A stretch of DNA of 64,000 nt from Anaerolineales bacterium (GTDB taxonomy: Bacteria; Chloroflexota; Anaerolineae; Anaerolineales; UBA4823). The position numbers and the translations under genes were made by a program. Positions 1 through 64,000 of the stretch are shown in pieces. The DNA lies in the NCBI GenBank assembly GCA_046259385.1, contig JBJYWI010000157.1, positions 3,540 to 67,539 on the forward strand, in the 5' to 3' direction. The notes beneath the pieces were generated by a model. It was not told where the DNA came from. It did not search any database and saw only the letters and a list, made by a program, of their open reading frames with translations. How positions within the stretch are numbered: the stretch's first letter is position 1; each line of letters opens with the position of its first letter.

Positions 1-911
1 TTACCGGGATGCTGGTGAGCAGCCTAGTTAGAGCAACCCCGATCGCGCTGGCAGCCCTGAGTGGTATTTACAGTGAACGCGCGGGAGTTGTTAATATTGC
101 CATTGAAGGCATGATGTTGTTTGGGGCGTTTGTTTCGGTGGTAGTTGCCAGTGCCTTCGATAACATGTTGCTGGGAGTCATTGGAGGTGTTCTGGCAGGA
201 ATGCTGTTGGGATTATTACACGCTGTTCTCTCTATCCGTTATATGGTTAACCAGATTGTGAGTGGCACAGGAATTATTATACTTGCGTTGGGTATTACAA
301 GTTATTTACAAAGGGCGGTTTTGAACCTGTTACCAGAATTGAACCAACCAGGCCCAGCTATCTCCTCCGTCCCCATTCCGGTTGTCTGGCAAATCCCTGT
401 GCTGGGACCGGTGTTTTTCAACCTCAGCCCTATTATTTACACGCTATTTGCTTTACTCATCATCACCCATATTATTATGAATTACACTCGTTGGGGATTA
501 AGAGTACGTTCGGTAGGAGAACATCCCAAGGCGGCAGATACCTTAGGCATCAATGTTTTTAGAGTGCGATACATCAGTGTTTTGTGCAGTGGTGCGATTG
601 CTGGTTTGGCAGGTACTTATATGAGCATAGGTGCAGCAGGGCGCTTCAATGAAGGAATGACAGCAGGTAAAGGCTTTTTAGGATTGGCAGCCATGATATT
701 CGGGAATTGGAATCCGGGGGGGGCGTTCCTTGGGTCATTGATCTTTGGTTTCTTTGATTCATGGCAGGAGAAATTGTCAATTCTTCAGGTAGGCATCCCG
801 GTGGACTTACTCGGTATGGCACCGTATATCGCCACTATGGTTGTACTGGCAGGTTTCGTGGGCAGGTCGAGGATGCCGGTGGCAGATGGGCTGCCTTACA
901 AAAAGGAATAG
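1..911 (+). CDS. ABC transporter permease, BMP/nucleoside-sugar type (YufQ/NupQ-like), 5' partial
   Basis: ORF 9..911 stays open to the window edge. It is a multi-TM protein with the core SERAGVVNIAIEGMMLFGAF typical of this permease family. The usual first TM segment is missing, so the gene probably starts upstream of the window. Confidence 0.8.
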   Translation, partial: TGMLVSSLVRATPIALAALSGIYSERAGVVNIAIEGMMLFGAFVSVVVASAFDNMLLGVIGGVLAGMLLGLLHAVLSIRYMVNQIVSGTGIIILALGITSYLQRAVLNLLPELNQPGPAISSVPIPVVWQIPVLGPVFFNLSPIIYTLFALLIITHIIMNYTRWGLRVRSVGEHPKAADTLGINVFRVRYISVLCSGAIAGLAGTYMSIGAAGRFNEGMTAGKGFLGLAAMIFGNWNPGGAFLGSLIFGFFDSWQEKLSILQVGIPVDLLGMAPYIATMVVLAGFVGRSRMPVADGLPYKKE

Positions 912-1404
912 TCATTAGAATTAAAGAAATTCGTGAGTATTTGTTTACTATTTCTGGAGATGCTCATCATCGTGATCGAGCGTCTCTTTTTTTAGCTGGA
1001 TAAATTTGATTGAGCGATAATAATTGGGTCTCGATATCGGAGGCAGTACAGGCAATAGGGCACTTATTGAAACTGCCGGTAATGAAGGGCTGTACTGCAT
1101 CGGAAGGGATAGTAATTAGCGGTTAGCAGTTATCGAGGCGCATCCCTGCCTGGCTACCAGGGCTGAGGAGCTTATATTCCCAGTTGAGTACGAACTGATT
1201 AAGGTGGCGAATGTGGGCAGGTTCCCAGCCAGGAACTTATAAGTATAGGTTAGCCTGGCTCCTTTTATGATTTTGACAGCCACATTCCTATAGAAGTGAA
1301 AGTTGGACTCACAGAAATTGACTCCCGCTTGAAGGATGGCATTATTGTGACCAGTTACAATCCTGGCGATTAACCTGTTGAGATGTGAGTTGATTTAAAT
1401 ATTG

Positions 1405-1744
1405 GGTAGCAACTACCAGAGGGTCATCGTGGTACTCGAGTTGGGCAGCCCTGTCAGCCTGCTGGTTGCCAATCAGCTCACGCGCGGCCTGGATGTCGGC
1501 TCAATCGAATACATCCACAGCCAGATCATAGACAAACGGGATAACGGAGTTGGATGAGATTCTATCCCTTTCTGACAGGATTGCGGTTATGTACAATGGT
1601 GAAATCGTTGCCATACTTGACGCTGCAAAGGCTTCACGCGAGGAATTGGGTTTATTGATGGCAGGTTCGCATACAGAGGAAAATGAAGAAAATGATAAAA
1701 TGGATAAATTGGTGAAGAACCGTCCTGAATTTGGGAAATTCTAA
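1405..1744 (+). pseudogene. Remnant of the C-terminal end of a BMP-type ABC transporter ATP-binding protein
   Basis: One frame reads SNYQRVIVVLELGSPVSLLVANQLTRGLDVGSIEYIHSQIIDKRDNGVG then a stop. This resembles the signature and Walker-B/D-loop region of a second ABC cassette. A different frame (ORF 1550..1744) continues with LDEILSLSDRIAVMYNGEIV. The strand normally lying between RDxG and LDEI is absent, and so is most of the gene. Confidence 0.7.
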
Positions 1745-1747
1745 TTG

Positions 1748-1796
1748 AAAGAGGTTTTGGGGCAGGAAATTCGATTTCTCTCCAAACCTCTTTTGT
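1748..1796 (+). terminator. Hairpin downstream of the ABC remnant (possible intrinsic terminator)
   Basis: A 10-bp stem, aaagaggttt (1748-1757) pairing with aaacctcttt (1784-1793), is followed by T-rich sequence. The loop is long (26 nt), so it is a weak terminator candidate. Confidence 0.4.
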
Positions 1797-1831
1797 ATTA
1801 ATAATGGTTGCTTGCTAATAGAAGAAATTTT

Positions 1832-3991
1832 ATGAAACCTGATCAGATTGTTGAACTGCAAATAAGCGATATGGATTGTATGGAATGCACCCTTCATGTA
1901 CGCAAAGCATTAGAAAAACTGCAGGGGGTGAAATCTGCAGAGGTCTATCTCGGGGCTGAAAAAGCTGTTGTTCACCTTGATCCGGAATTTGTTCAAATTC
2001 AGGAGCTGAAACGGGCGGTTGAAAAAGCCGGATACAGAGTGTTGGATACTCGCGAGGATGTTTCTAAAGTAACCGGTGCAAGTAAATTCACCCGCAATAT
2101 CTGGATAATGCTGTTTTTTGTTTTTGGGTTGGTTCTATTTGCTGTAATTGGCGGAGAATGGCTTGGTTTTTTTGAGCAGATGAATGATTTTGTACCTTGG
2201 ACAATCTGGTTATTTGTTATTTTTCTTGTTGGTTATCCTATTTATAAGAATGTAATTCAGGCTGCGCTCCATCGCCAGATTATTGCGCACACATTAATGT
2301 TTGTGGGGGTGATCGCTGCGGCAATTGCCGGTGAATGGATCACTGCTTTGCTGGTAACAATCTTTATGCGAGTTGGGGATTACGTTGAAGGATTTACCAC
2401 CCAAAAAACACGCGCTTCCATCAAGAGTCTCACCTCATTGGCACCGCAAAACGCGAATGTAGAAAGAGACGGGACTGAAATATCCATATCGATCGAAGAA
2501 GTAGATATTGGTGATACTGTGATACTTCGTCCTGGTGAAAAAGTGCCTGTCGATGGTGAGGTATTGAGTGGGTATGCGATTATTGACCAATCAGCAATTA
2601 CGGGTGAACCCCAACCTTTTGAAGCGGGTGTCGGTACTTCAGTTTACGCCGCTTCGCTGGTGCAGTCAGGGAGTCTTAAAGTTCGTGCTGAAAAGGTGGG
2701 GAGTAATACTACCTTCGGAAAAGTGATATCCCTGGTAGAGCAAACCGAATCTAAAAAGGCGAATATTCAGCGGGTTGCAGATCGTTTCTCAGCTTATTTT
2801 TTACCACTTGTTCTCACGATTGCAGTCATTGCGTATTTTATCAGTCAGGATCATATGGCAGCGGTTTCAGTACTGGTTGTCGCCTGTTCCTGCGCGTTTG
2901 CGCTTGCTACTCCAATTGCCATGCTGGCTTCCATCGGTGCCGGGGCGAAACGTGGGTTATTGATCAAGGGAGGAAAATACCTGGAGATCCTGGATCAGGC
3001 AAAAGTAATGCTGATCGATAAAACAGGAACGCTTACATTTGGAAGACCTGAGATCATTGACGTTGAAGTGATTGGATCAGATATGCGGATAGGAAAAACA
3101 GTTTATCTATCGCAGGCGGAGTACGAAGAGGAGGCACTGCGACTTGCAGCGTCTGCGGAGCGATATTCATCTCACCCGTTTGCGAAGGCATTTATAAAAA
3201 TTGCCCGGGACAAAAACCTGGTGTTGTCTGAACCAGAAAAAAGTGAATATGAACCGGGGCTTGGATTAAAAGCGGTCGTGGATGGTTTCCAGGTTGAGGT
3301 TGGAAATCCGCGCATGTTTTTAAAGCGGAAAGGGCATATAATTTTTCCCGAAAAACACAGTATGAAGGATAGAGGAAGAACCATTTTATACATTGGGGTT
3401 GATAGGAAGCCGATTGCTGCAGTCATTCTGGATGATATTATGCGAGACGAAGTTCCTGCTGCGATTGACAGCATATTTAACCAGGGATTCGAACATGTAT
3501 CAATCCTGACCGGCGACCGGGATGAAACCGCCCGGAATCTGGCAAGGCAGATTGAATTAAAACTGGTGAATAAACGAAGAATTGAATACAAGGCTGAACT
3601 GCTTCCCCAGGATAAAATTGAAATTGTTAGGGAGTATCAGAATAAGGGCTATGTGGTGGTTATGGTTGGTGATGGAATCAATGATGCCCCTGCGCTTGCG
3701 GGTTCGGATGTGGGCATCGCAATGGGAGCTGCAGGAAGCGACATTGCCATAGAATCAGCTGATATTGCCCTGCTGCGTGATGATTGGTCGCTCGTGCCAG
3801 ATGTTATCCGGGTAAGCAGCCGGACAATGCGCGTTGTGCGAACCAATATTTTTTTTACAGGTTTTTACAATTTGATTGGTCTTTCGCTGGCTGCATTGGG
3901 GATCCTTCCGCCGGTGCTGGCAGCCGCGGCTCAGTCTCTGCCAGATCTGGGAATCCTGGTGAATTCATCCCGACTTCTAAGACAAAAATAG
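1832..3991 (+). CDS. Heavy-metal translocating P1B-type ATPase with N-terminal HMA domain and CSC transmembrane motif
   Basis: It has an HMA domain with a CxxC motif (DCMECT) and the motifs DKTGTLT, SSHPFAKA and GDGINDAPAL. The TM motif is VVACSCAFALATP. The ATG at 1832 (MKPDQIVELQ) is preferred over the TTG at 1808. Confidence 0.9.
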   Translation: MKPDQIVELQISDMDCMECTLHVRKALEKLQGVKSAEVYLGAEKAVVHLDPEFVQIQELKRAVEKAGYRVLDTREDVSKVTGASKFTRNIWIMLFFVFGLVLFAVIGGEWLGFFEQMNDFVPWTIWLFVIFLVGYPIYKNVIQAALHRQIIAHTLMFVGVIAAAIAGEWITALLVTIFMRVGDYVEGFTTQKTRASIKSLTSLAPQNANVERDGTEISISIEEVDIGDTVILRPGEKVPVDGEVLSGYAIIDQSAITGEPQPFEAGVGTSVYAASLVQSGSLKVRAEKVGSNTTFGKVISLVEQTESKKANIQRVADRFSAYFLPLVLTIAVIAYFISQDHMAAVSVLVVACSCAFALATPIAMLASIGAGAKRGLLIKGGKYLEILDQAKVMLIDKTGTLTFGRPEIIDVEVIGSDMRIGKTVYLSQAEYEEEALRLAASAERYSSHPFAKAFIKIARDKNLVLSEPEKSEYEPGLGLKAVVDGFQVEVGNPRMFLKRKGHIIFPEKHSMKDRGRTILYIGVDRKPIAAVILDDIMRDEVPAAIDSIFNQGFEHVSILTGDRDETARNLARQIELKLVNKRRIEYKAELLPQDKIEIVREYQNKGYVVVMVGDGINDAPALAGSDVGIAMGAAGSDIAIESADIALLRDDWSLVPDVIRVSSRTMRVVRTNIFFTGFYNLIGLSLAALGILPPVLAAAAQSLPDLGILVNSSRLLRQK

Positions 3992-4030
3992 AAATAGAGC
4001 TGCCAGTTCTATGGTTGGGGTATTCGCTGG

Positions 4031-5572
4031 TTATCTATAAATTAGTGGAAATATAAGCGTGTCGAAGAGCGTTTCATATGCATCGATTCGACCCCATCCA
4101 TAGGTATTGTTAGGGACCTGTCCCGCGGGAATACCTCCACAGGTTTCCGTGGTTATGCGCGGCAGTGCATTCCTTTCAATAATATTTTCAATTTGATCAA
4201 CCTGCCCAATTAAATCCGGTCGAGCTGATAGTAATAGGGCTACCAAACCGGTAACATGGGGGGCAGCCATGCTGGTGCCGCTGGCAGTGCCGTAAGATCC
4301 GCCTTTAATACTGGAGCGAACGTTATAACCCGGGGCGCTAACATTTGGTTTTAATAGGTTGGTGTAATCCGAGGGTCCGCGGCTGCTGAATCCGGTGATG
4401 ATATCGCCGCTGTCGGTCGCACCAACGCTGAAAGAGGCTTCATAGATCGCTGGTGGGTGATTGACAGAACCACAGCCTGAGGAGCCAAAATTACCGGTTG
4501 AGACCACCACTACAATACCAGCCGCGCGGGTATTATTCACGACCGGCATGAGAGAATCCCAATCACAGAGTTCTTCCGGCGGGCAGTACCAGGAATTGTT
4601 GACCACATGAGGGGCGAGGTCAGAATTGCCGTTCTCTCCATTCAAATCAGTTGGTTCCAGAAACCATTCAAAACACTCAATATAAGATGCGAGCGTTCCG
4701 TTTCCCTGGTCCATGTTGCGGCAGCCGATCCATTTTGCGCCAGGCGCCATCCCGATTTGATTACTCCCCCCGTCATCCCCGATCATCGTGCCCATGGTAT
4801 GTGTGCCGTGACCAAAGGAATAATCGTCGCAGGGCTCGTTGGAATCTGGTCCGCAAACCCCTCCGCCCGAGTGAATTGAGTCATGCCAGTTGTAGTTGTG
4901 GTCGGCTGAAGAGCCGTTCCAGCCGCGGTATTTGTTGATCAAAGCTGGATGGTCCCAGTCATAGCCGGTGTCCTGCCCGCCGATAACCACGCCCTGGCCT
5001 GTGTAACCCGCCTCCCAGACCTTCGGCGCGTTTACCTGGTCGATATTCCACTCAACTGCGCCTGGCAGCAGTCTTTGATCGCCAGGTTTGGATTCGGGAA
5101 AGGGTTCAGGAAGTTGAATTGAAATTTCATTGTTTGCGAAAATCCGGGCAACCTCATTCCGCTCTGCTATCTGCGCCATCTCTTCATGAGTGCTTCGCAC
5201 CCAGATCATGTTTGCAATCCAGAACGCTCGGTGCTCGATGTTGTTCTTGGTGAGATATTCCAGAATCGGGGCCTGGTTGCTCTCAGCAGTCGCTTTCAAT
5301 TCTTTTACGACGTAGTGACCCTTTTCCAGCTTGGTCGGTAAAAATTTAGTCTTTTCAATATTGGCTTGCTGCGTCAGGAAAACCAGATATTCAACCTGTT
5401 CTATTGTATTCTGTTCAAGCAAGTCAGGATCCATTTTTGTCCGCCATTTTAGTTTCGATGCTTGGATAGATGACTGAGGTCCCAGAGCGATTGCAAACAG
5501 CAAGAAGATCGAAAGCGCAAGAAAGTATGTCCGCGTCATTGTTTTCTGAGCAGGGATTTTATTTATTTGCAT
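4031..5572 (-). CDS. Secreted subtilisin-like serine protease (peptidase S8) with N-terminal propeptide
   Basis: The catalytic triad contexts are QDTGYDWDHPAL, GHGTHTMGT and GTSMAAPHVTG. A signal-peptide-like N-terminus (MTRTYFLALSIFLLFAIALGPQSSIQA) follows the ATG at 5572; an alternative ATG lies at 5539. The upstream 150 codons of ORF 4031..6025 overlap murJ and are not counted as coding. Confidence 0.88.
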   Translation of the reverse strand: MQINKIPAQKTMTRTYFLALSIFLLFAIALGPQSSIQASKLKWRTKMDPDLLEQNTIEQVEYLVFLTQQANIEKTKFLPTKLEKGHYVVKELKATAESNQAPILEYLTKNNIEHRAFWIANMIWVRSTHEEMAQIAERNEVARIFANNEISIQLPEPFPESKPGDQRLLPGAVEWNIDQVNAPKVWEAGYTGQGVVIGGQDTGYDWDHPALINKYRGWNGSSADHNYNWHDSIHSGGGVCGPDSNEPCDDYSFGHGTHTMGTMIGDDGGSNQIGMAPGAKWIGCRNMDQGNGTLASYIECFEWFLEPTDLNGENGNSDLAPHVVNNSWYCPPEELCDWDSLMPVVNNTRAAGIVVVVSTGNFGSSGCGSVNHPPAIYEASFSVGATDSGDIITGFSSRGPSDYTNLLKPNVSAPGYNVRSSIKGGSYGTASGTSMAAPHVTGLVALLLSARPDLIGQVDQIENIIERNALPRITTETCGGIPAGQVPNNTYGWGRIDAYETLFDTLIFPLIYR

Positions 5573-5586
5573 AAATAGGCTTGCTA

Positions 5587-7104
5587 TTATATTCTTATTA
5601 GTATCTTCAATTCCGGAAAAATAAACGGAACGGCAACCAGGATTGCAGCCCCAAACGAAAGAATCGCTGAAATCAGGGGTTCCAATGGCAATTGCATTCC
5701 CAGAAAAACAACCGAAATTCCAGCACCAGCCGCGATTACTGCTCGGACAAGAGTCCGACCCGCATGAAAAATTCCATTTTCCCGCCGGTTGAGAAGGAAA
5801 AGCAGCAATAGCGCTTCGCCAGTAAATGCTATTGTATTCGCAAGTGCGATACCAACGGCTCCCATACGGCTTGAGAGGCTGACAGCAAATATGATAAATA
5901 CCAGCGCGTTTAGTGCAGCTATATATAAGGGGGTTTTTGCATCCTGCTGGGCATAAAAGGACCGGGCAGCGACTTCCAGCAGCGTATGGCCTACCAACCC
6001 CAGCAGGTAAGCCCTTGAAACCCAAACCACGAGCTCAGTGCCTGCAGCACTGAATCCAAACACAAATTCAACCAGAGGTGGCAGGGCTGCAGAAAGAATC
6101 GCCGCGATTGGTATCGTAAGGGCGAGTAGAACAAGCACAGCGTTGTTGATAATCACTCCATATCCTTCTCGATTTCCCTGCACAAACAACTCCGATAAAG
6201 TTGGCAGGATCGCAATCGCGATCGCTGTTCCAAGCAGTGTTTCAGGGACCTGCATAATGAACCAGCCGTAGTTTAATGCGGTTACAGACCCTTCTCCCAA
6301 CCCGGATGCCAGGTTATCGCGCGCGATAAAAAACACCTGCAGGAAAAACATGGTCATGATGCGCGGTCCCAATAGGCGTAGAACCTTTATTACCCCTGGA
6401 TTGTGAAGGTTGATCGCGGGGGTCCAATGAAATTTGTAATGAATCAGCCCGGGGATTTGTACCGCCAGATGAAGGAGTGCGCCAATGATCACACCGTATA
6501 CTAGTCCATGGATGCCAAACCCAAACGCGGGCAGCGTGATGCTTCCTATTTCAATTCCCCTAGAAGGCGCAAGGATTGCCACGCCAAAAATCTGACCGAG
6601 GTTGTACATCGCCGGAGCCATCGCTGGCAGCAGGAAATGCTGGTTCGCCTGTAAACCAGCCATCACCAGCCCGCTTATAGAAAAAATCAAAATTGCTAAC
6701 AGATCGAGCCGCATCAATTCGACGGTCAGGGCTTTCTGGGAGGGAGGGAAACCTGGCGCAATGACATATTCCACCAGAGGGCTGGCAAAAAGAATGATAA
6801 CAATTGATATAAAAGCAGTTACGGTAAAGGCTAGATTGAGTATGCGGGAGAATAAATCCCATAAAGCTGGCTGCCCGCTCTTTTTGAGATATTCGGATAG
6901 AACCGGTATCAAAGCCACCCCAAGCGCGCCGCCTGAAATCAAAGCTGACAGCAGGTCGGGAATGTTGTTAGCAGCGTTAAAAACATCGATATCGTAGGTC
7001 AAACCAAAATGGCGCGCTATCAACACCTGTCGGATAAAACCGAGCACTTTATCGAATGCGAAAAATACAGCAATAATGATTGAGGAGCGAGCGATATGGG
7101 ACAT
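5587..7104 (-). CDS. murJ: Lipid II flippase MurJ (MviN family)
   Basis: It is a 505-aa polytopic protein. Its N-terminus, FDKVLGFIRQVLIARHFGLTYDIDVFNAANNIPDLL, is characteristic of MurJ. Confidence 0.88.
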   Translation of the reverse strand: MSHIARSSIIIAVFFAFDKVLGFIRQVLIARHFGLTYDIDVFNAANNIPDLLSALISGGALGVALIPVLSEYLKKSGQPALWDLFSRILNLAFTVTAFISIVIILFASPLVEYVIAPGFPPSQKALTVELMRLDLLAILIFSISGLVMAGLQANQHFLLPAMAPAMYNLGQIFGVAILAPSRGIEIGSITLPAFGFGIHGLVYGVIIGALLHLAVQIPGLIHYKFHWTPAINLHNPGVIKVLRLLGPRIMTMFFLQVFFIARDNLASGLGEGSVTALNYGWFIMQVPETLLGTAIAIAILPTLSELFVQGNREGYGVIINNAVLVLLALTIPIAAILSAALPPLVEFVFGFSAAGTELVVWVSRAYLLGLVGHTLLEVAARSFYAQQDAKTPLYIAALNALVFIIFAVSLSSRMGAVGIALANTIAFTGEALLLLFLLNRRENGIFHAGRTLVRAVIAAGAGISVVFLGMQLPLEPLISAILSFGAAILVAVPFIFPELKILIRI

Positions 7105-7257
7105 ATATAGAAATGGTTGATTCCGGTTTCGCTGGTTCTATATGCAATTGTTTGTTGAAAAAAATAGAATTAATTTGTCAAGAATCCGGTTATAAATTTC
7201 CCGTACGGCTGGATAAGTATAGCATGTATAGGGATTTTTCGATGAAGACCGGATTAA

Positions 7258-7286
7258 TTGATTTAAACTTAAATTTCATGTAAAAT
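7258..7286 (+). promoter_or_regulatory. Candidate sigma70-type promoter for the beta-helix protein gene
   Basis: TTGATT (7258-7263), a 17-nt spacer, then TAAAAT (7281-7286). It lies about 50 nt upstream of the GGGAGGG ribosome-binding site and the ATG at 7336. Confidence 0.4.
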
Positions 7287-7335
7287 CGAAACAGGGTCGA
7301 ATCGGATTTACCAATAATTTTCTGGGAGGGATTTG

Positions 7336-10197
7336 ATGAGTAGATATATCCTGATTTTGATATGTGTGGGTTTGATTTTTGTTTTTCCAATGTATCAGGA
7401 CAGCCAGGCTGCGACTGCCCCTATTTATGTTGATCATACCGCGACTGGATTGAACAACGGCACTTCCTGGACAGATGCATACACCGATTTGCAGACCGCT
7501 CTTGGAGCTGCTTCCTCCACCGACTGGATCTGGGTAGCGGAGGGAACGTATATGCCGGGGACAGCCCGTACAGCAACCTTCCAAATTATAGACGGAGTTG
7601 AGGTATACGGCGGATTTCCAAACGGCGGAGGTGACGGAACCTTTGCAGCGCGTGATTGGAAAACTCACCCGACAATATTTAATGGAAGCGTATACAATAA
7701 TTACCATGTGGTGACAACAAACGGTGTTGGTGACAGCACCATTCTGGATGGTTTTGTCATCAAGGGGGGGGACGCAGATGGTTCAGGAGCATCTGACTCG
7801 AGCTATGGGGGTGGGATGTATAATGCCTCTGCCAGTCCCACTATCCGCCATACGATTTTTGAGGACAACTATGCAATTTACGGGGGAGGCATGGCAAACT
7901 ATATCGACAGCAATCCATTGCTGGTTGATCTGTACTTCATTCAGAATGAAGTCCTGCTTGATGGAGGCGGGCTTTACAACCTTACCAGAAGCAGCCCGAC
8001 GATTGTCAATACCGTGTTTAGAGGAAATACAGCCGATGAGGGCGGGGGTATTCATAACTATTACCTGAGCTCACCCCATCTGATTAATGTGGTTTTAAGC
8101 GGTAATCAGAGCACGTCCAACGGCGGAGGAATCTTCAACCTTGATAAATGCGACCTCACCCTGGATAACGTGGTCATGACTGCGAATGAAGCCGGCAGCT
8201 GGGGTGGAGCGATGTATAACCATGTTGACAGTGATCCCCAATTTAGTAATAGTATTATCTACGGGAATACCGCCAGCTCATATCCCCAGATCAGCTATAG
8301 CGGAGTGATGACGATCAGTCATAGTATCCTTCAGGGAGGTTGTCCTGCTTCAGGCGCGACATGCATTAATTTATTGAGTTCGGATCCCCGATTTGTGCGC
8401 GCTGCGGATATCGGTTCTGATGGCGATTGGGGTACAGATGACGATGATTATGGAGACCAGCGTCTTGAATTTACTTCTCCTGCCATCGATGCGGGAGATA
8501 ACCATCTCGTTCCCAGTGATAATTTTGATCTGGATGAGGATACAATCACCAGCGAATTAGTTCCCTTTGATCTCCAGGACAATACGCGTTTTACAGACGC
8601 CCCAACGGTACCTGATACAGGCAGTGGAACTGCCCCGATCATTGATATGGGTGCTTATGAAACCCCTCCGGAGGTGGTCTATGTGGATTTATCTGCAACC
8701 GGAGGCGCGGATAACGGGACGAGCTGGGGAAACGCCTTTCTGGACCTTCAGGACGGGATGCATTGGGCAAAAAGCGGGCCAGTCCAGGTTTGGGTGGCTG
8801 AAGGTACATACCATCCGGGAACAAGGCGGTCTGATGCATTTAAGGCGGTTAATGATGTCGAGGTTTACGGAGGCTTTCCATCCGGCGGTAGCACATATGG
8901 AGGCAGAGATTGGCTGGAGAATGAAACCATTTTAAGCGGAGATATTGGGGTTGAATCGCATCATCTGGATAATAGCTACCATGTTGTAGATGTGAGCGGA
9001 GTGCGTAGTACAGCAGTTCTAGATGGATTTGTGATCAAACATGGTTACGCAAATGGTGCAGATCCAAGATTCTATAAGGGCGGTGGGATTTATAACAACC
9101 GCGGAGCGCCGACTCTGAAGAATTTAAAAATTACCAGCAATCAAGCTGTCCACGGGGGTGGTTTGTACAATTACTACGGCAGTCCTACGTTGGAATCGAT
9201 TTCTTTTATTTCAAACACTGCATCAAATGGAGGAGGCATCGACAGTGATGTCAGTGCAATTGATTATCAAGCCGCCAGATTTATTGGGAATCAGGCGTCA
9301 GGCAAAGGCGGCGGTATTAACAACGATGCGACAAAACTCGCTATCCTGGGAGCGGTTTTTCAGGGAAATACTGCCAGTATCGGCGGAGGCATTTCAAGTG
9401 AAGATACCAGCGAGTTGGATCTGGTTGAGGTCTTATTTTTGAGAAACCATGCTGGTTCAAATGGCGGTGGTATCAGAAATATTATGGGTACAGAAGTCGA
9501 TCTGATCAATGTCAGGTTTTTCGGAAATACCGCGGGCGGAGACGGAGGTGGGATTTTCAATGATGACAGCGATTCCACGATCGTCAATTCTTTGTTCAGC
9601 GGAAATGAGGCGGCTGTTTCAGGAGGGGGAATTTATAATGTAAATACAAGCGCCCTGGAAATATTCAATTCCACTTTCAGCGGGAACAATTCAAATGGCT
9701 CCTTTGGTGGAGGGTTGGGGATCGGTTCCAGCACTGTCACAATAAATAATTCAATTTTCTGGGGAAATACAGGTGGACAGATTACCCCAAATATGAGCAC
9801 AGTTGATATCAGCTTTGCTAATCTGCAGTTTGGCTGCCCGCCTGCGCCGACGTCCTGTGACAATTTATTGCTACTCGATCCAAAATTCAGGCGAAGTCCT
9901 GATCCCGGGATTGATGGCAACTGGGGAACAACGGATGACGACTATGGCGATTTGAAATTGGTTATGGATTCGGCTGCAATTGATGCGGGCGACAATAACA
10001 CGGTGCCTGCGGATGCCTATGACCTGGATGGAGATGTCAATACTTCCGAAAAACTACCTATTGATCTGGACGGTCGGGCGCGATTTATGGATATCCCAAG
10101 CGTGGTAGACAGCGGTAGTGGAACCCCTCCTGTTGTTGATATGGGCGCTTATGAAAACCAGTTCCTTATCTTTAATCCTTTGATTTATAGAGAGTAG
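7336..10197 (+). CDS. Secreted right-handed parallel beta-helix repeat protein (Pmp-like GGG[IM][YF]N repeats), two tandem modules
   Basis: It has a signal peptide (ILILICVGLIFVFPMYQDSQA) and many repeats of the types GGGIYN, GGGLYN and GNTA. Each module ends with DxGDN...DMGAYE. GGGAGGG lies 5 nt upstream of the ATG at 7336. Confidence 0.8.
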   Translation: MSRYILILICVGLIFVFPMYQDSQAATAPIYVDHTATGLNNGTSWTDAYTDLQTALGAASSTDWIWVAEGTYMPGTARTATFQIIDGVEVYGGFPNGGGDGTFAARDWKTHPTIFNGSVYNNYHVVTTNGVGDSTILDGFVIKGGDADGSGASDSSYGGGMYNASASPTIRHTIFEDNYAIYGGGMANYIDSNPLLVDLYFIQNEVLLDGGGLYNLTRSSPTIVNTVFRGNTADEGGGIHNYYLSSPHLINVVLSGNQSTSNGGGIFNLDKCDLTLDNVVMTANEAGSWGGAMYNHVDSDPQFSNSIIYGNTASSYPQISYSGVMTISHSILQGGCPASGATCINLLSSDPRFVRAADIGSDGDWGTDDDDYGDQRLEFTSPAIDAGDNHLVPSDNFDLDEDTITSELVPFDLQDNTRFTDAPTVPDTGSGTAPIIDMGAYETPPEVVYVDLSATGGADNGTSWGNAFLDLQDGMHWAKSGPVQVWVAEGTYHPGTRRSDAFKAVNDVEVYGGFPSGGSTYGGRDWLENETILSGDIGVESHHLDNSYHVVDVSGVRSTAVLDGFVIKHGYANGADPRFYKGGGIYNNRGAPTLKNLKITSNQAVHGGGLYNYYGSPTLESISFISNTASNGGGIDSDVSAIDYQAARFIGNQASGKGGGINNDATKLAILGAVFQGNTASIGGGISSEDTSELDLVEVLFLRNHAGSNGGGIRNIMGTEVDLINVRFFGNTAGGDGGGIFNDDSDSTIVNSLFSGNEAAVSGGGIYNVNTSALEIFNSTFSGNNSNGSFGGGLGIGSSTVTINNSIFWGNTGGQITPNMSTVDISFANLQFGCPPAPTSCDNLLLLDPKFRRSPDPGIDGNWGTTDDDYGDLKLVMDSAAIDAGDNNTVPADAYDLDGDVNTSEKLPIDLDGRARFMDIPSVVDSGSGTPPVVDMGAYENQFLIFNPLIYRE

Positions 10198-10219
10198 GTT
10201 TGAATTGTTCTAAAGCGAT

Positions 10220-10306
10220 ATGTTTAATCCAGCTAATTCGATTAACCAGCTAGTCATACCAATGGCAATTCTGGCTGCTATTGCAGGTTTATTGCTGCGG
10301 GAATAG
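10220..10306 (+). CDS. Possible 28-aa small membrane peptide (MFNPANSINQLVIPMAILAAIAGLLLRE)
   Basis: This is an ATG-initiated ORF below the ORF-track cutoff. It has one hydrophobic helix. Its ends (FNP... and ...LLLRE) echo the FNPLIYRE terminus of the preceding gene. I saw no clear ribosome-binding site. Confidence 0.25.
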   Translation: MFNPANSINQLVIPMAILAAIAGLLLRE

Positions 10307-10354
10307 TGATATGGTAGAATTTTCTGACCCAGGAGAAATTCCTCCTGCTCATTT

Positions 10355-10444
<90 letters not shown>

Positions 10445-10493
10445 TGGAGAGCTGAAGCCTGGCTATCAGTTTGCATATTAAGAATTAAATACT

Positions 10494-10583
10494 GGGGAGG
10501 TGCCAGAGTGGTTGATTGGGGCCGCCTGCTAAGCGGTTGTCGGGGGAGAACCTCGACCGCGGGTTCGAATCCCGCCCTCCCCG
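10494..10583 (+). tRNA. tRNA-Ser (anticodon GCU)
   Basis: The acceptor stem is GGGGAGG/CCTCCCC. The anticodon stem is GCCGC/GCGGT with loop CTGCTAA. There is a long variable arm and a T-arm GCGGG-TTCGAAT-CCCGC. Confidence 0.9.
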
Positions 10584-10589
10584 CTTGAA

Positions 10590-10619
10590 GTGCCCGTTGA
10601 AGATTCCGGGCACTTTTTA
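10590..10619 (+). terminator. Intrinsic terminator after the tRNA-Ser pair
   Basis: Stem gtgcccg (10590-10596) pairs with cgggcac (10607-10613) and is followed by TTTTT. Confidence 0.75.
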
Positions 10620-10668
10620 TACTGGTGAGGTAGATGATCTTCCTGTTTAATTCTTATGTGTTAAATCC

Positions 10669-11949
10669 ATGAAAAGATCCAGCATAGCAGCAGTGATAAC
10701 GGGTATATTTGCAATCACCCTGGTGCTTGTAGTATGCCTTTTTTATCTGGTCTCTACAACTCCTTCTTTTGGAGCCCTGGGAGCCGAAGTATTGAGAAAT
10801 TCAATCGGTGACAGGCCGGTCGCGATCCTGGAGATGGTATATCTGCAGGTACAGGATAATATCCAGCAAACCAGGTATGGTCTGGGTATTGAACAAGCCC
10901 AGGCGCCATGGGAGGTCGAGCAATACCAGACCCCAACCTCTTTAAAAAATGAGCCAACCGAAACCCTTATTGCAACAAGTCGATCGGAAAAGAAACAGCT
11001 GGCTGAATTTTTTGATGTATCAACACAATCTGCTGGTATGTATCAGGGTATAGGTTCACCGTCGGCCACTGCTGAACCTGCCACTCCTACCATCGAGCCT
11101 ACACCGACACAGTGGCTTCCAGTTCAAATTGAAACTTCCGGTTCGCTGGAAGGAGAAGGTATCTGGTCTCCTTATATACATAATGCCGACGGGGAAACGG
11201 TCGCCTACCGGACTTTTGTGCAGCCGGATCCCGATCGACCTTATTCTATTGTCGCGATTGTTGCCTTTGACCTTTCAAAAATAAGATTGAACTATGTGCT
11301 TGGTTTTGAAGAGCCTTATAATCCAGAGGCTCCCAAGCGGTCGGGGAAAATACCTGAAGAGCACAAGACACCCGGTATCCTGCTGGCTGCATTCAATGGA
11401 GGTTTTAAATCACAGCATGGAGGGTCTGGAGCGATGCAGTCCGGCCTGGTTGTACTTCCGGCCCGGGACGGGCTGGGTACGGTGGCGATGTATCAGGATG
11501 GATCTCTGGAGTTGGGAGAGTGGGGCACAGAGATTGTAGATACTGGTAATATGGCTGCCTGGAGGCAGAATGGCCCACTGGTAGTCCAGGATGGCGAGAT
11601 AAATCCTAGGATATACAACAATGACCCCAAGGATTGGGGCTATACAGTAGATGATGTCTCACCAACGCTGCGCTCTGCCCTGGGGATTTCTGAGGACCAG
11701 AGCACCCTGTATTATCTTGCTGGTCCGAAAATGACTATGGAGGCTCTCGCCAAGAGTATGCTTGAAGTAGGGGTGTGGGATGGCATCCAGTTGGACATAA
11801 ACAATTACTGGGTTCATTTTATAGCATACCCACCGGACCTGGGCGATCTCCAGCCGGAACCCTTGCTACCCGAATTAATGATTGAGAATCTCGACCGTTA
11901 CTTATACGCCTACGGTCGAGACTATTTTTATGTCACTCCGCGTTATTAA
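10669..11949 (+). CDS. Membrane-anchored phosphodiester glycosidase family protein (DUF2233/NAGPA-like)
   Basis: It has an N-terminal TM helix and a Thr/Pro-rich linker. The C-terminal domain contains AAFNGGFK, GPLVVQDGE and RSALGISED...LYYLAG, which resemble this family. The usual NLDGGGS motif reads QLDINNYW here. Confidence 0.5.
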   Translation: MKRSSIAAVITGIFAITLVLVVCLFYLVSTTPSFGALGAEVLRNSIGDRPVAILEMVYLQVQDNIQQTRYGLGIEQAQAPWEVEQYQTPTSLKNEPTETLIATSRSEKKQLAEFFDVSTQSAGMYQGIGSPSATAEPATPTIEPTPTQWLPVQIETSGSLEGEGIWSPYIHNADGETVAYRTFVQPDPDRPYSIVAIVAFDLSKIRLNYVLGFEEPYNPEAPKRSGKIPEEHKTPGILLAAFNGGFKSQHGGSGAMQSGLVVLPARDGLGTVAMYQDGSLELGEWGTEIVDTGNMAAWRQNGPLVVQDGEINPRIYNNDPKDWGYTVDDVSPTLRSALGISEDQSTLYYLAGPKMTMEALAKSMLEVGVWDGIQLDINNYWVHFIAYPPDLGDLQPEPLLPELMIENLDRYLYAYGRDYFYVTPRY

Positions 11950-11969
11950 GGATATGAATATGTGCAGAT

Positions 11970-13508
11970 CTATTCCAGGCTTCCGACTGCTTTCTCCACC
12001 TCTTCCAGTATTAGACCAGATTTAACAAGTTCTTTCATTTTGTTGTGGTCCGGATAAAGGGGGCGGTCTTCATCCAGATGTTCCACATGATCGCGTATCA
12101 CACGGTGGGCAGTTTCAACACCAAGCCCCGGTTTTAGGGGGATGTCTGATTTCATTCGAAAATCAATTGCCTGGGCAGCAGCCATAAACTCAATTCCCAG
12201 TATGCCGTATGCGTTGTCCAGAATCTGCTCGTTTTTGATTGCGGTGTTCATGCCCATCGAAACGAAATCCTCCTGGTCTGCTGCAGCAGGGATAGAGCCG
12301 ATTGAAGCTGGCATTGAAAGGATACGCTGCTCAACGATTAATGTGTCTGCCGTATACTGGCTCAGCATCATACCGGAGAACATACCTGCTCCCTTTGTTA
12401 AGAATGCTGGTAGTCCAACGCTTAATGCTGGATTTGTGAGCCGATTCAACCGGCGTTCGGATAAAACGCTGACCATTGTGATTGCTGCTCCTGCCATGTC
12501 CATCGGAAGTGAAACCGGTGACCCCTGGAAGTTAGCCCCGGTCAGTGTCAGATTATATTCTGGAAGGAACAGCGGGTTATCGCCAACGCCATTAAGCTCG
12601 ATTTCAACCTGACTTCTCGCAAAAGCCAGTGCGTCATGGGCTGCGCCGATCACCTGTGGTGAAGAGCGCATTGAATACGCATCCTGCACCTTCGTTTTGA
12701 TTTTTCCTTTGATTAGATCGCTGCCTTGAATGCATTTATTGATAGCCTTTGCGCTTCTCACCGCCCCATTGAAACCTCGTTTTTCATGCAGCCTTACATC
12801 GTATGGCTTTAAGTTCGCAAGCAGCGCTTCAAGCGTCATCGAACAGGCTATTTCAGCCTGTTTTAACCAGCGGTTCATGTCGTAAAGCTGGAGAGCGCTC
12901 ATTGAAGTTAATAGATTTGCCCCGTTTATTACCGATAATCCGTCTCGGGCTTCTAAGCCTGGGATCTCGATTCCAGCTCTTCGAAAAGCTTCTGAGCCCA
13001 GGAGACGTTCTCCATTGTATAATGCTTCCCCTTCTCCCAGCATCAGGAGAGCGATCTGGGACATGGGCGCAAGATCCCCACACGCACCAACCGAACCTTT
13101 CTGGCATACTATTGGAGTTACACCCTTGTTTAACATTTCAATTAAAGTCAGGGTAATATTGGGCCGGCACCCGGAGTTGCCGTGAGCGTGGACATTAATC
13201 CTACCTGCAATTGCTCCCCTGACATATTCAACAGGAGCAGGTTCACCAATTCCAGCTGCGTGGTTATATACTAGAAACTTTTGAAATTCTTTGATCTGGT
13301 CATCAGATAAAACGACTTCGGAGAACTCTCCAATTCCGGTATTCACCCCGTACATAATTTCATGTGCTTTAATCTTTTTCTCGAGCATTTCCCGGCATGT
13401 CTTGATCCGGTCGAGCGCTGCAGGGTGAAGTTCTACCTGCTCACCTGATCTGGCTATCCTTGTGAAATTTTCAAGTGTCAGCCCCGAGCCATCAAGCATG
13501 ATGGTCAT
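11970..13508 (-). CDS. Histidine ammonia-lyase family protein (MIO-type aromatic amino acid lyase) with Ala-Cys-Gly at the MIO triad
   Basis: Family similarity runs the full length (YGVNTGIGEF, NHAAGIGEP, GSVGACGDLAPMSQ, QDAYSMRSSPQV). The triad codons gcg-tgt-ggg were read directly on the minus strand at 13077-13085. Confidence 0.85.
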   Translation of the reverse strand: MTIMLDGSGLTLENFTRIARSGEQVELHPAALDRIKTCREMLEKKIKAHEIMYGVNTGIGEFSEVVLSDDQIKEFQKFLVYNHAAGIGEPAPVEYVRGAIAGRINVHAHGNSGCRPNITLTLIEMLNKGVTPIVCQKGSVGACGDLAPMSQIALLMLGEGEALYNGERLLGSEAFRRAGIEIPGLEARDGLSVINGANLLTSMSALQLYDMNRWLKQAEIACSMTLEALLANLKPYDVRLHEKRGFNGAVRSAKAINKCIQGSDLIKGKIKTKVQDAYSMRSSPQVIGAAHDALAFARSQVEIELNGVGDNPLFLPEYNLTLTGANFQGSPVSLPMDMAGAAITMVSVLSERRLNRLTNPALSVGLPAFLTKGAGMFSGMMLSQYTADTLIVEQRILSMPASIGSIPAAADQEDFVSMGMNTAIKNEQILDNAYGILGIEFMAAAQAIDFRMKSDIPLKPGLGVETAHRVIRDHVEHLDEDRPLYPDHNKMKELVKSGLILEEVEKAVGSLE

Positions 13509-13735
13509 AGTTATCTCCTTTTATTCAATGTTGATCCCATTTAATACAGCCGTTTAATCATTAGCTTAATCCATTTTATTTTTTTCTACAAGTGATTTGT
13601 GTATATACCAGTGAATGCAAAAAGCAGGTTATCTTGGTATTTTTTTTAGTGGTAATATTGTCCCGTTTGGTGGATGCCTGGATTCCCGCCAATGTGAATA
13701 TAAGATCAAGATTGGAATAGTGCAGGACTTCTAAA

Positions 13736-14704
13736 TTGAATAATCAGGGGAATGAAAATATTTCCAGGGGATATCTTATTTGCTTTACAGCGACAGCATT
13801 ATGGTCGACGACGGCAATAATTATCCGCTATCTGATTCAAACCTATCAAATGCCTCCGCTGCTGCTTGCATTCTGGCGCGATTCTATAGTCTTTTTATCT
13901 CTTTTGGGGATATTTATTCTATTCAACCGGTTTGGATTTAGAATTTCGCAATCGAACATTCCCTTTTTCCTGCTTTATGGTTTTGTATTATCTGCATTTA
14001 ACGCAGTCTGGACGATCTCAGTTGCTTTAAATGGTGCTGCAGTATCGACCGTACTGGCTTACAGTTCTCCTGCTTTCACTGCGCTATTAGCTCGCTGGTT
14101 ATTTAATGAAAAGCTTGGTCCTGTCAAGATTACAGCAATATTGATGAGTTTTGTCGGGTGTTTCCTGATTGCCGGCGCGTATAATCTTGTCGAATGGCGT
14201 CTCAATCCATTGGGAATAGCGACGGGTCTAGTATCTGGATTGCTTTTCGCATTGTATATCCTAATGGGCAAATCTTCCTCCAGGCGTTCGATTAATCCCT
14301 GGACAGCGATGCTATATTCCTTTGGTATTGCTGCGTTTTTTTTATTTTTTTATGTGATCATGCCGGTTCGCTGGCCAGAAGGTATTTCAAGCACAAACAT
14401 TTTTTGGCTGGATGGAAAGGTGGCAGGTTGGCTGGTTTTGATTCTCCTGGCGGTTGGGCCGACGTTGGGGGGGTACGGCCTTTATACAGTCAGCATGACA
14501 TATCTCCAAGCAAGCGTTGCCAGCCTGATCGCCACACTGGAACCTGTTCTGACCGCTTTGCTCGCTTATACCATGCTCGGTGAACGTTTTACCCTTATCC
14601 AAATTGTTGGCGGGATTATGATATCGCTTGGTGTTGTTGTATTGCGAATTGGGGAAAGGAATCCTCAGCAGACTATCCAAAAAGTTGCATCCGATCAGTC
14701 ATAA
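13736..14704 (+). CDS. DMT superfamily transporter (EamA-like)
   Basis: It is a 10-TM-type protein with two EamA-like halves. The start is a TTG. Confidence 0.7.
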   Translation: MNNQGNENISRGYLICFTATALWSTTAIIIRYLIQTYQMPPLLLAFWRDSIVFLSLLGIFILFNRFGFRISQSNIPFFLLYGFVLSAFNAVWTISVALNGAAVSTVLAYSSPAFTALLARWLFNEKLGPVKITAILMSFVGCFLIAGAYNLVEWRLNPLGIATGLVSGLLFALYILMGKSSSRRSINPWTAMLYSFGIAAFFLFFYVIMPVRWPEGISSTNIFWLDGKVAGWLVLILLAVGPTLGGYGLYTVSMTYLQASVASLIATLEPVLTALLAYTMLGERFTLIQIVGGIMISLGVVVLRIGERNPQQTIQKVASDQS

Positions 14705-14837
14705 ACACTTGGTGAATAAAAATGGAGAGAAAACCTGAATGTTAACGAATATATTACTTACAAGTGGTATATTTTAGAAGTCCAGAAATTTTAATTCTAA
14801 GTTTTAATAATTAAACTCGAAAAAAGATAGCCAGATT

Positions 14838-15854
14838 ATGGAATATAAAGACTATTATAAAATTCTCGGGGTGAAGAAAAGTGCGAGTGCTGATGAGATA
14901 AAAAAAGCTTATCGCAAACTGGCTCGCAAGTATCACCCTGATGTAAATCCCGGAGACAAGGCTGCGGAAGAAAAATTCAAGGAGATAAACGAGTCGTACG
15001 AAGTCTTGTCTGATGAGAAAAAGCGGCAAAAGTACGATCAATTTGGGTCACAATGGCAGCAGTACACCCGCGCGGGTGGTAGACCGGAGGATTTTGATTG
15101 GTCAGCATGGTCTTCTCAGCCTGGAGGCGGAACTTATACCCGCAGGGTATCCCCTGAAGAATTTGAACAGATGTTTGGCGGGGGTTTCGGTGGATTCTCA
15201 GACTTTTTTGAGATGCTGTTTGGCGGGATGGGTGGAGCAGGTCCCACAGGCGCGCGTGGTTTTAGGACCGGCGGAGCAGGCGCCCAAGCATCCGGTTTTG
15301 AGGACATTTTCGGAGGTAATTACAGCGCCAGGGCTAGCCGTGGTCGAGACAGCGAACATAAAATTCAGATATCGCTTGAAGAAGCGTTTTCCGGTTCAAC
15401 CCGCATTCTTCAGTGGGAAGGCGGCAGGAAAATAGAGGCGAAGATCCCACCGGGCGTGAAAACCGGCTCGCGTATAAGACTGCGTGGCCAAGGTGAAAAA
15501 GGGGCAAGCGGTGGAGACGCCGGCGACCTTTTTTTACGGGTCGAAGTTCTCCCCCATAAGGAATTCCAGCGCGAGGGAAACAATCTGCGCGTGAATGTCC
15601 CAGTTGACCTGTATGCAATGCTCCTGGGCGGCGAGGTGGAGGTGCACTCACTGGACAGGACTGTTAAACTCACCATTCCACCCGAAACAGAAAATGGAAA
15701 GGTATTCAGGTTGAGCGGGCTCGGGATGCCCAAACTCAATAGCCCAAAAAACCGGGGAAACTTACTGGCAAAAGTTGAAGTCCAGTTACCGCAGAACCTG
15801 AATGAACAAGAAAAAAAGTTATTCAAGCAGCTGAAAGAGTTAAGGCGCGGTTAA
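14838..15854 (+). CDS. J-domain co-chaperone, CbpA-type (DnaJ without zinc finger)
   Basis: The J-domain reads DYYKILGV...[18 protein letters not shown]. It is followed by a Gly/Phe-rich region and DnaJ C-terminal domains. There are no CxxCxGxG repeats. Confidence 0.85.
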
Positions 15855-15909
15855 TCCGGTTGTCAATCTATAGCAAGTTGAGGGTCTAATAACTCGCCGC
15901 CGCACCGGC

Positions 15910-18249
15910 TCACCCTTTGGATTGTGACCATTTCGGGAGTGTACTGTCCTGCGTGGCAGCCGCGAAGGTTTGAGGCGCGTATAATCCCGCTCCGCCAGAA
16001 GTGAACAGGCTTGAAGCGACGGCCTGGGTGTAACCATTCAGCCGTTCTTCAAGTTTTGTTCTGCTGACACCGAACGGTTCCAGGACGGATACAGACGCAC
16101 GCAAAAGCAGTTCCCTGTAGTAGGCAAAATCGAGGGTGGAAGGGTCTGGAGGCATGGGCAGGTCCCAGGCATGAACTCCTGGCTCGCCGCGCGTGTATAG
16201 AAAGCGCACTTTCTGACCGGCACGCAGCGTCTTTCCGACTGCCTTTAGCTGGGCCGCAGCACGCGCGGGAGGAGAGGGCACCCGGTATTCATCAAGCTCA
16301 CGGCTCAGTTTCTGGCTAACAAGCAGTTCACTGACCGGCACCGCACCAGCGCGCAAGAGTCTCAGCTTCCTGCGCAGCAGCTCGTAGACGCGCTCCAGGC
16401 TGGCGCCATCTACTGCGCGCTCAGCCGAGGCAAGCATCCGCAGGATTTTAAGCTGCGTATTTGTGATAAAGGGAGGGGAGTCGCGCCGGCGGGCTTCAAT
16501 CCCGCGTACCTTAATCGAGCCATCTTGGAAAACCCCGAAATAGCGGTTAGCGACCGGTACGCGTGCATCCAGGCGGGAGGGCAGGAACGCCACCCAGCGG
16601 TAGATCCCATCCAGCGCGATCGGGAGCCCGGTCTGCTCAGCGATTGTCTCCAGCAGGGGCTGCATGTCTTCAACGGTCCGGACGCCGGGTTTTTTAACCC
16701 ACATTCCATCCACATACATGTGAAGCACACTGAAGCCAAGATCCTCCGCCGCCTCTTTTGCTCTCAGCAGCGCCTCCCGGCTATATGCCGTAACCGCTTC
16801 ATGGGCTTCAATGCGCCCGAACCGGGCGTTCTTGTACCCAAGATAGCCGAAACAGGTCACCAGCAGCCATTTCTGGGCTGAAGCGCGGGCTTCATATGAC
16901 TTGCAGCGCGGGTTCCAGCGCGGCGTGGAGGCCAATCGGTTTTTGAAAGCCAGCCGTTTTCCGAGCAGTGGGGCAAGCGTGCGCGGTACCAGACCGGGTT
17001 CATCCCCCATGCCGGGTGTTTCGATACGCTCAAGCTTTCCGGGTTTTGGCTTTCGGGCGCCGGCCGTCTCGGGAGATATGTTGAAATGCACCATGATGCC
17101 GGGGTACATGGAGATAAAATCGATCCCGGCGACATCGTGGTGCAGCCCGGTGATGGGCTGGTAGACAAGCCCTCCCTGGTCGGCGGCAAACATCTCCAGC
17201 GCAGTTTTCGGGCGCTCTGCCTGCTGTTTGTGCCAGGGTACCAGCACACCCATGCGCAGAGCGGTGAGTATCTGCATTGATGAGATCGCTGTGCCGGGTG
17301 AGACGCGTGCTGCGGTCTGCAGCGGCAGGGATGAGACGCGCGCCACCTCCAGTGAACCCTCCAGTTCGTAATCGTCCCAGAGCATTACATTACGGCCGTC
17401 AAGATGCAAGCGGCCAAACAGGTGCACCTGCTGGCCGCGGTAGATCACCTGACCATAAGAAAAGTAAGTATGCTCAGGTCGGTGCGCAACACCGCAGCCC
17501 GGATCGCGGTTGAGCGGCAGGGGGATTCCGCACCGCCGAGAACATTCAAGCAGATGCGGCAGGATCCAGGTGTCTCCCCAGGAGGTAAGAATAAGGTCGG
17601 GGTCGTGGCGCGTCAGTATAGCGCTCAGGTTGACAAGCAGCGGGCGCTCAGGTTTCAACGCGAGACGGTAGGCGTAACGCTCAAAGTTAACCAGCAAAGA
17701 ACCGGGCTGCAGCCGGGCCGGGTCGCTGTCAGGCCTCATGCGCAGGATCCGCAGCGGCGGCGCGGGCGCATCAAGTTCCCAGGGGGAATCAAGTGTTTTG
17801 ATGTCCTTGATCCAATTTTCACTGTCGGTCACCACCCGGCAGCGGGCCAGCGGAAAGGTGTTATGCACAGCCGCGTGGCGCAGGGCAAGCTGAATGTCAG
17901 AATCGTAGTAGGTCAGGTCCGGGAAGTCCCGCGCGACGCTGTGGAACAGGGGGGGCAGTTCTGCCGGCTGGTTGACCTGGATGGAGAGCAGGGATAACGG
18001 CTCCCTGTGAAAAAGCTCCCGCCGCCTGGCGCGCGAGAGTTCCAACTTGAGGGGCATATTTTGCAGGTGCCGCCAAAGCAGGCGCAGGCGGGGAGTTGGA
18101 CCATCCGCATAGAAGGTCACCGGGAAGTGCTGGCGCAGGCGGTAACGTCCCCCATCCTCTCCCAGAAACCAGATCACAATGCCGTCGTGCTGGTGGGCGT
18201 AAATATCCAGGAACCAGCCAGTGCGTTCGATAGCAGGCGCGTCAGCCAT
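15910..18249 (-). CDS. B-family DNA polymerase, exonuclease motifs degenerate, non-canonical motif C
   Basis: Motif A is GGLVYQPITGLHHDVAGIDFISMYPGIM. The motif-B-like segment is QKWLLVTCFGYLGY. Motif C reads VLHMYVDGMWV. The KxY region is VANRYFGVFQDGSIKVRGIEARRRD. The start is taken at the ATG at 18249 (MADAPAIERTGWFLDIY), 7 nt after the stop of the upstream ORF. Confidence 0.8.
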   Translation of the reverse strand: MADAPAIERTGWFLDIYAHQHDGIVIWFLGEDGGRYRLRQHFPVTFYADGPTPRLRLLWRHLQNMPLKLELSRARRRELFHREPLSLLSIQVNQPAELPPLFHSVARDFPDLTYYDSDIQLALRHAAVHNTFPLARCRVVTDSENWIKDIKTLDSPWELDAPAPPLRILRMRPDSDPARLQPGSLLVNFERYAYRLALKPERPLLVNLSAILTRHDPDLILTSWGDTWILPHLLECSRRCGIPLPLNRDPGCGVAHRPEHTYFSYGQVIYRGQQVHLFGRLHLDGRNVMLWDDYELEGSLEVARVSSLPLQTAARVSPGTAISSMQILTALRMGVLVPWHKQQAERPKTALEMFAADQGGLVYQPITGLHHDVAGIDFISMYPGIMVHFNISPETAGARKPKPGKLERIETPGMGDEPGLVPRTLAPLLGKRLAFKNRLASTPRWNPRCKSYEARASAQKWLLVTCFGYLGYKNARFGRIEAHEAVTAYSREALLRAKEAAEDLGFSVLHMYVDGMWVKKPGVRTVEDMQPLLETIAEQTGLPIALDGIYRWVAFLPSRLDARVPVANRYFGVFQDGSIKVRGIEARRRDSPPFITNTQLKILRMLASAERAVDGASLERVYELLRRKLRLLRAGAVPVSELLVSQKLSRELDEYRVPSPPARAAAQLKAVGKTLRAGQKVRFLYTRGEPGVHAWDLPMPPDPSTLDFAYYRELLLRASVSVLEPFGVSRTKLEERLNGYTQAVASSLFTSGGAGLYAPQTFAAATQDSTLPKWSQSKG

Positions 18250-18256
18250 ATCTGCA

Positions 18257-18532
18257 TCAGCTGCCCTTGTTTCCGCGCTCAGCCAGTAAGTCCTCAAGCA
18301 TACTGCGCAGCTGGAGCACCTGCTTGTGTTCTTCAATCAGCATGGCGAGCAGGAAGCTTTCGAACGGGAGCGAATGGGCTGCATATGCCGCGGCGGAAAG
18401 GTGCTGGCGGGCTGAAGCGAACAGGTCGTCCAGAACCAGCTGGTCGCTGCGCCTCAGTGCCCGCCGGAAGCGGTTAAATGATTCCTGCTCCTGCAGGAAA
18501 GCCATGGTGATTGAAGGCAGCGTGCGTCCCAT
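18257..18532 (-). CDS. Hypothetical 91-aa helical protein, middle gene of the PolB cassette
   Basis: It fills the gap between the two flanking genes almost exactly (8 nt and 7 nt spacers) on the same strand. Its GC content matches the island. No family was recognised. Confidence 0.5.
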   Translation of the reverse strand: MGRTLPSITMAFLQEQESFNRFRRALRRSDQLVLDDLFASARQHLSAAAYAAHSLPFESFLLAMLIEEHKQVLQLRSMLEDLLAERGNKGS

Positions 18533-18540
18533 GAGAGCTC

Positions 18541-19200
18541 CTAAGGCAGCAGGGGCATCTGGCCTGAATCCTGCGGCTGGTGGAACACAAACTGGTCAGC
18601 CGCGTCCTGGATAATCTCAAGGATGCCGGTTGGGTCCGTGCGGGGTGGGCGCGGCGGGCGCACGCTGACAGCGACGGTCGCATATCGGCTCAAACGGCGC
18701 AGGTGACCGGCGCATTTGTGCGCCAGCCGGCGGCGCTCCTCCAGGTTTACGCTTTCATCATAAAATGTGTCCAGCAGGTCAATGACAAGCGTTGGAGCTT
18801 TTTGGCAGGGCGAGTTCTCAAGCAGTGAGAGCACTTGGTGGCAGGTAAAGGCGCGCGCCACGTGGATGCGGCTCAGCGCCCGGGTCTGGTCCAGCGTGCC
18901 GGACCGGCGCAGCTCGCGCGCCACTGTGTAGGCGTTGAAGCGGTTGCCTCCGTCGAGGACGCGCAGCCGGCCGCGTTGGGCCATCCGGGCAGCAAGCGTG
19001 AGCATGTACTGACTCACTGCGTGCGGGCCAGCGATCACCAGCAGTTCCCTTTTACCGGGGCGCGGGGGCGTGAATTCGAGCTCAGCAGCCTGCCTGGGGG
19101 TGAGCGTAAAGGAAGTGTCCATGCGCCCAGAATAACGCATGTGGGACGCGCGCGCAATTCCCCAATGTGTGAGGGCTGGGGTCAGAAGCGGGTTAGTCAA
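18541..19200 (-). CDS. RecA/KaiC-fold protein with degenerate Walker A (ImuA-like by architecture)
   Basis: The motif order matches a RecA-type core. LLVIAGPHAVSQYMLTLAA sits where the P-loop should be, but without GK[ST]. RVLDGGNRFNAY and IHVARAFTCHQVLSLLE follow. TLVIDLLDTFY is Walker-B-like. Confidence 0.55.
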   Translation of the reverse strand: MTNPLLTPALTHWGIARASHMRYSGRMDTSFTLTPRQAAELEFTPPRPGKRELLVIAGPHAVSQYMLTLAARMAQRGRLRVLDGGNRFNAYTVARELRRSGTLDQTRALSRIHVARAFTCHQVLSLLENSPCQKAPTLVIDLLDTFYDESVNLEERRRLAHKCAGHLRRLSRYATVAVSVRPPRPPRTDPTGILEIIQDAADQFVFHQPQDSGQMPLLP

Positions 19201-19397
19201 TCAGGCGTCCCATGGGTGGGGGAGTGGGTAACGGGAGGACCAACTGTGGGCGGCAGATTTTTTTAAGTTTTTTGCCGGTGACCTCAAAAACCCCTGTTGT
19301 TTATTCGCAATGCATCTTACTGCTCTTCGCAATTATGTTCCCGGTAGTCCGAGGGCTCTGAACAAAGCAACTGAAACCTGCTGAAGAGAAAATTGTA

Positions 19398-20891
19398 TTA
19401 ATCTAGGTCCTTGCGAATGTACAACCTGTACCCCCGGTTTTTGTGTACCAGATTGTAGTTTTGATTTAAGTATTCTTCCAGGTTATCGAACTCAAAAAAC
19501 ACCAGCAGAACCTGTTCTGGTTTGTATTTCTTTACAGTATCGAGGATCTCCTCCTCAGTTAGACTCCCTGTATTTAGGCGCTTTTCGGAGAATGTCGCCA
19601 GGTTTGGCGGGACGGGTTTGCGTATGAGAAATGCATATAGGGGCATATCCGTGACAACCCAATTTGTCCTGGATGCGTATTCGCGCATGATAAGGTAAAC
19701 ATTCAATTTATGCTGGGGAGCTTTTACCTCAAAGCCGCTCAAGCGGGGTCTTTTATATATTTCTCTTTTGAATTGTGGGTAGGAATTGAAGGTCAGGAAC
19801 AGCAAACCAATTAAGGCAAGGATGCTTAAACCAGCTTGTATCCCCAGGAAATTTTTTGATTGGGGGAGATTCGCTAACCATATGACCCCTTCCCCAGCTG
19901 CGATTGATCCTAACATAACGACGGGTATACTGACAAGCAATTGCTGGTGATACCAGACCGGGGAATAAGAGTTGAGCAGCAGATATGCTGTAAGAGCCCA
20001 GAATACCAGGTAAAGCGTCAGCCAGCGTTTGTTGAAAATTGTAAAAAGAACGCCCAATAATCCCAAAATTCCAAAAGGTAAAAACCCGCGCAGATGGTAA
20101 TTAATTGTGTTGCGAACGATCTTGAAGGTTTCAACCGAATCTGCTGTCAGATGGGGTTGGATGATATCCATTAAATTTCCAGGTCCAACCAATATCATTG
20201 AAAGTACGATTGCAAATCCTCCAAAACTCAATCCCCAGATGATCCCTGGTCTGAACCATGTGGTTGAAATACCCTGGTTTTTAGACCTGAATATCTGGTC
20301 TGTTGTTATTCCAATAAGGAAAATTGGTGCAAGAAATCCTGTGAATAACTTGATGAGCACAGATATGCCAAGCGAGAGTCCGGAAAGAACAAGCCAGTAG
20401 TCCCGCCGGTAAATATGCCAGAGAAAAAGAAATAATAAGGATAATGAAGCCATCGCTAGGGCGGGAAGCCCTATCATAATAGAGACGCTCAATTGCATGT
20501 AATATGGGGTGAACAACAGCAGTGGAAGTAACAGTATGGTGTGAATGCTGCCCCAGGTGAACTGGATTATTTGGGCTAAAGACCAGACCATTAAAACCGA
20601 AAACAGCAGAACTAGGATTCTCCCGGGTGTTACACTGATTCCTAAAGTTCGTATAACTCCTGCCAGCAGATAGGTGAAAAGTGGGGGTTGGTCGCTTGAT
20701 ATCTGCTCATAGAGGGGGTACCCGTTTGAGAGCAGCGTGCTCCTGATAAGGTTAAATCCCTCATCCACATCAAATTGGAGTTTTTCCCGGAATGGGAAAA
20801 ATAAGAACACAAATCCAAAAAATACCAGCGCAACCAGAACCGGAATTACAATGTTGAGGAGTTTTTCCCGTGGAAATTTCAGGGGTGACAT
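19398..20891 (-). CDS. GT-C membrane glycosyltransferase (ArnT/PMT-like, GT39/GT83 type)
   Basis: It is a polytopic protein. The first loop has the motif FDVDEGFNLIRSTLLSNGYPLY...DQPPLFTYLL, typical of ArnT/PMT_2 enzymes. Confidence 0.6.
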   Translation of the reverse strand: MSPLKFPREKLLNIVIPVLVALVFFGFVFLFFPFREKLQFDVDEGFNLIRSTLLSNGYPLYEQISSDQPPLFTYLLAGVIRTLGISVTPGRILVLLFSVLMVWSLAQIIQFTWGSIHTILLLPLLLFTPYYMQLSVSIMIGLPALAMASLSLLFLFLWHIYRRDYWLVLSGLSLGISVLIKLFTGFLAPIFLIGITTDQIFRSKNQGISTTWFRPGIIWGLSFGGFAIVLSMILVGPGNLMDIIQPHLTADSVETFKIVRNTINYHLRGFLPFGILGLLGVLFTIFNKRWLTLYLVFWALTAYLLLNSYSPVWYHQQLLVSIPVVMLGSIAAGEGVIWLANLPQSKNFLGIQAGLSILALIGLLFLTFNSYPQFKREIYKRPRLSGFEVKAPQHKLNVYLIMREYASRTNWVVTDMPLYAFLIRKPVPPNLATFSEKRLNTGSLTEEEILDTVKKYKPEQVLLVFFEFDNLEEYLNQNYNLVHKNRGYRLYIRKDLD

Positions 20892-21040
20892 CTTTCAAGT
20901 ATACTCGGTTGGCAGGATGTTTATATAGCAATTGTAAGTAACAAGTTCACAGGTTTATTACATATTGCCGGGAGTTCATCCTTTGTCGGATGGGGGAAAA
21001 TATTGCCATCCGGGTTTGAGTGATTGAAACAGGGGGGATA

Positions 21041-23092
21041 CTACTCGCAGTTGAATTTGCTATTTATCCGTTCCAGGACCTGCTCTTGCTCTACGGTTGG
21101 TTCGCTGCTTTCCTTGATTCTTCCCCATATTGAGCATAAAAGAGGATTAAGCCTGCGGGTTTTGCTGTGGGCAAGTTTAGATAATTTCTCAGCCTTTTCC
21201 CAATCGCCGCTCCTACCGAGCCCTTCAATAAAAGGAAGCAGTTCAAATCCATCTCCGGGTTTAATACCCTTGTCGACAGTCGTGGTCCATAACTCAGTTA
21301 TCTGCTCCCAATCCTTGAGCTGGCGAGCCAGGTCGGCTTGTTGATAGTAATAGCACCACGTATCCATTTGTTCGTTTCCAAAGATTTCCACTGGTTTTGG
21401 ACTTTCTAGTGGTGAGGTTGTTATTATCCGATCGAGATTTGAGATAACCCCTACTTCACGAGTGATTTCCGGTAAGTTATCAAAGTCAGCGTCTTCGGGG
21501 CGGATTACCCACAAGCAGTGACCGCTGTCAGGTTTATAGTTAATGACCAGGCTGTCCAGGCTATTTCCCTGAAATCGCGACGAGTATTGCGAGTCTCTCA
21601 ATTCAATGCCATCTATCAGGTCTGCCCGGTTTTCGTTAAAGTTGCGATATAAACTGTAATACCAGTAGTTCAAATCCCGACCTGGATTTTCTTTCGGATA
21701 AAGTGTGTTAAGTGCAAACTGGGTGGGGTATTCACCCATAAATTCAAACAATTCATTGTCTGAGAAAATTGTGGTTCCTGCCTGTATATACGGCGCTCGC
21801 CAGCGGAGCTGGGTATAAAAATTCTTCTGATCATTCCAAGCCCAGCGGAATTGGTTTGTATTCGAAAAATGCCATGCAATTGAAAGTCCGGTGATTGCGC
21901 TTAGTAGGATTATCTGTGTTTTCTGATTCGATATCAGTATTTCTATCAAGGCGACTGTAAGCAGGCTTGCCCCTACCATACTCGCCATGCCGAACCTGTC
22001 GCTCCAAAGCGGGTTTTTTAATGAAATGAATTGGTCCGTTATCCATCCTGGTATCGGACCGAGCAATACCAGGAAAAAACCAAGCGCAACAGCTTGTTTT
22101 TGCCATTGTTTCTGGTTAAGCGGTGGCTGTCCCCCATTTTCATTAACGGTTATCTTGGTGAAATAGAAGAAAAGTCCAATCGCTGCGCCAGCAGCTAGAA
22201 GGACTGCTGCTATTGATGCAGGTTGGGTGAAACGGTAAAGGTCCGGGTTGACCAGTTCTCGTAATGGAGCACCTATAATCGTGACCAGATCCATCAAAAC
22301 TGATTCGAGGGTGTATCCAGCGGTGTTAACAGGCGCTTCGAGAAAACGGTAAAGCAGCCAGAGTGCGTTTCGCTCTGCGCCGGAGGGTGGGCGAGGGATT
22401 AAGAACAATCTGAATATTATGTAAAAGAGGATCAGAACCAGATAAGGCAGCCAGTATTTCACAGCTTGTTTCAAATTAGCTTTCCAATTTTTCTCGTTTT
22501 CCGAAAATATTATCCATAATAAAACAGGCCTGATCAATTCCAATCCAACGAAATATTCAATAATTACCAGGTGAAGAGCAGAAGTTATCAGGGAGAGGCA
22601 GGTGAAAAGGAAAACATATTTCTGCTTTCTCCTAACAGCAAGAAGCATGAACCAAATTGAAATTGAATAGAAGAAGAAACCGGTCCAGTGAATGGAATAG
22701 ATTAAAGCAAGCGGCTGAAGTTTAAATAAAGGGTAAACAGCGAAAAGGATCGCGGTCCAGGCTGCCTCTCTCTGGCGGGTGGGCCAGATTTCTTTGAATG
22801 CCAGCCAGATAAATACTACTGTCAGCGTTCGCATGACAAACGAGTAGATGTGCCACGATATGGGTTGAAAGCCCCATAGTCTAAAGCCAAGCATAAAAAT
22901 TATGGATGCGAACGGGCGGTTGTCAAATACAAATAACTCCCACAAACTGTTTAAGCCCCGCCGGAATCCATAGTAAATCGGGTGCCAATCATCCTGGTAA
23001 TATCCCAGCGCTGGGATCAGTAAACCAAATGCCAGAATGCATATGCATGCCAGCAGGATAGGAACGGTCTTCGATAAACGGAGTTTTTGCAT
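21041..23092 (-). CDS. Large polytopic membrane protein with C-terminal soluble domain, putative GT-C glycosyltransferase
   Basis: It has more than 12 predicted TM helices and an early loop YYQDDWHPIYYG. A soluble C-terminal domain of about 200 aa follows. It is adjacent to another GT-C gene. The family assignment is tentative. Confidence 0.4.
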   Translation of the reverse strand: MQKLRLSKTVPILLACICILAFGLLIPALGYYQDDWHPIYYGFRRGLNSLWELFVFDNRPFASIIFMLGFRLWGFQPISWHIYSFVMRTLTVVFIWLAFKEIWPTRQREAAWTAILFAVYPLFKLQPLALIYSIHWTGFFFYSISIWFMLLAVRRKQKYVFLFTCLSLITSALHLVIIEYFVGLELIRPVLLWIIFSENEKNWKANLKQAVKYWLPYLVLILFYIIFRLFLIPRPPSGAERNALWLLYRFLEAPVNTAGYTLESVLMDLVTIIGAPLRELVNPDLYRFTQPASIAAVLLAAGAAIGLFFYFTKITVNENGGQPPLNQKQWQKQAVALGFFLVLLGPIPGWITDQFISLKNPLWSDRFGMASMVGASLLTVALIEILISNQKTQIILLSAITGLSIAWHFSNTNQFRWAWNDQKNFYTQLRWRAPYIQAGTTIFSDNELFEFMGEYPTQFALNTLYPKENPGRDLNYWYYSLYRNFNENRADLIDGIELRDSQYSSRFQGNSLDSLVINYKPDSGHCLWVIRPEDADFDNLPEITREVGVISNLDRIITTSPLESPKPVEIFGNEQMDTWCYYYQQADLARQLKDWEQITELWTTTVDKGIKPGDGFELLPFIEGLGRSGDWEKAEKLSKLAHSKTRRLNPLLCSIWGRIKESSEPTVEQEQVLERINSKFNCE

Positions 23093-23196
23093 TTATTCTT
23101 CAATCCGGTTCTTATTGATAGGAGATGGAACAATGAGCTTATTAAACCTGATTGTCATGTGATATGCAAGGGGGGTATACCAGGCAAAGAGCTGGT

Positions 23197-23955
23197 TTAA
23201 AATCTCAATGACATGCAGGTCAAGCCGCCGTCCATCTTCAGTGCTTCACTGACATCTAACTGGATTATGGGAATCCCGCTTGCATTCAGTTTTTCCGCTG
23301 CTGAAGGATAACCAAAGGGTACGAGCAGATGACAATTAATCCAGAGTGAATTTGCCGCTGGTGTCTCATCGGGTCCGAGCACAATTTTTTGGTAAGGTCT
23401 AAAATCCTCCAAACTTGCATACCTGCCAGTGGTGATAAGGGTGTTTTCGCCAATATAATTGACGGAAGATTTCAGGTGCAGCCCGCCAATCACTTCAATT
23501 GGCGACCAACTATATCCCTGTTTTTCCAGAATAACTCCAAGCTGATTAGCTCCAGAAAGGTTTGTGCGCTTTGAGATGCCGATAAAGAAATTATTCTCAA
23601 CTGCAAGTACGTCCCCGCCATCCAGCGTGCCAGGAGCTGAGATTCGCGAAATTTTCCGGAACTTTGAGAGCGTTTTTTCTATTGAACTGGTTTCACCCCT
23701 CCTGGTGGCAGCGCCCGGGTTGGTAATGATTGCAATTTCGGGAGTAACAACTGCTGTGTCCTCTACGAAGTATCCATCCGGGCAGTCAGCGAGAGGATCG
23801 AGCAGTATTACATCAAGCCCGAGGGATTTTAGTGTTTCAGTATATTGATAATGCTGCTTAACCATCAAATCGAATTTTGGCTCTCCCAGGTTCGCGGTTG
23901 TTATGCCTTCGTGAAAATTTTTTCCAGGTTTGCGGGCGATCGCGTATGTGTACAT
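23197..23955 (-). CDS. Dimethylarginine dimethylaminohydrolase-like protein (amidinotransferase/DDAH superfamily)
   Basis: It is 252 aa. It contains GYFVEDTAVV and LHLKS, and the C-terminal nucleophile context is MDGGLTCMSLRF. Confidence 0.7.
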   Translation of the reverse strand: MYTYAIARKPGKNFHEGITTANLGEPKFDLMVKQHYQYTETLKSLGLDVILLDPLADCPDGYFVEDTAVVTPEIAIITNPGAATRRGETSSIEKTLSKFRKISRISAPGTLDGGDVLAVENNFFIGISKRTNLSGANQLGVILEKQGYSWSPIEVIGGLHLKSSVNYIGENTLITTGRYASLEDFRPYQKIVLGPDETPAANSLWINCHLLVPFGYPSAAEKLNASGIPIIQLDVSEALKMDGGLTCMSLRF

Positions 23956-24045
23956 GCAAGGTACTCCAACCCTTTCAGTTTTACAACCTTGGGTGATTTA
24001 AGTCAATTTATTTTACTTATAAATGTCAGTATTAACTACCTTAAA

Positions 24046-24074
24046 TTGACACTTATATTTTGCCCATATATAAT
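24046..24074 (+). promoter_or_regulatory. Consensus sigma70-type promoter upstream of the kor operon
   Basis: TTGACA (24046-24051), an exactly 17-nt spacer, then TATAAT (24069-24074). Confidence 0.6.
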
Positions 24075-24154
24075 AAAACTACTCGTGAAATATTAAAAAA
24101 AACTGAGCATAAAAAACGACAAATGAGCTTATTCGCTCGTTGGATAGCGACCTC

Positions 24155-24210
24155 AACCGCCCGCAAACACAAAGTTATCGCTGGTAATTTTTGTAAGGGC
24201 GGTTTTTGTT
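24155..24210 (+). promoter_or_regulatory. Terminator-like hairpin with U-tract inside the kor leader (attenuator, riboswitch expression platform or sRNA end)
   Basis: Stem aaccgccc (24155-24162) pairs with gggcggtt (24197-24204). An inner acaaa/tttgt pairing extends it. The hairpin runs into TTTTTG and lies about 125 nt after the predicted start site and 26 nt before the korD ATG. Confidence 0.4.
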
Positions 24211-24235
24211 TATTGGATATTGTCAGGGCGTTGTG

Positions 24236-24514
24236 ATGAGAGTTTTCGCTCGCAAACCGCTTGATTCTGATTCAGTCAGCCTGCCGCGCGGTCAGGTTTA
24301 TCTCATCCCTGTTCGTTGTAAGGGTTGTGGTTTGTGCATCGAGTTTTGTCCTCAGGGAATTTTGCAGGAATCTATAAACACCAACCAGAAAGGATATCAC
24401 TACCCGGAGGTGATAATCGGGGGAGAACAGGAATGTGTTAATTGTGAATTCTGTACTTTGATTTGTCCCGAGTTCGCAATATTTACCCTTCCTGTAAGCG
24501 CAGGTGCGGGATGA
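24236..24514 (+). CDS. korD: 2-oxoacid:ferredoxin oxidoreductase delta subunit (2x[4Fe-4S] ferredoxin)
   Basis: It has two CxxCxxCxxxCP motifs (CKGCGLCIEFCP and CVNCEFCTLICP). Its stop overlaps the korA start in an ATGA. The TTG at 24206 is an alternative start. Confidence 0.8.
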   Translation: MRVFARKPLDSDSVSLPRGQVYLIPVRCKGCGLCIEFCPQGILQESINTNQKGYHYPEVIIGGEQECVNCEFCTLICPEFAIFTLPVSAGAG

Positions 24515-25662
24515 GCCCCGCTAGAGTCCTGTCGGGGAATTATTTTATGAATGGCGACCACGCTTGTGCGGAAGGCGCAATTGCAGCAGGATGTCGCTTT
24601 TTCGGAGGCTACCCCATAACGCCTTCAACAGAGATCGCGGAGAGATTAGCCCGGCGGATGCCGGAAGTAAACGGCGTATTTCTACAAATGGAGGACGAAT
24701 TAGGAAGTATGGCTGCGATTCTCGGCGCTTCTGCAGCCGGTACCCGCTCAATGACGGCGACTTCTGGCCCTGGTTTGAGTCTGATGCTCGAAAATCTAGG
24801 TTTGGGCGTGATGCTCGAATTGCCCTGCGTGCTGGTTGATGTCCAGCGGGGGTCACCATCAACCGGTCTTCCAACAATGCCAGCTCAATCTGATGTGATG
24901 CAGGTAAGGTGGGGGTCTCATGGCGATTATCAGGTCCCAGCCTATGCGCCATGGTCCCCCCAGGAGATGTTCGAGTTGACAATTCTTGCTTTTAATGTGG
25001 CTGACCGTTTCCGGGTACCGGTATGCATGTTGGCAGATGAAGTAGTCGGTCACATGGTGGAAAGAGTTGTGATTCCACCCCAATGTGATCTTGAAATCTG
25101 GCCCAGAAAAAAACCACAGGTGTCACCTGATGGTTCATTTAATCCATTTGAGGTTGAGGATGACGATCTCGTGCCGCCTATTGCCCATGCAGGGGATGGT
25201 TACCGGATACACTATACAGGTTTGACTCATGATGAGCATGGGTATCCTGATATGTCAGCCGATACGCATCATGAACTTGTAACCCGTCTTGTAAAAAAGG
25301 TAAAAGTCAATGCCCCAAAAATAATCCGGACAGAGAATTACTTTCTTGATGATGCGCGGGTTATCGTAATCGCATACGGCTGCACCGCCCGTTCTGCTCG
25401 CAGCGCCGTCAGGCAAGCCAGGGATTTGGGGATCAAAGCTGGTCTGTTCAGGTTAATTTCTTTATGGCCATTTCCTGAAGAGCAAATACTATCTATTAAT
25501 AGTCAGGTTGAATCATTTATTGTTGCAGAGATGAATCTCGGCCAGATTAGCCTTGAAGTCGAACGCATTACAAGAGCTCCGGTTGGGGGAGTTCACCATG
25601 CAGGTGGCGCGATGATTACACCGGAAAAGATTCTTGCAGCCATTATGGAGAAATCGAAATGA
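24511..25662 (+). CDS. korA: 2-oxoglutarate/2-oxoacid:ferredoxin oxidoreductase alpha subunit
   Basis: The N-terminus is NGDHACAEGAIAAGCRFFGGYPITPSTEI, followed by ATSGPGLSLM. It overlaps both neighbouring genes in ATGA junctions. Confidence 0.88.
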   Translation: MSPARVLSGNYFMNGDHACAEGAIAAGCRFFGGYPITPSTEIAERLARRMPEVNGVFLQMEDELGSMAAILGASAAGTRSMTATSGPGLSLMLENLGLGVMLELPCVLVDVQRGSPSTGLPTMPAQSDVMQVRWGSHGDYQVPAYAPWSPQEMFELTILAFNVADRFRVPVCMLADEVVGHMVERVVIPPQCDLEIWPRKKPQVSPDGSFNPFEVEDDDLVPPIAHAGDGYRIHYTGLTHDEHGYPDMSADTHHELVTRLVKKVKVNAPKIIRTENYFLDDARVIVIAYGCTARSARSAVRQARDLGIKAGLFRLISLWPFPEEQILSINSQVESFIVAEMNLGQISLEVERITRAPVGGVHHAGGAMITPEKILAAIMEKSK

Positions 25663-26489
25663 AGCCTGCAGTCACGGTCGATGCCCATCCGCTGGATAAG
25701 ATTATCCGGGCAGATCGAATGCCGCATATCTGGTGCCCAGGATGCGGTATTGGGATTGTGATGCGCATTTATGGTCAGGCGATCCTCGAATCAGGTGTAA
25801 AGCTGAACAATCATGTTGTTGTCTCGGGAATTGGCTGCAGCGGGAGGGTTGCAGGTTATATGAATATCGATTCATATCACACCACCCATGGGCGAGCTAT
25901 CCCGTTTGCCACCGGGCTGAAGCTTGCAAACCCCGGACTCCTGGTGACGGTTTTCAGCGGGGATGGTGATCTGGTTGCGATTGGAGGGAATCATCTTATC
26001 CACGCTGCCCGCAGAAATATAAGCATAAATGTGATTTGTGTAAATAATTTTAATTATGGTATGACCGGCGGGCAGTCAGGACCGACTACACCCCAGGGGG
26101 CGCGCGCTACTACAGCACCTTATGGGAATCCGGAATTGCCATTCAACCTACCTTTCCTTTTAGTCGCCTCCGGAGCGAATTTCGTTTCCCGCTGGTCTAA
26201 TCTGCACGTACGCCAGATTAAGCAGGATGTATTGTATGCCTTCTCTAAAAAAGGGTTCACTTTCATTGAGGTTCTATCTCCCTGTCCGATTGGATTCGGC
26301 CGGTCCAACAGCATCGACGATGGTTTGGAAGAGATGGAGCTCTACAAAGAAAGATGCATATTATTCCGTCAGGGTGAAGTGAGCACCGATGAGCTTGATA
26401 TAGATTTGCGAGAAGATAGGCCAATTTATGTTGGGCGTTTTATAGATAGAGACCGTGATGAATATCAACCCGTCAGAAGCAGGAACTGA
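25659..26489 (+). CDS. korB: 2-oxoacid:ferredoxin oxidoreductase beta subunit (TPP-binding)
   Basis: It contains WCPGCGIG and the GDGD...NNxxYGMTGGQ thiamine-pyrophosphate motif. Confidence 0.88.
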   Translation: MKPAVTVDAHPLDKIIRADRMPHIWCPGCGIGIVMRIYGQAILESGVKLNNHVVVSGIGCSGRVAGYMNIDSYHTTHGRAIPFATGLKLANPGLLVTVFSGDGDLVAIGGNHLIHAARRNISINVICVNNFNYGMTGGQSGPTTPQGARATTAPYGNPELPFNLPFLLVASGANFVSRWSNLHVRQIKQDVLYAFSKKGFTFIEVLSPCPIGFGRSNSIDDGLEEMELYKERCILFRQGEVSTDELDIDLREDRPIYVGRFIDRDRDEYQPVRSRN

Positions 26490-26525
26490 AACCAGCTGGT
26501 AATAACTTGCGAGTGAAAATATCGA

Positions 26526-27092
26526 ATGCGCACTGAAATTTGCATAACCGGGTTTGGGGGTCAGGGGATTGTCCTAGCTGGATATATCCTAGGAAAAGCG
26601 GCTGCATTATATAACGGAAAAGAGGCGGTTATGACCCAGGCACATGGGCCGGAGGCACGCGGCGGAGCCTCCAGTGCGAATGTGGTCATCTCAGACCTGA
26701 CTGTGGATTACCCATTTGTGCAGAAACCTGATATCCTGATTGCTTTATCACAGGAAGCTTACTTAAAGTTCCGCCCAAAAGCAAAAGAAGGCGCTCAGGT
26801 TTTTATTGATCAGGACCTTATTGACCCATTTGAATATGATTCGCCCTTGGTGATTCCAGCTACTCGCATTGCAGAAGACTTGGGAAAACGGATTGTAGCG
26901 AACGTTGTAATGCTTGGTTTCTTCACTGCTGCTGCTGGGGTGGTGAGCAAGGAAGCGATGCTGAAATCCATTGAATCGACAGTTAAACCTAAAACCTTAT
27001 CGTTGAATCTGGAAGCGTTCGAACGCGGTTTTATGCACACCGCCCAGGAAACCAACACTAGCGCTGAAATAGCAGTCCGGGAGTTTGATTGA
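26526..27092 (+). CDS. korC: 2-oxoacid:ferredoxin oxidoreductase gamma subunit
   Basis: The N-terminus GFGGQGIVLAGYILGKAA is typical of the gamma subunit family. Confidence 0.85.
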   Translation: MRTEICITGFGGQGIVLAGYILGKAAALYNGKEAVMTQAHGPEARGGASSANVVISDLTVDYPFVQKPDILIALSQEAYLKFRPKAKEGAQVFIDQDLIDPFEYDSPLVIPATRIAEDLGKRIVANVVMLGFFTAAAGVVSKEAMLKSIESTVKPKTLSLNLEAFERGFMHTAQETNTSAEIAVREFD

Positions 27093-27121
27093 ACTTGTTA
27101 ACGTTTAAATGAGATTCGTAT

Positions 27122-30100
27122 ATGTCTGAGACTGTTCTGGTTATCGGAGGCGGAATAGCCGGGATCCAGGCTTCACTGGATCTGGCAGATGCAGGCGCAA
27201 GGGTGACGCTGGTGGAGAGGGAGGCGACAATCGGCGGGATGATGGCGGTATTGGATAAAAATTTTCCCACTTTAGACTGTTCGATTTGCATTGAAGCCCC
27301 AAAGATGTCTCAGGTTGAACTGCATCCGAATATTGAAATTCTCTCTCTCTCCGAGGTTACCCGGGTGGAAGGGGAGGCGGGAGATTTTAGAGTGGAGATT
27401 GAACAATCTGCGCGCTACGTCACAGATGAATGTACTCGCTGCGGAGAGTGCACTGCCGTCTGTCCAGTCCCCTTGCCCAATGAATATGACTCGGGGATGG
27501 CAGTCCGAAAAGCAATATATACTCCAATACCTCAATCAACACCCGGAACCTATCTTGTCGACATTGAAAGCTGCCTCAATCAGCCACCCAACTATTTTCC
27601 CTGCAATCATTGCGTCCAGGCTTGCCCTCCGGGTGCGATTGATTTCTTGATGCCGGCGAAAAGAGTATTAACGCGCAAGGTGGGCTCGATTATTATCGCG
27701 GCTGGATACAGCATGTTCAATCCGGTTGTTATGAAGGAATATGGGTACGGAGATCATCCGGATATCCTGACTGCCATGGAGTTCGAAAGACTGGTAAATT
27801 CGGCTGGTCCGACCGGGGGCGAGATCCTCTGCCCTTCGGATGGCAGCCACCCTGAAAAAATACTCTTTGTTCTTTGCGTTGGGTCGCGCGACCACAGGTA
27901 TTTCAGGTATTGTTCCAGATTCTGCTGTATGTATTCGATCAAGCATGCCTATCAAGCGATTGATCACGGCATAAAAGATGTGACAGTTCTATACATGGAT
28001 GTGCGCGCATTTGGCAAAGGTTTTGATGGTTTCTGGGAACGGACCCGGGTCGAGGGTGCCAGGTATGTTCACGGGCGACCATCCAGAATCTTCCCAGGGG
28101 AAAATGGTTCGGTTTGTGTTATCTATGAAGACACAGCTGTATCCAAACGCTGCGAAGGTGAATTCGATATGGTTGTCCTGGCAAATGCTGTAACTCCGCC
28201 GTTTGGTCTTACTGGGCTCGCGAGCGTTTTAGGTATTGAAATTGATTCAGATGGTTTCATTAGAGCTGATGAAATGCGGGGAGGGCTTGTGGTCACAAGC
28301 CGGTCGGGGATCTATGCGGCTGGGTGCGTTTCAGGTCCCAAAGATATCCCTGACAGTGTATCTGAGGGAAGCGCAGCATCCGCCCTAGCGTTAATTCACT
28401 TAAAGACTAGGAACTGGCCGGAACCGCTCCAAGTGGAACCACTCACTGATATTGAGATACCCCGCATTGGTGTTTTTGTCTGCCACTGTGGAAGCAACAT
28501 AGCCGGGGTTGTGGAAATAGACAAGGTAGTTGAATTTGCGAGAAGTCTGCCGGGAGTGGAATTCGCCGGCGACCAGATGTTTTCCTGTGCGGGAAATACT
28601 CAGGGTGAAATCGAGGCAACTATAGCTGATTACAATCTCAACAGAGTGGTGATTGCTGCCTGTTCGCCCAAAACTCACGAATCGATTTTTAGGGGGGTTT
28701 TGCAAAGGGCTGGCTTAAATCCGTTTTTGCTTGAAATGACCAATATTCGAAACATGGATTCCTGGGTACATAAAGCCAATCCTGTTGCGGCGACATCGAA
28801 GGCGAAAGATATGGTTTCGATGGCGGTTGAAAAAGCGCGCAGATTGGTGCCGCTTGAAATAACGCAGCTGCCCCTGAACCAGAGTGTTCTGGTGATTGGA
28901 GGTGGGATCGCTGGAATGTCTGCTGCCGCTGCACTCAACCAGATGGGACTGGATACCCATCTCGTGGAACGAGGCTGGCGCCTGGGAGGGATGCTTAATA
29001 ATTTGGAGCGTTTATACCCATCCGAGATCAATCCAGAAAAATTGATCAAGGTTAAATCGCAGGAACTGCTGGACAGCGGTGTTCACATTTATATGGGTAC
29101 CGAAGTGGAAGAGATTGGTGGGATAGTGGGAAACTATACTGCCAATCTAAGTAATGGTAAGGAGGTTAACACCGGGGCAGTAGTGATCGCAACCGGTGCT
29201 TCAACATACCGTCCTAAAGAATTCGGCTATCGAAACAGAAATCCACACCCAACAACCGACAGCACCGCCTTTATAAAAACTGATGTGGATTTAACTAGAG
29301 GAGATAGGAGCGCACCTCTTTGTCCGGAGGTGATCACAAATCTGGATCTTGAACGCATGCTTGGGAAAAGCCCGCCTGAAGCTGAGAGGATCACATTTAT
29401 TGCATGTGTGGGATCGCGTCAGGGTGAAATGGGCTGTTCGCGCTATTGCTGCACTTCGATGATTGGGCAGGCGCTGCGGTTGAGACTTATGGACAAAAAA
29501 GTGCGCATACTTTATAAGGAGATTCGCACTTACAGCCGGCAGGCTGAGGAACTTTACGAAAAGGCGATGCGGGCTGGCGTACAGTTCTTTCAATACAATC
29601 CCGATAAACCTCCTCAAGAAGCGCTAAAAATAGTCGATGCGGGTATTAAGTTTTATGATTATTTACTCGGTTCCGACATCATTATTCCTACCGATCTCCT
29701 GGTGCTGGTGGTTGGTTTGATTCCTTCGGTTGACCGATTGTCCGAACAATTGAAGCTTGCCCGCAGCGAGGATGGGTTTTATATGGAATTGCATCCCAAG
29801 TTAGGCCCGGTGGAAACCGCTGTCCAGGGTGTTTTTCTGGCAGGTTCAGCCCAGGGAGCAAAAGATGTGCGCGAATCCATAGCAGGCGCGCTGGCATCAG
29901 CCGGCAAAGCTGGCGCCCTCCTGTCACGTGGTGTGATTGAAAAGGAACCGTTGACCGCCCGATTAATTCCAGATCTGTGTGCAGGCTGCATGCGTTGTGT
30001 GAAAGTATGTCCATTCGGAGCGATTGAGCAGATCGGAAAACCTGGAAAAGATGGCAGTGTCAAAATCCTGGAAGCAGCCTGTATGGGGTGCGGAACCTGT

Positions 30101-30613
30101 GCTGCAGAATGTAATTTTGATGCGATCGAAATGCCTTATTTCACAAAAGATCAAATTATCGCTCAGATCGATGCCGCATTGCAGGAGCGCCCCCAAGAAA
30201 AGTGCTTGGTATTTACCTGCAACTGGTGCTCATATGCGGGCGCTGATTTAGCAGGAATTGAAAAACGCCAGTATCCGGAATCGGCACGTCTGATTCGCAC
30301 AATGTGCTCTGCCCGAATTGAAGAAGATTTTGTTTCTCATGCGTTTGATAAAGGTGCTGGGGCTGTATTGATTACAGGCTGCCGCCTGACTGATACCGGA
30401 TCCGATTGTCATTACAATTACGCTAATCGTTTGACCTTGAAGCGGTTCCAGCACTGGCAGCGAAAATTTTCCCGGAAAGGAATAGAACCTGAGAGGTTGC
30501 AACTGAGCTGGATATCGGCTGCGGAAGGGAAGGAATTCGCAGAAAAAATGTACGAAATGGATTCCGTTGTATTGCAGTTTTCTAAATCGAAGCCAGTCAT
30601 TGAAGGTGTTTAA
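27122..30613 (+). CDS. HdrA-like flavoprotein, tandem HdrA modules fused to a C-terminal MvhD domain (1163 aa)
   Basis: Module 1 has VLVIGGGIAGIQASLDLA, an inserted ferredoxin (CTRCGECTAVCP and CNHCVQACPPG) and CVGSRD...YCSRFCCMYS. An HdrA N-domain-like segment (IGVFVCHCGSNIAG...VVIAACSPKTHE) follows. Module 2 has VLVIGGGIAGMSAAAAL, CVGSRQ...CSRYCCTS and two ferredoxin motifs. The MvhD-like end reads LVFTCNWCSYAGADLAG...LITGC...DCHY. Confidence 0.8.
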   Translation: MSETVLVIGGGIAGIQASLDLADAGARVTLVEREATIGGMMAVLDKNFPTLDCSICIEAPKMSQVELHPNIEILSLSEVTRVEGEAGDFRVEIEQSARYVTDECTRCGECTAVCPVPLPNEYDSGMAVRKAIYTPIPQSTPGTYLVDIESCLNQPPNYFPCNHCVQACPPGAIDFLMPAKRVLTRKVGSIIIAAGYSMFNPVVMKEYGYGDHPDILTAMEFERLVNSAGPTGGEILCPSDGSHPEKILFVLCVGSRDHRYFRYCSRFCCMYSIKHAYQAIDHGIKDVTVLYMDVRAFGKGFDGFWERTRVEGARYVHGRPSRIFPGENGSVCVIYEDTAVSKRCEGEFDMVVLANAVTPPFGLTGLASVLGIEIDSDGFIRADEMRGGLVVTSRSGIYAAGCVSGPKDIPDSVSEGSAASALALIHLKTRNWPEPLQVEPLTDIEIPRIGVFVCHCGSNIAGVVEIDKVVEFARSLPGVEFAGDQMFSCAGNTQGEIEATIADYNLNRVVIAACSPKTHESIFRGVLQRAGLNPFLLEMTNIRNMDSWVHKANPVAATSKAKDMVSMAVEKARRLVPLEITQLPLNQSVLVIGGGIAGMSAAAALNQMGLDTHLVERGWRLGGMLNNLERLYPSEINPEKLIKVKSQELLDSGVHIYMGTEVEEIGGIVGNYTANLSNGKEVNTGAVVIATGASTYRPKEFGYRNRNPHPTTDSTAFIKTDVDLTRGDRSAPLCPEVITNLDLERMLGKSPPEAERITFIACVGSRQGEMGCSRYCCTSMIGQALRLRLMDKKVRILYKEIRTYSRQAEELYEKAMRAGVQFFQYNPDKPPQEALKIVDAGIKFYDYLLGSDIIIPTDLLVLVVGLIPSVDRLSEQLKLARSEDGFYMELHPKLGPVETAVQGVFLAGSAQGAKDVRESIAGALASAGKAGALLSRGVIEKEPLTARLIPDLCAGCMRCVKVCPFGAIEQIGKPGKDGSVKILEAACMGCGTCAAECNFDAIEMPYFTKDQIIAQIDAALQERPQEKCLVFTCNWCSYAGADLAGIEKRQYPESARLIRTMCSARIEEDFVSHAFDKGAGAVLITGCRLTDTGSDCHYNYANRLTLKRFQHWQRKFSRKGIEPERLQLSWISAAEGKEFAEKMYEMDSVVLQFSKSKPVIEGV

Positions 30614-30643
30614 TTTTAGGGATTGAAAAAAAGGCTACCACGT

Positions 30644-31888
30644 ATGCAAAAAAGCTTGGAGATGATGGATCAAAGCGGCAGCAATTCCTACCTTATTGAT
30701 GAAGCGCTGTGGGAGAAGATTAATGAACGCGCATCCGGGTCAGCAAATCTTTGCTTTCAATGCGGGGAATGCACTGCTGTATGTCCCTGGGGGATTGTAA
30801 AAGAAGGGTCGCTAAAGGTGCGTTCAATATTAAGGGGGGCTCAATTAGGGGTTGAAGATTGGGATAAAGAAATCTGGTTGTGCACGAATTGTATCCAATG
30901 TCAATCTTATTGTCCCAGGGGCGTCCAGATCGGGGATATATTCCAGGCTTTACGTTCATTGAGTTGGGAAAACCGAGAGGTAGAACCCGGGCTACCCAGC
31001 ATGCTCTGGTCAATTTACTGGAATGACAATCCCTGGTCGCAACCCCCGTCGGAGAGATTTAATTGGGCCAGAGGGGCAAATATCCCTGAGTTCGACTGCC
31101 AGGAGCACGAGTTCCTGCTCTATATCGGCTGCACCTCGGCATTTGACAATCGCCTGCAGAAAGTTGCCCAGGCTCTGGCGAGGGTGCTTACTGCTTTTGG
31201 GGTCAGTTTCGGCTGCCTCGGAGTTAACGAACCCTGCTGCGGAGAGTCAATAAAGAGCGTTGGGCACAATCCGTATTTCCGCGAAACAGCAGAATCGACT
31301 GCACGGATTTTTACTAGCGCGGGTGTCCGGAAATTGATGACGCTATCTCCTCATTGCTATGATGTGTTCAAAAACCATTACAGGACTGTTCTTCAAGAGG
31401 AATCATTCGAGGTGTTTCACTATACACAAGTCTTGGCGGAATTATTGGAAAATGGAAAGGTAAGTATTCCCGCAGGGTTTATTGACCGGGCTCTCGAAAA
31501 TAATTACAGTTGGATTGATCCAGATGGAGTCACCATAACTTTCCAGGACCCGTGTTATTTGGGCAGGAGAAATAATGAATTCCAAGCGCCGCGCACTCTG
31601 ATATTAGGCATACCGGGTATAAATCTTATAGAGATGGAAAACCACATGCAGGATGGGTTGTGCTGCGGCGGGGGCGGCGGGCGGATGTGGTTGGAGACGC
31701 CCAGCGGTGAGCGATTTTCTGACATAAGGATTAAGCAGGCGTTAGAAACCGGCGCCTCGATACTGGCTACCGCTTGTCCCTTTTGTCTGGTTTGTCTGGA
31801 GGACAGCTTGAATGCCCTGGGGAAGAAAAACTTGTTTGTGCTGGATATTGCTGAAATTGTAGATATGGCGATCGGTCAATCAGGATAA
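30644..31888 (+). CDS. HdrD-like iron-sulfur oxidoreductase (2x[4Fe-4S] plus two CCG domains)
   Basis: The ferredoxin motifs are CFQCGECTAVCP and CTNCIQCQSYCP. The CCG signatures are EPCCGES and GLCCGGGGG. No TM segment is present. The ATG at 30644 is preferred over the TTG at 30623. Confidence 0.8.
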   Translation: MQKSLEMMDQSGSNSYLIDEALWEKINERASGSANLCFQCGECTAVCPWGIVKEGSLKVRSILRGAQLGVEDWDKEIWLCTNCIQCQSYCPRGVQIGDIFQALRSLSWENREVEPGLPSMLWSIYWNDNPWSQPPSERFNWARGANIPEFDCQEHEFLLYIGCTSAFDNRLQKVAQALARVLTAFGVSFGCLGVNEPCCGESIKSVGHNPYFRETAESTARIFTSAGVRKLMTLSPHCYDVFKNHYRTVLQEESFEVFHYTQVLAELLENGKVSIPAGFIDRALENNYSWIDPDGVTITFQDPCYLGRRNNEFQAPRTLILGIPGINLIEMENHMQDGLCCGGGGGRMWLETPSGERFSDIRIKQALETGASILATACPFCLVCLEDSLNALGKKNLFVLDIAEIVDMAIGQSG

Positions 31889-31916
31889 ATCAAAAGGACT
31901 ATTAAACCAAAGGAAG

Positions 31917-32936
31917 ATGACTCTATCCCTCTATGATGCTCGCAGCGCTGCTGATTCTATCTGGGTATTTTTAGAGCAGGATCGGAATAGCCTAACAGAG
32001 ATTTCGCTTGAACTGTTGGCAAAAGGGCGGCAGCTTGCAGACCAGGTCGGTTGGAAATTGGGGGGATTAATTCTGGGCATACGGAACAGTGAATTATGCA
32101 GCGAGGCGGTTGCGCACGGCGCAGACGAAGTCTGGTCTGCTGAACACGAATTGCTGGAAAATTTTACAATCGACGCATTTTCCACCATCACGTTTGAGAT
32201 GATTATGGAGGGAAAACCGGGTGTTCTTCTTTTTGGCGCCACACCTGATGGGAGGGACCTGGCTGGTCGTTTAGCTGTACGGCTTCGAACAGGTCTGAAC
32301 GCAGATTGCACTGGTCTCAGGTTGCGCCCTGGAACTGGAGAACTGATATGTGACGTATCTGGTTTTGGTGGAGGTGTACTGGCTTTAATTGAGATGGGAG
32401 ACCACAGACCCCAGATAGCGACAATCAGACCAGGTGTTTTTTCGAAGACCCAACCTGATTGGAAGCGGTTAGGCGAGTTGATTAAGTTCCCTGTATTGTT
32501 AAAAGCAGAAGATATCCAGACCCGGATAGTCAAAAAAGTATCTGGTGAAGGAGTGGACCTCACACAGGTTTCCCTTATCATTGCTGGGGGCCGCGGCATG
32601 GGGGGCGATTTTGGGGCTCTCCAAAAGCTGGCTGATATTCTTGGAGGAGAGGTTGGCGCGACTAGGCCGCCTGTGGATGATGGTTATATCGAACGTGAAA
32701 GGCAAATCGGTCAGACAGGTGTTGTATGCAGCCCCAAAATAGCACTTTGTTGTGGGATCAGCGGCGCGTTTCATTTTATTGTTGGGGTCGAAAAAGCCGA
32801 TATTGTTATAGCAATTAATTCGGATCCTTCTGCGCCTATTTTTGAGCATGCTGATTACTGTGTTGTTGGAGACGTGCACACCATCCTGCCTCTGATAAAG
32901 GAGGCTCTCCAAACGCGCCTGGCGGAGGAAATATAA
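31917..32936 (+). CDS. etfA: Electron transfer flavoprotein alpha subunit (EtfA/FixB-like)
   Basis: The C-terminal FAD domain contains IIAGGRGMG, GATRPPVDDGY, QIGQTG and AINSDPSAPIF. Confidence 0.85.
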   Translation: MTLSLYDARSAADSIWVFLEQDRNSLTEISLELLAKGRQLADQVGWKLGGLILGIRNSELCSEAVAHGADEVWSAEHELLENFTIDAFSTITFEMIMEGKPGVLLFGATPDGRDLAGRLAVRLRTGLNADCTGLRLRPGTGELICDVSGFGGGVLALIEMGDHRPQIATIRPGVFSKTQPDWKRLGELIKFPVLLKAEDIQTRIVKKVSGEGVDLTQVSLIIAGGRGMGGDFGALQKLADILGGEVGATRPPVDDGYIERERQIGQTGVVCSPKIALCCGISGAFHFIVGVEKADIVIAINSDPSAPIFEHADYCVVGDVHTILPLIKEALQTRLAEEI

Positions 32937-32937
32937 A

Positions 32938-33726
32938 TTGAAAAGCGTGGTGTGTGTTAAAGTCATACCAAAGTCAGAAGAGGTCCGGGTCGATCCCGAA
33001 ACGATGTTGCTCATCCGGGATGGAGTGCGCTCGGAAATCAACCCGCCGGATATGAATGCCCTTGAGATGGCGCTCAACATAAAAGACCGCTACGGCGGCC
33101 AGGTAAATATATTGTCTATGGGCCCGCCTTCATTTTTGCCGTTCTTGCAGGCTGGAGTTGCAATGGGTGCTGATCACATCTATCTGTTGAGCGACCTAGT
33201 GCTGGCAGGCGCGGATACGCTTGCGACGACATATACCCTGTCAAAGGGAATCAGGAGATTGGGGGATATTGATCTGATCTTCTGCGGTGAAGAATCGTCG
33301 GATGGAGCCACCGGGCAGGTCCCTTCTGGGCTGGCTGAATGGTTGCAGATCAGGGGATTGTTTTTGACTACGGAGATGGAGCTAGACCGAAATCACTTAA
33401 CCGCGCGAGGTAGGCGTGAGGTCGCGAGCGGTTATCAAATTTTGGAAGTCCCTTTGCCATGTGTTGTTTCTGTAAAAACCGCCTGCAATGAACCTCGCTT
33501 TATGGATTATGCCCGCAAGGAATGGGCGTTTGAGAGAGAGCGTGTCACAATCTGGAATGCGCATGATATAGATGCGGACCCGGAATTTATCGGCGTGGAG
33601 GGTTCGCCCACAGTTGTCTCCGGGTTGGCCCAGGCGCCGACCAGGGAGCGGAAACGGATGTTCCTTGAAGGTTCACCTTTAGAAATTGCCGGGCAAATTG
33701 CCGAAATCCTGCAGAAGAATTCATAA
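32938..33726 (+). CDS. etfB: Electron transfer flavoprotein beta subunit (EtfB/FixA-like)
   Basis: The N-terminus is MKSVVCVKVIPKSEEVRVD, followed by INPPDMNALEMAL and IFCGEESSDGATGQV. The TTG start lies one nucleotide after the etfA stop. Confidence 0.85.
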   Translation: MKSVVCVKVIPKSEEVRVDPETMLLIRDGVRSEINPPDMNALEMALNIKDRYGGQVNILSMGPPSFLPFLQAGVAMGADHIYLLSDLVLAGADTLATTYTLSKGIRRLGDIDLIFCGEESSDGATGQVPSGLAEWLQIRGLFLTTEMELDRNHLTARGRREVASGYQILEVPLPCVVSVKTACNEPRFMDYARKEWAFERERVTIWNAHDIDADPEFIGVEGSPTVVSGLAQAPTRERKRMFLEGSPLEIAGQIAEILQKNS

Positions 33727-33900
33727 AACTTCTGGTAAATCTTAACCCGGTTGTGAGCGGTTGTCCGTTCTAAGCTGGGGCTGTAGCATCGTCAGAGCTT
33801 CTCGTTCAATTACTTGCGAATCCGCAGAAATATTTATCAAATCTAGGACCGATACTGCTGGTGGTAGGTTCTGGGTTGCACATGGACATTAAAAGTCTGC

Positions 33901-33929
33901 TTGACGGGAAATTTTCAAGCTGTTAGAAT
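33901..33929 (+). promoter_or_regulatory. Sigma70-type promoter of the cold-shock gene, giving a ~140-nt 5' UTR
   Basis: TTGACG (33901-33906), a 17-nt spacer, then TAGAAT (33924-33929). Long structured leaders are typical of cspA-type genes. Confidence 0.55.
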
Positions 33930-34078
33930 CAATAATCTAAGGGTGCCACATTATTTCGTTACGAGGAAATAAACGAAGACTCAGAAAGCATTTCCCTGGG
34001 TCTTTTTGTATTATGCCCGGGTATATAGAAAATGGAGGCAGCCATAATGAATATCATATTTTTCAAGGAGTAGTAGTA

Positions 34079-34288
34079 ATGTCGGAAAGAATTATCGGCA
34101 CAGTAAAATGGTTCAATAATGCTAAAGGCTATGGATTCCTGGCGCAGGAAGATGGGGATGATGTATTCGTACATTATTCCGCTATCCAGACTGAGGGATT
34201 CAAAACGCTTGAAGAGGGCCAACAGGTAGAATTTTCTATCGAAGAAGGTCCAAAAGGGCTGCAAGCTAGCAATGTCGTATCTCTGTAA
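34079..34288 (+). CDS. Cold-shock protein (CspA family)
   Basis: It contains [15 protein letters not shown] (RNP1) and DVFVHYS (RNP2). AAGGAG lies 8 nt upstream of the ATG at 34079. The longer ORF from 34013 is an artefact. Confidence 0.93.
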
Positions 34289-34313
34289 ATAATCCTGTCA
34301 ATAAAATCAAAAT

Positions 34314-34348
34314 AGCCCCCGCAGACGAATCGGGGGCTTTTCTGTTTT
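34314..34348 (+). terminator. Intrinsic terminator after csp
   Basis: Stem agcccccg pairs with cgggggct (8 bp, 9-nt loop) and is followed by TTTTCTGTTTT. Confidence 0.8.
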
Positions 34349-34443
34349 AATTGACCAAAGCTTTTCGAATTACGGGAAAAACAAGCATCCAGATTATAAG
34401 TTACAATAAATTCCTAATTCGGCGAGTCATATGGAGTGACAGT

Positions 34444-35184
34444 ATGCGAAGAATCGCGATTGCTTTGTCAAAAGGTGGTGTGGGAAAAACGACAACTGCT
34501 GTGAATTTGGCTGCCGGAATTGCCCGGGCTGGAAGTACTATTTTGCTTATCGATGTCGATACACAGGGACAGATTGCACGTGCGCTGGGCGAGAATCCGA
34601 AAGCCGGGTTGGCGGATTTTATTCTTGGGAATGTTGATTTGGATGAAGCAATTCATTTTGCCCGCCCGAATCTGGGGCTGCTTGCGGGTGGACGTTCTAT
34701 GTCAGGTATCAAAAGGCTGATCGCCAGGAAGGATTACGGCGGTGAAACCACGCTATCAGAAGTTCTGGAACCGCTTGATGATCGTTTTGATTTTGTGCTG
34801 GTGGATTCCGGTCCGGGTTGGGATGTGATTACGGTAAATGTCCTTTTTTATGCTTATGAAATCCTGGCACCGGTCTCTTTGGAAGTGCTGACCCTTCAAG
34901 GCTTGATGGAATTTTCTGAAAGTGTCAGCGCGATCCAAAAATACAATACTAACCTGGCTCTCAAATATATCCTGCCCACATTTTATGATCGCAGGGTGAA
35001 AAAATCTGAGGAAATCTATAACCAATTAAAAAACCATTTTGGAGAATTTGTCTGCCAGCCTATCCGTTATAATGTGCGGCTTTCAGAAGCGCCAGGGTAC
35101 GGTCAAACAATCTTTGAGTATTCAGCCCGGTCGGCTGGAGCAGAGGACTATTTAAAACTAACTGAGAGGATAATAGCAGAATGA
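34444..35184 (+). CDS. ParA/Soj-family deviant Walker-A ATPase (orphan, no ParB nearby)
   Basis: It contains IAIALSKGGVGKTTTAVNLAAG, including the signature lysine, and LIDVDTQG and VLVDSGPG. The ATG at 34444 is preferred because the upstream ORF extension overlaps the csp terminator. Confidence 0.85.
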   Translation: MRRIAIALSKGGVGKTTTAVNLAAGIARAGSTILLIDVDTQGQIARALGENPKAGLADFILGNVDLDEAIHFARPNLGLLAGGRSMSGIKRLIARKDYGGETTLSEVLEPLDDRFDFVLVDSGPGWDVITVNVLFYAYEILAPVSLEVLTLQGLMEFSESVSAIQKYNTNLALKYILPTFYDRRVKKSEEIYNQLKNHFGEFVCQPIRYNVRLSEAPGYGQTIFEYSARSAGAEDYLKLTERIIAE

Positions 35185-35549
35185 CACCGAGAAAAGAAAC
35201 CCCTGATTTACTTTCCGAAATGCTTGGCTCGCAGAGCCAAGCAGGAAGTGAAGTCAACCGCGTTCAGGGTGAGTTTCCTGCGCCAGTCCGTGCGCCCAGG
35301 CGAAAGCCCCGGAAACCCCAGCCCCAAAAATTTGAATACATTATTGTCACATTTCAGGACCACCGCGGATTGCGCCCAAGGTTTGAAAACGGAAGAGAGT
35401 ACAAGAACTGGATGGAATTACCTCTCATCCATGATTACCTTAACGATTTGAGCTCAGAAGGTTGGCACCTGGTCTCGGCATGCGCGGGAGAGTCGATGTA
35501 TGGGAGTTTTGACAGGCACCACCTGTACTTCAAGCGGTTAATTTCCTGA
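35181..35549 (+). CDS. DUF4177-like domain protein with disordered basic N-terminus, translationally coupled to parA
   Basis: Its start overlaps the parA stop in an ATGA. The N-terminal roughly 50 aa are low-complexity with the basic run RAPRRKPRKPQPQK. The C-terminal domain reads FEYIIVTF...LNDLSSEGWHLVSA...LYFKR, resembling DUF4177. Confidence 0.55.
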   Translation: MTPRKETPDLLSEMLGSQSQAGSEVNRVQGEFPAPVRAPRRKPRKPQPQKFEYIIVTFQDHRGLRPRFENGREYKNWMELPLIHDYLNDLSSEGWHLVSACAGESMYGSFDRHHLYFKRLIS

Positions 35550-35662
35550 AATAGCCCTCAGAGTTTCTTATCAACTGCTAATAAAATTCTATCCAAACTT
35601 AACTTCTCCAGGAATATCTGGCTGGTATAGAATCTCTTAATTTCCGATCAGAGACCAATTTT

Positions 35663-35809
35663 GTGAGTAGAGAAGTTAAACCTCCCCAAAAAAGAGCCTA
35701 TCCTGGCCTGTATGAAAAAATTATTCCGGTGGCAATCAGTCTGGTAGCAGTGTTTGTCCTGCTTTTGATTGTTGTCAGTCTATTTGTTCTCCTTCGCTAT
35801 TTTATTTAA
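35663..35809 (+). CDS. Possible 48-aa single-TM peptide
   Basis: This GTG-initiated ORF encodes VSREVKPPQKRAYPGLYEKIIPVAISLVAVFVLLLIVVSLFVLLRYFI. It is below the ORF-track cutoff and lies directly upstream of a membrane protein gene. Confidence 0.25.
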   Translation: MSREVKPPQKRAYPGLYEKIIPVAISLVAVFVLLLIVVSLFVLLRYFI

Positions 35810-35839
35810 TATGCCAATATTATCCTTAGAGGTGTTTTC

Positions 35840-36571
35840 ATGAACGTTTTGTTTGTATTTATTCCATTGATTTCTTCCATAATCAGTTTTATTTTCGCGT
35901 TTTTGGTATTCAGGCGTTACAGAATGCGAAAGGGAACTTACCTCCTGATCTGGGGGATTGGGCTTATCTTTTATGGCATTGGCGGTTTTTGCGAGTTTTA
36001 CTACGGCGCATTTGGCTGGAATTCAATCGTTTACAGAGCCTGGTACCTGTTTGGCGCGGTGCTGGTTGCGGCATGGCTTGGTCAGGGTACTGTCTATCTG
36101 TTAGTGAGGAAGAGGTGGGCGAACGCGACAATGATAGTGTTATTGGCTGCCTCACTTTATGCCGCGATTCGTGTATTCACAGCTCAACTGGATCCTTCCC
36201 TGTTGACTGCCAGTGTGCATACCGGCAGCGAATTAAGCGGACATGCGATCACCACGCCTGGTGTAAGGGTTTTAACGCCTTTTTTCAACCTGTATGGGAC
36301 AATTACACTTGTAGGTGGGGCGCTTTATTCAGCCTGGTTATTCTGGCGGAAGAGGGTACTGCTTCACCGTACGATTGGCAACCTCCTTATCGCTGCAGGA
36401 GCGCTCCTGCCGGCATTTGGCGGGGCCTTCAGCCGCTTTGGGATTCCGGCGGCATTGTACCTGGGCGAATTTTTTGGGGTGCTCCTGATCTTCGCAGGTT
36501 TTATACGGGCAACTACCCCGATGGGCGAAAAAATGCAGGCAGTCCCAGACCCGAACTTGGCTGGTGATTAA
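35840..36571 (+). CDS. Hypothetical polytopic membrane protein
   Basis: It is 243 aa with about 7 hydrophobic helices. No family was recognised. The overlapping alternative-frame ORF 35989..36567 was rejected. Confidence 0.6.
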   Translation: MNVLFVFIPLISSIISFIFAFLVFRRYRMRKGTYLLIWGIGLIFYGIGGFCEFYYGAFGWNSIVYRAWYLFGAVLVAAWLGQGTVYLLVRKRWANATMIVLLAASLYAAIRVFTAQLDPSLLTASVHTGSELSGHAITTPGVRVLTPFFNLYGTITLVGGALYSAWLFWRKRVLLHRTIGNLLIAAGALLPAFGGAFSRFGIPAALYLGEFFGVLLIFAGFIRATTPMGEKMQAVPDPNLAGD

Positions 36572-37045
36572 TCTAACTCATTAGTGAAATTGAACAATAA
36601 AATATTATAGGGGACTTATTAAATCCATTCTTGAGATATACATTTACCCTCCGGATGTCATCTTAGTGCACATGCAGCCTTAAATTGTGAAGGCTTTCTT
36701 TCTTCGCTTACTTAACCAGCGCGGATCAAGGAAGTAACATTTATTTTTCTTCCTGGGAATTTGAGCAAAATATACATAGATTGGACCCAACCGTAATATC
36801 CAGCATGCCAGTCGCTTCTTTCATGGACAATGGATGCGGATTCAATTAATTTGTCTGACTCTGATATGAGCACCCGGCAAGTTGAAATATTAAGATTGGC
36901 AAGGTATTCTTAGATATCATTCGGATAGTTGCCCTCTTAAGCTTTATCCCCTCTGCTTCTTGGGTTTTTTCTAAAGTGAAAGTGGTCAGGATTTCGAGGT
37001 CAGCCAGAACTGCTTTGCGTGTGTTGGAAGAAGTATTTGATGCAA

Positions 37046-37486
37046 TTAACCTATATGTGACGACCGATAAGCAGGAGATTTATGAACATGGACTACTTTC
37101 CAATCCCCATCCAACCTGACAATTACCCGGCTTTCATTGTGGGCGGCGACAGATACGCCTTCATCCGTCCCTGTGCTTGTGAGCAGAGTATAGCTGGCGA
37201 TTGCTGCCTCTCCGTAGCGTTGAATATGCAGGTTTGCCAGGTCGTATCGTGTCCGGGGCGGTTCGCCATTGCTTTCTCCTTCTAACTCAGCGCCAAAGAC
37301 CAGTCCGCGCCGGGCGTTTTCCGACATCATAAAATCGTGGAAAGGCAGACCCTCAAGTCGGTGGGGCGTCACCCACCACTCATAAAGAGTCAGGTCTTGG
37401 CTGGTGGTGGCATGGTAAGTTGAGATATCATTTTCAAAAATCGCATTTAGATGCTTAATCAGAAATTCATGAATTTCCAGGTCCAT
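37046..37486 (-). CDS. NTF2-like fold protein (SnoaL/DUF4440-type)
   Basis: It is 146 aa. The N-terminal helix followed by a curved-sheet pattern (…VVHVHKSP at the end) resembles the DUF4440/CaMKII-association-domain family. The assignment is tentative. Confidence 0.45.
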   Translation of the reverse strand: MDLEIHEFLIKHLNAIFENDISTYHATTSQDLTLYEWWVTPHRLEGLPFHDFMMSENARRGLVFGAELEGESNGEPPRTRYDLANLHIQRYGEAAIASYTLLTSTGTDEGVSVAAHNESRVIVRLDGDWKVVHVHKSPAYRSSHIG

Positions 37487-37640
37487 AATTAGGTGCTCCC
37501 TGAGGTTGGTAAATAAGAAATTATATTTGGGGTTCTGGCTGTTTAAGAGTTATTTTACACAGGATTTACCCAAATATTCACAACATCTTGAAATATCAAT
37601 CTTTCAGTATTCTTAATAATTCCTCCCTAAAAAGTTGGTT

Positions 37641-37680
37641 AAAAAACACCCTCCGGGGTTGCGCTTCCCGGAGGTTTTTA
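37641..37680 (-). terminator. Intrinsic terminator after hdeD-like gene (bidirectional-looking)
   Basis: Stem cctccggg (37650-37657) pairs with cccggagg (37667-37674). A-runs and T-runs flank it on both sides. Confidence 0.7.
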
Positions 37681-37705
37681 TTTTCTTAATATTCCTTTCT
37701 TGTGA

Positions 37706-38236
37706 CTACTTCACCTGGAAAGCAAAGATAATCGCTGCAATTCCGCCGATGATCATCACAATCCCCAGCAGGATCACAAGTAATTGCCCGGCAACTGCCG
37801 CATTAAATAACAGCAGCAACCCGATAATGATGCTGACAACAGCCAGTATTCCGGCACCCCAGCCTCCACCTTTAAGTGCGAATACCAGCCCGATTATCCC
37901 AACAATCAGTCCCTGAATACCGAGCAGAATTGCAGCCACAGCTGGTAGCACAAAGGACCCCCACAGTGGATGTTGGATAACGATCAGACCGGCGATAACA
38001 CCTAGAATACCTACAATTAACTTCCAGCCCCAGGCGGATTTATCTATGAAAATACTTATGATGTTAAAGATACCGGATATCAACCAGTATAAACCGAGTA
38101 ATACAACGATGATGGATAAAAATTCCTCCCTGACAAAAAGCAGAAGCAGCCCGAAGATCACCGAGGCAATCCCCTGCATCAGCGGGATCCACCACGGGAA
38201 TTCCCGGGTTTCTAATTCAAACGCAGAAGCACTCAT
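37706..38236 (-). CDS. HdeD-family (DUF308) membrane protein
   Basis: It has repeated Gly-rich TM pairs and an N-terminal WWIPLMQGIASVIFGLLLLF motif characteristic of DUF308. Confidence 0.7.
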   Translation of the reverse strand: MSASAFELETREFPWWIPLMQGIASVIFGLLLLFVREEFLSIIVVLLGLYWLISGIFNIISIFIDKSAWGWKLIVGILGVIAGLIVIQHPLWGSFVLPAVAAILLGIQGLIVGIIGLVFALKGGGWGAGILAVVSIIIGLLLLFNAAVAGQLLVILLGIVMIIGGIAAIIFAFQVK

Positions 38237-38465
38237 TTGTCTCTCCTTATCAAATTTTTGTATAGTTACTTAAATTAAAATGGACAATTTTTCCTGAATT
38301 TCGGAAATAATAATTTGAACCTCCTTTCAACCACTTTAACCCGCAAAATAGAAAATAGTTGCGGGAGAATTTATTTTAATTTATACCGAGAAGAAAATAA
38401 ATAATCGGGATTAGAATCCGGATTGTTTGACATGGAGAAATACATATCGTACACTCTCCTTTGCT

Positions 38466-38981
38466 ATGGCGATCCGCATTCTCCTGACCGGTGAACCCGG
38501 TTGCGGTAAGACCACCGTTATTGAAAAGGTGCTGGAACTGTATTCAGGACTTGCAGGTGGTTTCATTACCAGAGAGGTCAGAAAGGCTGGCAGGAGATTT
38601 GGTTTTGAACTTATCTCCCTGGATGGGCGCAGGGGAACTCTTGCCAGTGTGGACTTTGAATCTGAATTAAGAGTGGGGAAATATAGGGTCGATATTCAAA
38701 TATTGGATTCAATTGGTGTTGATGCGATTAAGAAAAGCTTTTCAGCCGGGGAATTGATAGTGATTGATGAAATTGGATCAATGGAAATCCTTTCTGATTT
38801 ATTCTGTAGAACAGTCAAGAGGATATTTACGAGCGAGATTGATCTCATTGGAACGATATCAAGACGGAATCACCCTTTCCTTAATGAGATTAAAAAGCTT
38901 CCTGCCATTGAACTGATCCGAGTGGATCACAACAATAGAGATGAGCTGGTGGGCTTGATTCTTTCAAAGTTGATGAGGTGA
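38466..38981 (+). CDS. THEP1-type nucleoside-triphosphatase (NTPase_1 family)
   Basis: It contains IRILLTGEPGCGKTTVIEKV (P-loop) and LIVIDEIGSME (Walker B). The ATG at 38466 is preferred. Its stop TGA abuts the hyuA ATG. Confidence 0.7.
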   Translation: MAIRILLTGEPGCGKTTVIEKVLELYSGLAGGFITREVRKAGRRFGFELISLDGRRGTLASVDFESELRVGKYRVDIQILDSIGVDAIKKSFSAGELIVIDEIGSMEILSDLFCRTVKRIFTSEIDLIGTISRRNHPFLNEIKKLPAIELIRVDHNNRDELVGLILSKLMR

Positions 38982-41123
38982 ATGTGTGGAATGACATTTT
39001 TGGATGACAGGCTGTCCGAAGACAGAGGTTCGAAACCCGCCGTCCTTCGTATTGGTATTGATATTGGAGGGACATTCACCGATTTTGTGGTGCATGACCC
39101 CGGCGCAGGCAGCCTTCAATCGCTAAAGCTCCCGACCACACCTGAAAATCCAGCTCAGGTGGTCCTGGATGGCTTAACACAAATTGTCCCTGAATTGAAT
39201 CAACCGGAGGAAATAACCGTTGACATCATTCATGGATCTACCGTTGCCACGAATGCGCTGATAGAACGCAAAGGCGCCAGGACAGCGCTGGTCGCCACAG
39301 AAGGGTTCCGGGATGTGCTTCAAATTGGTAGGCAGAACCGTCCGGAATTATACAATCTCACCCCTCAGTTGCCGCCTCCAATTGTCCCGGACTACCTGCG
39401 CTTTGAGGCAGCGGAGAGAATCGATTGTCGCGGGGTAGTTCAAAAGCCGCTGGAGGAAGTTTCATTACAAAAACTTCTGGCAGAATTTGACAATAAGAGT
39501 ATTGATGCTGTTGCTGTATGCCTTTTATTTTCATTTTTAAACCCATCCCATGAGCAGAAAATAGGTAAGTTGTTGCGTGATCAGGGCTATTTTGTGTCTC
39601 TATCAAGTGAGGTGCTGCCTGAATACCGTGAATATGAGCGGATGAGCACAACTGTTGTAAATGCATATGTATCACCGGTATTGAACCGCTATCTCTCCCA
39701 CCTGGAAGAACGTTTTTCGGAGTTGAAGGCGAAAATTAATTTCAGGATCTTGCAGTCCAATGGCGGCAGCATCAATGTCCAGCAGGCGCGCTCGAATGGG
39801 GTTCGGAGCATTTTATCCGGACCGGCGGGAGGGGTGGTTGGAGCAAATGCAATCACATTAGATGCAACTTATATCCATTTTGAGGAAAATAATGATGTAT
39901 CCTATTCCAAACCATCTACGATAACTTTCGATATGGGGGGTACTTCAACCGATGTTTCTCTGGTTGATGAGGAACCCAGAATCACAACCGAGGCGGCAAT
40001 AGCAGGATTTCCTATCCGGATTCCAGTCCTAGATATCCATACCATCGGAGCAGGAGGAGGCTCGATAGCCCATGTTGATGCTGGTGGAGCGCTGCGAGTC
40101 GGACCGCAAAGCGCCGGTTCCGATCCTGGTCCGGCATGTTATGGAAAGGGTGATTTTCCCACTGTAACGGACGCTAATCTCGTCCTTGGAAGGCTTGCGC
40201 CCGAACACTTTCTGGGAGGCAGGCTGCCCTTGATCGAGAAAAAATCTGTGGAAGTTTTGTCCCAAATTGGCGAACAAATAAGTTTGGATCTTTTCCAGAC
40301 TGCATTAGGGGTGGTGGAGATCGTCAATGCACATATGGAGAGGGCGCTCAGGGTTATTTCGGTTGAGCGCGGGTATGATCCCAAATACTGCAGGATGCTT
40401 TCCTTTGGTGGATCGGGGGGATTGCACGCGGTTGAGTTAGCACGCAGGACCGGTATTCCGGTTGTGGTCGTCCCCCCATTGGCTTCTACTTTATCCGCTT
40501 ACGGCATGCTTGCGGCTGATGTGATCAAAGATTATGTCCAGACAGTAATGTTGGAAACCCAAGATAATCAACCTCCGCTTGATGACCTTTTTACGCCGTT
40601 GGTACAGAAGGGTTTGAGAGAGATGGCAGAGGAGGGGGTTCAAGCAAACTGCATTGAGATCGAAAAGTCCCTGGATGTACGCTACAAAGGTCAGTCTTTC
40701 GAACTGCGAGTTCCCTACAGCCCCGAGTTTATCCAGGTATTTCACAAGCGCCATTACAGAATTTATGGATACAGCCAACCGGAAGAACCTGTGGAAATTG
40801 TAAATATCCGTGTTCGGGGGGTAGGGGAAATTCCTCCCCCGCGTTTAAGCGAAGTACCTATGGGCGATTCAGACCCGTCCAGGGCGTTTATTGAAAATAA
40901 ACCGGTCATTTACAATCCAGAGCGATCAGCGTCAGCAAAAAAAAGCGAAGGGTTTCAATCTATATCGACCCCGTTTTATCTCTGGGACCGTTTGCTGGCG
41001 GGAGACAGGATTTCAGGTCCTGCAGTGGTGGTGCGCTCCGATACAACCGTACTGCTCTCTCGAGGTGATAATGCTGTTGTGGATCGCTATGCGAATTTGG
41101 TGGTTGAAGTGGGTCAATCATAA
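38982..41123 (+). CDS. Hydantoinase/oxoprolinase family protein, A subunit (HyuA-like)
   Basis: It contains RIGIDIGGTFTDFV, GSTVATNALIERKG and ITFDMGGTSTDV. Confidence 0.85.
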   Translation: MCGMTFLDDRLSEDRGSKPAVLRIGIDIGGTFTDFVVHDPGAGSLQSLKLPTTPENPAQVVLDGLTQIVPELNQPEEITVDIIHGSTVATNALIERKGARTALVATEGFRDVLQIGRQNRPELYNLTPQLPPPIVPDYLRFEAAERIDCRGVVQKPLEEVSLQKLLAEFDNKSIDAVAVCLLFSFLNPSHEQKIGKLLRDQGYFVSLSSEVLPEYREYERMSTTVVNAYVSPVLNRYLSHLEERFSELKAKINFRILQSNGGSINVQQARSNGVRSILSGPAGGVVGANAITLDATYIHFEENNDVSYSKPSTITFDMGGTSTDVSLVDEEPRITTEAAIAGFPIRIPVLDIHTIGAGGGSIAHVDAGGALRVGPQSAGSDPGPACYGKGDFPTVTDANLVLGRLAPEHFLGGRLPLIEKKSVEVLSQIGEQISLDLFQTALGVVEIVNAHMERALRVISVERGYDPKYCRMLSFGGSGGLHAVELARRTGIPVVVVPPLASTLSAYGMLAADVIKDYVQTVMLETQDNQPPLDDLFTPLVQKGLREMAEEGVQANCIEIEKSLDVRYKGQSFELRVPYSPEFIQVFHKRHYRIYGYSQPEEPVEIVNIRVRGVGEIPPPRLSEVPMGDSDPSRAFIENKPVIYNPERSASAKKSEGFQSISTPFYLWDRLLAGDRISGPAVVVRSDTTVLLSRGDNAVVDRYANLVVEVGQS

Positions 41124-41166
41124 AAAGTTTTTTCGTAAATGAAAGCTTTGGTTTGTTGGAGGCAGT

Positions 41167-42786
41167 TTGAGCGAATACGACCCTGTCCGTCTTGAGATTT
41201 TCAAACATTTATTCGCTGCAATTGCAGAGGAAATGGGAGTTGTACTCTGCCGGTCCAGCTATTCACCGAATATTAAAGAACGCCGGGATTATTCCTGTGC
41301 GTTATTTGACCGGTATACAAACATGGTCGCCCAAGCAGCCCATATACCAGTCCACCTAGGTTCGATGCCTTTGTCAGTGCAGGCTGCGGTGCAGGAATGC
41401 TCCGATTTGTCTCCAGGAGATGTAATCATCCTCAACGATCCTTTTCGGGGTGGGACACATCTTCCGGATATTACCCTGGTATCGCCGGTATTTAGTCAGA
41501 AGGTCGGGGAGAAAGATGCAAACAGTAAGAACCGCCACAAATTGATTGGATTTGTCGCCAGCCGTGCCCATCATTCCGATGTGGGCGGTATGTCACCAGG
41601 TTCAATGCCTGTTTCCAGGGAGATCTTCCAGGAGGGGATTATTATCCCGCCTACAAAATTGATTCAAAATGGAGTCCTGAATCAAGCTTTGATGGACACC
41701 ATTTTGGCAAATGTGCGCACCCCTATTGAGCGAAGCGGTGATCTGCTGGCTCAGATTGCTGCAAACAAACGCGGAGTCGAACGTTTCCTAAAGATGCATG
41801 ATCGCTATGGGGAACAGGATATATCGTTTTATATGGCTGAGTTGCTTGATTATACTGAGCGTTTAACCCGCAACCTGATGAATAAACTCGGGAAGGGGGA
41901 ATACAGCTTTGTTGATTATCTGGACGATGACGGGATTGGCAATGAACCCGTCCCGATCAGGGTTTCTGTCAGGATTGATTCAGGTTCGGCAGCAATCGAT
42001 TTCACCGGCACAGCGCCTCAGCAAAAGGGGAGCCTTAATGCAGTTTACGCGATTACCTTTTCAGCGGTTTATTATGTCTTTAGGAGCCTGCTGGGATTGG
42101 ATATTCCCAACAATTCCGGTTGCTTAAGGCCGATTGAAATTATCGCCCCTGCCGGATCGCTTGTGAACGCTAAACCGCCAGCCGCTGTCGCTGGTGGTAA
42201 TGTGGAAACATCCCAGAGGATAGTTGATGTGTTACTTGGAGCGCTTGCAAAGATTAGAGGGTTGGAGGATATGAATGTAAGGATCCCTGCTGCGAGCCAG
42301 GGGACAATGAACAATATAACTATCGGAGGTTTTGATCCTTTCAGGGCGAAAAACTTCGCCTATTATGAGACGATAGGAGGTGGTATTGGCGCTGGTTTCG
42401 AGTCTCCTGGGCTATCCGGACTGCATTCGCATATGACAAACACTCTCAACACCCCTGTAGAGGCAATCGAGTTTGATTATCCGTTCCAGGTTCTTCGTTA
42501 CGAGCTGCGTCGCGGTTCTGGTGGTTTTGGGAGATTTTCTGGAGGGGATGGAATCAGGAGGGACATCAAAATGTTAACAGATGCCCACGTCACTTTGCTG
42601 ACTGAACGGCGGCGCCTGGCACCTTATGGCCTTGCAGGAGGCGAACCCGGGCAGTTGGGTGAAAATATGTTGTTAAGTAAAGGGCAAGAACATCACCTTC
42701 CTGGAAAAGCATCGATTGAACTGCAGGCAGGCGACGTTCTCAGTATTCGAACCCCGGGTGGGGGCGGTTATGGTAAAGGGGAATAA
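41167..42786 (+). CDS. Hydantoinase B/oxoprolinase family protein (HyuB-like)
   Basis: It contains DPVRLEIFKHLFAAIAEEMG, ERRDYSCALFD, NDPFRGGTHLPD and HHSDVGG. The start is a TTG. Confidence 0.85.
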   Translation: MSEYDPVRLEIFKHLFAAIAEEMGVVLCRSSYSPNIKERRDYSCALFDRYTNMVAQAAHIPVHLGSMPLSVQAAVQECSDLSPGDVIILNDPFRGGTHLPDITLVSPVFSQKVGEKDANSKNRHKLIGFVASRAHHSDVGGMSPGSMPVSREIFQEGIIIPPTKLIQNGVLNQALMDTILANVRTPIERSGDLLAQIAANKRGVERFLKMHDRYGEQDISFYMAELLDYTERLTRNLMNKLGKGEYSFVDYLDDDGIGNEPVPIRVSVRIDSGSAAIDFTGTAPQQKGSLNAVYAITFSAVYYVFRSLLGLDIPNNSGCLRPIEIIAPAGSLVNAKPPAAVAGGNVETSQRIVDVLLGALAKIRGLEDMNVRIPAASQGTMNNITIGGFDPFRAKNFAYYETIGGGIGAGFESPGLSGLHSHMTNTLNTPVEAIEFDYPFQVLRYELRRGSGGFGRFSGGDGIRRDIKMLTDAHVTLLTERRRLAPYGLAGGEPGQLGENMLLSKGQEHHLPGKASIELQAGDVLSIRTPGGGGYGKGE

Positions 42787-43251
42787 ATTAAAGGCAGATT
42801 TTCTTTACTCTGATAAATTATTCTCCCCAGGCAGCATTGGAATCGAGAAAATTTGCGCTTTTTACACTAAGAATCAGTTTCTTTTCTTATATCCGGTTTT
42901 CCGTGCAAATACAAGTTCTTACGGTATCTCTCTAATATATTGAGGTTAGTAAATTAACCTGAGATTTTGGTTCCCGAATAATACTTCCACTCGCCAAAGT
43001 TCATCTATTCCTCCACCGCCGTATGAATAAATGCTGGCAGGATTTTCTCAACAAGATCGAAGTATAACCTCCTTTGTGTGCTCATTGATTAAATCCCATC
43101 CGAATTGCGAAAGTTGTCATTCGGCAAATTATCCAGTTCGAATCCACCTGTTTATGATTTCCTTATCATACTTCAAACCGAATCGCTCTTCATTCTGGAG
43201 AAGAGAAGTAAAACAGTGAACCGTATTCCCATATAAATGGTCACTTTCTAT

Positions 43252-45511
<2,260 letters not shown>

Positions 45512-45531
45512 TCAAAGGTGTTTGGGATTTC

Positions 45532-47232
45532 TCAGGAAGCCCAGCGTGGCACCCACGCTAAGATCGTTGTTCCCTGCCCTGGATGTGATGTGATTTCCAC
45601 ATCTCCGCCTACTTTTCGTGTGCGCACATGCATATTGGATAACCCGTGCCCAAGTGTCACGCTCATTTTCTGCAGATCGAAGCCCGCACCATTATCTGAT
45701 ACTTCCAGCAGAACCCGGTCTTTAGCTACCCAAAGGTGTATTTCGGCATATTTGGCGCTGGAATGCTTGGCAACATTCGCTAGTGCTTCCTGGCAGATGT
45801 GGAAAAGTGCTGTAGCGTTGTCCGCGGGAAAATCTACGAGACCGTTTTCCGGTCCAACCAATATCGCGGTAGTCCCTGAATTTGCCCGAAACTCATCAAC
45901 CAATCGCTGGAGGCCCTCTTTCAGGTCTTCGCCATGAAACTGGCGCGGTCGTAAATCCAGGATATAAGCCCGGATATCACGAATTGCTTCATTCAAATCG
46001 TCGATTGATTCTTCAATCTTTGATCTGGCGTTTTCGGGGTTTTCAGTTAATAACATGCGCACGTAATCAAGGGTCAGACCGACACCGTAAATGGACTGGA
46101 TAATACCATCATGCAAATCCATTCCAATGCGTTCGCGTTCTTCCAGTACAGCAAGACGTCGTGACTGCCGGTTTAATCGTGCGTTTTCAATTGTTATACC
46201 CGCCCAGTTGCCAATGCTGGTCAGTAAACTCATACCGCGCATATCGAGTGAGCCCTTCTTTCTTGTCGCAGCCGCAAGCACGCCGATTACTTCCCTGCTT
46301 GAACTGAGAGGAACAAATCCTAAACAGTTGAAACCAGCATCTATCAAGCCTGGACGTAGATGGTCAATTTCGTTCTGAAGATCTATACATTTAGTCGGGT
46401 TTCCAGTTTCAGATACCAATCCTATTTGACCTTGACCTATCTTAAAATGATCCCGGTAGAAAAATGTTTCCGTAAAATCTCCGCGGTGCAACGCCAGCTG
46501 GAGTTCCTTTTCGCCATCCTCGCGCAGGTATATTTCAGCCGCATCAATATCCATTCGATCAATTACAATTTCCAGTGTTTTTTCGATAATATCCTCGACA
46601 TAAAAAGAGCTCGCAAGCGTTTCAGCTACTTCATTCAGCAGATTCAGATCTTCATTAATCTGGATTAACTGGCTGTCACGCTCTAGAATCTCCTCATACA
46701 TCCGGGAGTTATTTATCGCTACTGCGGCATAAGCAGCAAGCGTTTCAATTACGCGTTCATCTTGCTCAGTGAACTCTGGATGGTCAATCTTGTCAGCCAA
46801 ATATAACTGACCGAGTGTTTTGTTTCCTAAAAGTATCGGCACGCCGAGAAAAGCATGCATAGCCGGATGGTTTGCGGGATAACCGACGCTGCGAGGATCG
46901 TCCGCTACCTCTGCGAGCCGGATTGGTTTTGGGTTGTCCTTAAAGTGACCCAGCAATCCTTTCCCTACAGGTTCATAGGGGATCCGGTTTATTTCTTTCT
47001 GGGTTAAGCCGATTGGAATGAACTGGACGAGGTTTCCAGAATCGTCCACCACGCCAATTGCAGCATAGCGGGCTCCGACTTGCTGGCGGGCTGTTCTGAC
47101 AATACGTTCCAGTAAATCCTTTGAAGAAATGTCGCTGACAAGTTCCAGGCTAGCGCGGTGCAGTGCTGCTAACCTGTCCTCCAATTGTTCACGTGTGAGC
47201 ACTACCATCAAAAATCCTTTTCCTCTAGACAA
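45532..47232 (-). CDS. GAF-GAF sensor histidine kinase (HisKA_3 / NarL-partner type)
   Basis: It has two GAF-like regions. The HisKA_3 box is ERERIGMDLHDGIIQS and the HATPase segment is DNGAGF...GHGLSNM. No response regulator gene is adjacent. Confidence 0.8.
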   Translation of the reverse strand: MSRGKGFLMVVLTREQLEDRLAALHRASLELVSDISSKDLLERIVRTARQQVGARYAAIGVVDDSGNLVQFIPIGLTQKEINRIPYEPVGKGLLGHFKDNPKPIRLAEVADDPRSVGYPANHPAMHAFLGVPILLGNKTLGQLYLADKIDHPEFTEQDERVIETLAAYAAVAINNSRMYEEILERDSQLIQINEDLNLLNEVAETLASSFYVEDIIEKTLEIVIDRMDIDAAEIYLREDGEKELQLALHRGDFTETFFYRDHFKIGQGQIGLVSETGNPTKCIDLQNEIDHLRPGLIDAGFNCLGFVPLSSSREVIGVLAAATRKKGSLDMRGMSLLTSIGNWAGITIENARLNRQSRRLAVLEERERIGMDLHDGIIQSIYGVGLTLDYVRMLLTENPENARSKIEESIDDLNEAIRDIRAYILDLRPRQFHGEDLKEGLQRLVDEFRANSGTTAILVGPENGLVDFPADNATALFHICQEALANVAKHSSAKYAEIHLWVAKDRVLLEVSDNGAGFDLQKMSVTLGHGLSNMHVRTRKVGGDVEITSHPGQGTTILAWVPRWAS

Positions 47233-47385
47233 TTTTACCCTATTCAGTCCGAATTTGATAGTTTTTGCTAGTATAGTTACGCTATAAGATTTCGGTTGTT
47301 AAGATAAAAGGGGATAAAAAACGAAATATATGCGACGCATTGGATTTATCCAGTTAAAAGACCTAAAAGTTAAAGTGGTATATTC

Positions 47386-48699
47386 ATGAAGATGAACGAT
47401 AAACCGTCTGGATCCCGCCTGCCGGGATTTTATAACCTTTCGTTTGATAAGCGCTGGGAATTGCTGCGGAAGGCAAATCTGATTAGCCAGGATGACATCG
47501 GTAGAATAACAGGCGCTGACTCCCTGACAGTTGACCAGGCTGATCATATGATTGAAAATGTTATTGGCACCTTCCCATTGCCTCTTGGAATCGCATTAAA
47601 TTTTGTTGTTAATGGGCGGGAACTGCTTGTTCCGATGGTTGTAGAAGAGCCATCGGTGATAGCGGGCGCTTCATTTATGGCAAAACTTGCTCGGGCGAGC
47701 GGTGGTTTTAAGGCAGAAGCATCCGAACCCGAGATGATTGGACAGATCCAGGTTCTTGATATCCCGGACTTGAACCTTGCACAGGAAAAATTGCTAGCCG
47801 AAAAACAAAATTTGATTTCGATTGCGGCTGGAATTGACCCAGTTTTAGAAAAAATTGGCGGGGGACCGCGCGATATTGAAGTCCGTAAAATTGAGTCTTC
47901 CCCAATAGGATCTTTCCTTGTTGTACACCTGATTTATGATGTGAGAGACGCGATGGGCGCAAACGCGGTAAACACTGCTGTTGAAAAAATATCGCCTTAC
48001 ATCGAAACTATCAGCGGTGGACGCGCTCATCTGCGTATCCTGTCCAACCTTGCCGACCGCAGAATCGCAAAAGCGTACTGCACAATCAGGCTTGAAGATC
48101 TGGCTTTTAGTGATTATAAAGCTGAGCAGGTCAGGGATGGGATAATTGAATCATGGGCTTTCGCTGCTTCAGACCCATACAGGGCTGCCACACATAATAA
48201 AGGGATTATGAATGGCGTCGACGCGGTTGTAATTGCAACCGGCAATGATTGGCGGGCTGTGGAGGCTGGGGCGCATGCCTTTGCTGCCAGGGGCGGTATT
48301 TATACATCCCTGAGTACATGGGGGAAGGATGATTCCGGAAACCTTATAGGCTCTCTTGAAATGCCGCTCGCGGTTGGTATTGTTGGCGGAGCGACGCGCG
48401 TACACCCTGGGGCAAGAGCTTCAATTAAATTAATGGGTATTACAAGCGCACGGGAGCTCGCAGAGGTAATCGTCTCGGTTGGTTTAGCCCAGAATCTCGC
48501 CGCTCTTCGCGCTCTTGCCACCGAAGGAATCCAACGCGGGCACATGGGCTTACATGCTCGCCAGGTAGCAATCTCAGCAGGCGCTGAAGGGTCTTTCATT
48601 GAACGGCTGGCTGAAAAAATGGTATTGGAAGGTACTATCCGAATCGACCGGGCACAGGAACTGCTGGAGGAATGGGGTTATCTTCCTAGCGAAGAATAA
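47386..48699 (+). CDS. mvaA: Class II HMG-CoA reductase
   Basis: It contains ENVIGTFPLPLGIA, VPMVVEEPSVIAGAS, DAMGANAVNT and GIQRGHMGLHARQ. Confidence 0.85.
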   Translation: MKMNDKPSGSRLPGFYNLSFDKRWELLRKANLISQDDIGRITGADSLTVDQADHMIENVIGTFPLPLGIALNFVVNGRELLVPMVVEEPSVIAGASFMAKLARASGGFKAEASEPEMIGQIQVLDIPDLNLAQEKLLAEKQNLISIAAGIDPVLEKIGGGPRDIEVRKIESSPIGSFLVVHLIYDVRDAMGANAVNTAVEKISPYIETISGGRAHLRILSNLADRRIAKAYCTIRLEDLAFSDYKAEQVRDGIIESWAFAASDPYRAATHNKGIMNGVDAVVIATGNDWRAVEAGAHAFAARGGIYTSLSTWGKDDSGNLIGSLEMPLAVGIVGGATRVHPGARASIKLMGITSARELAEVIVSVGLAQNLAALRALATEGIQRGHMGLHARQVAISAGAEGSFIERLAEKMVLEGTIRIDRAQELLEEWGYLPSEE

Positions 48700-48812
48700 G
48701 AATTGATATATTGCTGGTCATGTTTTTTATCAAAGATTATGATGGATAATTAATAAGGTAAGGAATGTGGTTGGACTGTGATTTACAGTTATAAGAGGAG
48801 TTGAATTCAATT

Positions 48813-49877
48813 ATGAGTGACGACATTTTATTAAAACCAGAGCATCCTGTCGGTATTGTTGGGTATGGTGCTTACGTACCCCGCTACAGGCTGCCTGCAA
48901 CAGAAGTATCGCGCATCTGGACCGATGGAAAGGGAGGACTGCCAGTAAAGGAAAAAGCGGTTCCCGGGCTGGACGAGGATGTTGTGACGATGTCTATTGA
49001 GGCTTCCAGGAATGCGTTGAAAAGAGCAAATATTGATCCCAAACTTATTCGGGCGGTCTGGGTGGGTTCAGAGTCCCATCCATATGCGGTAAAACCGACT
49101 TCCACCCTGGTTGCTGAAGCAATCGGCGCGGTTCCCAATGTACAGGCAGCAGATTGGGAATTTGCCTGCAAAGCGGGAACGGAGGCGATGGTCGCTGCGA
49201 TCGGATTTGTGGGTTCGAATATGGCTCGCTACGCGCTGGCAGCGGGTATGGATACCGCTCAAGGAAAACCTGGTGATGCGCTTGAATATACCGCGGGTGC
49301 GGGCGGCGCAGCTTATCTGCTCGGACCAGCAAGTGAGTCACTGGCAGTGATTGATTTTACTTATTCGTTTGTAACCGATACACCGGATTTCTGGCGCCGC
49401 GCTGATCAGAAGTACCCCGAACATGGTCAGCGCTTCACAGGAGATCCTGCATACTTCCGGCATATAAGCGAGGCGGGCAAAGCGCTGATGGAGGCTACCG
49501 GCACCGGGCCGGAGGACTATAAATTTGCTGTATTCCATCAACCTAACACCAAGTTCCCGCTCAGAGTTGGCGCGATGCTTGGATTCAGCAAAGAGCAGAT
49601 TGAACCAGGATTGCTGGTTCCTGTAATCGGCAATACTTACGCCGGAGCTGCGATTATTGGTCTTTCGGCGGTATTGGATGTTGCTAAACCGGGCGACAGG
49701 ATTATGATGGTATCCTTTGGTTCAGGGGCAGGATCGGATGCGTTTGCGATCACAGTTACGGACGGGATCGAGACGAAAAGGTTGAATGCGCCTCGAACCA
49801 TGGATTATATCAATCGCCGCACAGAAATTGACTATGCAACCTATGCACGAATGCGCGGTAAATTAGTGGTTAAATAA
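48813..49877 (+). CDS. HMG-CoA synthase, archaeal type
   Basis: It contains [26 protein letters not shown] and [13 protein letters not shown]. It lies in a cluster with thiolase and DUF35 genes. Confidence 0.8.
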
Positions 49878-49959
49878 CTTAAATTTAGGAATGAAAACCT
49901 GTAAATGTATGATTTTAATGGGGATTGATTAATATCGACAGAATAATGATGGAGGATTT

Positions 49960-51117
49960 ATGACAGAAGTTGTAATTGCAGGTGTCGGGCAAACGCCTGT
50001 TGGAGAACATTGGGATCTGTCTTTGCGCGAGTTGGCATTGATTGCGATCGAAGCGGTACTTAAAGATTGCGCTGGCATGCAACCCCAGGCTCTCTATGTT
50101 GGAAATATGCTTGCCCCGCGTTTATCACGGCAGTCGCATTTAGGTGCGCTGATTGCTGATTTCGCAGGTTTAGTGGGTATTGAAGCCACAAACATGGAGG
50201 CTGCCGGGGCATCCGGCGGGGCAGCCCTTCGAGCTGGTTATCTCGCTGTGCTGTCAGGAGAAGTGAATGCAGCGCTGGTTGTAGGGGTTGAAAAATTTAC
50301 TGATCAGATTGGTTCTTCAGTCGATGAGGCTTTGACCACTATGGGGGACAGCGATTATGAAGCCGCTCAGGGTCTTACCCCGACTGCCCAGGCTGCGCTT
50401 CTCATGCAGAGATATATTTACGAATTTGATGCACCTAGAGAGTCGTTTGGTGGGTTTCCATTGGTAGCCCATGGAAATGGTGTTGCTAACCAGTATGCAA
50501 TGTTTCGCAGGGCGATAAATCCGGCGATTTACCAGAGAGCCAGCATCGTCAGCGATCCGCTTAATTTGTTCGATATCGCCCCAAATGCGGATGGCTCTGC
50601 CGCGTTGATGATAACCAGACCCGAACTGGTGCCACCAGGATTCCCTCATCCGCTTGTTAGAATCAGCGGATCGAGCATGGTGACCGATATGCTGGCACTG
50701 CATGATCGCCCTGACCCGCTTAACTTGTCCGCTGCAGGCGATTCGATCAAATCAGCTCTGGTTCAAGCTCGCATCTCTATACAGGATATTGATTTATTTG
50801 AACTGCATGATGCATATTCAATTTATGCAGCCCTCACATTAGAGGCTGCAGGTCTGGCTGACCGTGGAGGTGGCTGGCGGTTCGCCCAGAATGGTTCAAT
50901 CGCTCTTGAGGGAGAATTGCCTATCAGCACAATGGGTGGTCTAAAAGCGAGAGGAAATCCCGGTGGAGCTACTGGTATATACCAGGCAGTTGAGTCCTGC
51001 ATTCAACTGCGTGGTTGTGCGGGCGACAATCAGATCAAGGATGCCAGGAAAGCATTAATCCAGTGTTTTGGGGGACCGGCGTCTACCGCTGTAACCCATG
51101 TCCTGGAGGTTATTTAG
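49960..51117 (+). CDS. Thiolase (acetyl-CoA acetyltransferase), archaeal type
   Basis: It contains VIAGVGQTPVGEHW, NMEAAGASGGAALR, ELHDAYSI and GGLKARGNPGGATG. Confidence 0.8.
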   Translation: MTEVVIAGVGQTPVGEHWDLSLRELALIAIEAVLKDCAGMQPQALYVGNMLAPRLSRQSHLGALIADFAGLVGIEATNMEAAGASGGAALRAGYLAVLSGEVNAALVVGVEKFTDQIGSSVDEALTTMGDSDYEAAQGLTPTAQAALLMQRYIYEFDAPRESFGGFPLVAHGNGVANQYAMFRRAINPAIYQRASIVSDPLNLFDIAPNADGSAALMITRPELVPPGFPHPLVRISGSSMVTDMLALHDRPDPLNLSAAGDSIKSALVQARISIQDIDLFELHDAYSIYAALTLEAAGLADRGGGWRFAQNGSIALEGELPISTMGGLKARGNPGGATGIYQAVESCIQLRGCAGDNQIKDARKALIQCFGGPASTAVTHVLEVI

Positions 51118-51272
51118 CGGGAAAGCGATTGTCAATTTGTTAATTTTTAATCTAAATAAACGCTAAAAAACCAATCTGATAGTTCTTGATAGTTACTTAT
51201 TCATATACTTTAGGTCACATTAGCGGTATTTATAGGTATTTATAAAAAATAACGAATTAGGAGATGTAGTTA

Positions 51273-51683
51273 ATGGAAATCCCAAGCCATTGGCGATTGA
51301 AGCGACAGAGGTACGGGCTTGTTGGGGAAGTCTGCCCTCATTGCAGTGCAAAGCTGTTCCCGCCGCGCGATATATGTCCTGAATGCGGTAAAGAAGCGAA
51401 GAATCTGTACAATTTCAGCGGTAAAGGTGAGGTTTATTCTTATACCACTGTCTATGAAGCGCCTGCAGGATACGAGGAATACGCACCCTACATGATTGCG
51501 CTGGTAAAACTTGAAGAAGGTCCATTGGTTACAGCTCAATTGACCGATGTTGGCGAGAGCAAGGTTGAGATCGGCACTCCGGTGGAGATGGTGACCCGCC
51601 GTCTGCGTCAGGATGGGGATGAGCGCGGTATGCTGGTTTATGGCTATAAGTTCAGACCATTATTGGAACAACAGCCTGCATAG
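51273..51683 (+). CDS. DUF35 Zn-ribbon/OB-fold protein (thiolase-HMGCS scaffold type)
   Basis: It has the zinc ribbon CPHCSAKLFPPRDICPECG followed by an OB-fold region. Confidence 0.8.
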   Translation: MEIPSHWRLKRQRYGLVGEVCPHCSAKLFPPRDICPECGKEAKNLYNFSGKGEVYSYTTVYEAPAGYEEYAPYMIALVKLEEGPLVTAQLTDVGESKVEIGTPVEMVTRRLRQDGDERGMLVYGYKFRPLLEQQPA

Positions 51684-51706
51684 AGAATTCTAATTGAGAA
51701 TCAGAT

Positions 51707-51740
51707 GCCCTCAGGAAGGCGTTCCTGGAGGGCTTTTTTT
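51707..51740. terminator. Hairpin with T-run between convergent genes
   Basis: gccctcaggaa pairs with ttcctggagggc (one bulge) and is followed by TTTTTTT. Confidence 0.7.
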
Positions 51741-51741
51741 A

Positions 51742-52179
51742 TTATGTTTCAAACTCTTGAGGGAAAGGTTTCGGCAGGAAGGATGGGATTAGGTTTAACT
51801 CAATATTGATAACCTCTGAGTAAGATGGGCAGAATAGATGTTTCCAGTCGTGATAACCATCTGCTTCCACCAGAACAGAAGAACACTTTCCCCCCGGGAT
51901 GGGGAATCTGGCAGGGGGTTTAATGCTCAAGTAAACATCTGCCTCTACTTCTCTCGAAGAACTTTCTGCCGGTCTGATTGTTATATCCACATCTTTTATA
52001 GATAATTTTGTGTTTATATCGAACACACCTGCAATTTGCAGTGTGGCGTTATCGCGGTTGAACTTGAGAAGGGCTGCGAGTAAGCCAGCAAGTGTGATTA
52101 ACGCAACCAGTCTTATCAGGCACTTTGATAGTTCGGATGTTTTTTCGTTCGATTCTTCGAAGGTCTGGAATTCTTCCAT
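51742..52179 (-). CDS. Hypothetical single-pass membrane protein
   Basis: It has an N-terminal acidic segment, one TM helix (LIRLVALITLAGLLAALL) and a beta-rich ectodomain. No family was recognised. Confidence 0.45.
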   Translation of the reverse strand: MEEFQTFEESNEKTSELSKCLIRLVALITLAGLLAALLKFNRDNATLQIAGVFDINTKLSIKDVDITIRPAESSSREVEADVYLSIKPPARFPIPGGKCSSVLVEADGYHDWKHLFCPSYSEVINIELNLIPSFLPKPFPQEFET

Positions 52180-52233
52180 TTGAGGAACGGAGTTATTACA
52201 CTTTTTAATATTTCCTGTTCAGCCTAGTTTAGT

Positions 52234-54879
52234 TCAACGCGCGTTCAGAATACCAGCGGGATCCCACATATTCTTCAGGCTGCGCATTAATTGAATGCTT
52301 GCTGGTTTATACCCCCAATAGTCTGATTTAATGAACCCCAGCTGACTTGCGGGTATTCTCTTAACATAACCATTATGCATGTTAATAAATTGGATTATTG
52401 AATCTGAAAGAGTCGGCGCCTCCAAATAACACATACCATTAGGTAGGTCGAGGATCAAATCCGCCAACCCCATTTCCTCCATATTTTCATTTATGAATTG
52501 AGTTAAATCCTTTGGTGGAATTCCAATCTGAAAAATTACTCCATCTCCCAAGGGAAGGGGAGGTATATCCCGATCATTTCGGAATAAACTGTTTTTCGCC
52601 TTCTTCGTTTTCGTCTTGATCCAGTTTCCCCAGATTTCTGTCCCGGATGACCATTCAACATGTTCATATTCAGTGATATCGAAGCGGTTGATAATATCAT
52701 TTACCTGCTCGAATTCACTAGTCACATCTTCGGGATAACCTTCGGCGGTATATGTAAGGCGGAAAGTTGGATCCTGGTTTTCAGAAGAAACCATGCGGAT
52801 TATCAGGGATGATGCAACCAGACAAACCCGGTTAAGTAGACCACCGATCTCGAGCGCTAGGTTAAGGGTATCAACTGCCATATTCAGGCTCACCCTGGTG
52901 CGCGGTGTTGATACCAGTTTAAATGTAACTTCAGAGATAAATCCCAGCGCTCCTGCAGAACCTATAAAAAGTTTTGTCATGTCATATCCAGCCACATTTT
53001 TCACAACTGGGCGGCCGGTTCTTATCTTTCTGCCATCTGGAAGGATGACTTCCAACCCAAGCACAAGATCGCGCACTCCTCCGTATCGCGTCCGTAAAGG
53101 AGCGTTGAAATTGGAGGATACAATGCCTCCTATAGTGGAATCCTCCCAGGGAGTAAAGAGAGGGACCCAGACCCCGAATTCCTCAAGTTGTTCTTGAAGC
53201 AGGTTTAGTCTCAATCCTGCGCCAGCAGTTACATATAAGTCATCAATGGAAAGTTTATGAATGCTGGTCAAGTGCTCAGTGGAAATATAATGATCAACCC
53301 CGTCAGGTTGCCTGGATTTCGTGCCTCCACCGAGTATATGAAGTGGAGTTTTTTGATGGTTAGCTTTCTTTATAAACGATCTGGCTTCGGATGTTGAATA
53401 AGGTCTGGAAACTGGTGCCAGACTGCCTTCGAATATTTGCGTTTCCTCCAATTTTTGTAATTCTGTGTCTCCATCTTCTGGGAAGATTTTACCCGGATTC
53501 AGAATTCCTTCCGGGTCAAACAGGCGTTTAAGTTCCTTCATCGCCTTTAATTCATCTTCGCTGTACATAAGCGGCATATATTCCTTTTTTTCAAGACCAA
53601 CACCGTGTTCACCTGTGATGGTGCCTTTGCTTTCAACACATAACTCCATTATCTCCCTGCCGGCCCGGTGGATTCTTTTCATCAGGTCTTGATTGTCCGG
53701 ATCATCTATTAGCAGAAATGGGTGCAGATTACCATCACCTGCATGGAATACATAAGCTACTCTTAATTCGAGTCGTGAACAGATCTGGTTTATGCTTTCC
53801 AGCATTTCAGCCAGATTACTGCGCGGCACGGTGCCGTCTAATGTTAGATATGCCCGGGCCAGGCGCGCCATTGCTCCTGCCGCGTTTTTTCGACCATACC
53901 ATATTTTCTCCCTTTCTGTTTCTGTTTGCGCAATTCTTATCTCCAAGGCAGATGACTCACGGAGGGATTTACTGATCTCCTCAACCTGGGGGGATAAAGC
54001 TTCTTTAAAACCATCTACTTCAATGATTAGTGCCGCTCCAGCATCAACCGGTAGCCCTGCCTGGGCGAATTCTTCAATCATTTTCATCATTTGCTGGTCC
54101 ATAAATTCGAGTGTTGCTGGGACAAGCCCGATTGTGATCAACTTAGAAACAGCCTCTCCAGCCAGGGCTACAGTGTCAAAGGATGCCATTAATGTTCTAA
54201 CCCCCGGGGGATTCCGAATCAGGCGCAGGTCAGCTTTTGTAATTATTCCAAGTGTCCCCTCACTTCCGGTGATCAGACCACAAAAGTCGAATCCCGGGTA
54301 ATCGAGCGCTTTCCCGCCGAATTGAATTACTTCACCGCTTGCAGTTACCACCTCGAGACCGGTTACGTAGTTGGTGGTGACCCCATATTTAAAACAGTGT
54401 GGACCGCCTGCATTAACAGATATGTTGCCACCAATGGTAGAAACGCGCCCGCTTGCCGGGTCAGGAGGGTAATACAAACCATCTTGCTTTACGATTTTAT
54501 CCAGATCAAGATTAACCAGACCAGGCTGCACGGTTGCGCTTCTGCCAAGAGGGTCTAATTCAAGAAGCTTATTCATGTGCGAAAAGTGCAGTATCACACC
54601 ACCTTTTATCGCAACCGCACCTCCGGCTAAACCAGTACCGGCTCCGCGTGCTGTAAGCGGTATTCGATATTTAAGCGCCCAGGATGCGATCAGGCTGACT
54701 TCCTCGGTCGATTCTGGCAGTATCACTACTTCAGGCATGCCTCTCTCCAGCGCAGCGTCAATCTCATAAGTAACAAGTTCCCCTGGCTGGGTAAATATTC
54801 GCTCAGGGTTGATTTTCTGTTCTAACTCGAGAATGCTTGAGATAATTTCCTTGGATTTCATCTCTTTACATAATCCCAT
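52234..54879 (-). CDS. Fused GlcD-GlcE-like FAD-binding oxidoreductase (glycolate/D-lactate dehydrogenase type)
   Basis: The N-terminal half has FAD_binding_4 motifs (ARGAGTGLAGGAV, and GTITGEHGVGLEKK of the C-terminal cap). The second half repeats an FAD-binding domain (HILGGGTKS). The start may instead be the ATG at 54861 (MKSKEII). Confidence 0.75.
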   Translation of the reverse strand: MGLCKEMKSKEIISSILELEQKINPERIFTQPGELVTYEIDAALERGMPEVVILPESTEEVSLIASWALKYRIPLTARGAGTGLAGGAVAIKGGVILHFSHMNKLLELDPLGRSATVQPGLVNLDLDKIVKQDGLYYPPDPASGRVSTIGGNISVNAGGPHCFKYGVTTNYVTGLEVVTASGEVIQFGGKALDYPGFDFCGLITGSEGTLGIITKADLRLIRNPPGVRTLMASFDTVALAGEAVSKLITIGLVPATLEFMDQQMMKMIEEFAQAGLPVDAGAALIIEVDGFKEALSPQVEEISKSLRESSALEIRIAQTETEREKIWYGRKNAAGAMARLARAYLTLDGTVPRSNLAEMLESINQICSRLELRVAYVFHAGDGNLHPFLLIDDPDNQDLMKRIHRAGREIMELCVESKGTITGEHGVGLEKKEYMPLMYSEDELKAMKELKRLFDPEGILNPGKIFPEDGDTELQKLEETQIFEGSLAPVSRPYSTSEARSFIKKANHQKTPLHILGGGTKSRQPDGVDHYISTEHLTSIHKLSIDDLYVTAGAGLRLNLLQEQLEEFGVWVPLFTPWEDSTIGGIVSSNFNAPLRTRYGGVRDLVLGLEVILPDGRKIRTGRPVVKNVAGYDMTKLFIGSAGALGFISEVTFKLVSTPRTRVSLNMAVDTLNLALEIGGLLNRVCLVASSLIIRMVSSENQDPTFRLTYTAEGYPEDVTSEFEQVNDIINRFDITEYEHVEWSSGTEIWGNWIKTKTKKAKNSLFRNDRDIPPLPLGDGVIFQIGIPPKDLTQFINENMEEMGLADLILDLPNGMCYLEAPTLSDSIIQFINMHNGYVKRIPASQLGFIKSDYWGYKPASIQLMRSLKNMWDPAGILNAR

Positions 54880-56176
54880 TTTCCTGCTTGCTGTATGACC
54901 ATTCCAGAACTTCGGCGACGTGCATTACTTTGATGTCAAGTCCTACTTTACGGATTCCAGCGATAAGCTGCAACTGGCAGCCTGTATTTGAGGTTACCAC
55001 CAGTTCTGCTCCTGTGGCTTTTATATCTTTTAATTTTGCTTCGAGGATTCTCCCAGCGGTGTCAATTTGGGTGAGGTTGTAAACGCCTGCGCTGCCGCAG
55101 CACAGATCGGGATTTGAAAGTTCAACAAGCACAAGCCCTGGAATTTGCTGCAGCAATTCGCGCGGTTGTTCAACTACTTTCTGGCTGTGACGCAGGTGGC
55201 ATGAGTCAGAGTAGGTTGCCCGGATCCGGATTTCTCCTGCAGGTGGCGTATTTAAATTTTCTACCAGGAATTCATTGATATCCATTACCTTACTGGAAAA
55301 TGCCTGTGCTTTACGGCTATAAGCTGAGTCATCTTTCAATAGGTGGGGGTATTCTTTCAGCGCTGCACCGCACCCGCCAGCGTTGTTGATAATCGCAACG
55401 TAACTGTTTTTATTGTTAAGGAATATATCAATGTTCTTACGGGCCAGTTTTTTAGCGAATTCCAGGTCGCCCAGATGGGCGTGGGCTGCACCGCAGCAAG
55501 TTTGATCTTCAGGAGTGTATACATCGTATCCATTCCTTCTGAGTAGGTTAATCGTTGCCTGATTGACCCGGGGTAGAAATCCTTCTTGTATACATCCTGT
55601 AAAAAAAAGTACATCTCCTTTTTTATTCCCATAGGCAGGGGCAAAATCATTGACCTGGTTGGATGGATTTATAAGTTCTGGGAGTATCGCTTCCATTGCC
55701 TCTATTGATTTGGGGAGCAATGAGTATTTCCGAATGATTTTTTGCATTCCGCTGGTCTGATAAAGGTAAAGAAACCTTGCAAGCAGCTTTATCCGGCTCG
55801 GGTGGGGCATAACCTGTTTTGTGCCTGCCCAACGTGTGATCCTCTCCAGGAAACCTGCTGAGCGGTTTGCTTCGACCACATATCTGGCGCTTTCAATTAA
55901 TTCGCCGTATTTGACGCCGGAAGGACAGGCAGTCTCACAGGCGCGGCATGCCAGGCAGAGCGTGATATGGCGCTCAAAACTGTTGAAAAATAGTTCCGGC
56001 TCAAATTTGTTTTCCAGACCCGCTCGCATAAGAGCTATCCGGCCGCGCGGCGAATCCATCTCTGTGCCCAGCACATTGTATGTAGGACATGACTGAAGGC
56101 ACATCCCGCAGTGGATGCACTGATTCAGAGCGCTGACGAATTGTGGCGAGTCTAGAAATTGTGGATCTTTGATCAT
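54866..56176 (-). CDS. GlcF-like iron-sulfur subunit (2x[4Fe-4S] plus two CCG domains)
   Basis: The ferredoxin motifs are CIHCGMCLQSCP and CLACRACETACP. The CCG signatures are QTCCGAAHA and DLCCGSAG. Confidence 0.8.
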   Translation of the reverse strand: MIKDPQFLDSPQFVSALNQCIHCGMCLQSCPTYNVLGTEMDSPRGRIALMRAGLENKFEPELFFNSFERHITLCLACRACETACPSGVKYGELIESARYVVEANRSAGFLERITRWAGTKQVMPHPSRIKLLARFLYLYQTSGMQKIIRKYSLLPKSIEAMEAILPELINPSNQVNDFAPAYGNKKGDVLFFTGCIQEGFLPRVNQATINLLRRNGYDVYTPEDQTCCGAAHAHLGDLEFAKKLARKNIDIFLNNKNSYVAIINNAGGCGAALKEYPHLLKDDSAYSRKAQAFSSKVMDINEFLVENLNTPPAGEIRIRATYSDSCHLRHSQKVVEQPRELLQQIPGLVLVELSNPDLCCGSAGVYNLTQIDTAGRILEAKLKDIKATGAELVVTSNTGCQLQLIAGIRKVGLDIKVMHVAEVLEWSYSKQENGIM

Positions 56177-56221
56177 AAGGTGAGATATTCGGAAAGATGG
56201 ACCAAAATGGAATTCAAGAAA

Positions 56222-57139
56222 TTATTTTTTAAATAAAAATTCCGATTGGGAGAGAAGCATACCAGCGAATATTATCACACATCCCAGTATCTGGATCCCG
56301 GTGAGGTATTCATCCAACAATATCCAACCAAATAAAGCCGCAAAAATTGCCTCTGCGCTGAGGATAATCGCTGCATCAGCAGGTGGTGCGATTTTCTGGC
56401 TGGCAGCTTGAAGGGTGTAACCGATCCCGACTGAGATTACACCGGTAAACAACAGCACCTGCCATGCTTGCAGCATATCTGCAAGAGTTTTACCTTCGAT
56501 GAGCATCCCGCCTGAGATACTGAAAGCTGCACAAACAAGATACTGTCCGATAACAAATAGGAGCACATCAATTTTGAGCACAATCCAGCCGATAAGGATT
56601 ACATGGCACGCGAAAATCAAAGCGCTTATCAACACCAGCAGGTCGCCGATATTTAGCCCCGCCACGCCGCCTGAACTGAGCAAGTAAAGACCGCAAAGAG
56701 CAAATCCTGCTGAAATCCATATGATCGTTCGCGGACTCTGGCGAAATGCAACTGCTAGTATCAACGGGATAAATATGACATAAAGACCGGTAATAAATCC
56801 GGCATTCCCGGCTGTTGTATATAACAGGCCGGTTTGCTGAAAAGCCGCGCCTGCAAAGAGTAAAATTCCAGCCAGAACAACACTCAATAGGACTTTCCGA
56901 TTTTTCCAGGTTAAGTCTTGTCGGCGTGTACTCCCGGTTATCGTTAATGGTATCAGAACCAGCGCTCCGAGCAGAAACCGGATTCCATTAAACAGGAATA
57001 CCCCTACCTGGGGGGCGGAATACCTTTGGACCACAAACGCCAACCCCCAGATAAGTGTAACGAACAGCAGGGCAAAGTCAGCCTTTAATCGCTGCTGTAG
57101 GCTGGATTTGGAATTAAACAGATTTTCACCGGTGCCCAT
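56222..57139 (-). CDS. DMT superfamily transporter (EamA-like)
   Basis: It is a 10-TM-type protein with duplicated EamA halves. Confidence 0.7.
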   Translation of the reverse strand: MGTGENLFNSKSSLQQRLKADFALLFVTLIWGLAFVVQRYSAPQVGVFLFNGIRFLLGALVLIPLTITGSTRRQDLTWKNRKVLLSVVLAGILLFAGAAFQQTGLLYTTAGNAGFITGLYVIFIPLILAVAFRQSPRTIIWISAGFALCGLYLLSSGGVAGLNIGDLLVLISALIFACHVILIGWIVLKIDVLLFVIGQYLVCAAFSISGGMLIEGKTLADMLQAWQVLLFTGVISVGIGYTLQAASQKIAPPADAAIILSAEAIFAALFGWILLDEYLTGIQILGCVIIFAGMLLSQSEFLFKK

Positions 57140-57253
57140 GGTTTACCATTTAATAAAATTCTTGCTTCTAAAGAATACAATAAACCTTACAAACAATTGC
57201 GATAGTATAATCCCTTCTGTTTATCAAACATAATTATTATTGAGCGGAGATAA

Positions 57254-58435
57254 ATGAGAATCTATAATTTTGATGAACCGCCGAATCGCCTGGGCAGCGA
57301 TTGTCTGAAATGGGATGTGTACGGTCCGGCAGTTATCCCTTTGTGGGTTGCGGACATGGACTTCGTGTCACCCGAGCCGGTAATTAAGGCTTTAACAGAA
57401 AAGGTTGAACACGGCGTGTTTGGGTATCCTTCCGGGATAATGGGGGAGCCCAGTGAACTGCCAGAGCTTCGCAGTGCAATTATTGGCAGGATGGCTGACC
57501 GTTACAATTGGGAAATCAAACCTGAAGATATTCTCTTCATTCCTGGGGTGGTTACAGGATTTAACCTGGCAAACCATGCATTCGTCCCCGATGGACATGG
57601 AGTTCTAATACAAACTCCGGTTTACCCTCCCATATTAAAGTCTGCAGAGACAACCGGGAAATTGTATCAGGCAATGGAGCTGGATAGAAATGAGGATGGT
57701 TTATATGGGGTTGATTGGGGTGCAATGGAGGAGAGCATAACCGCAAATACAAGGGTTTTTATTCTGTGCAATCCACATAATCCAGTTGGAAAAGTATTTT
57801 CAAGGGCGGAGCTGGAACGCACAGCGGAATTATGTTTGAGGAAGGGTGTGTTAATCTGTTCAGATGAAATCCACTGCGACCTTATTTTTGAAGGATATAA
57901 ACATATCCCAATCGCTTCTATTGACAGGGAGGTTGCTCAATCCACAATCACTCTCATGGCGCCAAGTAAAACATATAATATTGCAGGGTTGCAATGCTCC
58001 TTTGCCATTATTCAGAACGAAAATTTACGAAAGTGCTTCACAGAGGCACGCAGAGGAATCGTGCCCTGGGTTAATATGATGGGACTGGTAGCTGCAGAAG
58101 CTGCTTATATCGATGGAGAGGAGTGGTTTCAACAGGTGATGGATTATCTCTCCGCTAACAGGGATTACCTTTTAGATTTCTTTAAATCCGAATTACCCGG
58201 CGTTTCTATGGCAGAACCCCAGGGGACTTACCTGGGGTGGTTGGATTGCAGGTATGCTGGTTTACCTGAAAATCCTTATGAATTTTTTCTCAAAAAAGCG
58301 CGCGTCGCCTTTAATAATGGAGTTTCTTTTGGGAAAGGTGGGGAAGGATTCCTGAGGATAAATTTTGCCTGTTCAAGATACTTGCTCGAAAAGGCAATGG
58401 GCAGGATGAAAAGAGCCTTCGAGCGGATTTCTTGA
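57254..58435 (+). CDS. PatB/MalY-family PLP-dependent C-S lyase (cystathionine beta-lyase type aminotransferase fold)
   Basis: It contains LKWDVYG, WVADMDF and NPHNPVGKVF. The PLP lysine sits in MAPSKTYNIAGL. Confidence 0.8.
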   Translation: MRIYNFDEPPNRLGSDCLKWDVYGPAVIPLWVADMDFVSPEPVIKALTEKVEHGVFGYPSGIMGEPSELPELRSAIIGRMADRYNWEIKPEDILFIPGVVTGFNLANHAFVPDGHGVLIQTPVYPPILKSAETTGKLYQAMELDRNEDGLYGVDWGAMEESITANTRVFILCNPHNPVGKVFSRAELERTAELCLRKGVLICSDEIHCDLIFEGYKHIPIASIDREVAQSTITLMAPSKTYNIAGLQCSFAIIQNENLRKCFTEARRGIVPWVNMMGLVAAEAAYIDGEEWFQQVMDYLSANRDYLLDFFKSELPGVSMAEPQGTYLGWLDCRYAGLPENPYEFFLKKARVAFNNGVSFGKGGEGFLRINFACSRYLLEKAMGRMKRAFERIS

Positions 58436-58546
58436 ATAGTATATATCAAAATTCCTGCTGTTCTTCCATTTATACCCGAACCTAACCGGAATTCCAGTCT
58501 GGATTCTGGTATAAAGATTGCATCCAATTCGCACAAGGAGCAAGAT

Positions 58547-59233
58547 ATGGTCAAGAAACGAGTATTGATGATTTTACTGGTTGGTATCTTAGTATTTGGT
58601 ACAGCAGCCTGTACACGCTCACTCAGAAAACCAGTTCAGCAGGAGCCCTCTGCAACCCAAGCAGTGGAAACAAACCCGCAGGGCGAATCGGATGTTATGG
58701 AGCAGATCTATCTCTTTGCCACCCAAACTGCAATGGTAGAACAGGGGGTGACGTTAGTCAACGAAACCCTCGATGAAATTCCCGCTGGCACTCCCATCCC
58801 TGAAACTACGGACTTGGTGGAAAGCCAGGAACCTGAATTGGAGGAATCCCAGGAACTGGATCAGACCAGACAAGATGTTCCAACCGCAACTCCAGGCAAA
58901 CCGGATTCTTACACACTCCAGAAGGGAGAATTTCCGTATTGTATCGCCAGGCGTTTTAATGTAAATCCCAATGAGCTTCTGCGGGTCAATAATCTGGCGA
59001 AGGATGTCACAATCCAACCCGGGACTACTTTGAGACTCCCCAGCAGTGACCGCGGGTATCCCGGCAGCCGGGAATTGCGGGACCATCCCACAACTTATAC
59101 GGTCAAAGACGGAGATACGATTTTCTCAATTGCATGCATTTTCGGTGATGCCGATCCCAATGCGATCGCCTATGCTAACAATCTGGTAGAACCCTATAAG
59201 CTTTCAGTTGGTCAAGAGTTGTATATCCCCTGA
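58547..59233 (+). CDS. LysM-domain lipoprotein
   Basis: It has a lipobox-like LVFGTAAC sequence, an acidic linker and two LysM repeats (YTLQKGEFPYCIARRFNVNPNELLRVNNL and YTVKDGDTIFSIACIFG...). Confidence 0.75.
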   Translation: MVKKRVLMILLVGILVFGTAACTRSLRKPVQQEPSATQAVETNPQGESDVMEQIYLFATQTAMVEQGVTLVNETLDEIPAGTPIPETTDLVESQEPELEESQELDQTRQDVPTATPGKPDSYTLQKGEFPYCIARRFNVNPNELLRVNNLAKDVTIQPGTTLRLPSSDRGYPGSRELRDHPTTYTVKDGDTIFSIACIFGDADPNAIAYANNLVEPYKLSVGQELYIP

Positions 59234-59299
59234 ACTGGGATTAACAATTAATCATTCAAGGAGCAGCTGTGGTTATATTAGCTGCTCTTTATTGTTTAC

Positions 59300-59842
59300 A
59301 TGGAGGTTAGAATGCCTTTTGAAGTGATTGAAACTCAAAATTTGTTTTCGGGCAAAGTTTTTAATGTTCGCCGGGATAAAGTGCGCAAAAAGGATGGAGG
59401 TGTTATGGAACTGGATGTTGTCGAACACCATGATTCAGTTACCATCCTGCCTCTAGATGATGATGGGAATATCTGGTTTGTCAGCCAGTACCGCCATCCT
59501 GCTGGTGAATTTCTGCTGGAATTGCCCGCAGGAGTGATTGAAGTTGGTGAATCACAGGCAGAATGTGCAAATCGCGAAATCCAAGAAGAGATAGGTATGC
59601 GTGCAGGGAGGTTGGAGGAGGTGGGTGGATTTTACCTGGTGCCCGGTTATTCCACAGAGTTTATGCACATATTTTTGGCTCGCGATCTACATCCCAGCTC
59701 TCTGGAGGGGGATGAAGATGAAATTATTTTGGTTGAAAAAATATCCTTGGATAAGGCTTACAGTATGGCAGAAACTGGGCTGATTAAAGATGTAAAATCT
59801 TTGGGAGCCTTGCTGCTTCTCAAACCGGTTTTATATAATTAA
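59300..59842 (+). CDS. NUDIX hydrolase (ADP-ribose pyrophosphatase-like)
   Basis: The Nudix box is GVIEVGESQAECANREIQEEIG. The ATG at 59312 is an alternative start. Confidence 0.8.
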   Translation: MEVRMPFEVIETQNLFSGKVFNVRRDKVRKKDGGVMELDVVEHHDSVTILPLDDDGNIWFVSQYRHPAGEFLLELPAGVIEVGESQAECANREIQEEIGMRAGRLEEVGGFYLVPGYSTEFMHIFLARDLHPSSLEGDEDEIILVEKISLDKAYSMAETGLIKDVKSLGALLLLKPVLYN

Positions 59843-60120
59843 GTTTGAACCTGGTTAGTCTGAGTTTGACTGTTGCCCAGTGGAATTGAATTTTGAACAG
59901 AAGTGGGATTAAGGATTGAATTCAGCCATAAGATGGCTTTACGGTCGTATTCTAGCCGTCCGCATACATCGCATACATAAGCAGGGAAATTGGGGACCGT
60001 GATCAAATCGTCATCCAGCCAGGCGAAAAAGGTTATGTACTGAAGCTGGTGCACTCCTGTCTGGCATTCAATACATAAACCCTTTTTTCTTGTTGAAACT
60101 TGGCTGAATTGAGGGAACAT
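59839..60120 (-). CDS. YgiT-type zinc-finger protein
   Basis: It has the Cys pairs CIECQ and CDVCGRLEY with a VPNFPAYVC spacer. There is no HTH domain. Its stop overlaps the NUDIX stop convergently. Confidence 0.5.
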   Translation of the reverse strand: MFPQFSQVSTRKKGLCIECQTGVHQLQYITFFAWLDDDLITVPNFPAYVCDVCGRLEYDRKAILWLNSILNPTSVQNSIPLGNSQTQTNQVQT

Positions 60121-60131
60121 AATGTGATTTG

Positions 60132-60881
60132 CTACCCGTTCGTGATCTCTTTTATAATATTAATCCCGGCGCTGGTGCCTAATCGGGTTGCCCCGGCTTT
60201 GACCATTGCTGCTGCGGTAGAGTAATCGCGAATACCGACTGCAGCCTTCACTCCGATTTTCGCTCCCACAACCCTGTACATCAGGTCTATATCCTCAACA
60301 GTCGCTCCGCCGCCCGCAAAACCGGAGGCGGTTTTCACAAAATCCGCTCCTGCATACATTGAAATCAAACAGGCGAGGATTTTTTCATCACGTGAGAGAA
60401 ATGGTGTCTCTATTATAACTTTTAAAGCCGCTTTTTGGATGTGGGTGGTTTGGGCTACTGTGGCGATATCGTTGAAAACCAAACCATACGCTTTGCTTTT
60501 TACTGCTCCAATGTTTAAGACCATATCTATTTCTGATGCCCCAGCGGTAATATTCGAGAGCGCTTCGAAGGACTTTTGGGTTGGCATTGAAGCACCGAGT
60601 GGAAAACCAGCGACTGATCCAACCAAAATCTGTGAATTGGCCAGAAGTCCTGCTGCAAGGGGAATATAGGCGGGGTTGACAACTACACTGAAGAAGTTGT
60701 AACGAACAGCTTCCTCGCAGAGCTGTTTGATCTCAGTTGAAGTTGCATCCGCTTTTATAAGTGTGAGGTCGATTATGCCGGCAATTTTTTCGCCTTCTGG
60801 AAGCGCCGGGGGGGGTGGCGGTTGTGGGAGTTCACGGCTGTACGATTCAGCCAGTTCTAATATTTGTGCGATCGAGTCCAT
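60132..60881 (-). CDS. deoC: Deoxyribose-phosphate aldolase
   Basis: It contains ADFVKTASGF (Schiff-base lysine), GVKAAVGIRD and RLGTSAG. Confidence 0.85.
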   Translation of the reverse strand: MDSIAQILELAESYSRELPQPPPPPALPEGEKIAGIIDLTLIKADATSTEIKQLCEEAVRYNFFSVVVNPAYIPLAAGLLANSQILVGSVAGFPLGASMPTQKSFEALSNITAGASEIDMVLNIGAVKSKAYGLVFNDIATVAQTTHIQKAALKVIIETPFLSRDEKILACLISMYAGADFVKTASGFAGGGATVEDIDLMYRVVGAKIGVKAAVGIRDYSTAAAMVKAGATRLGTSAGINIIKEITNG

Positions 60882-60884
60882 TGA

Positions 60885-61490
60885 TTACGGAGCTGCTTTG
60901 GCGCTTGAAGGAAGCTGAATCAGCCCCCATTTTTCGGGCGGCCAGTAAACCACCAGAGCTTTGCCAATTACATATTCCATTGGAACTGGCCCCCAGTTGT
61001 GGGAATCAGAAGAGTTGTTCCTGTTGTCACCCAGCACAAACAGGGAGTTAGTAGGAACATCCCAATCGCTTTGATAGTTGGGTGGGGCGGCAATATATGG
61101 CTCTTGAATTGGTTGTTCGTTCAAGTATACTGTCCCATTGCTGATTTTCACTTCATCTCCAGGCAAGCCAATAATCCGTTTAATATATTCCTGGTTTGGA
61201 TCGCGTGGGTAATGGAACACAATAACGTCTCCACTTTCGGGTGTGCCAAATTTATAAGCGAGCTTGTTTACAATGACAAATTCCCCACTCTGTAAAGTCG
61301 GTTCCATGCTGTGGCCATCTACACGTATTCGGGCAGATATGGCATTGATGCCGACAAAGAGTAATATCGAGAGAATCAGGGTTTCAGCGACATCTATAAT
61401 GAATCGAACAACTCTCGATCGACCTTTTTTGGAAACAGCCTGATCGGGAATTGGATCTGTGCGGTAACCTTCCAAATTGTTTTCCTCCAT
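60885..61490 (-). CDS. lepB: Signal peptidase I
   Basis: It contains GHSMEPTL, RIIGLPGD and VLGDNRNNSSDS. Confidence 0.88.
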   Translation of the reverse strand: MEENNLEGYRTDPIPDQAVSKKGRSRVVRFIIDVAETLILSILLFVGINAISARIRVDGHSMEPTLQSGEFVIVNKLAYKFGTPESGDVIVFHYPRDPNQEYIKRIIGLPGDEVKISNGTVYLNEQPIQEPYIAAPPNYQSDWDVPTNSLFVLGDNRNNSSDSHNWGPVPMEYVIGKALVVYWPPEKWGLIQLPSSAKAAP

Positions 61491-61623
61491 AAAATTCAGG
61501 TGGATTATAAAGCCGCTTTAAAGTGGGGGCAAGGGTTTATATAATGAGAGACCCTTCATGATAATCCCAGTATCATTTAATATTCCCGACTTGGCGACTG
61601 AGCGAACTGTGGGTTAGATTGAT

Positions 61624-63006
61624 TCAAACTCGTTTCTTAAGCAGCAGTTTGATGGGGGTGCCCAGAAATGGGTGGAATTCTCTTAATCTATTTTCAAGAA
61701 AGCGCATGTAGCTGAAATGCGACAACTTCGGATCATTGACATACAGGATGAATGTGGGCGGGTCGCTCCTCACCTGGGTGCAGTAATATATTCTCAGCTG
61801 TCTTCCAGAATGAGTGGGTGCCGGGTGCTGGTCTTGTGCTTGCTGAAAAATCCTGTTTAATTGCGCTGTAGGCAGTTTGATTAATCTCTCTTCCTGGACC
61901 TTTAATGCCAGCGGCAGGACTTTGTGTACCCGTTGACCGGTTTTGGCCGATATGAAAAGAAGCGGAACATAGTCCAGGAATTTCAATTCGGATCGGATTT
62001 TGTTGGTGAACTCCTGCATAGTGTATGTATCTTTTTTAATAAGATCCCATTTGTTCACGACAACCACGACACTTTTCCATTCATCAAGGATATAACCTGC
62101 TATATGGGCGTCTTGAGTCGTAACGCCACTGGAGGCATCGATCAGAATTAATGATACATCTGCGCGCTTTATTGCTCCAATTGCCCTGATAACGCTGTAT
62201 TTTTCAACTCCAGGGGTTACTTTACCGCTTCTGCGGATTCCAGCGGTATCAATTAGTGTTATTGGAATATTTTCAAAATTTATGTAAGTATCTACCGCAT
62301 CCCGGGTTGTGCCGGGAATTGGACTTACGATAGCCCGGTCTTCTCCAAGGATTTTATTTAATAGGCTGGATTTACCCGCATTGGGTTTTCCAACAATCGC
62401 TATCTTAACAGATTCATCTTCCTCTCTTTTTTCAAATTCGATGCCCGGTCCCAGATTTTGGACCAGAACATCAAGCAAATCGCCTGTTCCGGTCCCGTGT
62501 AGCGCGGAAACCGGGTGAGGTTCTCCCATCCCTAATTCGTAGAACTGAACGGCAGATTCACGGCGTTGCAGGTTGTCAGCTTTATTCGCAACCAGCAGGA
62601 CCGGCGGGGTTAGGATCTTATCCCGAATCTTCTGGCGTTTGCGCAATATGTCCGCAATCTCATGGTCTGCTGGTGTAAGTCCACCTTCCACATCTGTTAC
62701 AAATAAGATCGCGTCAGCTTGATCTATCGCGATTTCAGCCTGAGCACGGATTTGTCGCAAATAATCCTTTGAACCTATCGAAAGGGGTTCGCCCTGTTTT
62801 CCAGGGCTGGTGAATGTTGGATCCAACCCGCCTGTGTCAATTATGTCAAAAGTAACTCCGTTCCATTCCGCTTCCGTGATCAGCCTGTCCCGGGTCGTCC
62901 CCGGAATATCATCGACCACTGCCAATCTTCTTCCAGCCAGTCGATTGAAAAGAGTGCTTTTACCTACATTTGGACGTCCAATAAGGACAACTGTGGGTTT
63001 GCGCAT
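61624..63006 (-). CDS. der: Ribosome-associated GTPase Der (EngA)
   Basis: It has two tandem G-domains (GRPNVGKST and GKPNAGKSS, with DTGG/DTAG and NKAD/NKWD) plus a KH-like C-terminus. Confidence 0.92.
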   Translation of the reverse strand: MRKPTVVLIGRPNVGKSTLFNRLAGRRLAVVDDIPGTTRDRLITEAEWNGVTFDIIDTGGLDPTFTSPGKQGEPLSIGSKDYLRQIRAQAEIAIDQADAILFVTDVEGGLTPADHEIADILRKRQKIRDKILTPPVLLVANKADNLQRRESAVQFYELGMGEPHPVSALHGTGTGDLLDVLVQNLGPGIEFEKREEDESVKIAIVGKPNAGKSSLLNKILGEDRAIVSPIPGTTRDAVDTYINFENIPITLIDTAGIRRSGKVTPGVEKYSVIRAIGAIKRADVSLILIDASSGVTTQDAHIAGYILDEWKSVVVVVNKWDLIKKDTYTMQEFTNKIRSELKFLDYVPLLFISAKTGQRVHKVLPLALKVQEERLIKLPTAQLNRIFQQAQDQHPAPTHSGRQLRIYYCTQVRSDPPTFILYVNDPKLSHFSYMRFLENRLREFHPFLGTPIKLLLKKRV

Positions 63007-63037
63007 TTCACTTAATAAGATTGAAAAAGGTTGACTC

Positions 63038-64000
63038 TCAGGGTGAGGGTGTGATTGTTACAGTCGCTGTCAGCTCCGGGGTTGGGGCTGTTTCGATAAT
63101 TACTTCGACTGTCTCAGGAATCGTAGTAGAAGCGCGTACCAGATCTGAGATGATCTCAACTTTTGGCGCCCTCTGGTATTCGCCTGGGGGTTGTCCTTCA
63201 AGGTCAAGCACCACCTTGATATCATCTGCGGTCAGAGTCTCGAGAATATTTAACGGCCCAGCAACAATTACTTCGACCAATTCTGGTGAAAATGTAGCAG
63301 ATAGCTCGGGAGAGAGACCTCTGATTTCGATTGGTACCGAGAAGGTCTCACTTCCTTCCATTGCAGCGATGCTAACCTGCACCAGAACTTTAGGATCACG
63401 AACGGGGGTTATGCCTTCAGGGAGCCTTAATCCAATGCTGAATTCACTATCGTCAATCAATCCGGATAAATCCACAGGCTGTGTGTCCACAAAACCGGGC
63501 AAATCCTCAACCATCCGGGGATCCTCCGAAAAAACTGTTATTGTCGGTGGCGTTACAGAGACATTGGTCAGGCGGTAACCTTCTGCGATCTGACCAGTAG
63601 TATTGACTTTGACAACCACATTTTTAAATCCTCCCAGCAGTGATATTGGAAGAATTGCTGTTGTCTCAGGAGGTGACAAAGAGATTTCATCCACATTCCC
63701 CCCCTCAGGATTGAGCACATTTAGCGGGAGCGATGAATTGATATTCTCTGTCCTACCGGATATGTCGAGGTTAACTTGAACCCGGTCGATCTGATTTAAT
63801 GCCGACTTGGGACCGGATATTGTCACTACTTCAGGTTCGAGTGTTAATTCGCCTTTTTCATAACCCAGTGGAAGTTCTCCGGAAACAATGGCTTCAATCG
63901 GAAATTGTTCTTTAATGGATTCATCAAGTACTATCTCAACATTTTCGGGGTCTATCTTGACAACCTTTATTACCGATTCAATATCTTCGTCAATTGTCAA
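63038..64000 (-). CDS. YbbR-domain protein (CdaR-like), N-terminus outside the window
   Basis: It has repeated YbbR-like beta domains (..V.V.V.....GY......P..V.V.GP pattern). The ORF is open to the window end. Confidence 0.65.
   Translation of the reverse strand: MTIDEDIESVIKVVKIDPENVEIVLDESIKEQFPIEAIVSGELPLGYEKGELTLEPEVVTISGPKSALNQIDRVQVNLDISGRTENINSSLPLNVLNPEGGNVDEISLSPPETTAILPISLLGGFKNVVVKVNTTGQIAEGYRLTNVSVTPPTITVFSEDPRMVEDLPGFVDTQPVDLSGLIDDSEFSIGLRLPEGITPVRDPKVLVQVSIAAMEGSETFSVPIEIRGLSPELSATFSPELVEVIVAGPLNILETLTADDIKVVLDLEGQPPGEYQRAPKVEIISDLVRASTTIPETVEVIIETAPTPELTATVTITPSP

Follow-up and report, generated by a model that had tools for sequence, protein, structure and literature searches.

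A B-family DNA polymerase gene whose product departs from the family motifs at several positions raises the question whether the protein is still a polymerase, and if so which kind of polymerase it is and with which partners it works. Such a gene is present in the window analysed here, that is the whole stretch of 64,000 nucleotides from an Anaerolineales bacterium. We suggest, with a probability of roughly 0.8, that the window harbours a PolB2 'mutasome' operon of the bacterial type (iRadA, PPB2 and PolB2) whose polymerase is an extender without proofreading, and that this operon resides on an Anaerolineae-type (Chloroflexota) chromosome. The gene order is iRadA, PPB2, PolB2, all on the minus strand, and the intergenic gaps measure only 8 nt and 7 nt:

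18541..19122, minus strand: iRadA, first gene of the operon, 193 aa, a homologue of the RadA/Rad51 core without ATPase site
18257..18532, minus strand: PPB2, second gene of the operon, 91 aa, a presumably helical partner protein starting with MGRTLPSIT
15910..18249, minus strand: polB2, third gene of the operon, a 779-aa B-family DNA polymerase of the PolB2 group, delimited by its open reading frame and an ATG start

The mechanically determined open reading frame of polB2 starts with a TTG at 18336 and corresponds to 808 aa. The ATG at 18249, which coincides with the end coordinate of the initial annotation, yields 779 aa; this product is 100% identical to database protein P0001, and its relatives have 750–800 aa. 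The matches to Pfam DNA_pol_B (8.8e-25) and to PDB entries (down to 2.6e-45) as well as more than 2900 homologues in a database search demonstrate that polB2 is not a chance open reading frame. The AF2 model has the fold of a full-length PolB (Foldseek E 4e-31, TM about 0.6) with a mean pLDDT of 76 and values below 50 at residues 341–414, which include motif A, and 468–487. Given the low confidence near motif A, the model was used for the overall fold and for loop disorder and not for the geometry of the active site.

All motif strings and coordinates of the initial annotation could be retrieved in the minus-strand open reading frame. The polymerase domain contains the following elements:

17092..17121, minus strand: motif A, DFISMYPGIM, with the metal-binding D377 and the steric-gate Y382, paired by HMMER with DFSSMYPNIM of 5mdn
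16942..16959, minus strand: finger helix KRLAFK (K431, R432, K436), which aligns with the corresponding helix of archaeal PolB
16837..16872, minus strand: motif B, KWLLVTCFGYLG, aligned to KVMANAMYGYLG, with K460 kept and with Asn, Ser and Tyr replaced by Val, Thr and Phe
16696..16728, minus strand: motif C, VLHMYVDGMWV, paired by HMMER with VIYGDTDSLFV of Pyrobaculum PolB
16534..16551, minus strand: KxY equivalent, ANRYFG, aligned to KKRYAG of 5mdn, with Lys replaced by N568 and Y570 kept

Conservation was counted in 40 relatives whose overall identity is only 59–87%. Nevertheless, D377, Y382, K431, R432, K436, K460 and D514 are invariant in 40/40. By comparison with canonical PolB enzymes K431, R432 and K436 are expected to contact the triphosphate. 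In motif B, where HMMER pairs KWLLVTCFGYLGY with KVMANAMYGYLGW, the initial annotation had noted the replacement of Asn and Tyr, and the substituting residues V464 and F467 proved to be as invariant as K460, T465 and G468. The core of motif C, YVDGMW (16699–16716, minus strand), had been read as retaining only the second Asp of the DTD triplet. The HMMER alignment to a solved structure agrees, with Y512 in place of the first Asp and D514 as the second, and Y-V-D-G is found in all 40 relatives; haloarchaeal PolB2 reads VVHGIVDSLWV at this position. The KxY region, followed by the string KVRGIEARRRD (16480–16512, minus strand), had been placed correctly at ANRYFG, but the Lys itself is an Asn (N568, 40/40); R569 and Y570 are invariant as well. 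A palm lacking both catalytic Asp residues had been named as the observation that would make the protein an inactive enzyme, and both D377 and D514 are present. Taken together, the polymerase centre of the window protein appears to be kept, namely both metal-binding Asp residues, the steric-gate Tyr and the finger Lys and Arg residues.

The exonuclease region presents a different picture:

17722..17754, minus strand: ExoI-equivalent strand, LRILRMRPDSD, in which the DxE position reads R172-P-D174
17548..17583, minus strand: ExoII equivalent, SWGDTWILPHLL, with the catalytic Asp replaced by I229, aligned by hhalign to YNGDSFDFPYL of Pfu Pol
17343..17344, minus strand: site of a 52-residue deletion between V302 and A303 which removes the region of the ExoIII (YxxxD) helix

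The absence of DxE from ExoI, already stated in the initial annotation, is backed by a 40-sequence profile that pairs PPLRILxLEPD with PPLRVLAFDIE. Among the relatives the first residue of this position is E in 29, R in 4, T in 2 and D in 2; it is followed by P and then by D in 31, N in 6 and E in 3. An alternative placement of ExoI on KDIK, which came from a single-sequence HMMER alignment, was rejected as its Asp is not conserved and as the profile yields the PPLRIL/PPLRVL pairing. The position of the ExoII Asp, Ile in the window protein, is occupied by Leu in 38/40 relatives, in line with the altered ExoII that had been described. HMMER left the ExoIII segment unaligned, and the deletion was located by hhalign against Pfu Pol residues 202–425 (probability 97.6%). 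Exonuclease carboxylates at shifted positions would have spoken against a proofreading-dead enzyme. The profile and hhalign alignments show that three of the four positions are substituted or deleted and that only D174, at the position of the ExoI Glu, is still acidic. As judged from these alignments, the 3′–5′ exonuclease site is lost.

Such a protein has been viewed as a pseudo-polymerase without catalytic activity that serves replication only in a structural or regulatory capacity. Rogozin et al. (PMC2527604) proposed in 2008 that such a PolB is 'inactivated' on the grounds that also apply here: the Tyr and the first Asp of motif C are replaced and all exonuclease motifs are disrupted. The low confidence of the AF2 model around motif A is in accordance with this proposal. 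On the contrary, the metal- and triphosphate-binding residues are all invariant among relatives as divergent as those counted above, and Dpo2 of S. islandicus and S. solfataricus, which carry the same type of change in motif C, are robust polymerases (PMC8764526). We consider an inactive protein improbable. The claim of the initial annotation that the enzyme is competent in polymerization, dead in proofreading and similar in this respect to Pol zeta gains support from the conserved catalytic residues, the lost carboxylates and the homology to Dpo2.

In another respect the initial annotation has to be revised, as it regarded the protein as an unusual bacterial Pol II-like enzyme. The protein falls instead into a separate group, PolB2 (G2), which has already been described in bacteria (PMC2527604, PMC4104785, PMC11791011, PMC12926913). 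The best NCBIfam models for the window polymerase are NF004416 (1.3e-111) and NF004418 (1.2e-94), the curated cut-offs of which are not reached by the window protein. NF004418 is the model of haloarchaeal PolB2, to which the Haladaptatus protein scores 1040 bits at a cut-off of 692. Other PolB models are weaker (PolB1/B3-type 4.8e-39 at best; Pol II models 5e-15 to 9e-5). BLASTP aligns the window polymerase with Haladaptatus PolB2 over its full length (31% identity, 731 columns, E 1e-95). Because the top NCBIfam models are of the PolB2 type, the haloarchaeal identity amounts to 31% and the gene has the position of polB in the operon, we assign the window polymerase on sequence grounds to bacterial PolB2, a group that came to bacteria from archaea. 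In public databases its close relatives bear generic names, "DNA polymerase domain-containing protein" or "DNA polymerase II", and the scores below the NCBIfam cut-offs may be the reason for these names.

Could the protein be a repair polymerase of the E. coli Pol II type in which, within the present lineage, the proofreading domain has degenerated only recently? In favour of this origin are the bacterial host and the fold, which both bacterial B-family enzymes share and which matches E. coli Pol II structures with a TM of 0.61. But the sequence similarity is marginal: the Pol II models and the PDB entry 1q8i (1.5e-4) are by far the weakest matches, whereas the PolB2-type model and archaeal PolB structures match far more strongly. 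The altered motifs do not vary among hundreds of relatives, so the change is not recent. In addition, the DEDDy exonuclease of E. coli Pol II is active, its motifs A, B and C are canonical, and neither iRadA nor PPB2 is among its partners. We regard this origin as hardly credible.

The two genes directly upstream of polB2 were absent from the initial annotation; the system is defined by these two and the polymerase. In related genome loci PPB2 is found upstream of polB2 in 72/80 and iRadA in 67/80 cases, and no gene order other than iRadA-PPB2-PolB2 has been reported for PolB2 operons of bacteria (PMC11791011). The haloarchaeal PolB2 operon consists of Cdc6 followed by genes for 224 aa and 86 aa and then by polB. 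PPB2 has no Pfam or NCBIfam match. However, it shares 35% identity, the MGRT N-terminus included, with the protein that occupies the same place in the haloarchaeal operon, and an MGRT-type N-terminus is present in 69/72 related loci. This MGRT arm has been described for PPB2, a helical protein of ∼90 aa (PMC11791011). In the case of iRadA, Pfam and NCBIfam return RadA matches which are all below threshold, and a family profile was needed to show the homology: the profile of 20 iRadA relatives matches the P. furiosus RadA core with E 6e-6, and hhalign relates iRadA to haloarchaeal iRadA with a probability of 95%. Three short elements of iRadA and the polymerase are relevant for the putative complex:

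19006..19032, minus strand: Walker-A equivalent of iRadA, AGPHAVSQY, without GK[ST]; putative position, upstream of the aligned RadA core
18544..18561, minus strand: C-terminal QMPLLP of iRadA, a candidate beta-clamp-binding peptide; the protein ends with GQMPLLP
17446..17478, minus strand: 11-residue insertion PEHTYFSYGQV of PolB2 (residues 258–268) relative to Pfu Pol, upstream of the invariant D284

The consensus of the iRadA family, LLxAPHAAxxxML, does not contain the P-loop Lys, and with 193 aa iRadA appears to have neither the Walker A residues nor space for a domain at its N-terminus. Clamp motifs have been found mostly at the C-termini of iRadA (PMC11791011). Most iRadA relatives end with EP[LM]RLF, which resembles QLxLF-type motifs; QMPLLP of the window departs from both. 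In the polymerase F263, Y265 and G266 of the insertion are invariant, and residues 260–268 have a pLDDT below 50 in the AF2 monomer. The published model of the PolB2–iRadA pair features a loop in which a conserved D(K/R) motif (253-DK-254 in S. islandicus) follows a beta–alpha motif resembling the RadA oligomerisation motif and binding iRadA (PMC11791011). By analogy, the insertion 258–268 is a candidate for the iRadA-binding loop. D284 is invariant in the 40 relatives and is followed by Arg in 23/40, but by Gly-Arg in the window protein.

The closest known counterpart is the archaeal system of PolB2/Dpo2, iRadA and PPB2 (arCOG07300), which comprises the same three-gene set with the MGRT arm and a RadA homologue without ATPase site. 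In archaeal PolB2, too, the first Asp of motif C is lost and the second kept, and the exonuclease site is lost; the respective triplet reads YVD in the window, IID in S. islandicus and IVD in haloarchaea. Differences exist as well. Haloarchaeal PolB2 has 698 aa, compared with 779 aa at ∼31% identity for the window protein, which according to the AF2 model has retained an N-terminal domain as well as a scaffold resembling an exonuclease. The sliding clamp of the host is the beta clamp and not PCNA, and no orc1/cdc6 gene is in the neighbourhood. Bacterial PolB2 operons (Makarova 2014, Timinskas 2025), for example, LFML04_0990-0993 of Leptospirillum ferriphilum, have the same gene order and a clamp-type motif at the C-terminus of iRadA. 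Thus, the locus is of a known kind, as the PolB2 damage-tolerance system is already in the literature. The published accounts of bacterial PolB2 operons that we found do not mention Chloroflexota, in which the family is very abundant according to our homologue searches.

A literature search revealed no biochemical characterization of any bacterial PolB2, and therefore the function of the bacterial enzymes rests on homology. Dpo2 from S. islandicus is an active, exonuclease-free extender of mismatches and lesions (PMC8764526). By analogy to Sulfolobus Dpo2, we infer that the window PolB2 most likely is enzymatically active and would extend mismatched or lesion-opposed primer ends in damage tolerance, with no proofreading. 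Several side chains which sense fidelity are altered as well, from Asn to Val and from Tyr to Phe in motif B and from Lys to Asn in KxY. The polymerase would act in a complex with one iRadA and a PPB2 trimer in which the MGRT arm is placed between PolB2 and iRadA; this 1:1:3 stoichiometry stems from in silico models (PMC11791011). The beta clamp might recruit the complex via the candidate peptide at the C-terminus of iRadA.

Functionally, PolB2 might be compared to Pol zeta (Rev3), a B-family extender of mismatches and lesions with an inactivated exonuclease domain. This is an analogy of function and not a specific sequence relationship: Pol delta structures match the window protein with only 2e-4 to 3e-4 compared with 1e-45 for archaeal PolB, and the partners are Rev7 and Pol31/32 in one case and iRadA and PPB2 in the other. 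Pol zeta also retains the canonical DTD motif. The Pol V mutasome of E. coli (UmuD'2C-RecA-ATP) and ImuA-ImuB-DnaE2 are likewise multi-subunit mutagenic polymerases with a subunit of the RecA family, and relatives of PolB2 are also SOS-controlled and clamp-tethered (PMC11791011). Their catalytic subunits, however, are the Y-family UmuC and the C-family DnaE2, and the RecA-family partner of PolB2 is a dedicated inactive paralogue and not the RecA of the cell itself.

How the operon is expressed bears on its role. A strict sigma-70 scan of 15700–19500 detected no promoter, and its terminator hits did not exceed chance. The layout common to relatives suggests the following element:

19120..19160, minus strand: candidate promoter with leaderless start, GAATTGCGC (−35-like), 17 nt, TATTCT (−10-like), 6 nt, ATG

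This layout was found in 24/67 related loci and in 0/67 shuffled controls. The mechanical open reading frame of iRadA reaches a TTG at 19200, and the common layout of promoter and ATG would place the start of the gene downstream of it. In 31/67 related loci a GAAC-N4-GTTC box lies beside the −10 element. In the window, no GAAC-N4-GTTC with at most one mismatch is present at 19000–19420; across the window the count of this box is not above chance, and none is upstream of the operon. A LexA-like site with two mismatches at 19340, GAACATAATTGC, was not considered meaningful. The nearest relatives, L001 and L002, likewise have no upstream LexA box, and lexA is not among the ten neighbouring genes scanned, in contrast to the described bacterial operons, near which lexA is enriched (PMC11791011). 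As the window operon has no LexA box, damage induction is not supported for this locus.

The missing box might also be taken to indicate that the complex serves replication restart, origin-independent initiation or the regulation of replication and not the extension of lesions or mismatches. A role of this type was suggested for archaea by Makarova et al. 2014 (PMC4104785). Archaeal operons are in linkage with orc1/cdc6 (PMC4104785), L081 being an example, and stalled forks could be the target of a RadA partner that is inactive. Yet the promoters of many bacterial relatives carry the SOS box, the enrichment of lexA near bacterial operons points in the same direction, and the genetics and biochemistry of Sulfolobus favour translesion synthesis. 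A replication role seems about as unlikely to us as an inactive polymerase, and we prefer the mismatch and lesion extender.

Finally, the operon stands out by its composition. Its GC content is 0.60 as opposed to 0.46 in the surroundings, and its GC3 of 0.68–0.74 exceeds that of every other long open reading frame in the window (0.41–0.57). This would fit a GC-rich 3.3-kb block that was recently inserted, be it the replicase or cargo of a mobile element or a defence island. However, the operon is flanked by housekeeping genes (DnaJ-like and PMT_2 on either side), and no integrase, tRNA or Cas1 gene is next to it. L001 shares the synteny of the flanks, and L007, the PolB2 of which is only 61% identical, shares it in part. 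The GC3 excess is found in 64/64 loci tested and scales with the GC3 of the host (r = 0.81); as it is universal in the family, it is not specific to a recent event. With syntenic flanks and a universal offset, recent insertion as the source of the GC island is disfavoured. PADLOC gave no defence match at the operon; its sole match, the 'homing endonuclease' model PDLC03707, covers residues 466–732, which lie in the C-terminal portion of the polymerase domain; a defence role was rejected. The search of a plasmid collection returned only haloarchaeal replicons and no bacterial plasmids and hence does not support a plasmid-borne spread among bacteria. A mobile element or defence island is a very remote explanation, and the preferred reading remains a resident chromosomal PolB2 operon. 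More speculatively, the GC3 of the operon, which at each Anaerolineae locus examined lies ∼0.15 above that of host genes, might reflect a gene-specific process, for example selection for rare GC-ending codons that limit the amount of a mutagenic polymerase, or gene conversion or replacement that recurred with GC-rich sequences as donors, and the lineage might have swapped the LexA control for another regulator on the leaderless promoter; we put this forward as a tentative and rather doubtful idea.

The locus illustrates that a polymerase which looks broken can be specialised, as it keeps the minimum needed for catalysis and sheds proofreading and several fidelity checks. It also illustrates that PolB2 travels in bacteria together with both of its archaeal partners, the set forming a mutagenic module ready for use. 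With regard to annotation, names can now be assigned to all genes of the operon. The family is very common in Chloroflexota (Anaerolineae), and a cultivable host or a recombinant complex from this group would be a reasonable first bacterial test system. Neither the value for annotation nor this abundance alters the conclusion that the locus represents a known type of feature.

The feature is a bacterial PolB2 mutasome operon, a system that has already been described. Rogozin et al. (2008; PMC2527604) reported an 'inactivated' archaeal PolB with a few bacterial homologues, and Makarova et al. (2014; PMC4104785) found PolB2 linked to an inactivated RadA and arCOG07300 in several bacteria too, sometimes together with lexA. 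According to Timinskas et al. (2025; PMC11791011), iRadA–PPB2–PolB2 is the sole gene order in bacteria, the MGRT arm of PPB2 is conserved, iRadA has neither the ATPase site nor the N-terminal domain, clamp motifs are mostly found at the iRadA C-termini, and a PolB2 loop mimicking the RadA oligomerisation motif binds iRadA. A 2026 survey of bacterial polymerases counts three bacterial PolB groups whose exonuclease is inactivated, G2/PolB2 among them (PMC12926913). The window contains the three genes in this order:

18541–19122, minus strand, iRadA, RadA-core partner without P-loop
18257–18532, minus strand, PPB2, partner of 91 aa with an MGRT arm
15910–18249, minus strand, PolB2, polymerase of 779 aa

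The mechanical open reading frame of the polymerase runs on the minus strand from a TTG at 18336 to 15910. This TTG lies 29 codons upstream of the ATG at 18249, and the longer reading frame shares 80 nt with the end of PPB2. The start that agrees with the homologues is the ATG at 18249, 7 nt past the PPB2 stop codon, and the resulting 779-aa protein is identical to a database protein (P0001) and has the same length as its relatives. It is a genuine B-family polymerase, with a match to Pfam DNA_pol_B at 8.8e-25 and Pyrobaculum calidifontis PolB as the solved structure closest in sequence (2.6e-45); in Foldseek, its AlphaFold2 model (pLDDT 76, pTM 0.72) matches the full-length structures of archaeal PolB and of E. 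coli Pol II (E ~1e-31, TM ~0.6). There are more than 2900 homologues, the top 120 of which share 59–100% identity; the named sources are Chloroflexota and Anaerolineales. Within the family the protein belongs to the PolB2 group. NF004416 (374 bits) and NF004418 (318 bits) are its two best-scoring NCBIfam models, with a wide lead over the PolB1/B3-type and Pol II models, and the ranking by similarity excludes that the gene encodes a decayed Pol II. Both scores are below the respective PolB2-type cut-offs of 516 and 692 bits, which may explain why close relatives carry only generic names in public records.

The motif strings read in the initial annotation were all found where it had placed them, except that for motif C the interval 16699–16716 covers YVDGMW and the longer VLHMYVDGMWV in fact spans 16696–16728. 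HMMER pairs DFISMYPGIM with DFSSMYPNIM of archaeal PolB, KWLLVTCFGYLGY with KVMANAMYGYLGW, and VLHMYVDGMWV with VIYGDTDSLFV. Thus, motif C has His-Met for Tyr-Gly and Tyr512 for the first Asp, and the second Asp is retained as D514. When the protein was aligned with 40 relatives of 59–87% identity, D377 and Y382 of motif A, K431, R432 and K436 of the finger helix, K460 of motif B, Y512-V-D514-G of motif C and Y570 proved to be invariant. No variation was seen either at the fidelity-related positions that are substituted, where V464, T465 and F467 replace Asn, Ser and Tyr and N568 replaces the KxY Lys. We therefore regard the altered motifs as a fixed, selected state and not as decay, around an invariant polymerase centre. 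A palm devoid of both catalytic aspartates, which the initial annotation had considered as the mark of an inactive enzyme, is not present, as both D377 and D514 are invariant. That the protein is a dead pseudo-polymerase is unlikely, because the catalytic set is invariant and because Dpo2, the PolB2 of Sulfolobus, is active: the S. islandicus enzyme is a robust, distributive polymerase with undetectable exonuclease activity (Feng et al.; PMC8764526).

The exonuclease site is abolished. A profile of 40 sequences pairs PPLRILxLEPD with PPLRVLAFDIE of the Pyrobaculum enzyme, in support of the initial placement of ExoI; this position reads R172-P-D174 in the window protein and E-P-D in most relatives. 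A single-sequence alignment had put ExoI at KDIK, and this placement was set aside because the Asp is not conserved there. For ExoII and ExoIII residues 202–425 of Pfu Pol, confirmed to be identical to PDB 3a2f_A, served as reference, to which hhalign aligned the PolB2 family profile with 97.6% probability. In ExoII, the equivalents of N210, F214 and D215 are W224, W228 and I229, and 38 of the 40 relatives have Leu at the D215 position. In addition, a stretch of 52 residues of Pfu Pol with the YxxxD helix of ExoIII has no counterpart in the PolB2 family. Thus, the alignments of all three motifs do not reveal exonuclease carboxylates at shifted positions.

Directly upstream of PolB2 two small co-oriented open reading frames follow each other with gaps of 8 and 7 nt. 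The PPB2 protein starts with MGRTLPSIT. The profile of the iRadA relatives matches the ATPase core of P. furiosus RadA (E 6e-6); iRadA is too short for the N-terminal domain of RadA, and the expected P-loop position reads AGPHAVSQY, where the family consensus has no Lys. The C-terminus of iRadA is GQMPLLP in the window and in most relatives ...EP[LM]RLF, which resembles a beta-clamp-type peptide. When 80 related genome loci, all from Anaerolineae or Chloroflexota MAGs, were searched by tblastn, 72 had PPB2 and 67 had iRadA upstream of the polymerase gene, and an MGRT-type arm opens 69 of the 72 PPB2 copies. Neither partner was detected upstream of PolB2 within the scanned sequence of up to 6 kb in eight of the 80 loci (L003, L005, L006, L008, L010, L028, L060, and L066, the last with only ~560 nt). 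On the complete chromosome CP070764.1 (L005), a divergent open reading frame of 806 aa lies directly upstream of the PolB2 gene.

Outside the bacteria, a protein search of a plasmid collection matched only haloarchaeal replicons. The Haladaptatus locus (L081) has the gene order Cdc6, a 224-aa gene, an 86-aa gene and a 'type B DNA-directed DNA polymerase'. The 224-aa protein matches the iRadA profile with 95% probability and the 86-aa protein is 35% identical to PPB2 of the window, including the MGRT N-terminus. The polymerases share 31% identity over 731 columns (E 1e-95), and motif C of the haloarchaeal protein is VVHGIVDSLWV. This polymerase (2977–5073 of L081) reaches 1040 bits with NF004418 and passes the cut-off of 692, whereas the bacterial protein remains under both cut-offs; bacterial PolB2, iRadA and PPB2 thus seem to be without curated naming models.

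Two promoter-like layouts were found upstream of iRadA. In the window (19120–19160, minus strand) GAATTGCGC is followed by 17 nt, TATTCT, 6 nt and ATG. The corresponding conserved pattern, GA(A)TTGnnn, 16–18 nt, TAnnnT, 6 nt and ATG, was matched by 24 of 67 loci, the window among them; none of the 67 shuffled controls has it. In the second layout, found in 31 of the 67 related loci (for example, L021–L023, L029, L056, and L062), an SOS-type box TAGAACAWATGTTCT (GAAC-N4-GTTC) abuts TATAAT with the ATG 5–8 nt further on. Neither positions 19000–19420 of the window nor the nearest relatives L001 and L002 contain such a box. Control by LexA is therefore not supported for the window locus, and regulation seems to be different in this lineage. 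Both layouts suggest a leaderless operon mRNA, with iRadA starting at 19122 (ATG) and not at 19200 (TTG).

An origin of the operon from a mobile element or a defence system is not supported, as the neighbours are housekeeping genes (an aromatic amino acid lyase of the histidine ammonia-lyase type, an EamA transporter, a DnaJ-type chaperone, a PMT_2 glycosyltransferase and PFOR subunits), PADLOC returned nothing relevant, and L001 and, in part, L007 show synteny of the flanks. Elsewhere in the window, a 954-aa open reading frame (7333–10197, plus strand) with Chlamydia polymorphic-membrane-protein repeats (Chlam_PMP, Pfam E 6.6e-15) probably encodes a large surface or autotransporter-like protein unrelated to the PolB2 operon.

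The operon is also a GC island (0.60 and 0.555 compared to ~0.46 around it). Its three genes (15910–19200) have a GC3 of 0.68–0.74, and all 36 other long open reading frames of the window range from 0.41 to 0.57. In 64 related loci the GC3 of PolB2 is on average 0.15 above the flank mean, exceeds that of every flanking open reading frame in 57 and tracks the GC3 of the host (r = 0.81, slope 0.67). This excess is present despite the flank synteny in L001 and, in part, L007.

Canonical PolBs sense the nascent and the terminal base pairs via the Asn and Tyr of motif B and the Lys of KxY, as structures of the RB69 and archaeal enzymes show. The substitutions at these residues would remove the base-pair-sensing contacts, which would fit a tolerance of mismatched termini. 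S. islandicus Dpo2 is poor at insertion opposite lesions and efficient at extending mismatched and lesion-opposed termini (Feng et al.; PMC8764526). By analogy to this archaeal enzyme, we suggest that PolB2 synthesises DNA without proofreading and mainly extends distorted primer ends; homology thus supports the initial view of a polymerase-competent, proofreading-dead enzyme. An 11-residue insertion (258–268) with invariant F263, Y265 and G266, disordered in the monomer model, is, judged from the published models, the likely iRadA-binding loop, and the iRadA C-terminus may tether the complex to the beta clamp. Less probably, the operon serves to restart or regulate replication. The value that remains is modest and lies in the GC3 offset, in a bacterial family of which our literature search found no characterised member, and in the annotation of its genes.

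Follow-up and report, generated by a model that had tools for sequence, protein, structure and literature searches.

An eight-gene unit (korD-korA-korB-korC-hdrA fusion-hdrD-like-etfA-etfB), whose gene order is kept in bacterial as well as archaeal lineages, was found in the window, the whole 64,000-nucleotide stretch of Anaerolineales DNA analysed here. As originally predicted, it combines a 2-oxoacid:ferredoxin oxidoreductase (Kor), an HdrA/MvhD flavoprotein, a soluble HdrD-like CCG protein and EtfAB. The module appears to be an energy-coupling enzyme of the anaerobic TCA cycle, and a literature search returned no published description of it. In our best reading, which is drawn from homology and has about an even chance of being right, an Hdr-type bifurcating core would couple the low-potential succinyl-CoA/2-oxoglutarate pair, handled by Kor, to the high-potential Etf.

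Gene content and conservation of the unit

The family assignments of all eight genes were backed by Pfam and NCBIfam profile searches, and the open reading frames bore out the expectation of co-directional genes with short or overlapping junctions (-4, -4, +36, +29, +9, +28 and +1 nt from korD to etfB). The features were as follows:

24046..24074, + strand, sigma-70-type promoter-like site TTGACA-17-TATAAT, 12/12 consensus positions (consensus match alone)
24236-24514, + strand, korD, delta subunit, 92 aa, two [4Fe-4S] motifs (Fer4 dicluster Pfam)
24511-25662, + strand, korA, alpha subunit, 383 aa from ATG 24511 (POR_N and PFOR_II)
25659-26489, + strand, korB, TPP-binding beta subunit, 276 aa (TPP_enzyme_C)
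26526-27092, + strand, korC, gamma subunit, 188 aa (POR family, 6e-36)
27122-30613, + strand, HdrA fusion, 1163 aa (HdrA2 model and FlpD/MvhD)
30623-31888, + strand, hdrD-like soluble Fe-S protein, 421 aa, 2x[4Fe-4S] ferredoxin part and two CCG domains (CCG x2 and Fer4_8)
31917-32936, + strand, etfA, large Etf subunit, atypical, 339 aa (ETF and ETF_alpha)
32938-33726, + strand, etfB, small Etf subunit, 262 aa (ETF domain)
33814..33827, + strand, weak terminator-like hairpin 3' of etfB (pattern scan; such sites are no commoner than in shuffled sequence)

The promoter-like site was the sole perfect match and the best site in the 13 kb scanned, and coordinate 24046, at which the originally noted stretch begins, is the start of its first hexamer. 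The longest korA frame begins at TTG 24463; ATG 24511 shares the sequence ATGA with the korD stop. In none of the eight proteins did a strong hydrophobic segment of transmembrane type stand out.

A synteny search, proposed with the original prediction, was carried out on 80 related loci collected via the HdrA fusion. All eight genes were colinear and in the same order in 54 of the 80 loci, and contig ends cut another 21. Two more loci carry all eight genes, one (L106) with an order difference that is an artefact of start choice and the other (L083) with permuted kor genes, and the remaining three were borderline cases near contig ends. The clustering is far beyond chance. As labelled in the database, the loci belong to Anaerolineae, Armatimonadota, Elusimicrobiota, Thermoplasmata and 'Nitrososphaerales' MAGs; the module is also carried by locus L124 and by haloarchaeal-looking contigs, found separately, whose EtfA is just 39% identical. 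The etfA-before-etfB order noted in the window proved constant in every locus with both genes. Junctions across the related loci are mostly overlapping, the korC stop typically overlapping the start of the hdrA fusion (median gap -4 nt, 61/73 overlapping), and in the Elusimicrobiota arrangement korD directly adjoins the hdrA fusion. For the seven larger genes, the pairwise-distance matrices correlated with rho values of 0.81-0.92, the highest being those of HdrD, EtfA and EtfB. No ninth conserved gene was found among the neighbours. As anticipated, no hydrogenase, formate dehydrogenase, membrane anchor or acyl-CoA dehydrogenase was present in the unit or conserved beside it, nor did orthologues sit next to a defined dehydrogenase, the arrangement named beforehand as counting against a self-contained module.

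Kor is probably a 2-oxoglutarate:ferredoxin oxidoreductase, judging from its relatives. KorA scored 546.5 bits against NCBIfam PRK08659 (cutoff 411), its closest solved relatives being 1yd7 (4e-105), the 2-oxoglutarate synthase 8ys5 (5e-79) and the OGOR 6n2n (8e-58), and KorB was closest to 8ys5_C, a 2-oxoglutarate ferredoxin oxidoreductase beta subunit (5e-65). KorD, whose translation shows two CxxCxxCxxxCP motifs, best matched OGOR_delta, under its cutoff. The 2-oxoglutarate-specific NCBIfam models all scored under their cutoffs on Kor, and the specificity is putative, not established. An ATP-citrate-lyase-like/aconitase/isocitrate-dehydrogenase operon lies divergent from korD in 10-14 Anaerolineales loci; ATP-citrate lyase was not found in the source genome (90% completeness).

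Cofactor motifs of the Hdr-type core and the Etf

The original prediction of an HdrA/MvhD fusion was right as to both families (NCBIfam HdrA2 was the top model, 1119.6 bits, cutoff 1100) and has to be revised in one respect: instead of a single HdrA, the protein holds two complementary HdrA modules in tandem, followed by MvhD:

27122..28405, + strand, module 1, aa 1-428, TrxR-like FAD domain with an inserted 2x[4Fe-4S] ferredoxin, candidate bifurcating FAD; aligns to HdrA 144-510 of 5odc_A
28454..28876, + strand, module 2, N-terminal-type HdrA domain, aa 445-585; aligns to HdrA 2-158, Cys454/456/489/514 invariant
28877..29941, + strand, module 2, TrxR-like FAD domain, aa 586-940, candidate non-bifurcating FAD (GxGxxG and Pyr_redox_2)
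29951..30181, + strand, C-terminal 2x[4Fe-4S] ferredoxin domain, aa 944-1020; aligns to HdrA 568-650, all eight Cys invariant
30200..30571, + strand, MvhD domain, aa 1027-1150 (FlpD 9e-38)

The Cys pair and the inserted ferredoxin thus lie in module 1, and the N-terminal domain and C-terminal ferredoxin in module 2, whose TrxR-like domain lacks both the insertion and the Cys pair. In module 1, Cys53/Cys56, the eight Cys of the inserted ferredoxin, Cys252/264/268/269 and Lys274 are invariant; in module 2, Cys762/772/776/777 are, together with Gln783 where module 1 has Lys. Lys274 corresponds to HdrA Lys409 and to BamE Lys280, of the bifurcating-FAD type, Gln783 to BamE Gln768, of the non-bifurcating type, and Cys53/56 to BamE Cys59/62, the collinearity with BamE being argued from the residue numbers of a preprint. 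The MvhD domain has invariant Cys1033/1036/1062/1087/1096 and was matched by the MvhD chains of 5odc, 8rvu and 7bkb at 1e-23 to 1e-28. The fusion totals seven [4Fe-4S] motifs and two FAD sites.

The HdrD-like protein resembles, on its sequence, the ETF-reactive, non-catalytic EtfD/BamD type. Its best solved relative was mycobacterial EtfD 9ojn_A (E 7.5e-52; profile 3.9e-83), HdrB reaching just 4e-13, and its family profile gave 283 bits with EtfD versus 52 bits with HdrB; no membrane domain was detected in it. CCG site 2 carries five Cys and His244, all invariant, and site 1 usually four Cys, with Ser242 in place of the first CxxC Cys in 65/70 orthologues. The invariant capping His at cluster 2 and the site 1 short of one Cys make the co-encoded Etf the likely partner. 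Site 2, however, keeps all five Cys of the catalytic HdrB site, which counts against the non-catalytic reading.

EtfA matched bifurcating Etfs at 1e-75 to 1e-54 and canonical ones at 1e-28, and the closest solved relatives of EtfB were CarD, LctB and EtfB of bifurcating complexes; the Etf is thus related in sequence to bifurcating Etfs. Checking the second FAD site, as had been suggested, gave a divided answer: EtfB keeps Thr94/Thr97 and the bifurcating-type D-G-A-T-G-Q 'zipper' (cf. PMC8958531), and EtfA, which keeps ET-site Arg250 and Thr267, has Val147 for the bifurcating-flavin-site Arg in 70/70 orthologues (119 Val and 1 Leu among the nearest 120 database homologues). The predicted link to NAD(H) through Etf is therefore in keeping with its closest relatives and yet not secure, as the Arg near-universal in bifurcating Etfs is missing.

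Proposed electron path and its alternatives

The eight genes would encode one soluble redox system. The nearest counterpart of its core is BamD-BamE-BamF together with ETF in class II benzoyl-CoA reductase. From homology we infer a physical complex wired as follows. The bifurcating flavin would be the FAD of HdrA module 1 (Lys274). The high-potential branch would run from the TrxR-domain [4Fe-4S] cluster through the HdrD-like protein, with two cubane clusters and one His-capped non-cubane cluster, to the electron-transfer FAD of EtfAB from the same operon; the 'substrate' of the HdrD would then be Etf. The low-potential branch would pass by way of the cluster in the N-terminal domain and the inserted ferredoxin to KorD of the four-subunit Kor, directly or through ferredoxin; this position of Kor is suggested by thermodynamic logic and analogy. 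The C-terminal ferredoxin domain and the fused MvhD would form a port for a mid-potential partner not encoded in the cluster, which leaves the scheme incomplete.

Overall, the succinyl-CoA + CO2/2-oxoglutarate couple (about -0.5 V) would be linked to an Etf couple near 0 V, the potential of BamOP being +16 mV (bioRxiv 10.64898/2026.04.10.717634). Between these end points, a donor potential of about -0.25 V or below would be enough. In one direction, reductive carboxylation would be boosted from an NADH- or ferredoxin-level donor; in the other, 2-oxoglutarate oxidation would lift Etf electrons to the NADH/ferredoxin level. Candidate acceptors of the Etf electrons encoded in the source genome are two membrane proteins of the EtfD/EMO type and SdhCDAB.

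The relationship of EtfA and EtfB to CarDE, LctBC, Bcd-linked EtfAB and EtfABCX, far nearer than to canonical Etfs, and the retained Thr94/Thr97 and DGxTxQ zipper suggest that Etf may be an input module and not a sink. It would then be a true bifurcating, NADH-oxidising Etf, Kor would supply or use ferredoxin, and the CCG clusters of the HdrD-like protein would reduce a disulfide or another small molecule, as its five-Cys motif at site 2 would allow. We consider this unlikely. Every orthologue has Val for the flavin-site Arg, and in RpaETF replacement of this Arg abolished the binding of FAD and AMP (PMC8958531); the same His as His244 completes the cluster coordination in EtfD and makes the cluster non-catalytic; the short site 1 and the profile scores point the same way; and a thiol-carrier gene was not found conserved near the module. 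The disulfide originally considered as a possible HdrD substrate thus loses ground, the more so as BamD, the equivalent subunit in class II benzoyl-CoA reductase, hands its electrons to ETF.

Kor might instead be the electron input at the MvhD port, replacing hydrogenase or BamGHI, with part of the 2-oxoglutarate electrons going to a ferredoxin or flavodoxin of very low potential and the rest to Etf (and on to NAD+ or quinone). MvhD normally serves as the adaptor for a donor module with Fe-S clusters; the sole other Fe-S electron-exit protein of the operon is KorD, whose position next to the hdrA fusion in Elusimicrobiota fits as well. By standard potentials, however, 2-oxoglutarate should already reduce ferredoxin and NAD+ exergonically, so splitting would gain nothing unless the acceptor lay far below -0.5 V, and no enzyme for such an acceptor was found conserved with the module; we regard this route as improbable. 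Similarly doubtful is that the operon merely co-regulates an ordinary ferredoxin-dependent Kor and an independent Hdr/HdrD/Etf complex sharing a ferredoxin pool. Kor has its four standard subunits and needs no extra partner, and besides this module the source genome encodes OFORs at three more loci and several further HdrA systems. Against this stand the fixed eight-gene order at 35-55% identity, the usual korC/hdrA overlap, and the fact that the Hdr/HdrD/Etf part without kor was seen in no locus where the contig permitted the check.

Comparison with known systems

Like HdrA2B2C2 of Methanosarcina acetivorans (F420H2-dependent; PMC5296606), the module has an HdrA-MvhD fusion whose top model is HdrA2; there, however, a single HdrA module works with separate catalytic HdrB2C2. 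F420 dependence was not supported, as CofE is present in the source genome and in just 1/5 distant module-carrying genomes. With the MvhAGD-HdrABC and Fmd/Fwd supercomplexes of methanogens (5odc, 7bkb, 8rvu) the module shares the cofactor motifs and fold of HdrA (sequence E 5.5e-183; fold TM-score 0.75, normalised to the target chain), the MvhD domain and the idea of low-potential electrons fed directly to a CO2-fixing enzyme. It differs in its tandem pseudo-heterodimer in place of a homodimer, following the logic described for fused HdrAs, and in having no HdrB-type open catalytic site, CoM/CoB chemistry, hydrogenase or formate dehydrogenase.

The HdrD-like protein shares two cubane clusters, two CCG sites, the His completing cluster D2 and, presumably, acceptance of electrons from ETF with mycobacterial EtfD (9ojn; PMC13083937) and syntroph ETF:menaquinone oxidoreductase (EMO). 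Unlike these, it has neither a membrane or heme b domain nor a disordered tail, and its site 1 has CC (not CT) and a Ser in place of the leading Cys of CPHC; true EtfD/EMO-type proteins are encoded elsewhere in the source genome. The nearest sequences to the Etf are those of bifurcating EtfAB (Bcd-EtfAB 5ol2, CarCDE 6fah, LctBCD 7qh2, EtfABCX 7koe, 4kpu), with which it shares Arg and Thr at the ET site and, in EtfB, Thr94/Thr97 and the zipper. It departs from them in Arg146 (A. fermentans numbering) to Val, in GGG for the following GGN, in HF (HF or QF in relatives) for the QH after GISGA, in its reversed gene order and in its partner, an Fe-S CCG protein instead of a flavoprotein dehydrogenase.

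The closest parallel to the core is class II benzoyl-CoA reductase of Geobacter metallireducens, Bam[(BC)2DEFGHI]2 with ETF (BamOP), in which ETF docks next to the non-cubane clusters of BamD and receives its electrons through that subunit (bioRxiv 10.64898/2026.04.10.717634). The module lacks the tungsten BamBC reductase and the BamGHI NADH/ferredoxin input, a four-subunit Kor taking their operon place; MvhD is fused to the HdrA protein, and Etf lies within the operon in A-then-B order, without the Arg of the second nucleotide site. Both have a fused HdrA dimer, its first TrxR module with a predicted bifurcating FAD (Lys) and its second with a non-bifurcating one (Gln). Both also have seven [4Fe-4S] clusters and an adaptor of the MvhD type, and the HdrD-like subunit, whose partner is ETF in the reductase and presumably in the module too, carries one non-cubane cluster with five Cys plus His and one cluster with four Cys.

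Organization and conservation of the gene block

The block of eight co-directional genes recognized in the original prediction proved correct in every detail when ORFs were assessed together with Pfam and NCBIfam assignments. Eight plus-strand ORFs lie within 24046-33726, with junctions of -4, -4, +36, +29, +9, +28 and +1 nt, and their products were assigned by both databases as follows, in gene order:

24236-27092, + strand, korD, korA, korB and korC: delta, alpha, beta and gamma subunits of a 2-oxoacid:ferredoxin oxidoreductase (Kor)
27122-30613, + strand, hdrA fusion: HdrA-type protein of 1163 aa with a MvhD (FlpD) domain at its end
30623-31888, + strand, hdrD-like: protein of 421 aa in which two CCG domains are combined with a 2x[4Fe-4S] ferredoxin part
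31917-33726, + strand, etfA and etfB: EtfA and EtfB

The korA start is most plausibly the ATG at 24511, which overlaps the korD stop codon as ATGA. The first base of a 12/12 match to the TTGACA-17-TATAAT consensus is 24046, and between this consensus promoter and korD there is a leader of about 160 nt (24075-24235). The names of homologues assign the source organism to Anaerolineales, Chloroflexota. A scan of the gene block returned no convincing terminator, the Rfam search of the whole window gave two tRNA-Ser genes and nothing else at the gathering score, and none of the eight proteins showed a strong transmembrane-type hydrophobic segment. The window also carries, on the minus strand at 52234-57139, a gene for an 881-aa FAD-linked oxidase (two FAD_binding_4 stretches and FAD-oxidase_C), followed by those for a 436-aa Fer4 and 2xCCG protein, the second HdrD-like gene of the window, and for an EamA transporter; the oxidase and the 436-aa protein constitute a GlcD/GlcF-type 2-hydroxyacid oxidoreductase pair.

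A scan with the HdrA fusion, covering one genome for each GTDB species, yielded 142 relatives; 80 loci were kept and their gene content was determined by tblastn with the eight window proteins. All eight genes were colinear in 54 loci, while 21 loci were interrupted by contig ends. Two more loci, L106 and L083, carried all eight genes and three others were borderline at contig ends; the different gene order of L106 turned out to be a start-choice artefact, and in L083 (Elusimicrobiota) the kor genes occur in the order C-B-A-D. Among the loci, record titles name Anaerolineae, Armatimonadota, Elusimicrobiota, a bin called 'Zixibacteria', Thermoplasmata and 'Nitrososphaerales' MAGs, with the identity of the archaeal loci to the window going down to 34-55%, and the module was found in digester, peat, groundwater and hypersaline metagenomes. 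The nearest relative, whose HdrA fusion is 83% identical, has both cluster and flanks in common with the window, and a complete Anaerolineales MAG chromosome bears the same eight genes, closely packed and mostly overlapping, between wholly different flanks. In the nearest relative (L001/L033:14797-15819), etfA was called at only 242 aa, about 290 nt ahead of etfB, and may have suffered a frameshift, be a pseudogene or reflect an assembly error.

A search starting from distant EtfA relatives retrieved the same eight genes on haloarchaeal-looking contigs with flanking HTH_10/BAT regulators, and partial versions of the module were present in two further contig sets. The haloarchaeal-looking sequences are the metagenome contigs L121 (958-10569) and L122, where the complete module is flanked by DmsR_N/BAT/HTH_10 regulators and has a KorD of 122 aa and a HdrA fusion of 1226 aa. 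Bacteria and archaea seem to have exchanged the module horizontally. The korC/hdrA junction had a median of -4 nt, a value obtained with the most upstream start codon, which may overstate overlaps. The pairwise-distance matrices of the seven larger proteins from 43 loci correlated with rho values of 0.81-0.92, the tightest trio being HdrD, EtfA and EtfB; this correlation is evidence that the genes are inherited together, but not that their products bind. Clustering of 619 flanking ORFs from the 80 loci provided no ninth conserved gene, as no family occurred in more than 14 loci. The original prediction would have been refuted by orthologues elsewhere that always sit beside a defined dehydrogenase; no dehydrogenase was constantly found next door.

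Features of the HdrA fusion, the HdrD-like protein and the Etf

The HdrA fusion was aligned to the HdrA chain 5odc_A. Residues 3-372 matched HdrA 144-510 (TrxR-like FAD domain and inserted ferredoxin), residues 445-601 the HdrA N-terminal domain (2-158), and residues 858-1020 the end of the second TrxR domain with the C-terminal ferredoxin, while residues 1027-1146 aligned to MvhD. This map indicates two HdrA modules with the accessory domains split between them, so that the HdrA/MvhD fusion of the original prediction becomes a tandem HdrA with MvhD. Module 1 contains a Cys53/Cys56 pair and the inserted ferredoxin, and shows the HdrA signature GxGxxG, Cys252/264/268/269 and Lys274, the flavin N5 Lys equivalent to HdrA Lys409; module 2 contains the N-terminal cluster domain and the C-terminal ferredoxin, and keeps the cluster Cys residues with Gln783 in place of the Lys. 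Lys274, Gln783 and the Cys residues of seven [4Fe-4S] clusters and of the MvhD cluster are all invariant. The MvhD part was supported by FlpD (9e-38), by MvhD chains (1e-23 to 1e-28) and by five invariant Cys residues, as expected for its [2Fe-2S] cluster.

The N-terminal cluster domain, the inserted ferredoxin and the C-terminal ferredoxin are each present once only, which differs from a homodimer-type HdrA; judging from its sequence, the protein is a pseudo-heterodimer, like other fused HdrAs. In the fused HdrAs of ANME archaea and Moorella the domain complementarity has been described as a built-in heterodimer; the same complementarity occurs in the HdrA fusion, whereas the domain order is reversed in the ANME and Moorella proteins. 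A fold search with an AlphaFold model (pLDDT 79, pTM 0.82) of the HdrA fusion, run against a PDB set without BamE, returned HdrA chains and thioredoxin reductases only, with a TM-score of about 0.75 (normalised to the target chain) for the HdrA chains and nothing unexpected. BamE belongs to the class II benzoyl-CoA reductase (Bam) of Geobacter metallireducens, and a 2026 cryo-EM preprint described it as a fused HdrA dimer with seven clusters and a Cys59/Cys62 pair, in which Lys280 accompanies a bifurcating FAD in the first module and Gln768 a structural, non-bifurcating FAD in the second (bioRxiv 10.64898/2026.04.10.717634). Compared through the numbers given in the preprint, the residues of BamE and of the HdrA fusion run in parallel.

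The best solved relative of the HdrD-like protein was M. smegmatis EtfD, an ETF:menaquinone oxidoreductase (E 7.5e-52), and not HdrB; a profile of 41 orthologues returned 283 bits for EtfD, 96 bits for HdrC and 52 bits for HdrB. In EtfD, His583 completes the coordination of the non-cubane cluster D2, rendering it non-catalytic, and in EtfD homologues that take electrons from ETF the site D1 is often degenerate (PMC13083937). The equivalent His244 of the HdrD-like protein is invariant (70/70 orthologues) and all five Cys residues of CCG site 2 are present, while in site 1 a Ser replaces the first Cys of CxxC in 65/70, and four Cys are left in about 60/70. Catalytic HdrB/HdrD proteins were defined by two complete CX31-39CCGX35-36CXXC motifs with substrate-accessible non-cubane clusters, a pattern from which the HdrD-like protein departs in both the site 1 Ser and His244. 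The protein instead combines the features of the EtfD/BamD type: it is nearest to EtfD, a His completes its five-Cys cluster, and its second site is reduced.

In BamD one cluster is held by five Cys and one His and the other is a four-Cys [3Fe-4S] cluster; in class II benzoyl-CoA reductase in situ, ETF binds beside the BamD clusters and is reduced through them (10.64898/2026.04.10.717634). The membrane heme b domain of EtfD/EMO proteins is absent from the HdrD-like protein, whose alignment begins at EtfD residue 400 and which has no hydrophobic segment; it is soluble, as is BamD. By inference from these residues and from the BamD analogy, the partner of the HdrD-like protein would be the co-encoded Etf rather than the disulfide originally envisaged, since the invariant His, the degenerate site 1 and the EtfD/BamD likeness all point away from a disulfide substrate. 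Complex prediction for EtfA, EtfB and the HdrD-like protein (residues 30-421) gave 0.81, and 0.74 in a control with EtfA replaced, a result that counts neither for nor against their association. The genome of the source organism encodes two EtfD/EMO-type proteins elsewhere, on contig C114 (L114:2133-4130 and 10924-12855), of 665 and 643 aa, both with an N-terminal extension of about 250 aa followed by Fer4 and two CCG domains. The extension showed a NarI-like Nitrate_red_gam match in the 643-aa protein only, and the two proteins are candidate ETF:menaquinone oxidoreductases able to re-oxidise Etf.

Both Etf subunits were far nearer to bifurcating Etfs than to canonical ones, and their residues were examined according to published criteria (PMC8958531). 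EtfB showed bifurcating (group 2) affiliation, Thr94, Thr97 and the DGxTxQ 'zipper' of the second-FAD site, and in EtfA the Arg and Thr at the electron-transfer flavin are retained. A further EtfA Arg, numbered R146 in A. fermentans and R165 in R. palustris, is in contact with the bifurcating flavin and with the phosphates of this flavin; it is reported to be conserved in 99% of bifurcating Etfs and in 447/449 canonical Etfs, and nucleotide binding was abolished when it was replaced (PMC8958531). The module EtfA has a Val at this position in 70/70 orthologues, so that the check on the second-FAD site advised in the original prediction favoured a bifurcating Etf for EtfB and by affiliation, but not for EtfA.

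Val was also present in 119 of the 120 nearest database EtfA homologues, with Leu in the remaining one, and 32 of the best 150 representatives of 50% clusters had neither Arg nor Lys there; the second Etf of the source genome, encoded in a standard acad-etfB-etfA cluster, keeps the Arg. On informative contigs, the Arg-less EtfAs P0244, P0257 and P0281 were located in the same module. The EtfA P0289 (L127:8023-12419) bears the Val within a Firmicutes-type acad-etfB-etfA-acad cluster, and this acyl-CoA-dehydrogenase-linked Etf ruled out that Val is exclusive to the module; the substitution thus marks a wider, uncharacterised Etf branch.

Metabolic context of Kor and possible electron routes

All four subunits of a Kor/Oor enzyme were recognized by Pfam, namely alpha with POR_N and domain II, a TPP-binding beta, a gamma of the POR family and a 2x[4Fe-4S] delta; the alpha subunit matched PRK08659 above cutoff, and the KorD translation contains two CxxCxxCxxxCP motifs. 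The nearest solved relatives of KorA and KorB were the 2-oxoglutarate-type enzymes 8ys5 and 6n2n (OGORs), together with a Pyrococcus 2-keto acid enzyme, and the 2-oxoglutarate-specific NCBIfam models scored below their cutoffs. In 10-14 Anaerolineales relatives only, an operon divergent from korD (head-to-head, 230-450 bp away) encodes ATP-citrate-lyase-like subunits, a citryl-CoA-lyase-like protein, a LeuCD-type aconitase and an isocitrate/isopropylmalate dehydrogenase, with pyruvate kinase and CoA-transferase downstream. This neighbourhood would place Kor in the TCA cycle in these genomes and hints at the reductive direction. A 180-aa protein without Pfam family is also encoded in the divergent operon (L046:72-6994, likewise L054, L063 and L085; L035:18400-23396).

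The source genome, 90% complete, showed no ATP-citrate lyase, and contains citrate synthase, SdhCDAB, four acyl-CoA dehydrogenases, several [NiFe] hydrogenases and three other OFOR loci. It also contains a cluster of giant HdrA-type fusions on contig C291 (55000-70500, L115; 84000-89300, L116). One is a tandem HdrA of 1075 aa that has no MvhD part, and two others, of 1535 and 1501 aa, begin with a GltD/NfnB-like region; a histidine kinase is encoded between the giant fusions, and [NiFe] hydrogenase small and large subunits and a 419-aa Fer4 and CCG protein are encoded nearby.

We give an even chance to the module being an Hdr-type bifurcating core that joins a low-potential Kor to a high-potential Etf. 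On the basis of homology with HdrABC and BamDEF, the module-1 FAD would exchange electrons with a mid-potential partner through the C-terminal ferredoxin and MvhD, with a high-potential partner through the adjacent cluster and the HdrD-like protein, and with a low-potential partner through the N-terminal cluster and the inserted ferredoxin. By analogy, Etf may be placed on the high-potential arm with fair confidence. The position of Kor follows from a thermodynamic argument, as a donor at about -0.5 V would need no bifurcation, so that Kor would be the low-potential terminus; the same argument makes Kor as the electron input an improbable arrangement. With Kor at one end and Etf near 0 V, the scheme would balance for any donor whose potential is about -0.25 V or lower, and might work in either direction, boosting 2-oxoglutarate synthesis or allowing 2-oxoglutarate oxidation to lift Etf electrons.

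The scheme first put forward, with NADH entering via Etf and a disulfide served by the HdrD-like protein, fits the second-FAD site of EtfB and, given the EtfA Val and the features of the HdrD-like protein, is unlikely to apply. Co-regulated but separate enzymes are a further explanation, to which we assign little probability. A bolder version of the preferred bifurcating core, possible though tentative, is a bifurcating 2-oxoglutarate synthase supercomplex representing a new enzyme class, in which the HdrA-type flavin would feed Kor directly alongside a dedicated Etf. The flavin would split the electrons of a donor at the level of NADH or ferredoxin, passing the low-potential electron directly to Kor for the reductive carboxylation of succinyl-CoA, and the high-potential one to the dedicated Etf and then to quinone or fumarate.

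No mid-potential partner is encoded in the module, and an ordinary ferredoxin is our guess as the simplest candidate. F420H2 was not supported as a general third partner, CofE being present in the source genome but in only one of five distant module genomes, which are possibly incomplete. A hydrogenase was rejected as universal partner, with [NiFe] large subunits in 3/5 of these genomes; the source genome showed no [FeFe] hydrogenase. Acyl-CoA dehydrogenase was not retained as an obligatory partner of Etf, as it occurs in 4/5 and the canonical acad-etfB-etfA cluster of the source genome is separate.

Comparison with known bifurcating systems

Known Hdr-type bifurcating systems draw electrons from hydrogenase, formate dehydrogenase, F420H2 or NADH modules and deliver them to heterodisulfide, methylene-THF, DsrC or benzoyl-CoA. 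A Kor hard-wired to an Hdr core and an Etf arm would add a TCA-cycle reaction to this list. Such wiring could account for reductive carboxylation being driven at about -0.5 V in organisms whose ferredoxin pool is weakly reduced or, if run in reverse, for the disposal of Etf-level electrons in the absence of a respiratory acceptor. The supercomplex, if real, would show by what means anaerobes that are not phototrophic drive the most difficult step of the reductive TCA cycle. The module also defines an uncharacterised Etf branch devoid of a residue thought nearly universal, and lends itself naturally to testing the recent finding that ETF is the high-potential acceptor of an HdrD-like subunit. 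Being compact (eight genes, all soluble) and widespread, it is directly testable by heterologous expression.

No description of a Kor-Hdr-Etf module was found in open-access papers and preprints. One preprint reports that in some Anaerolineae and Dehalococcoidia genes for Hdr and ETF lie close to group 3c hydrogenases, an arrangement different from the present one. Since the sequence predicts no open HdrB site, the module is not a methanogen-type Hdr; lacking the membrane domain, the HdrD-like protein is not an EtfD, and the missing Arg sets the Etf apart from standard bifurcating Etfs. BamB (tungsten AOR-type), BamC and BamGHI are absent from the module and its conserved flanks, and the module is therefore not a class II benzoyl-CoA reductase. 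Nonetheless, it looks built like the BamDEF/ETF core of that enzyme, with a different catalytic module attached.
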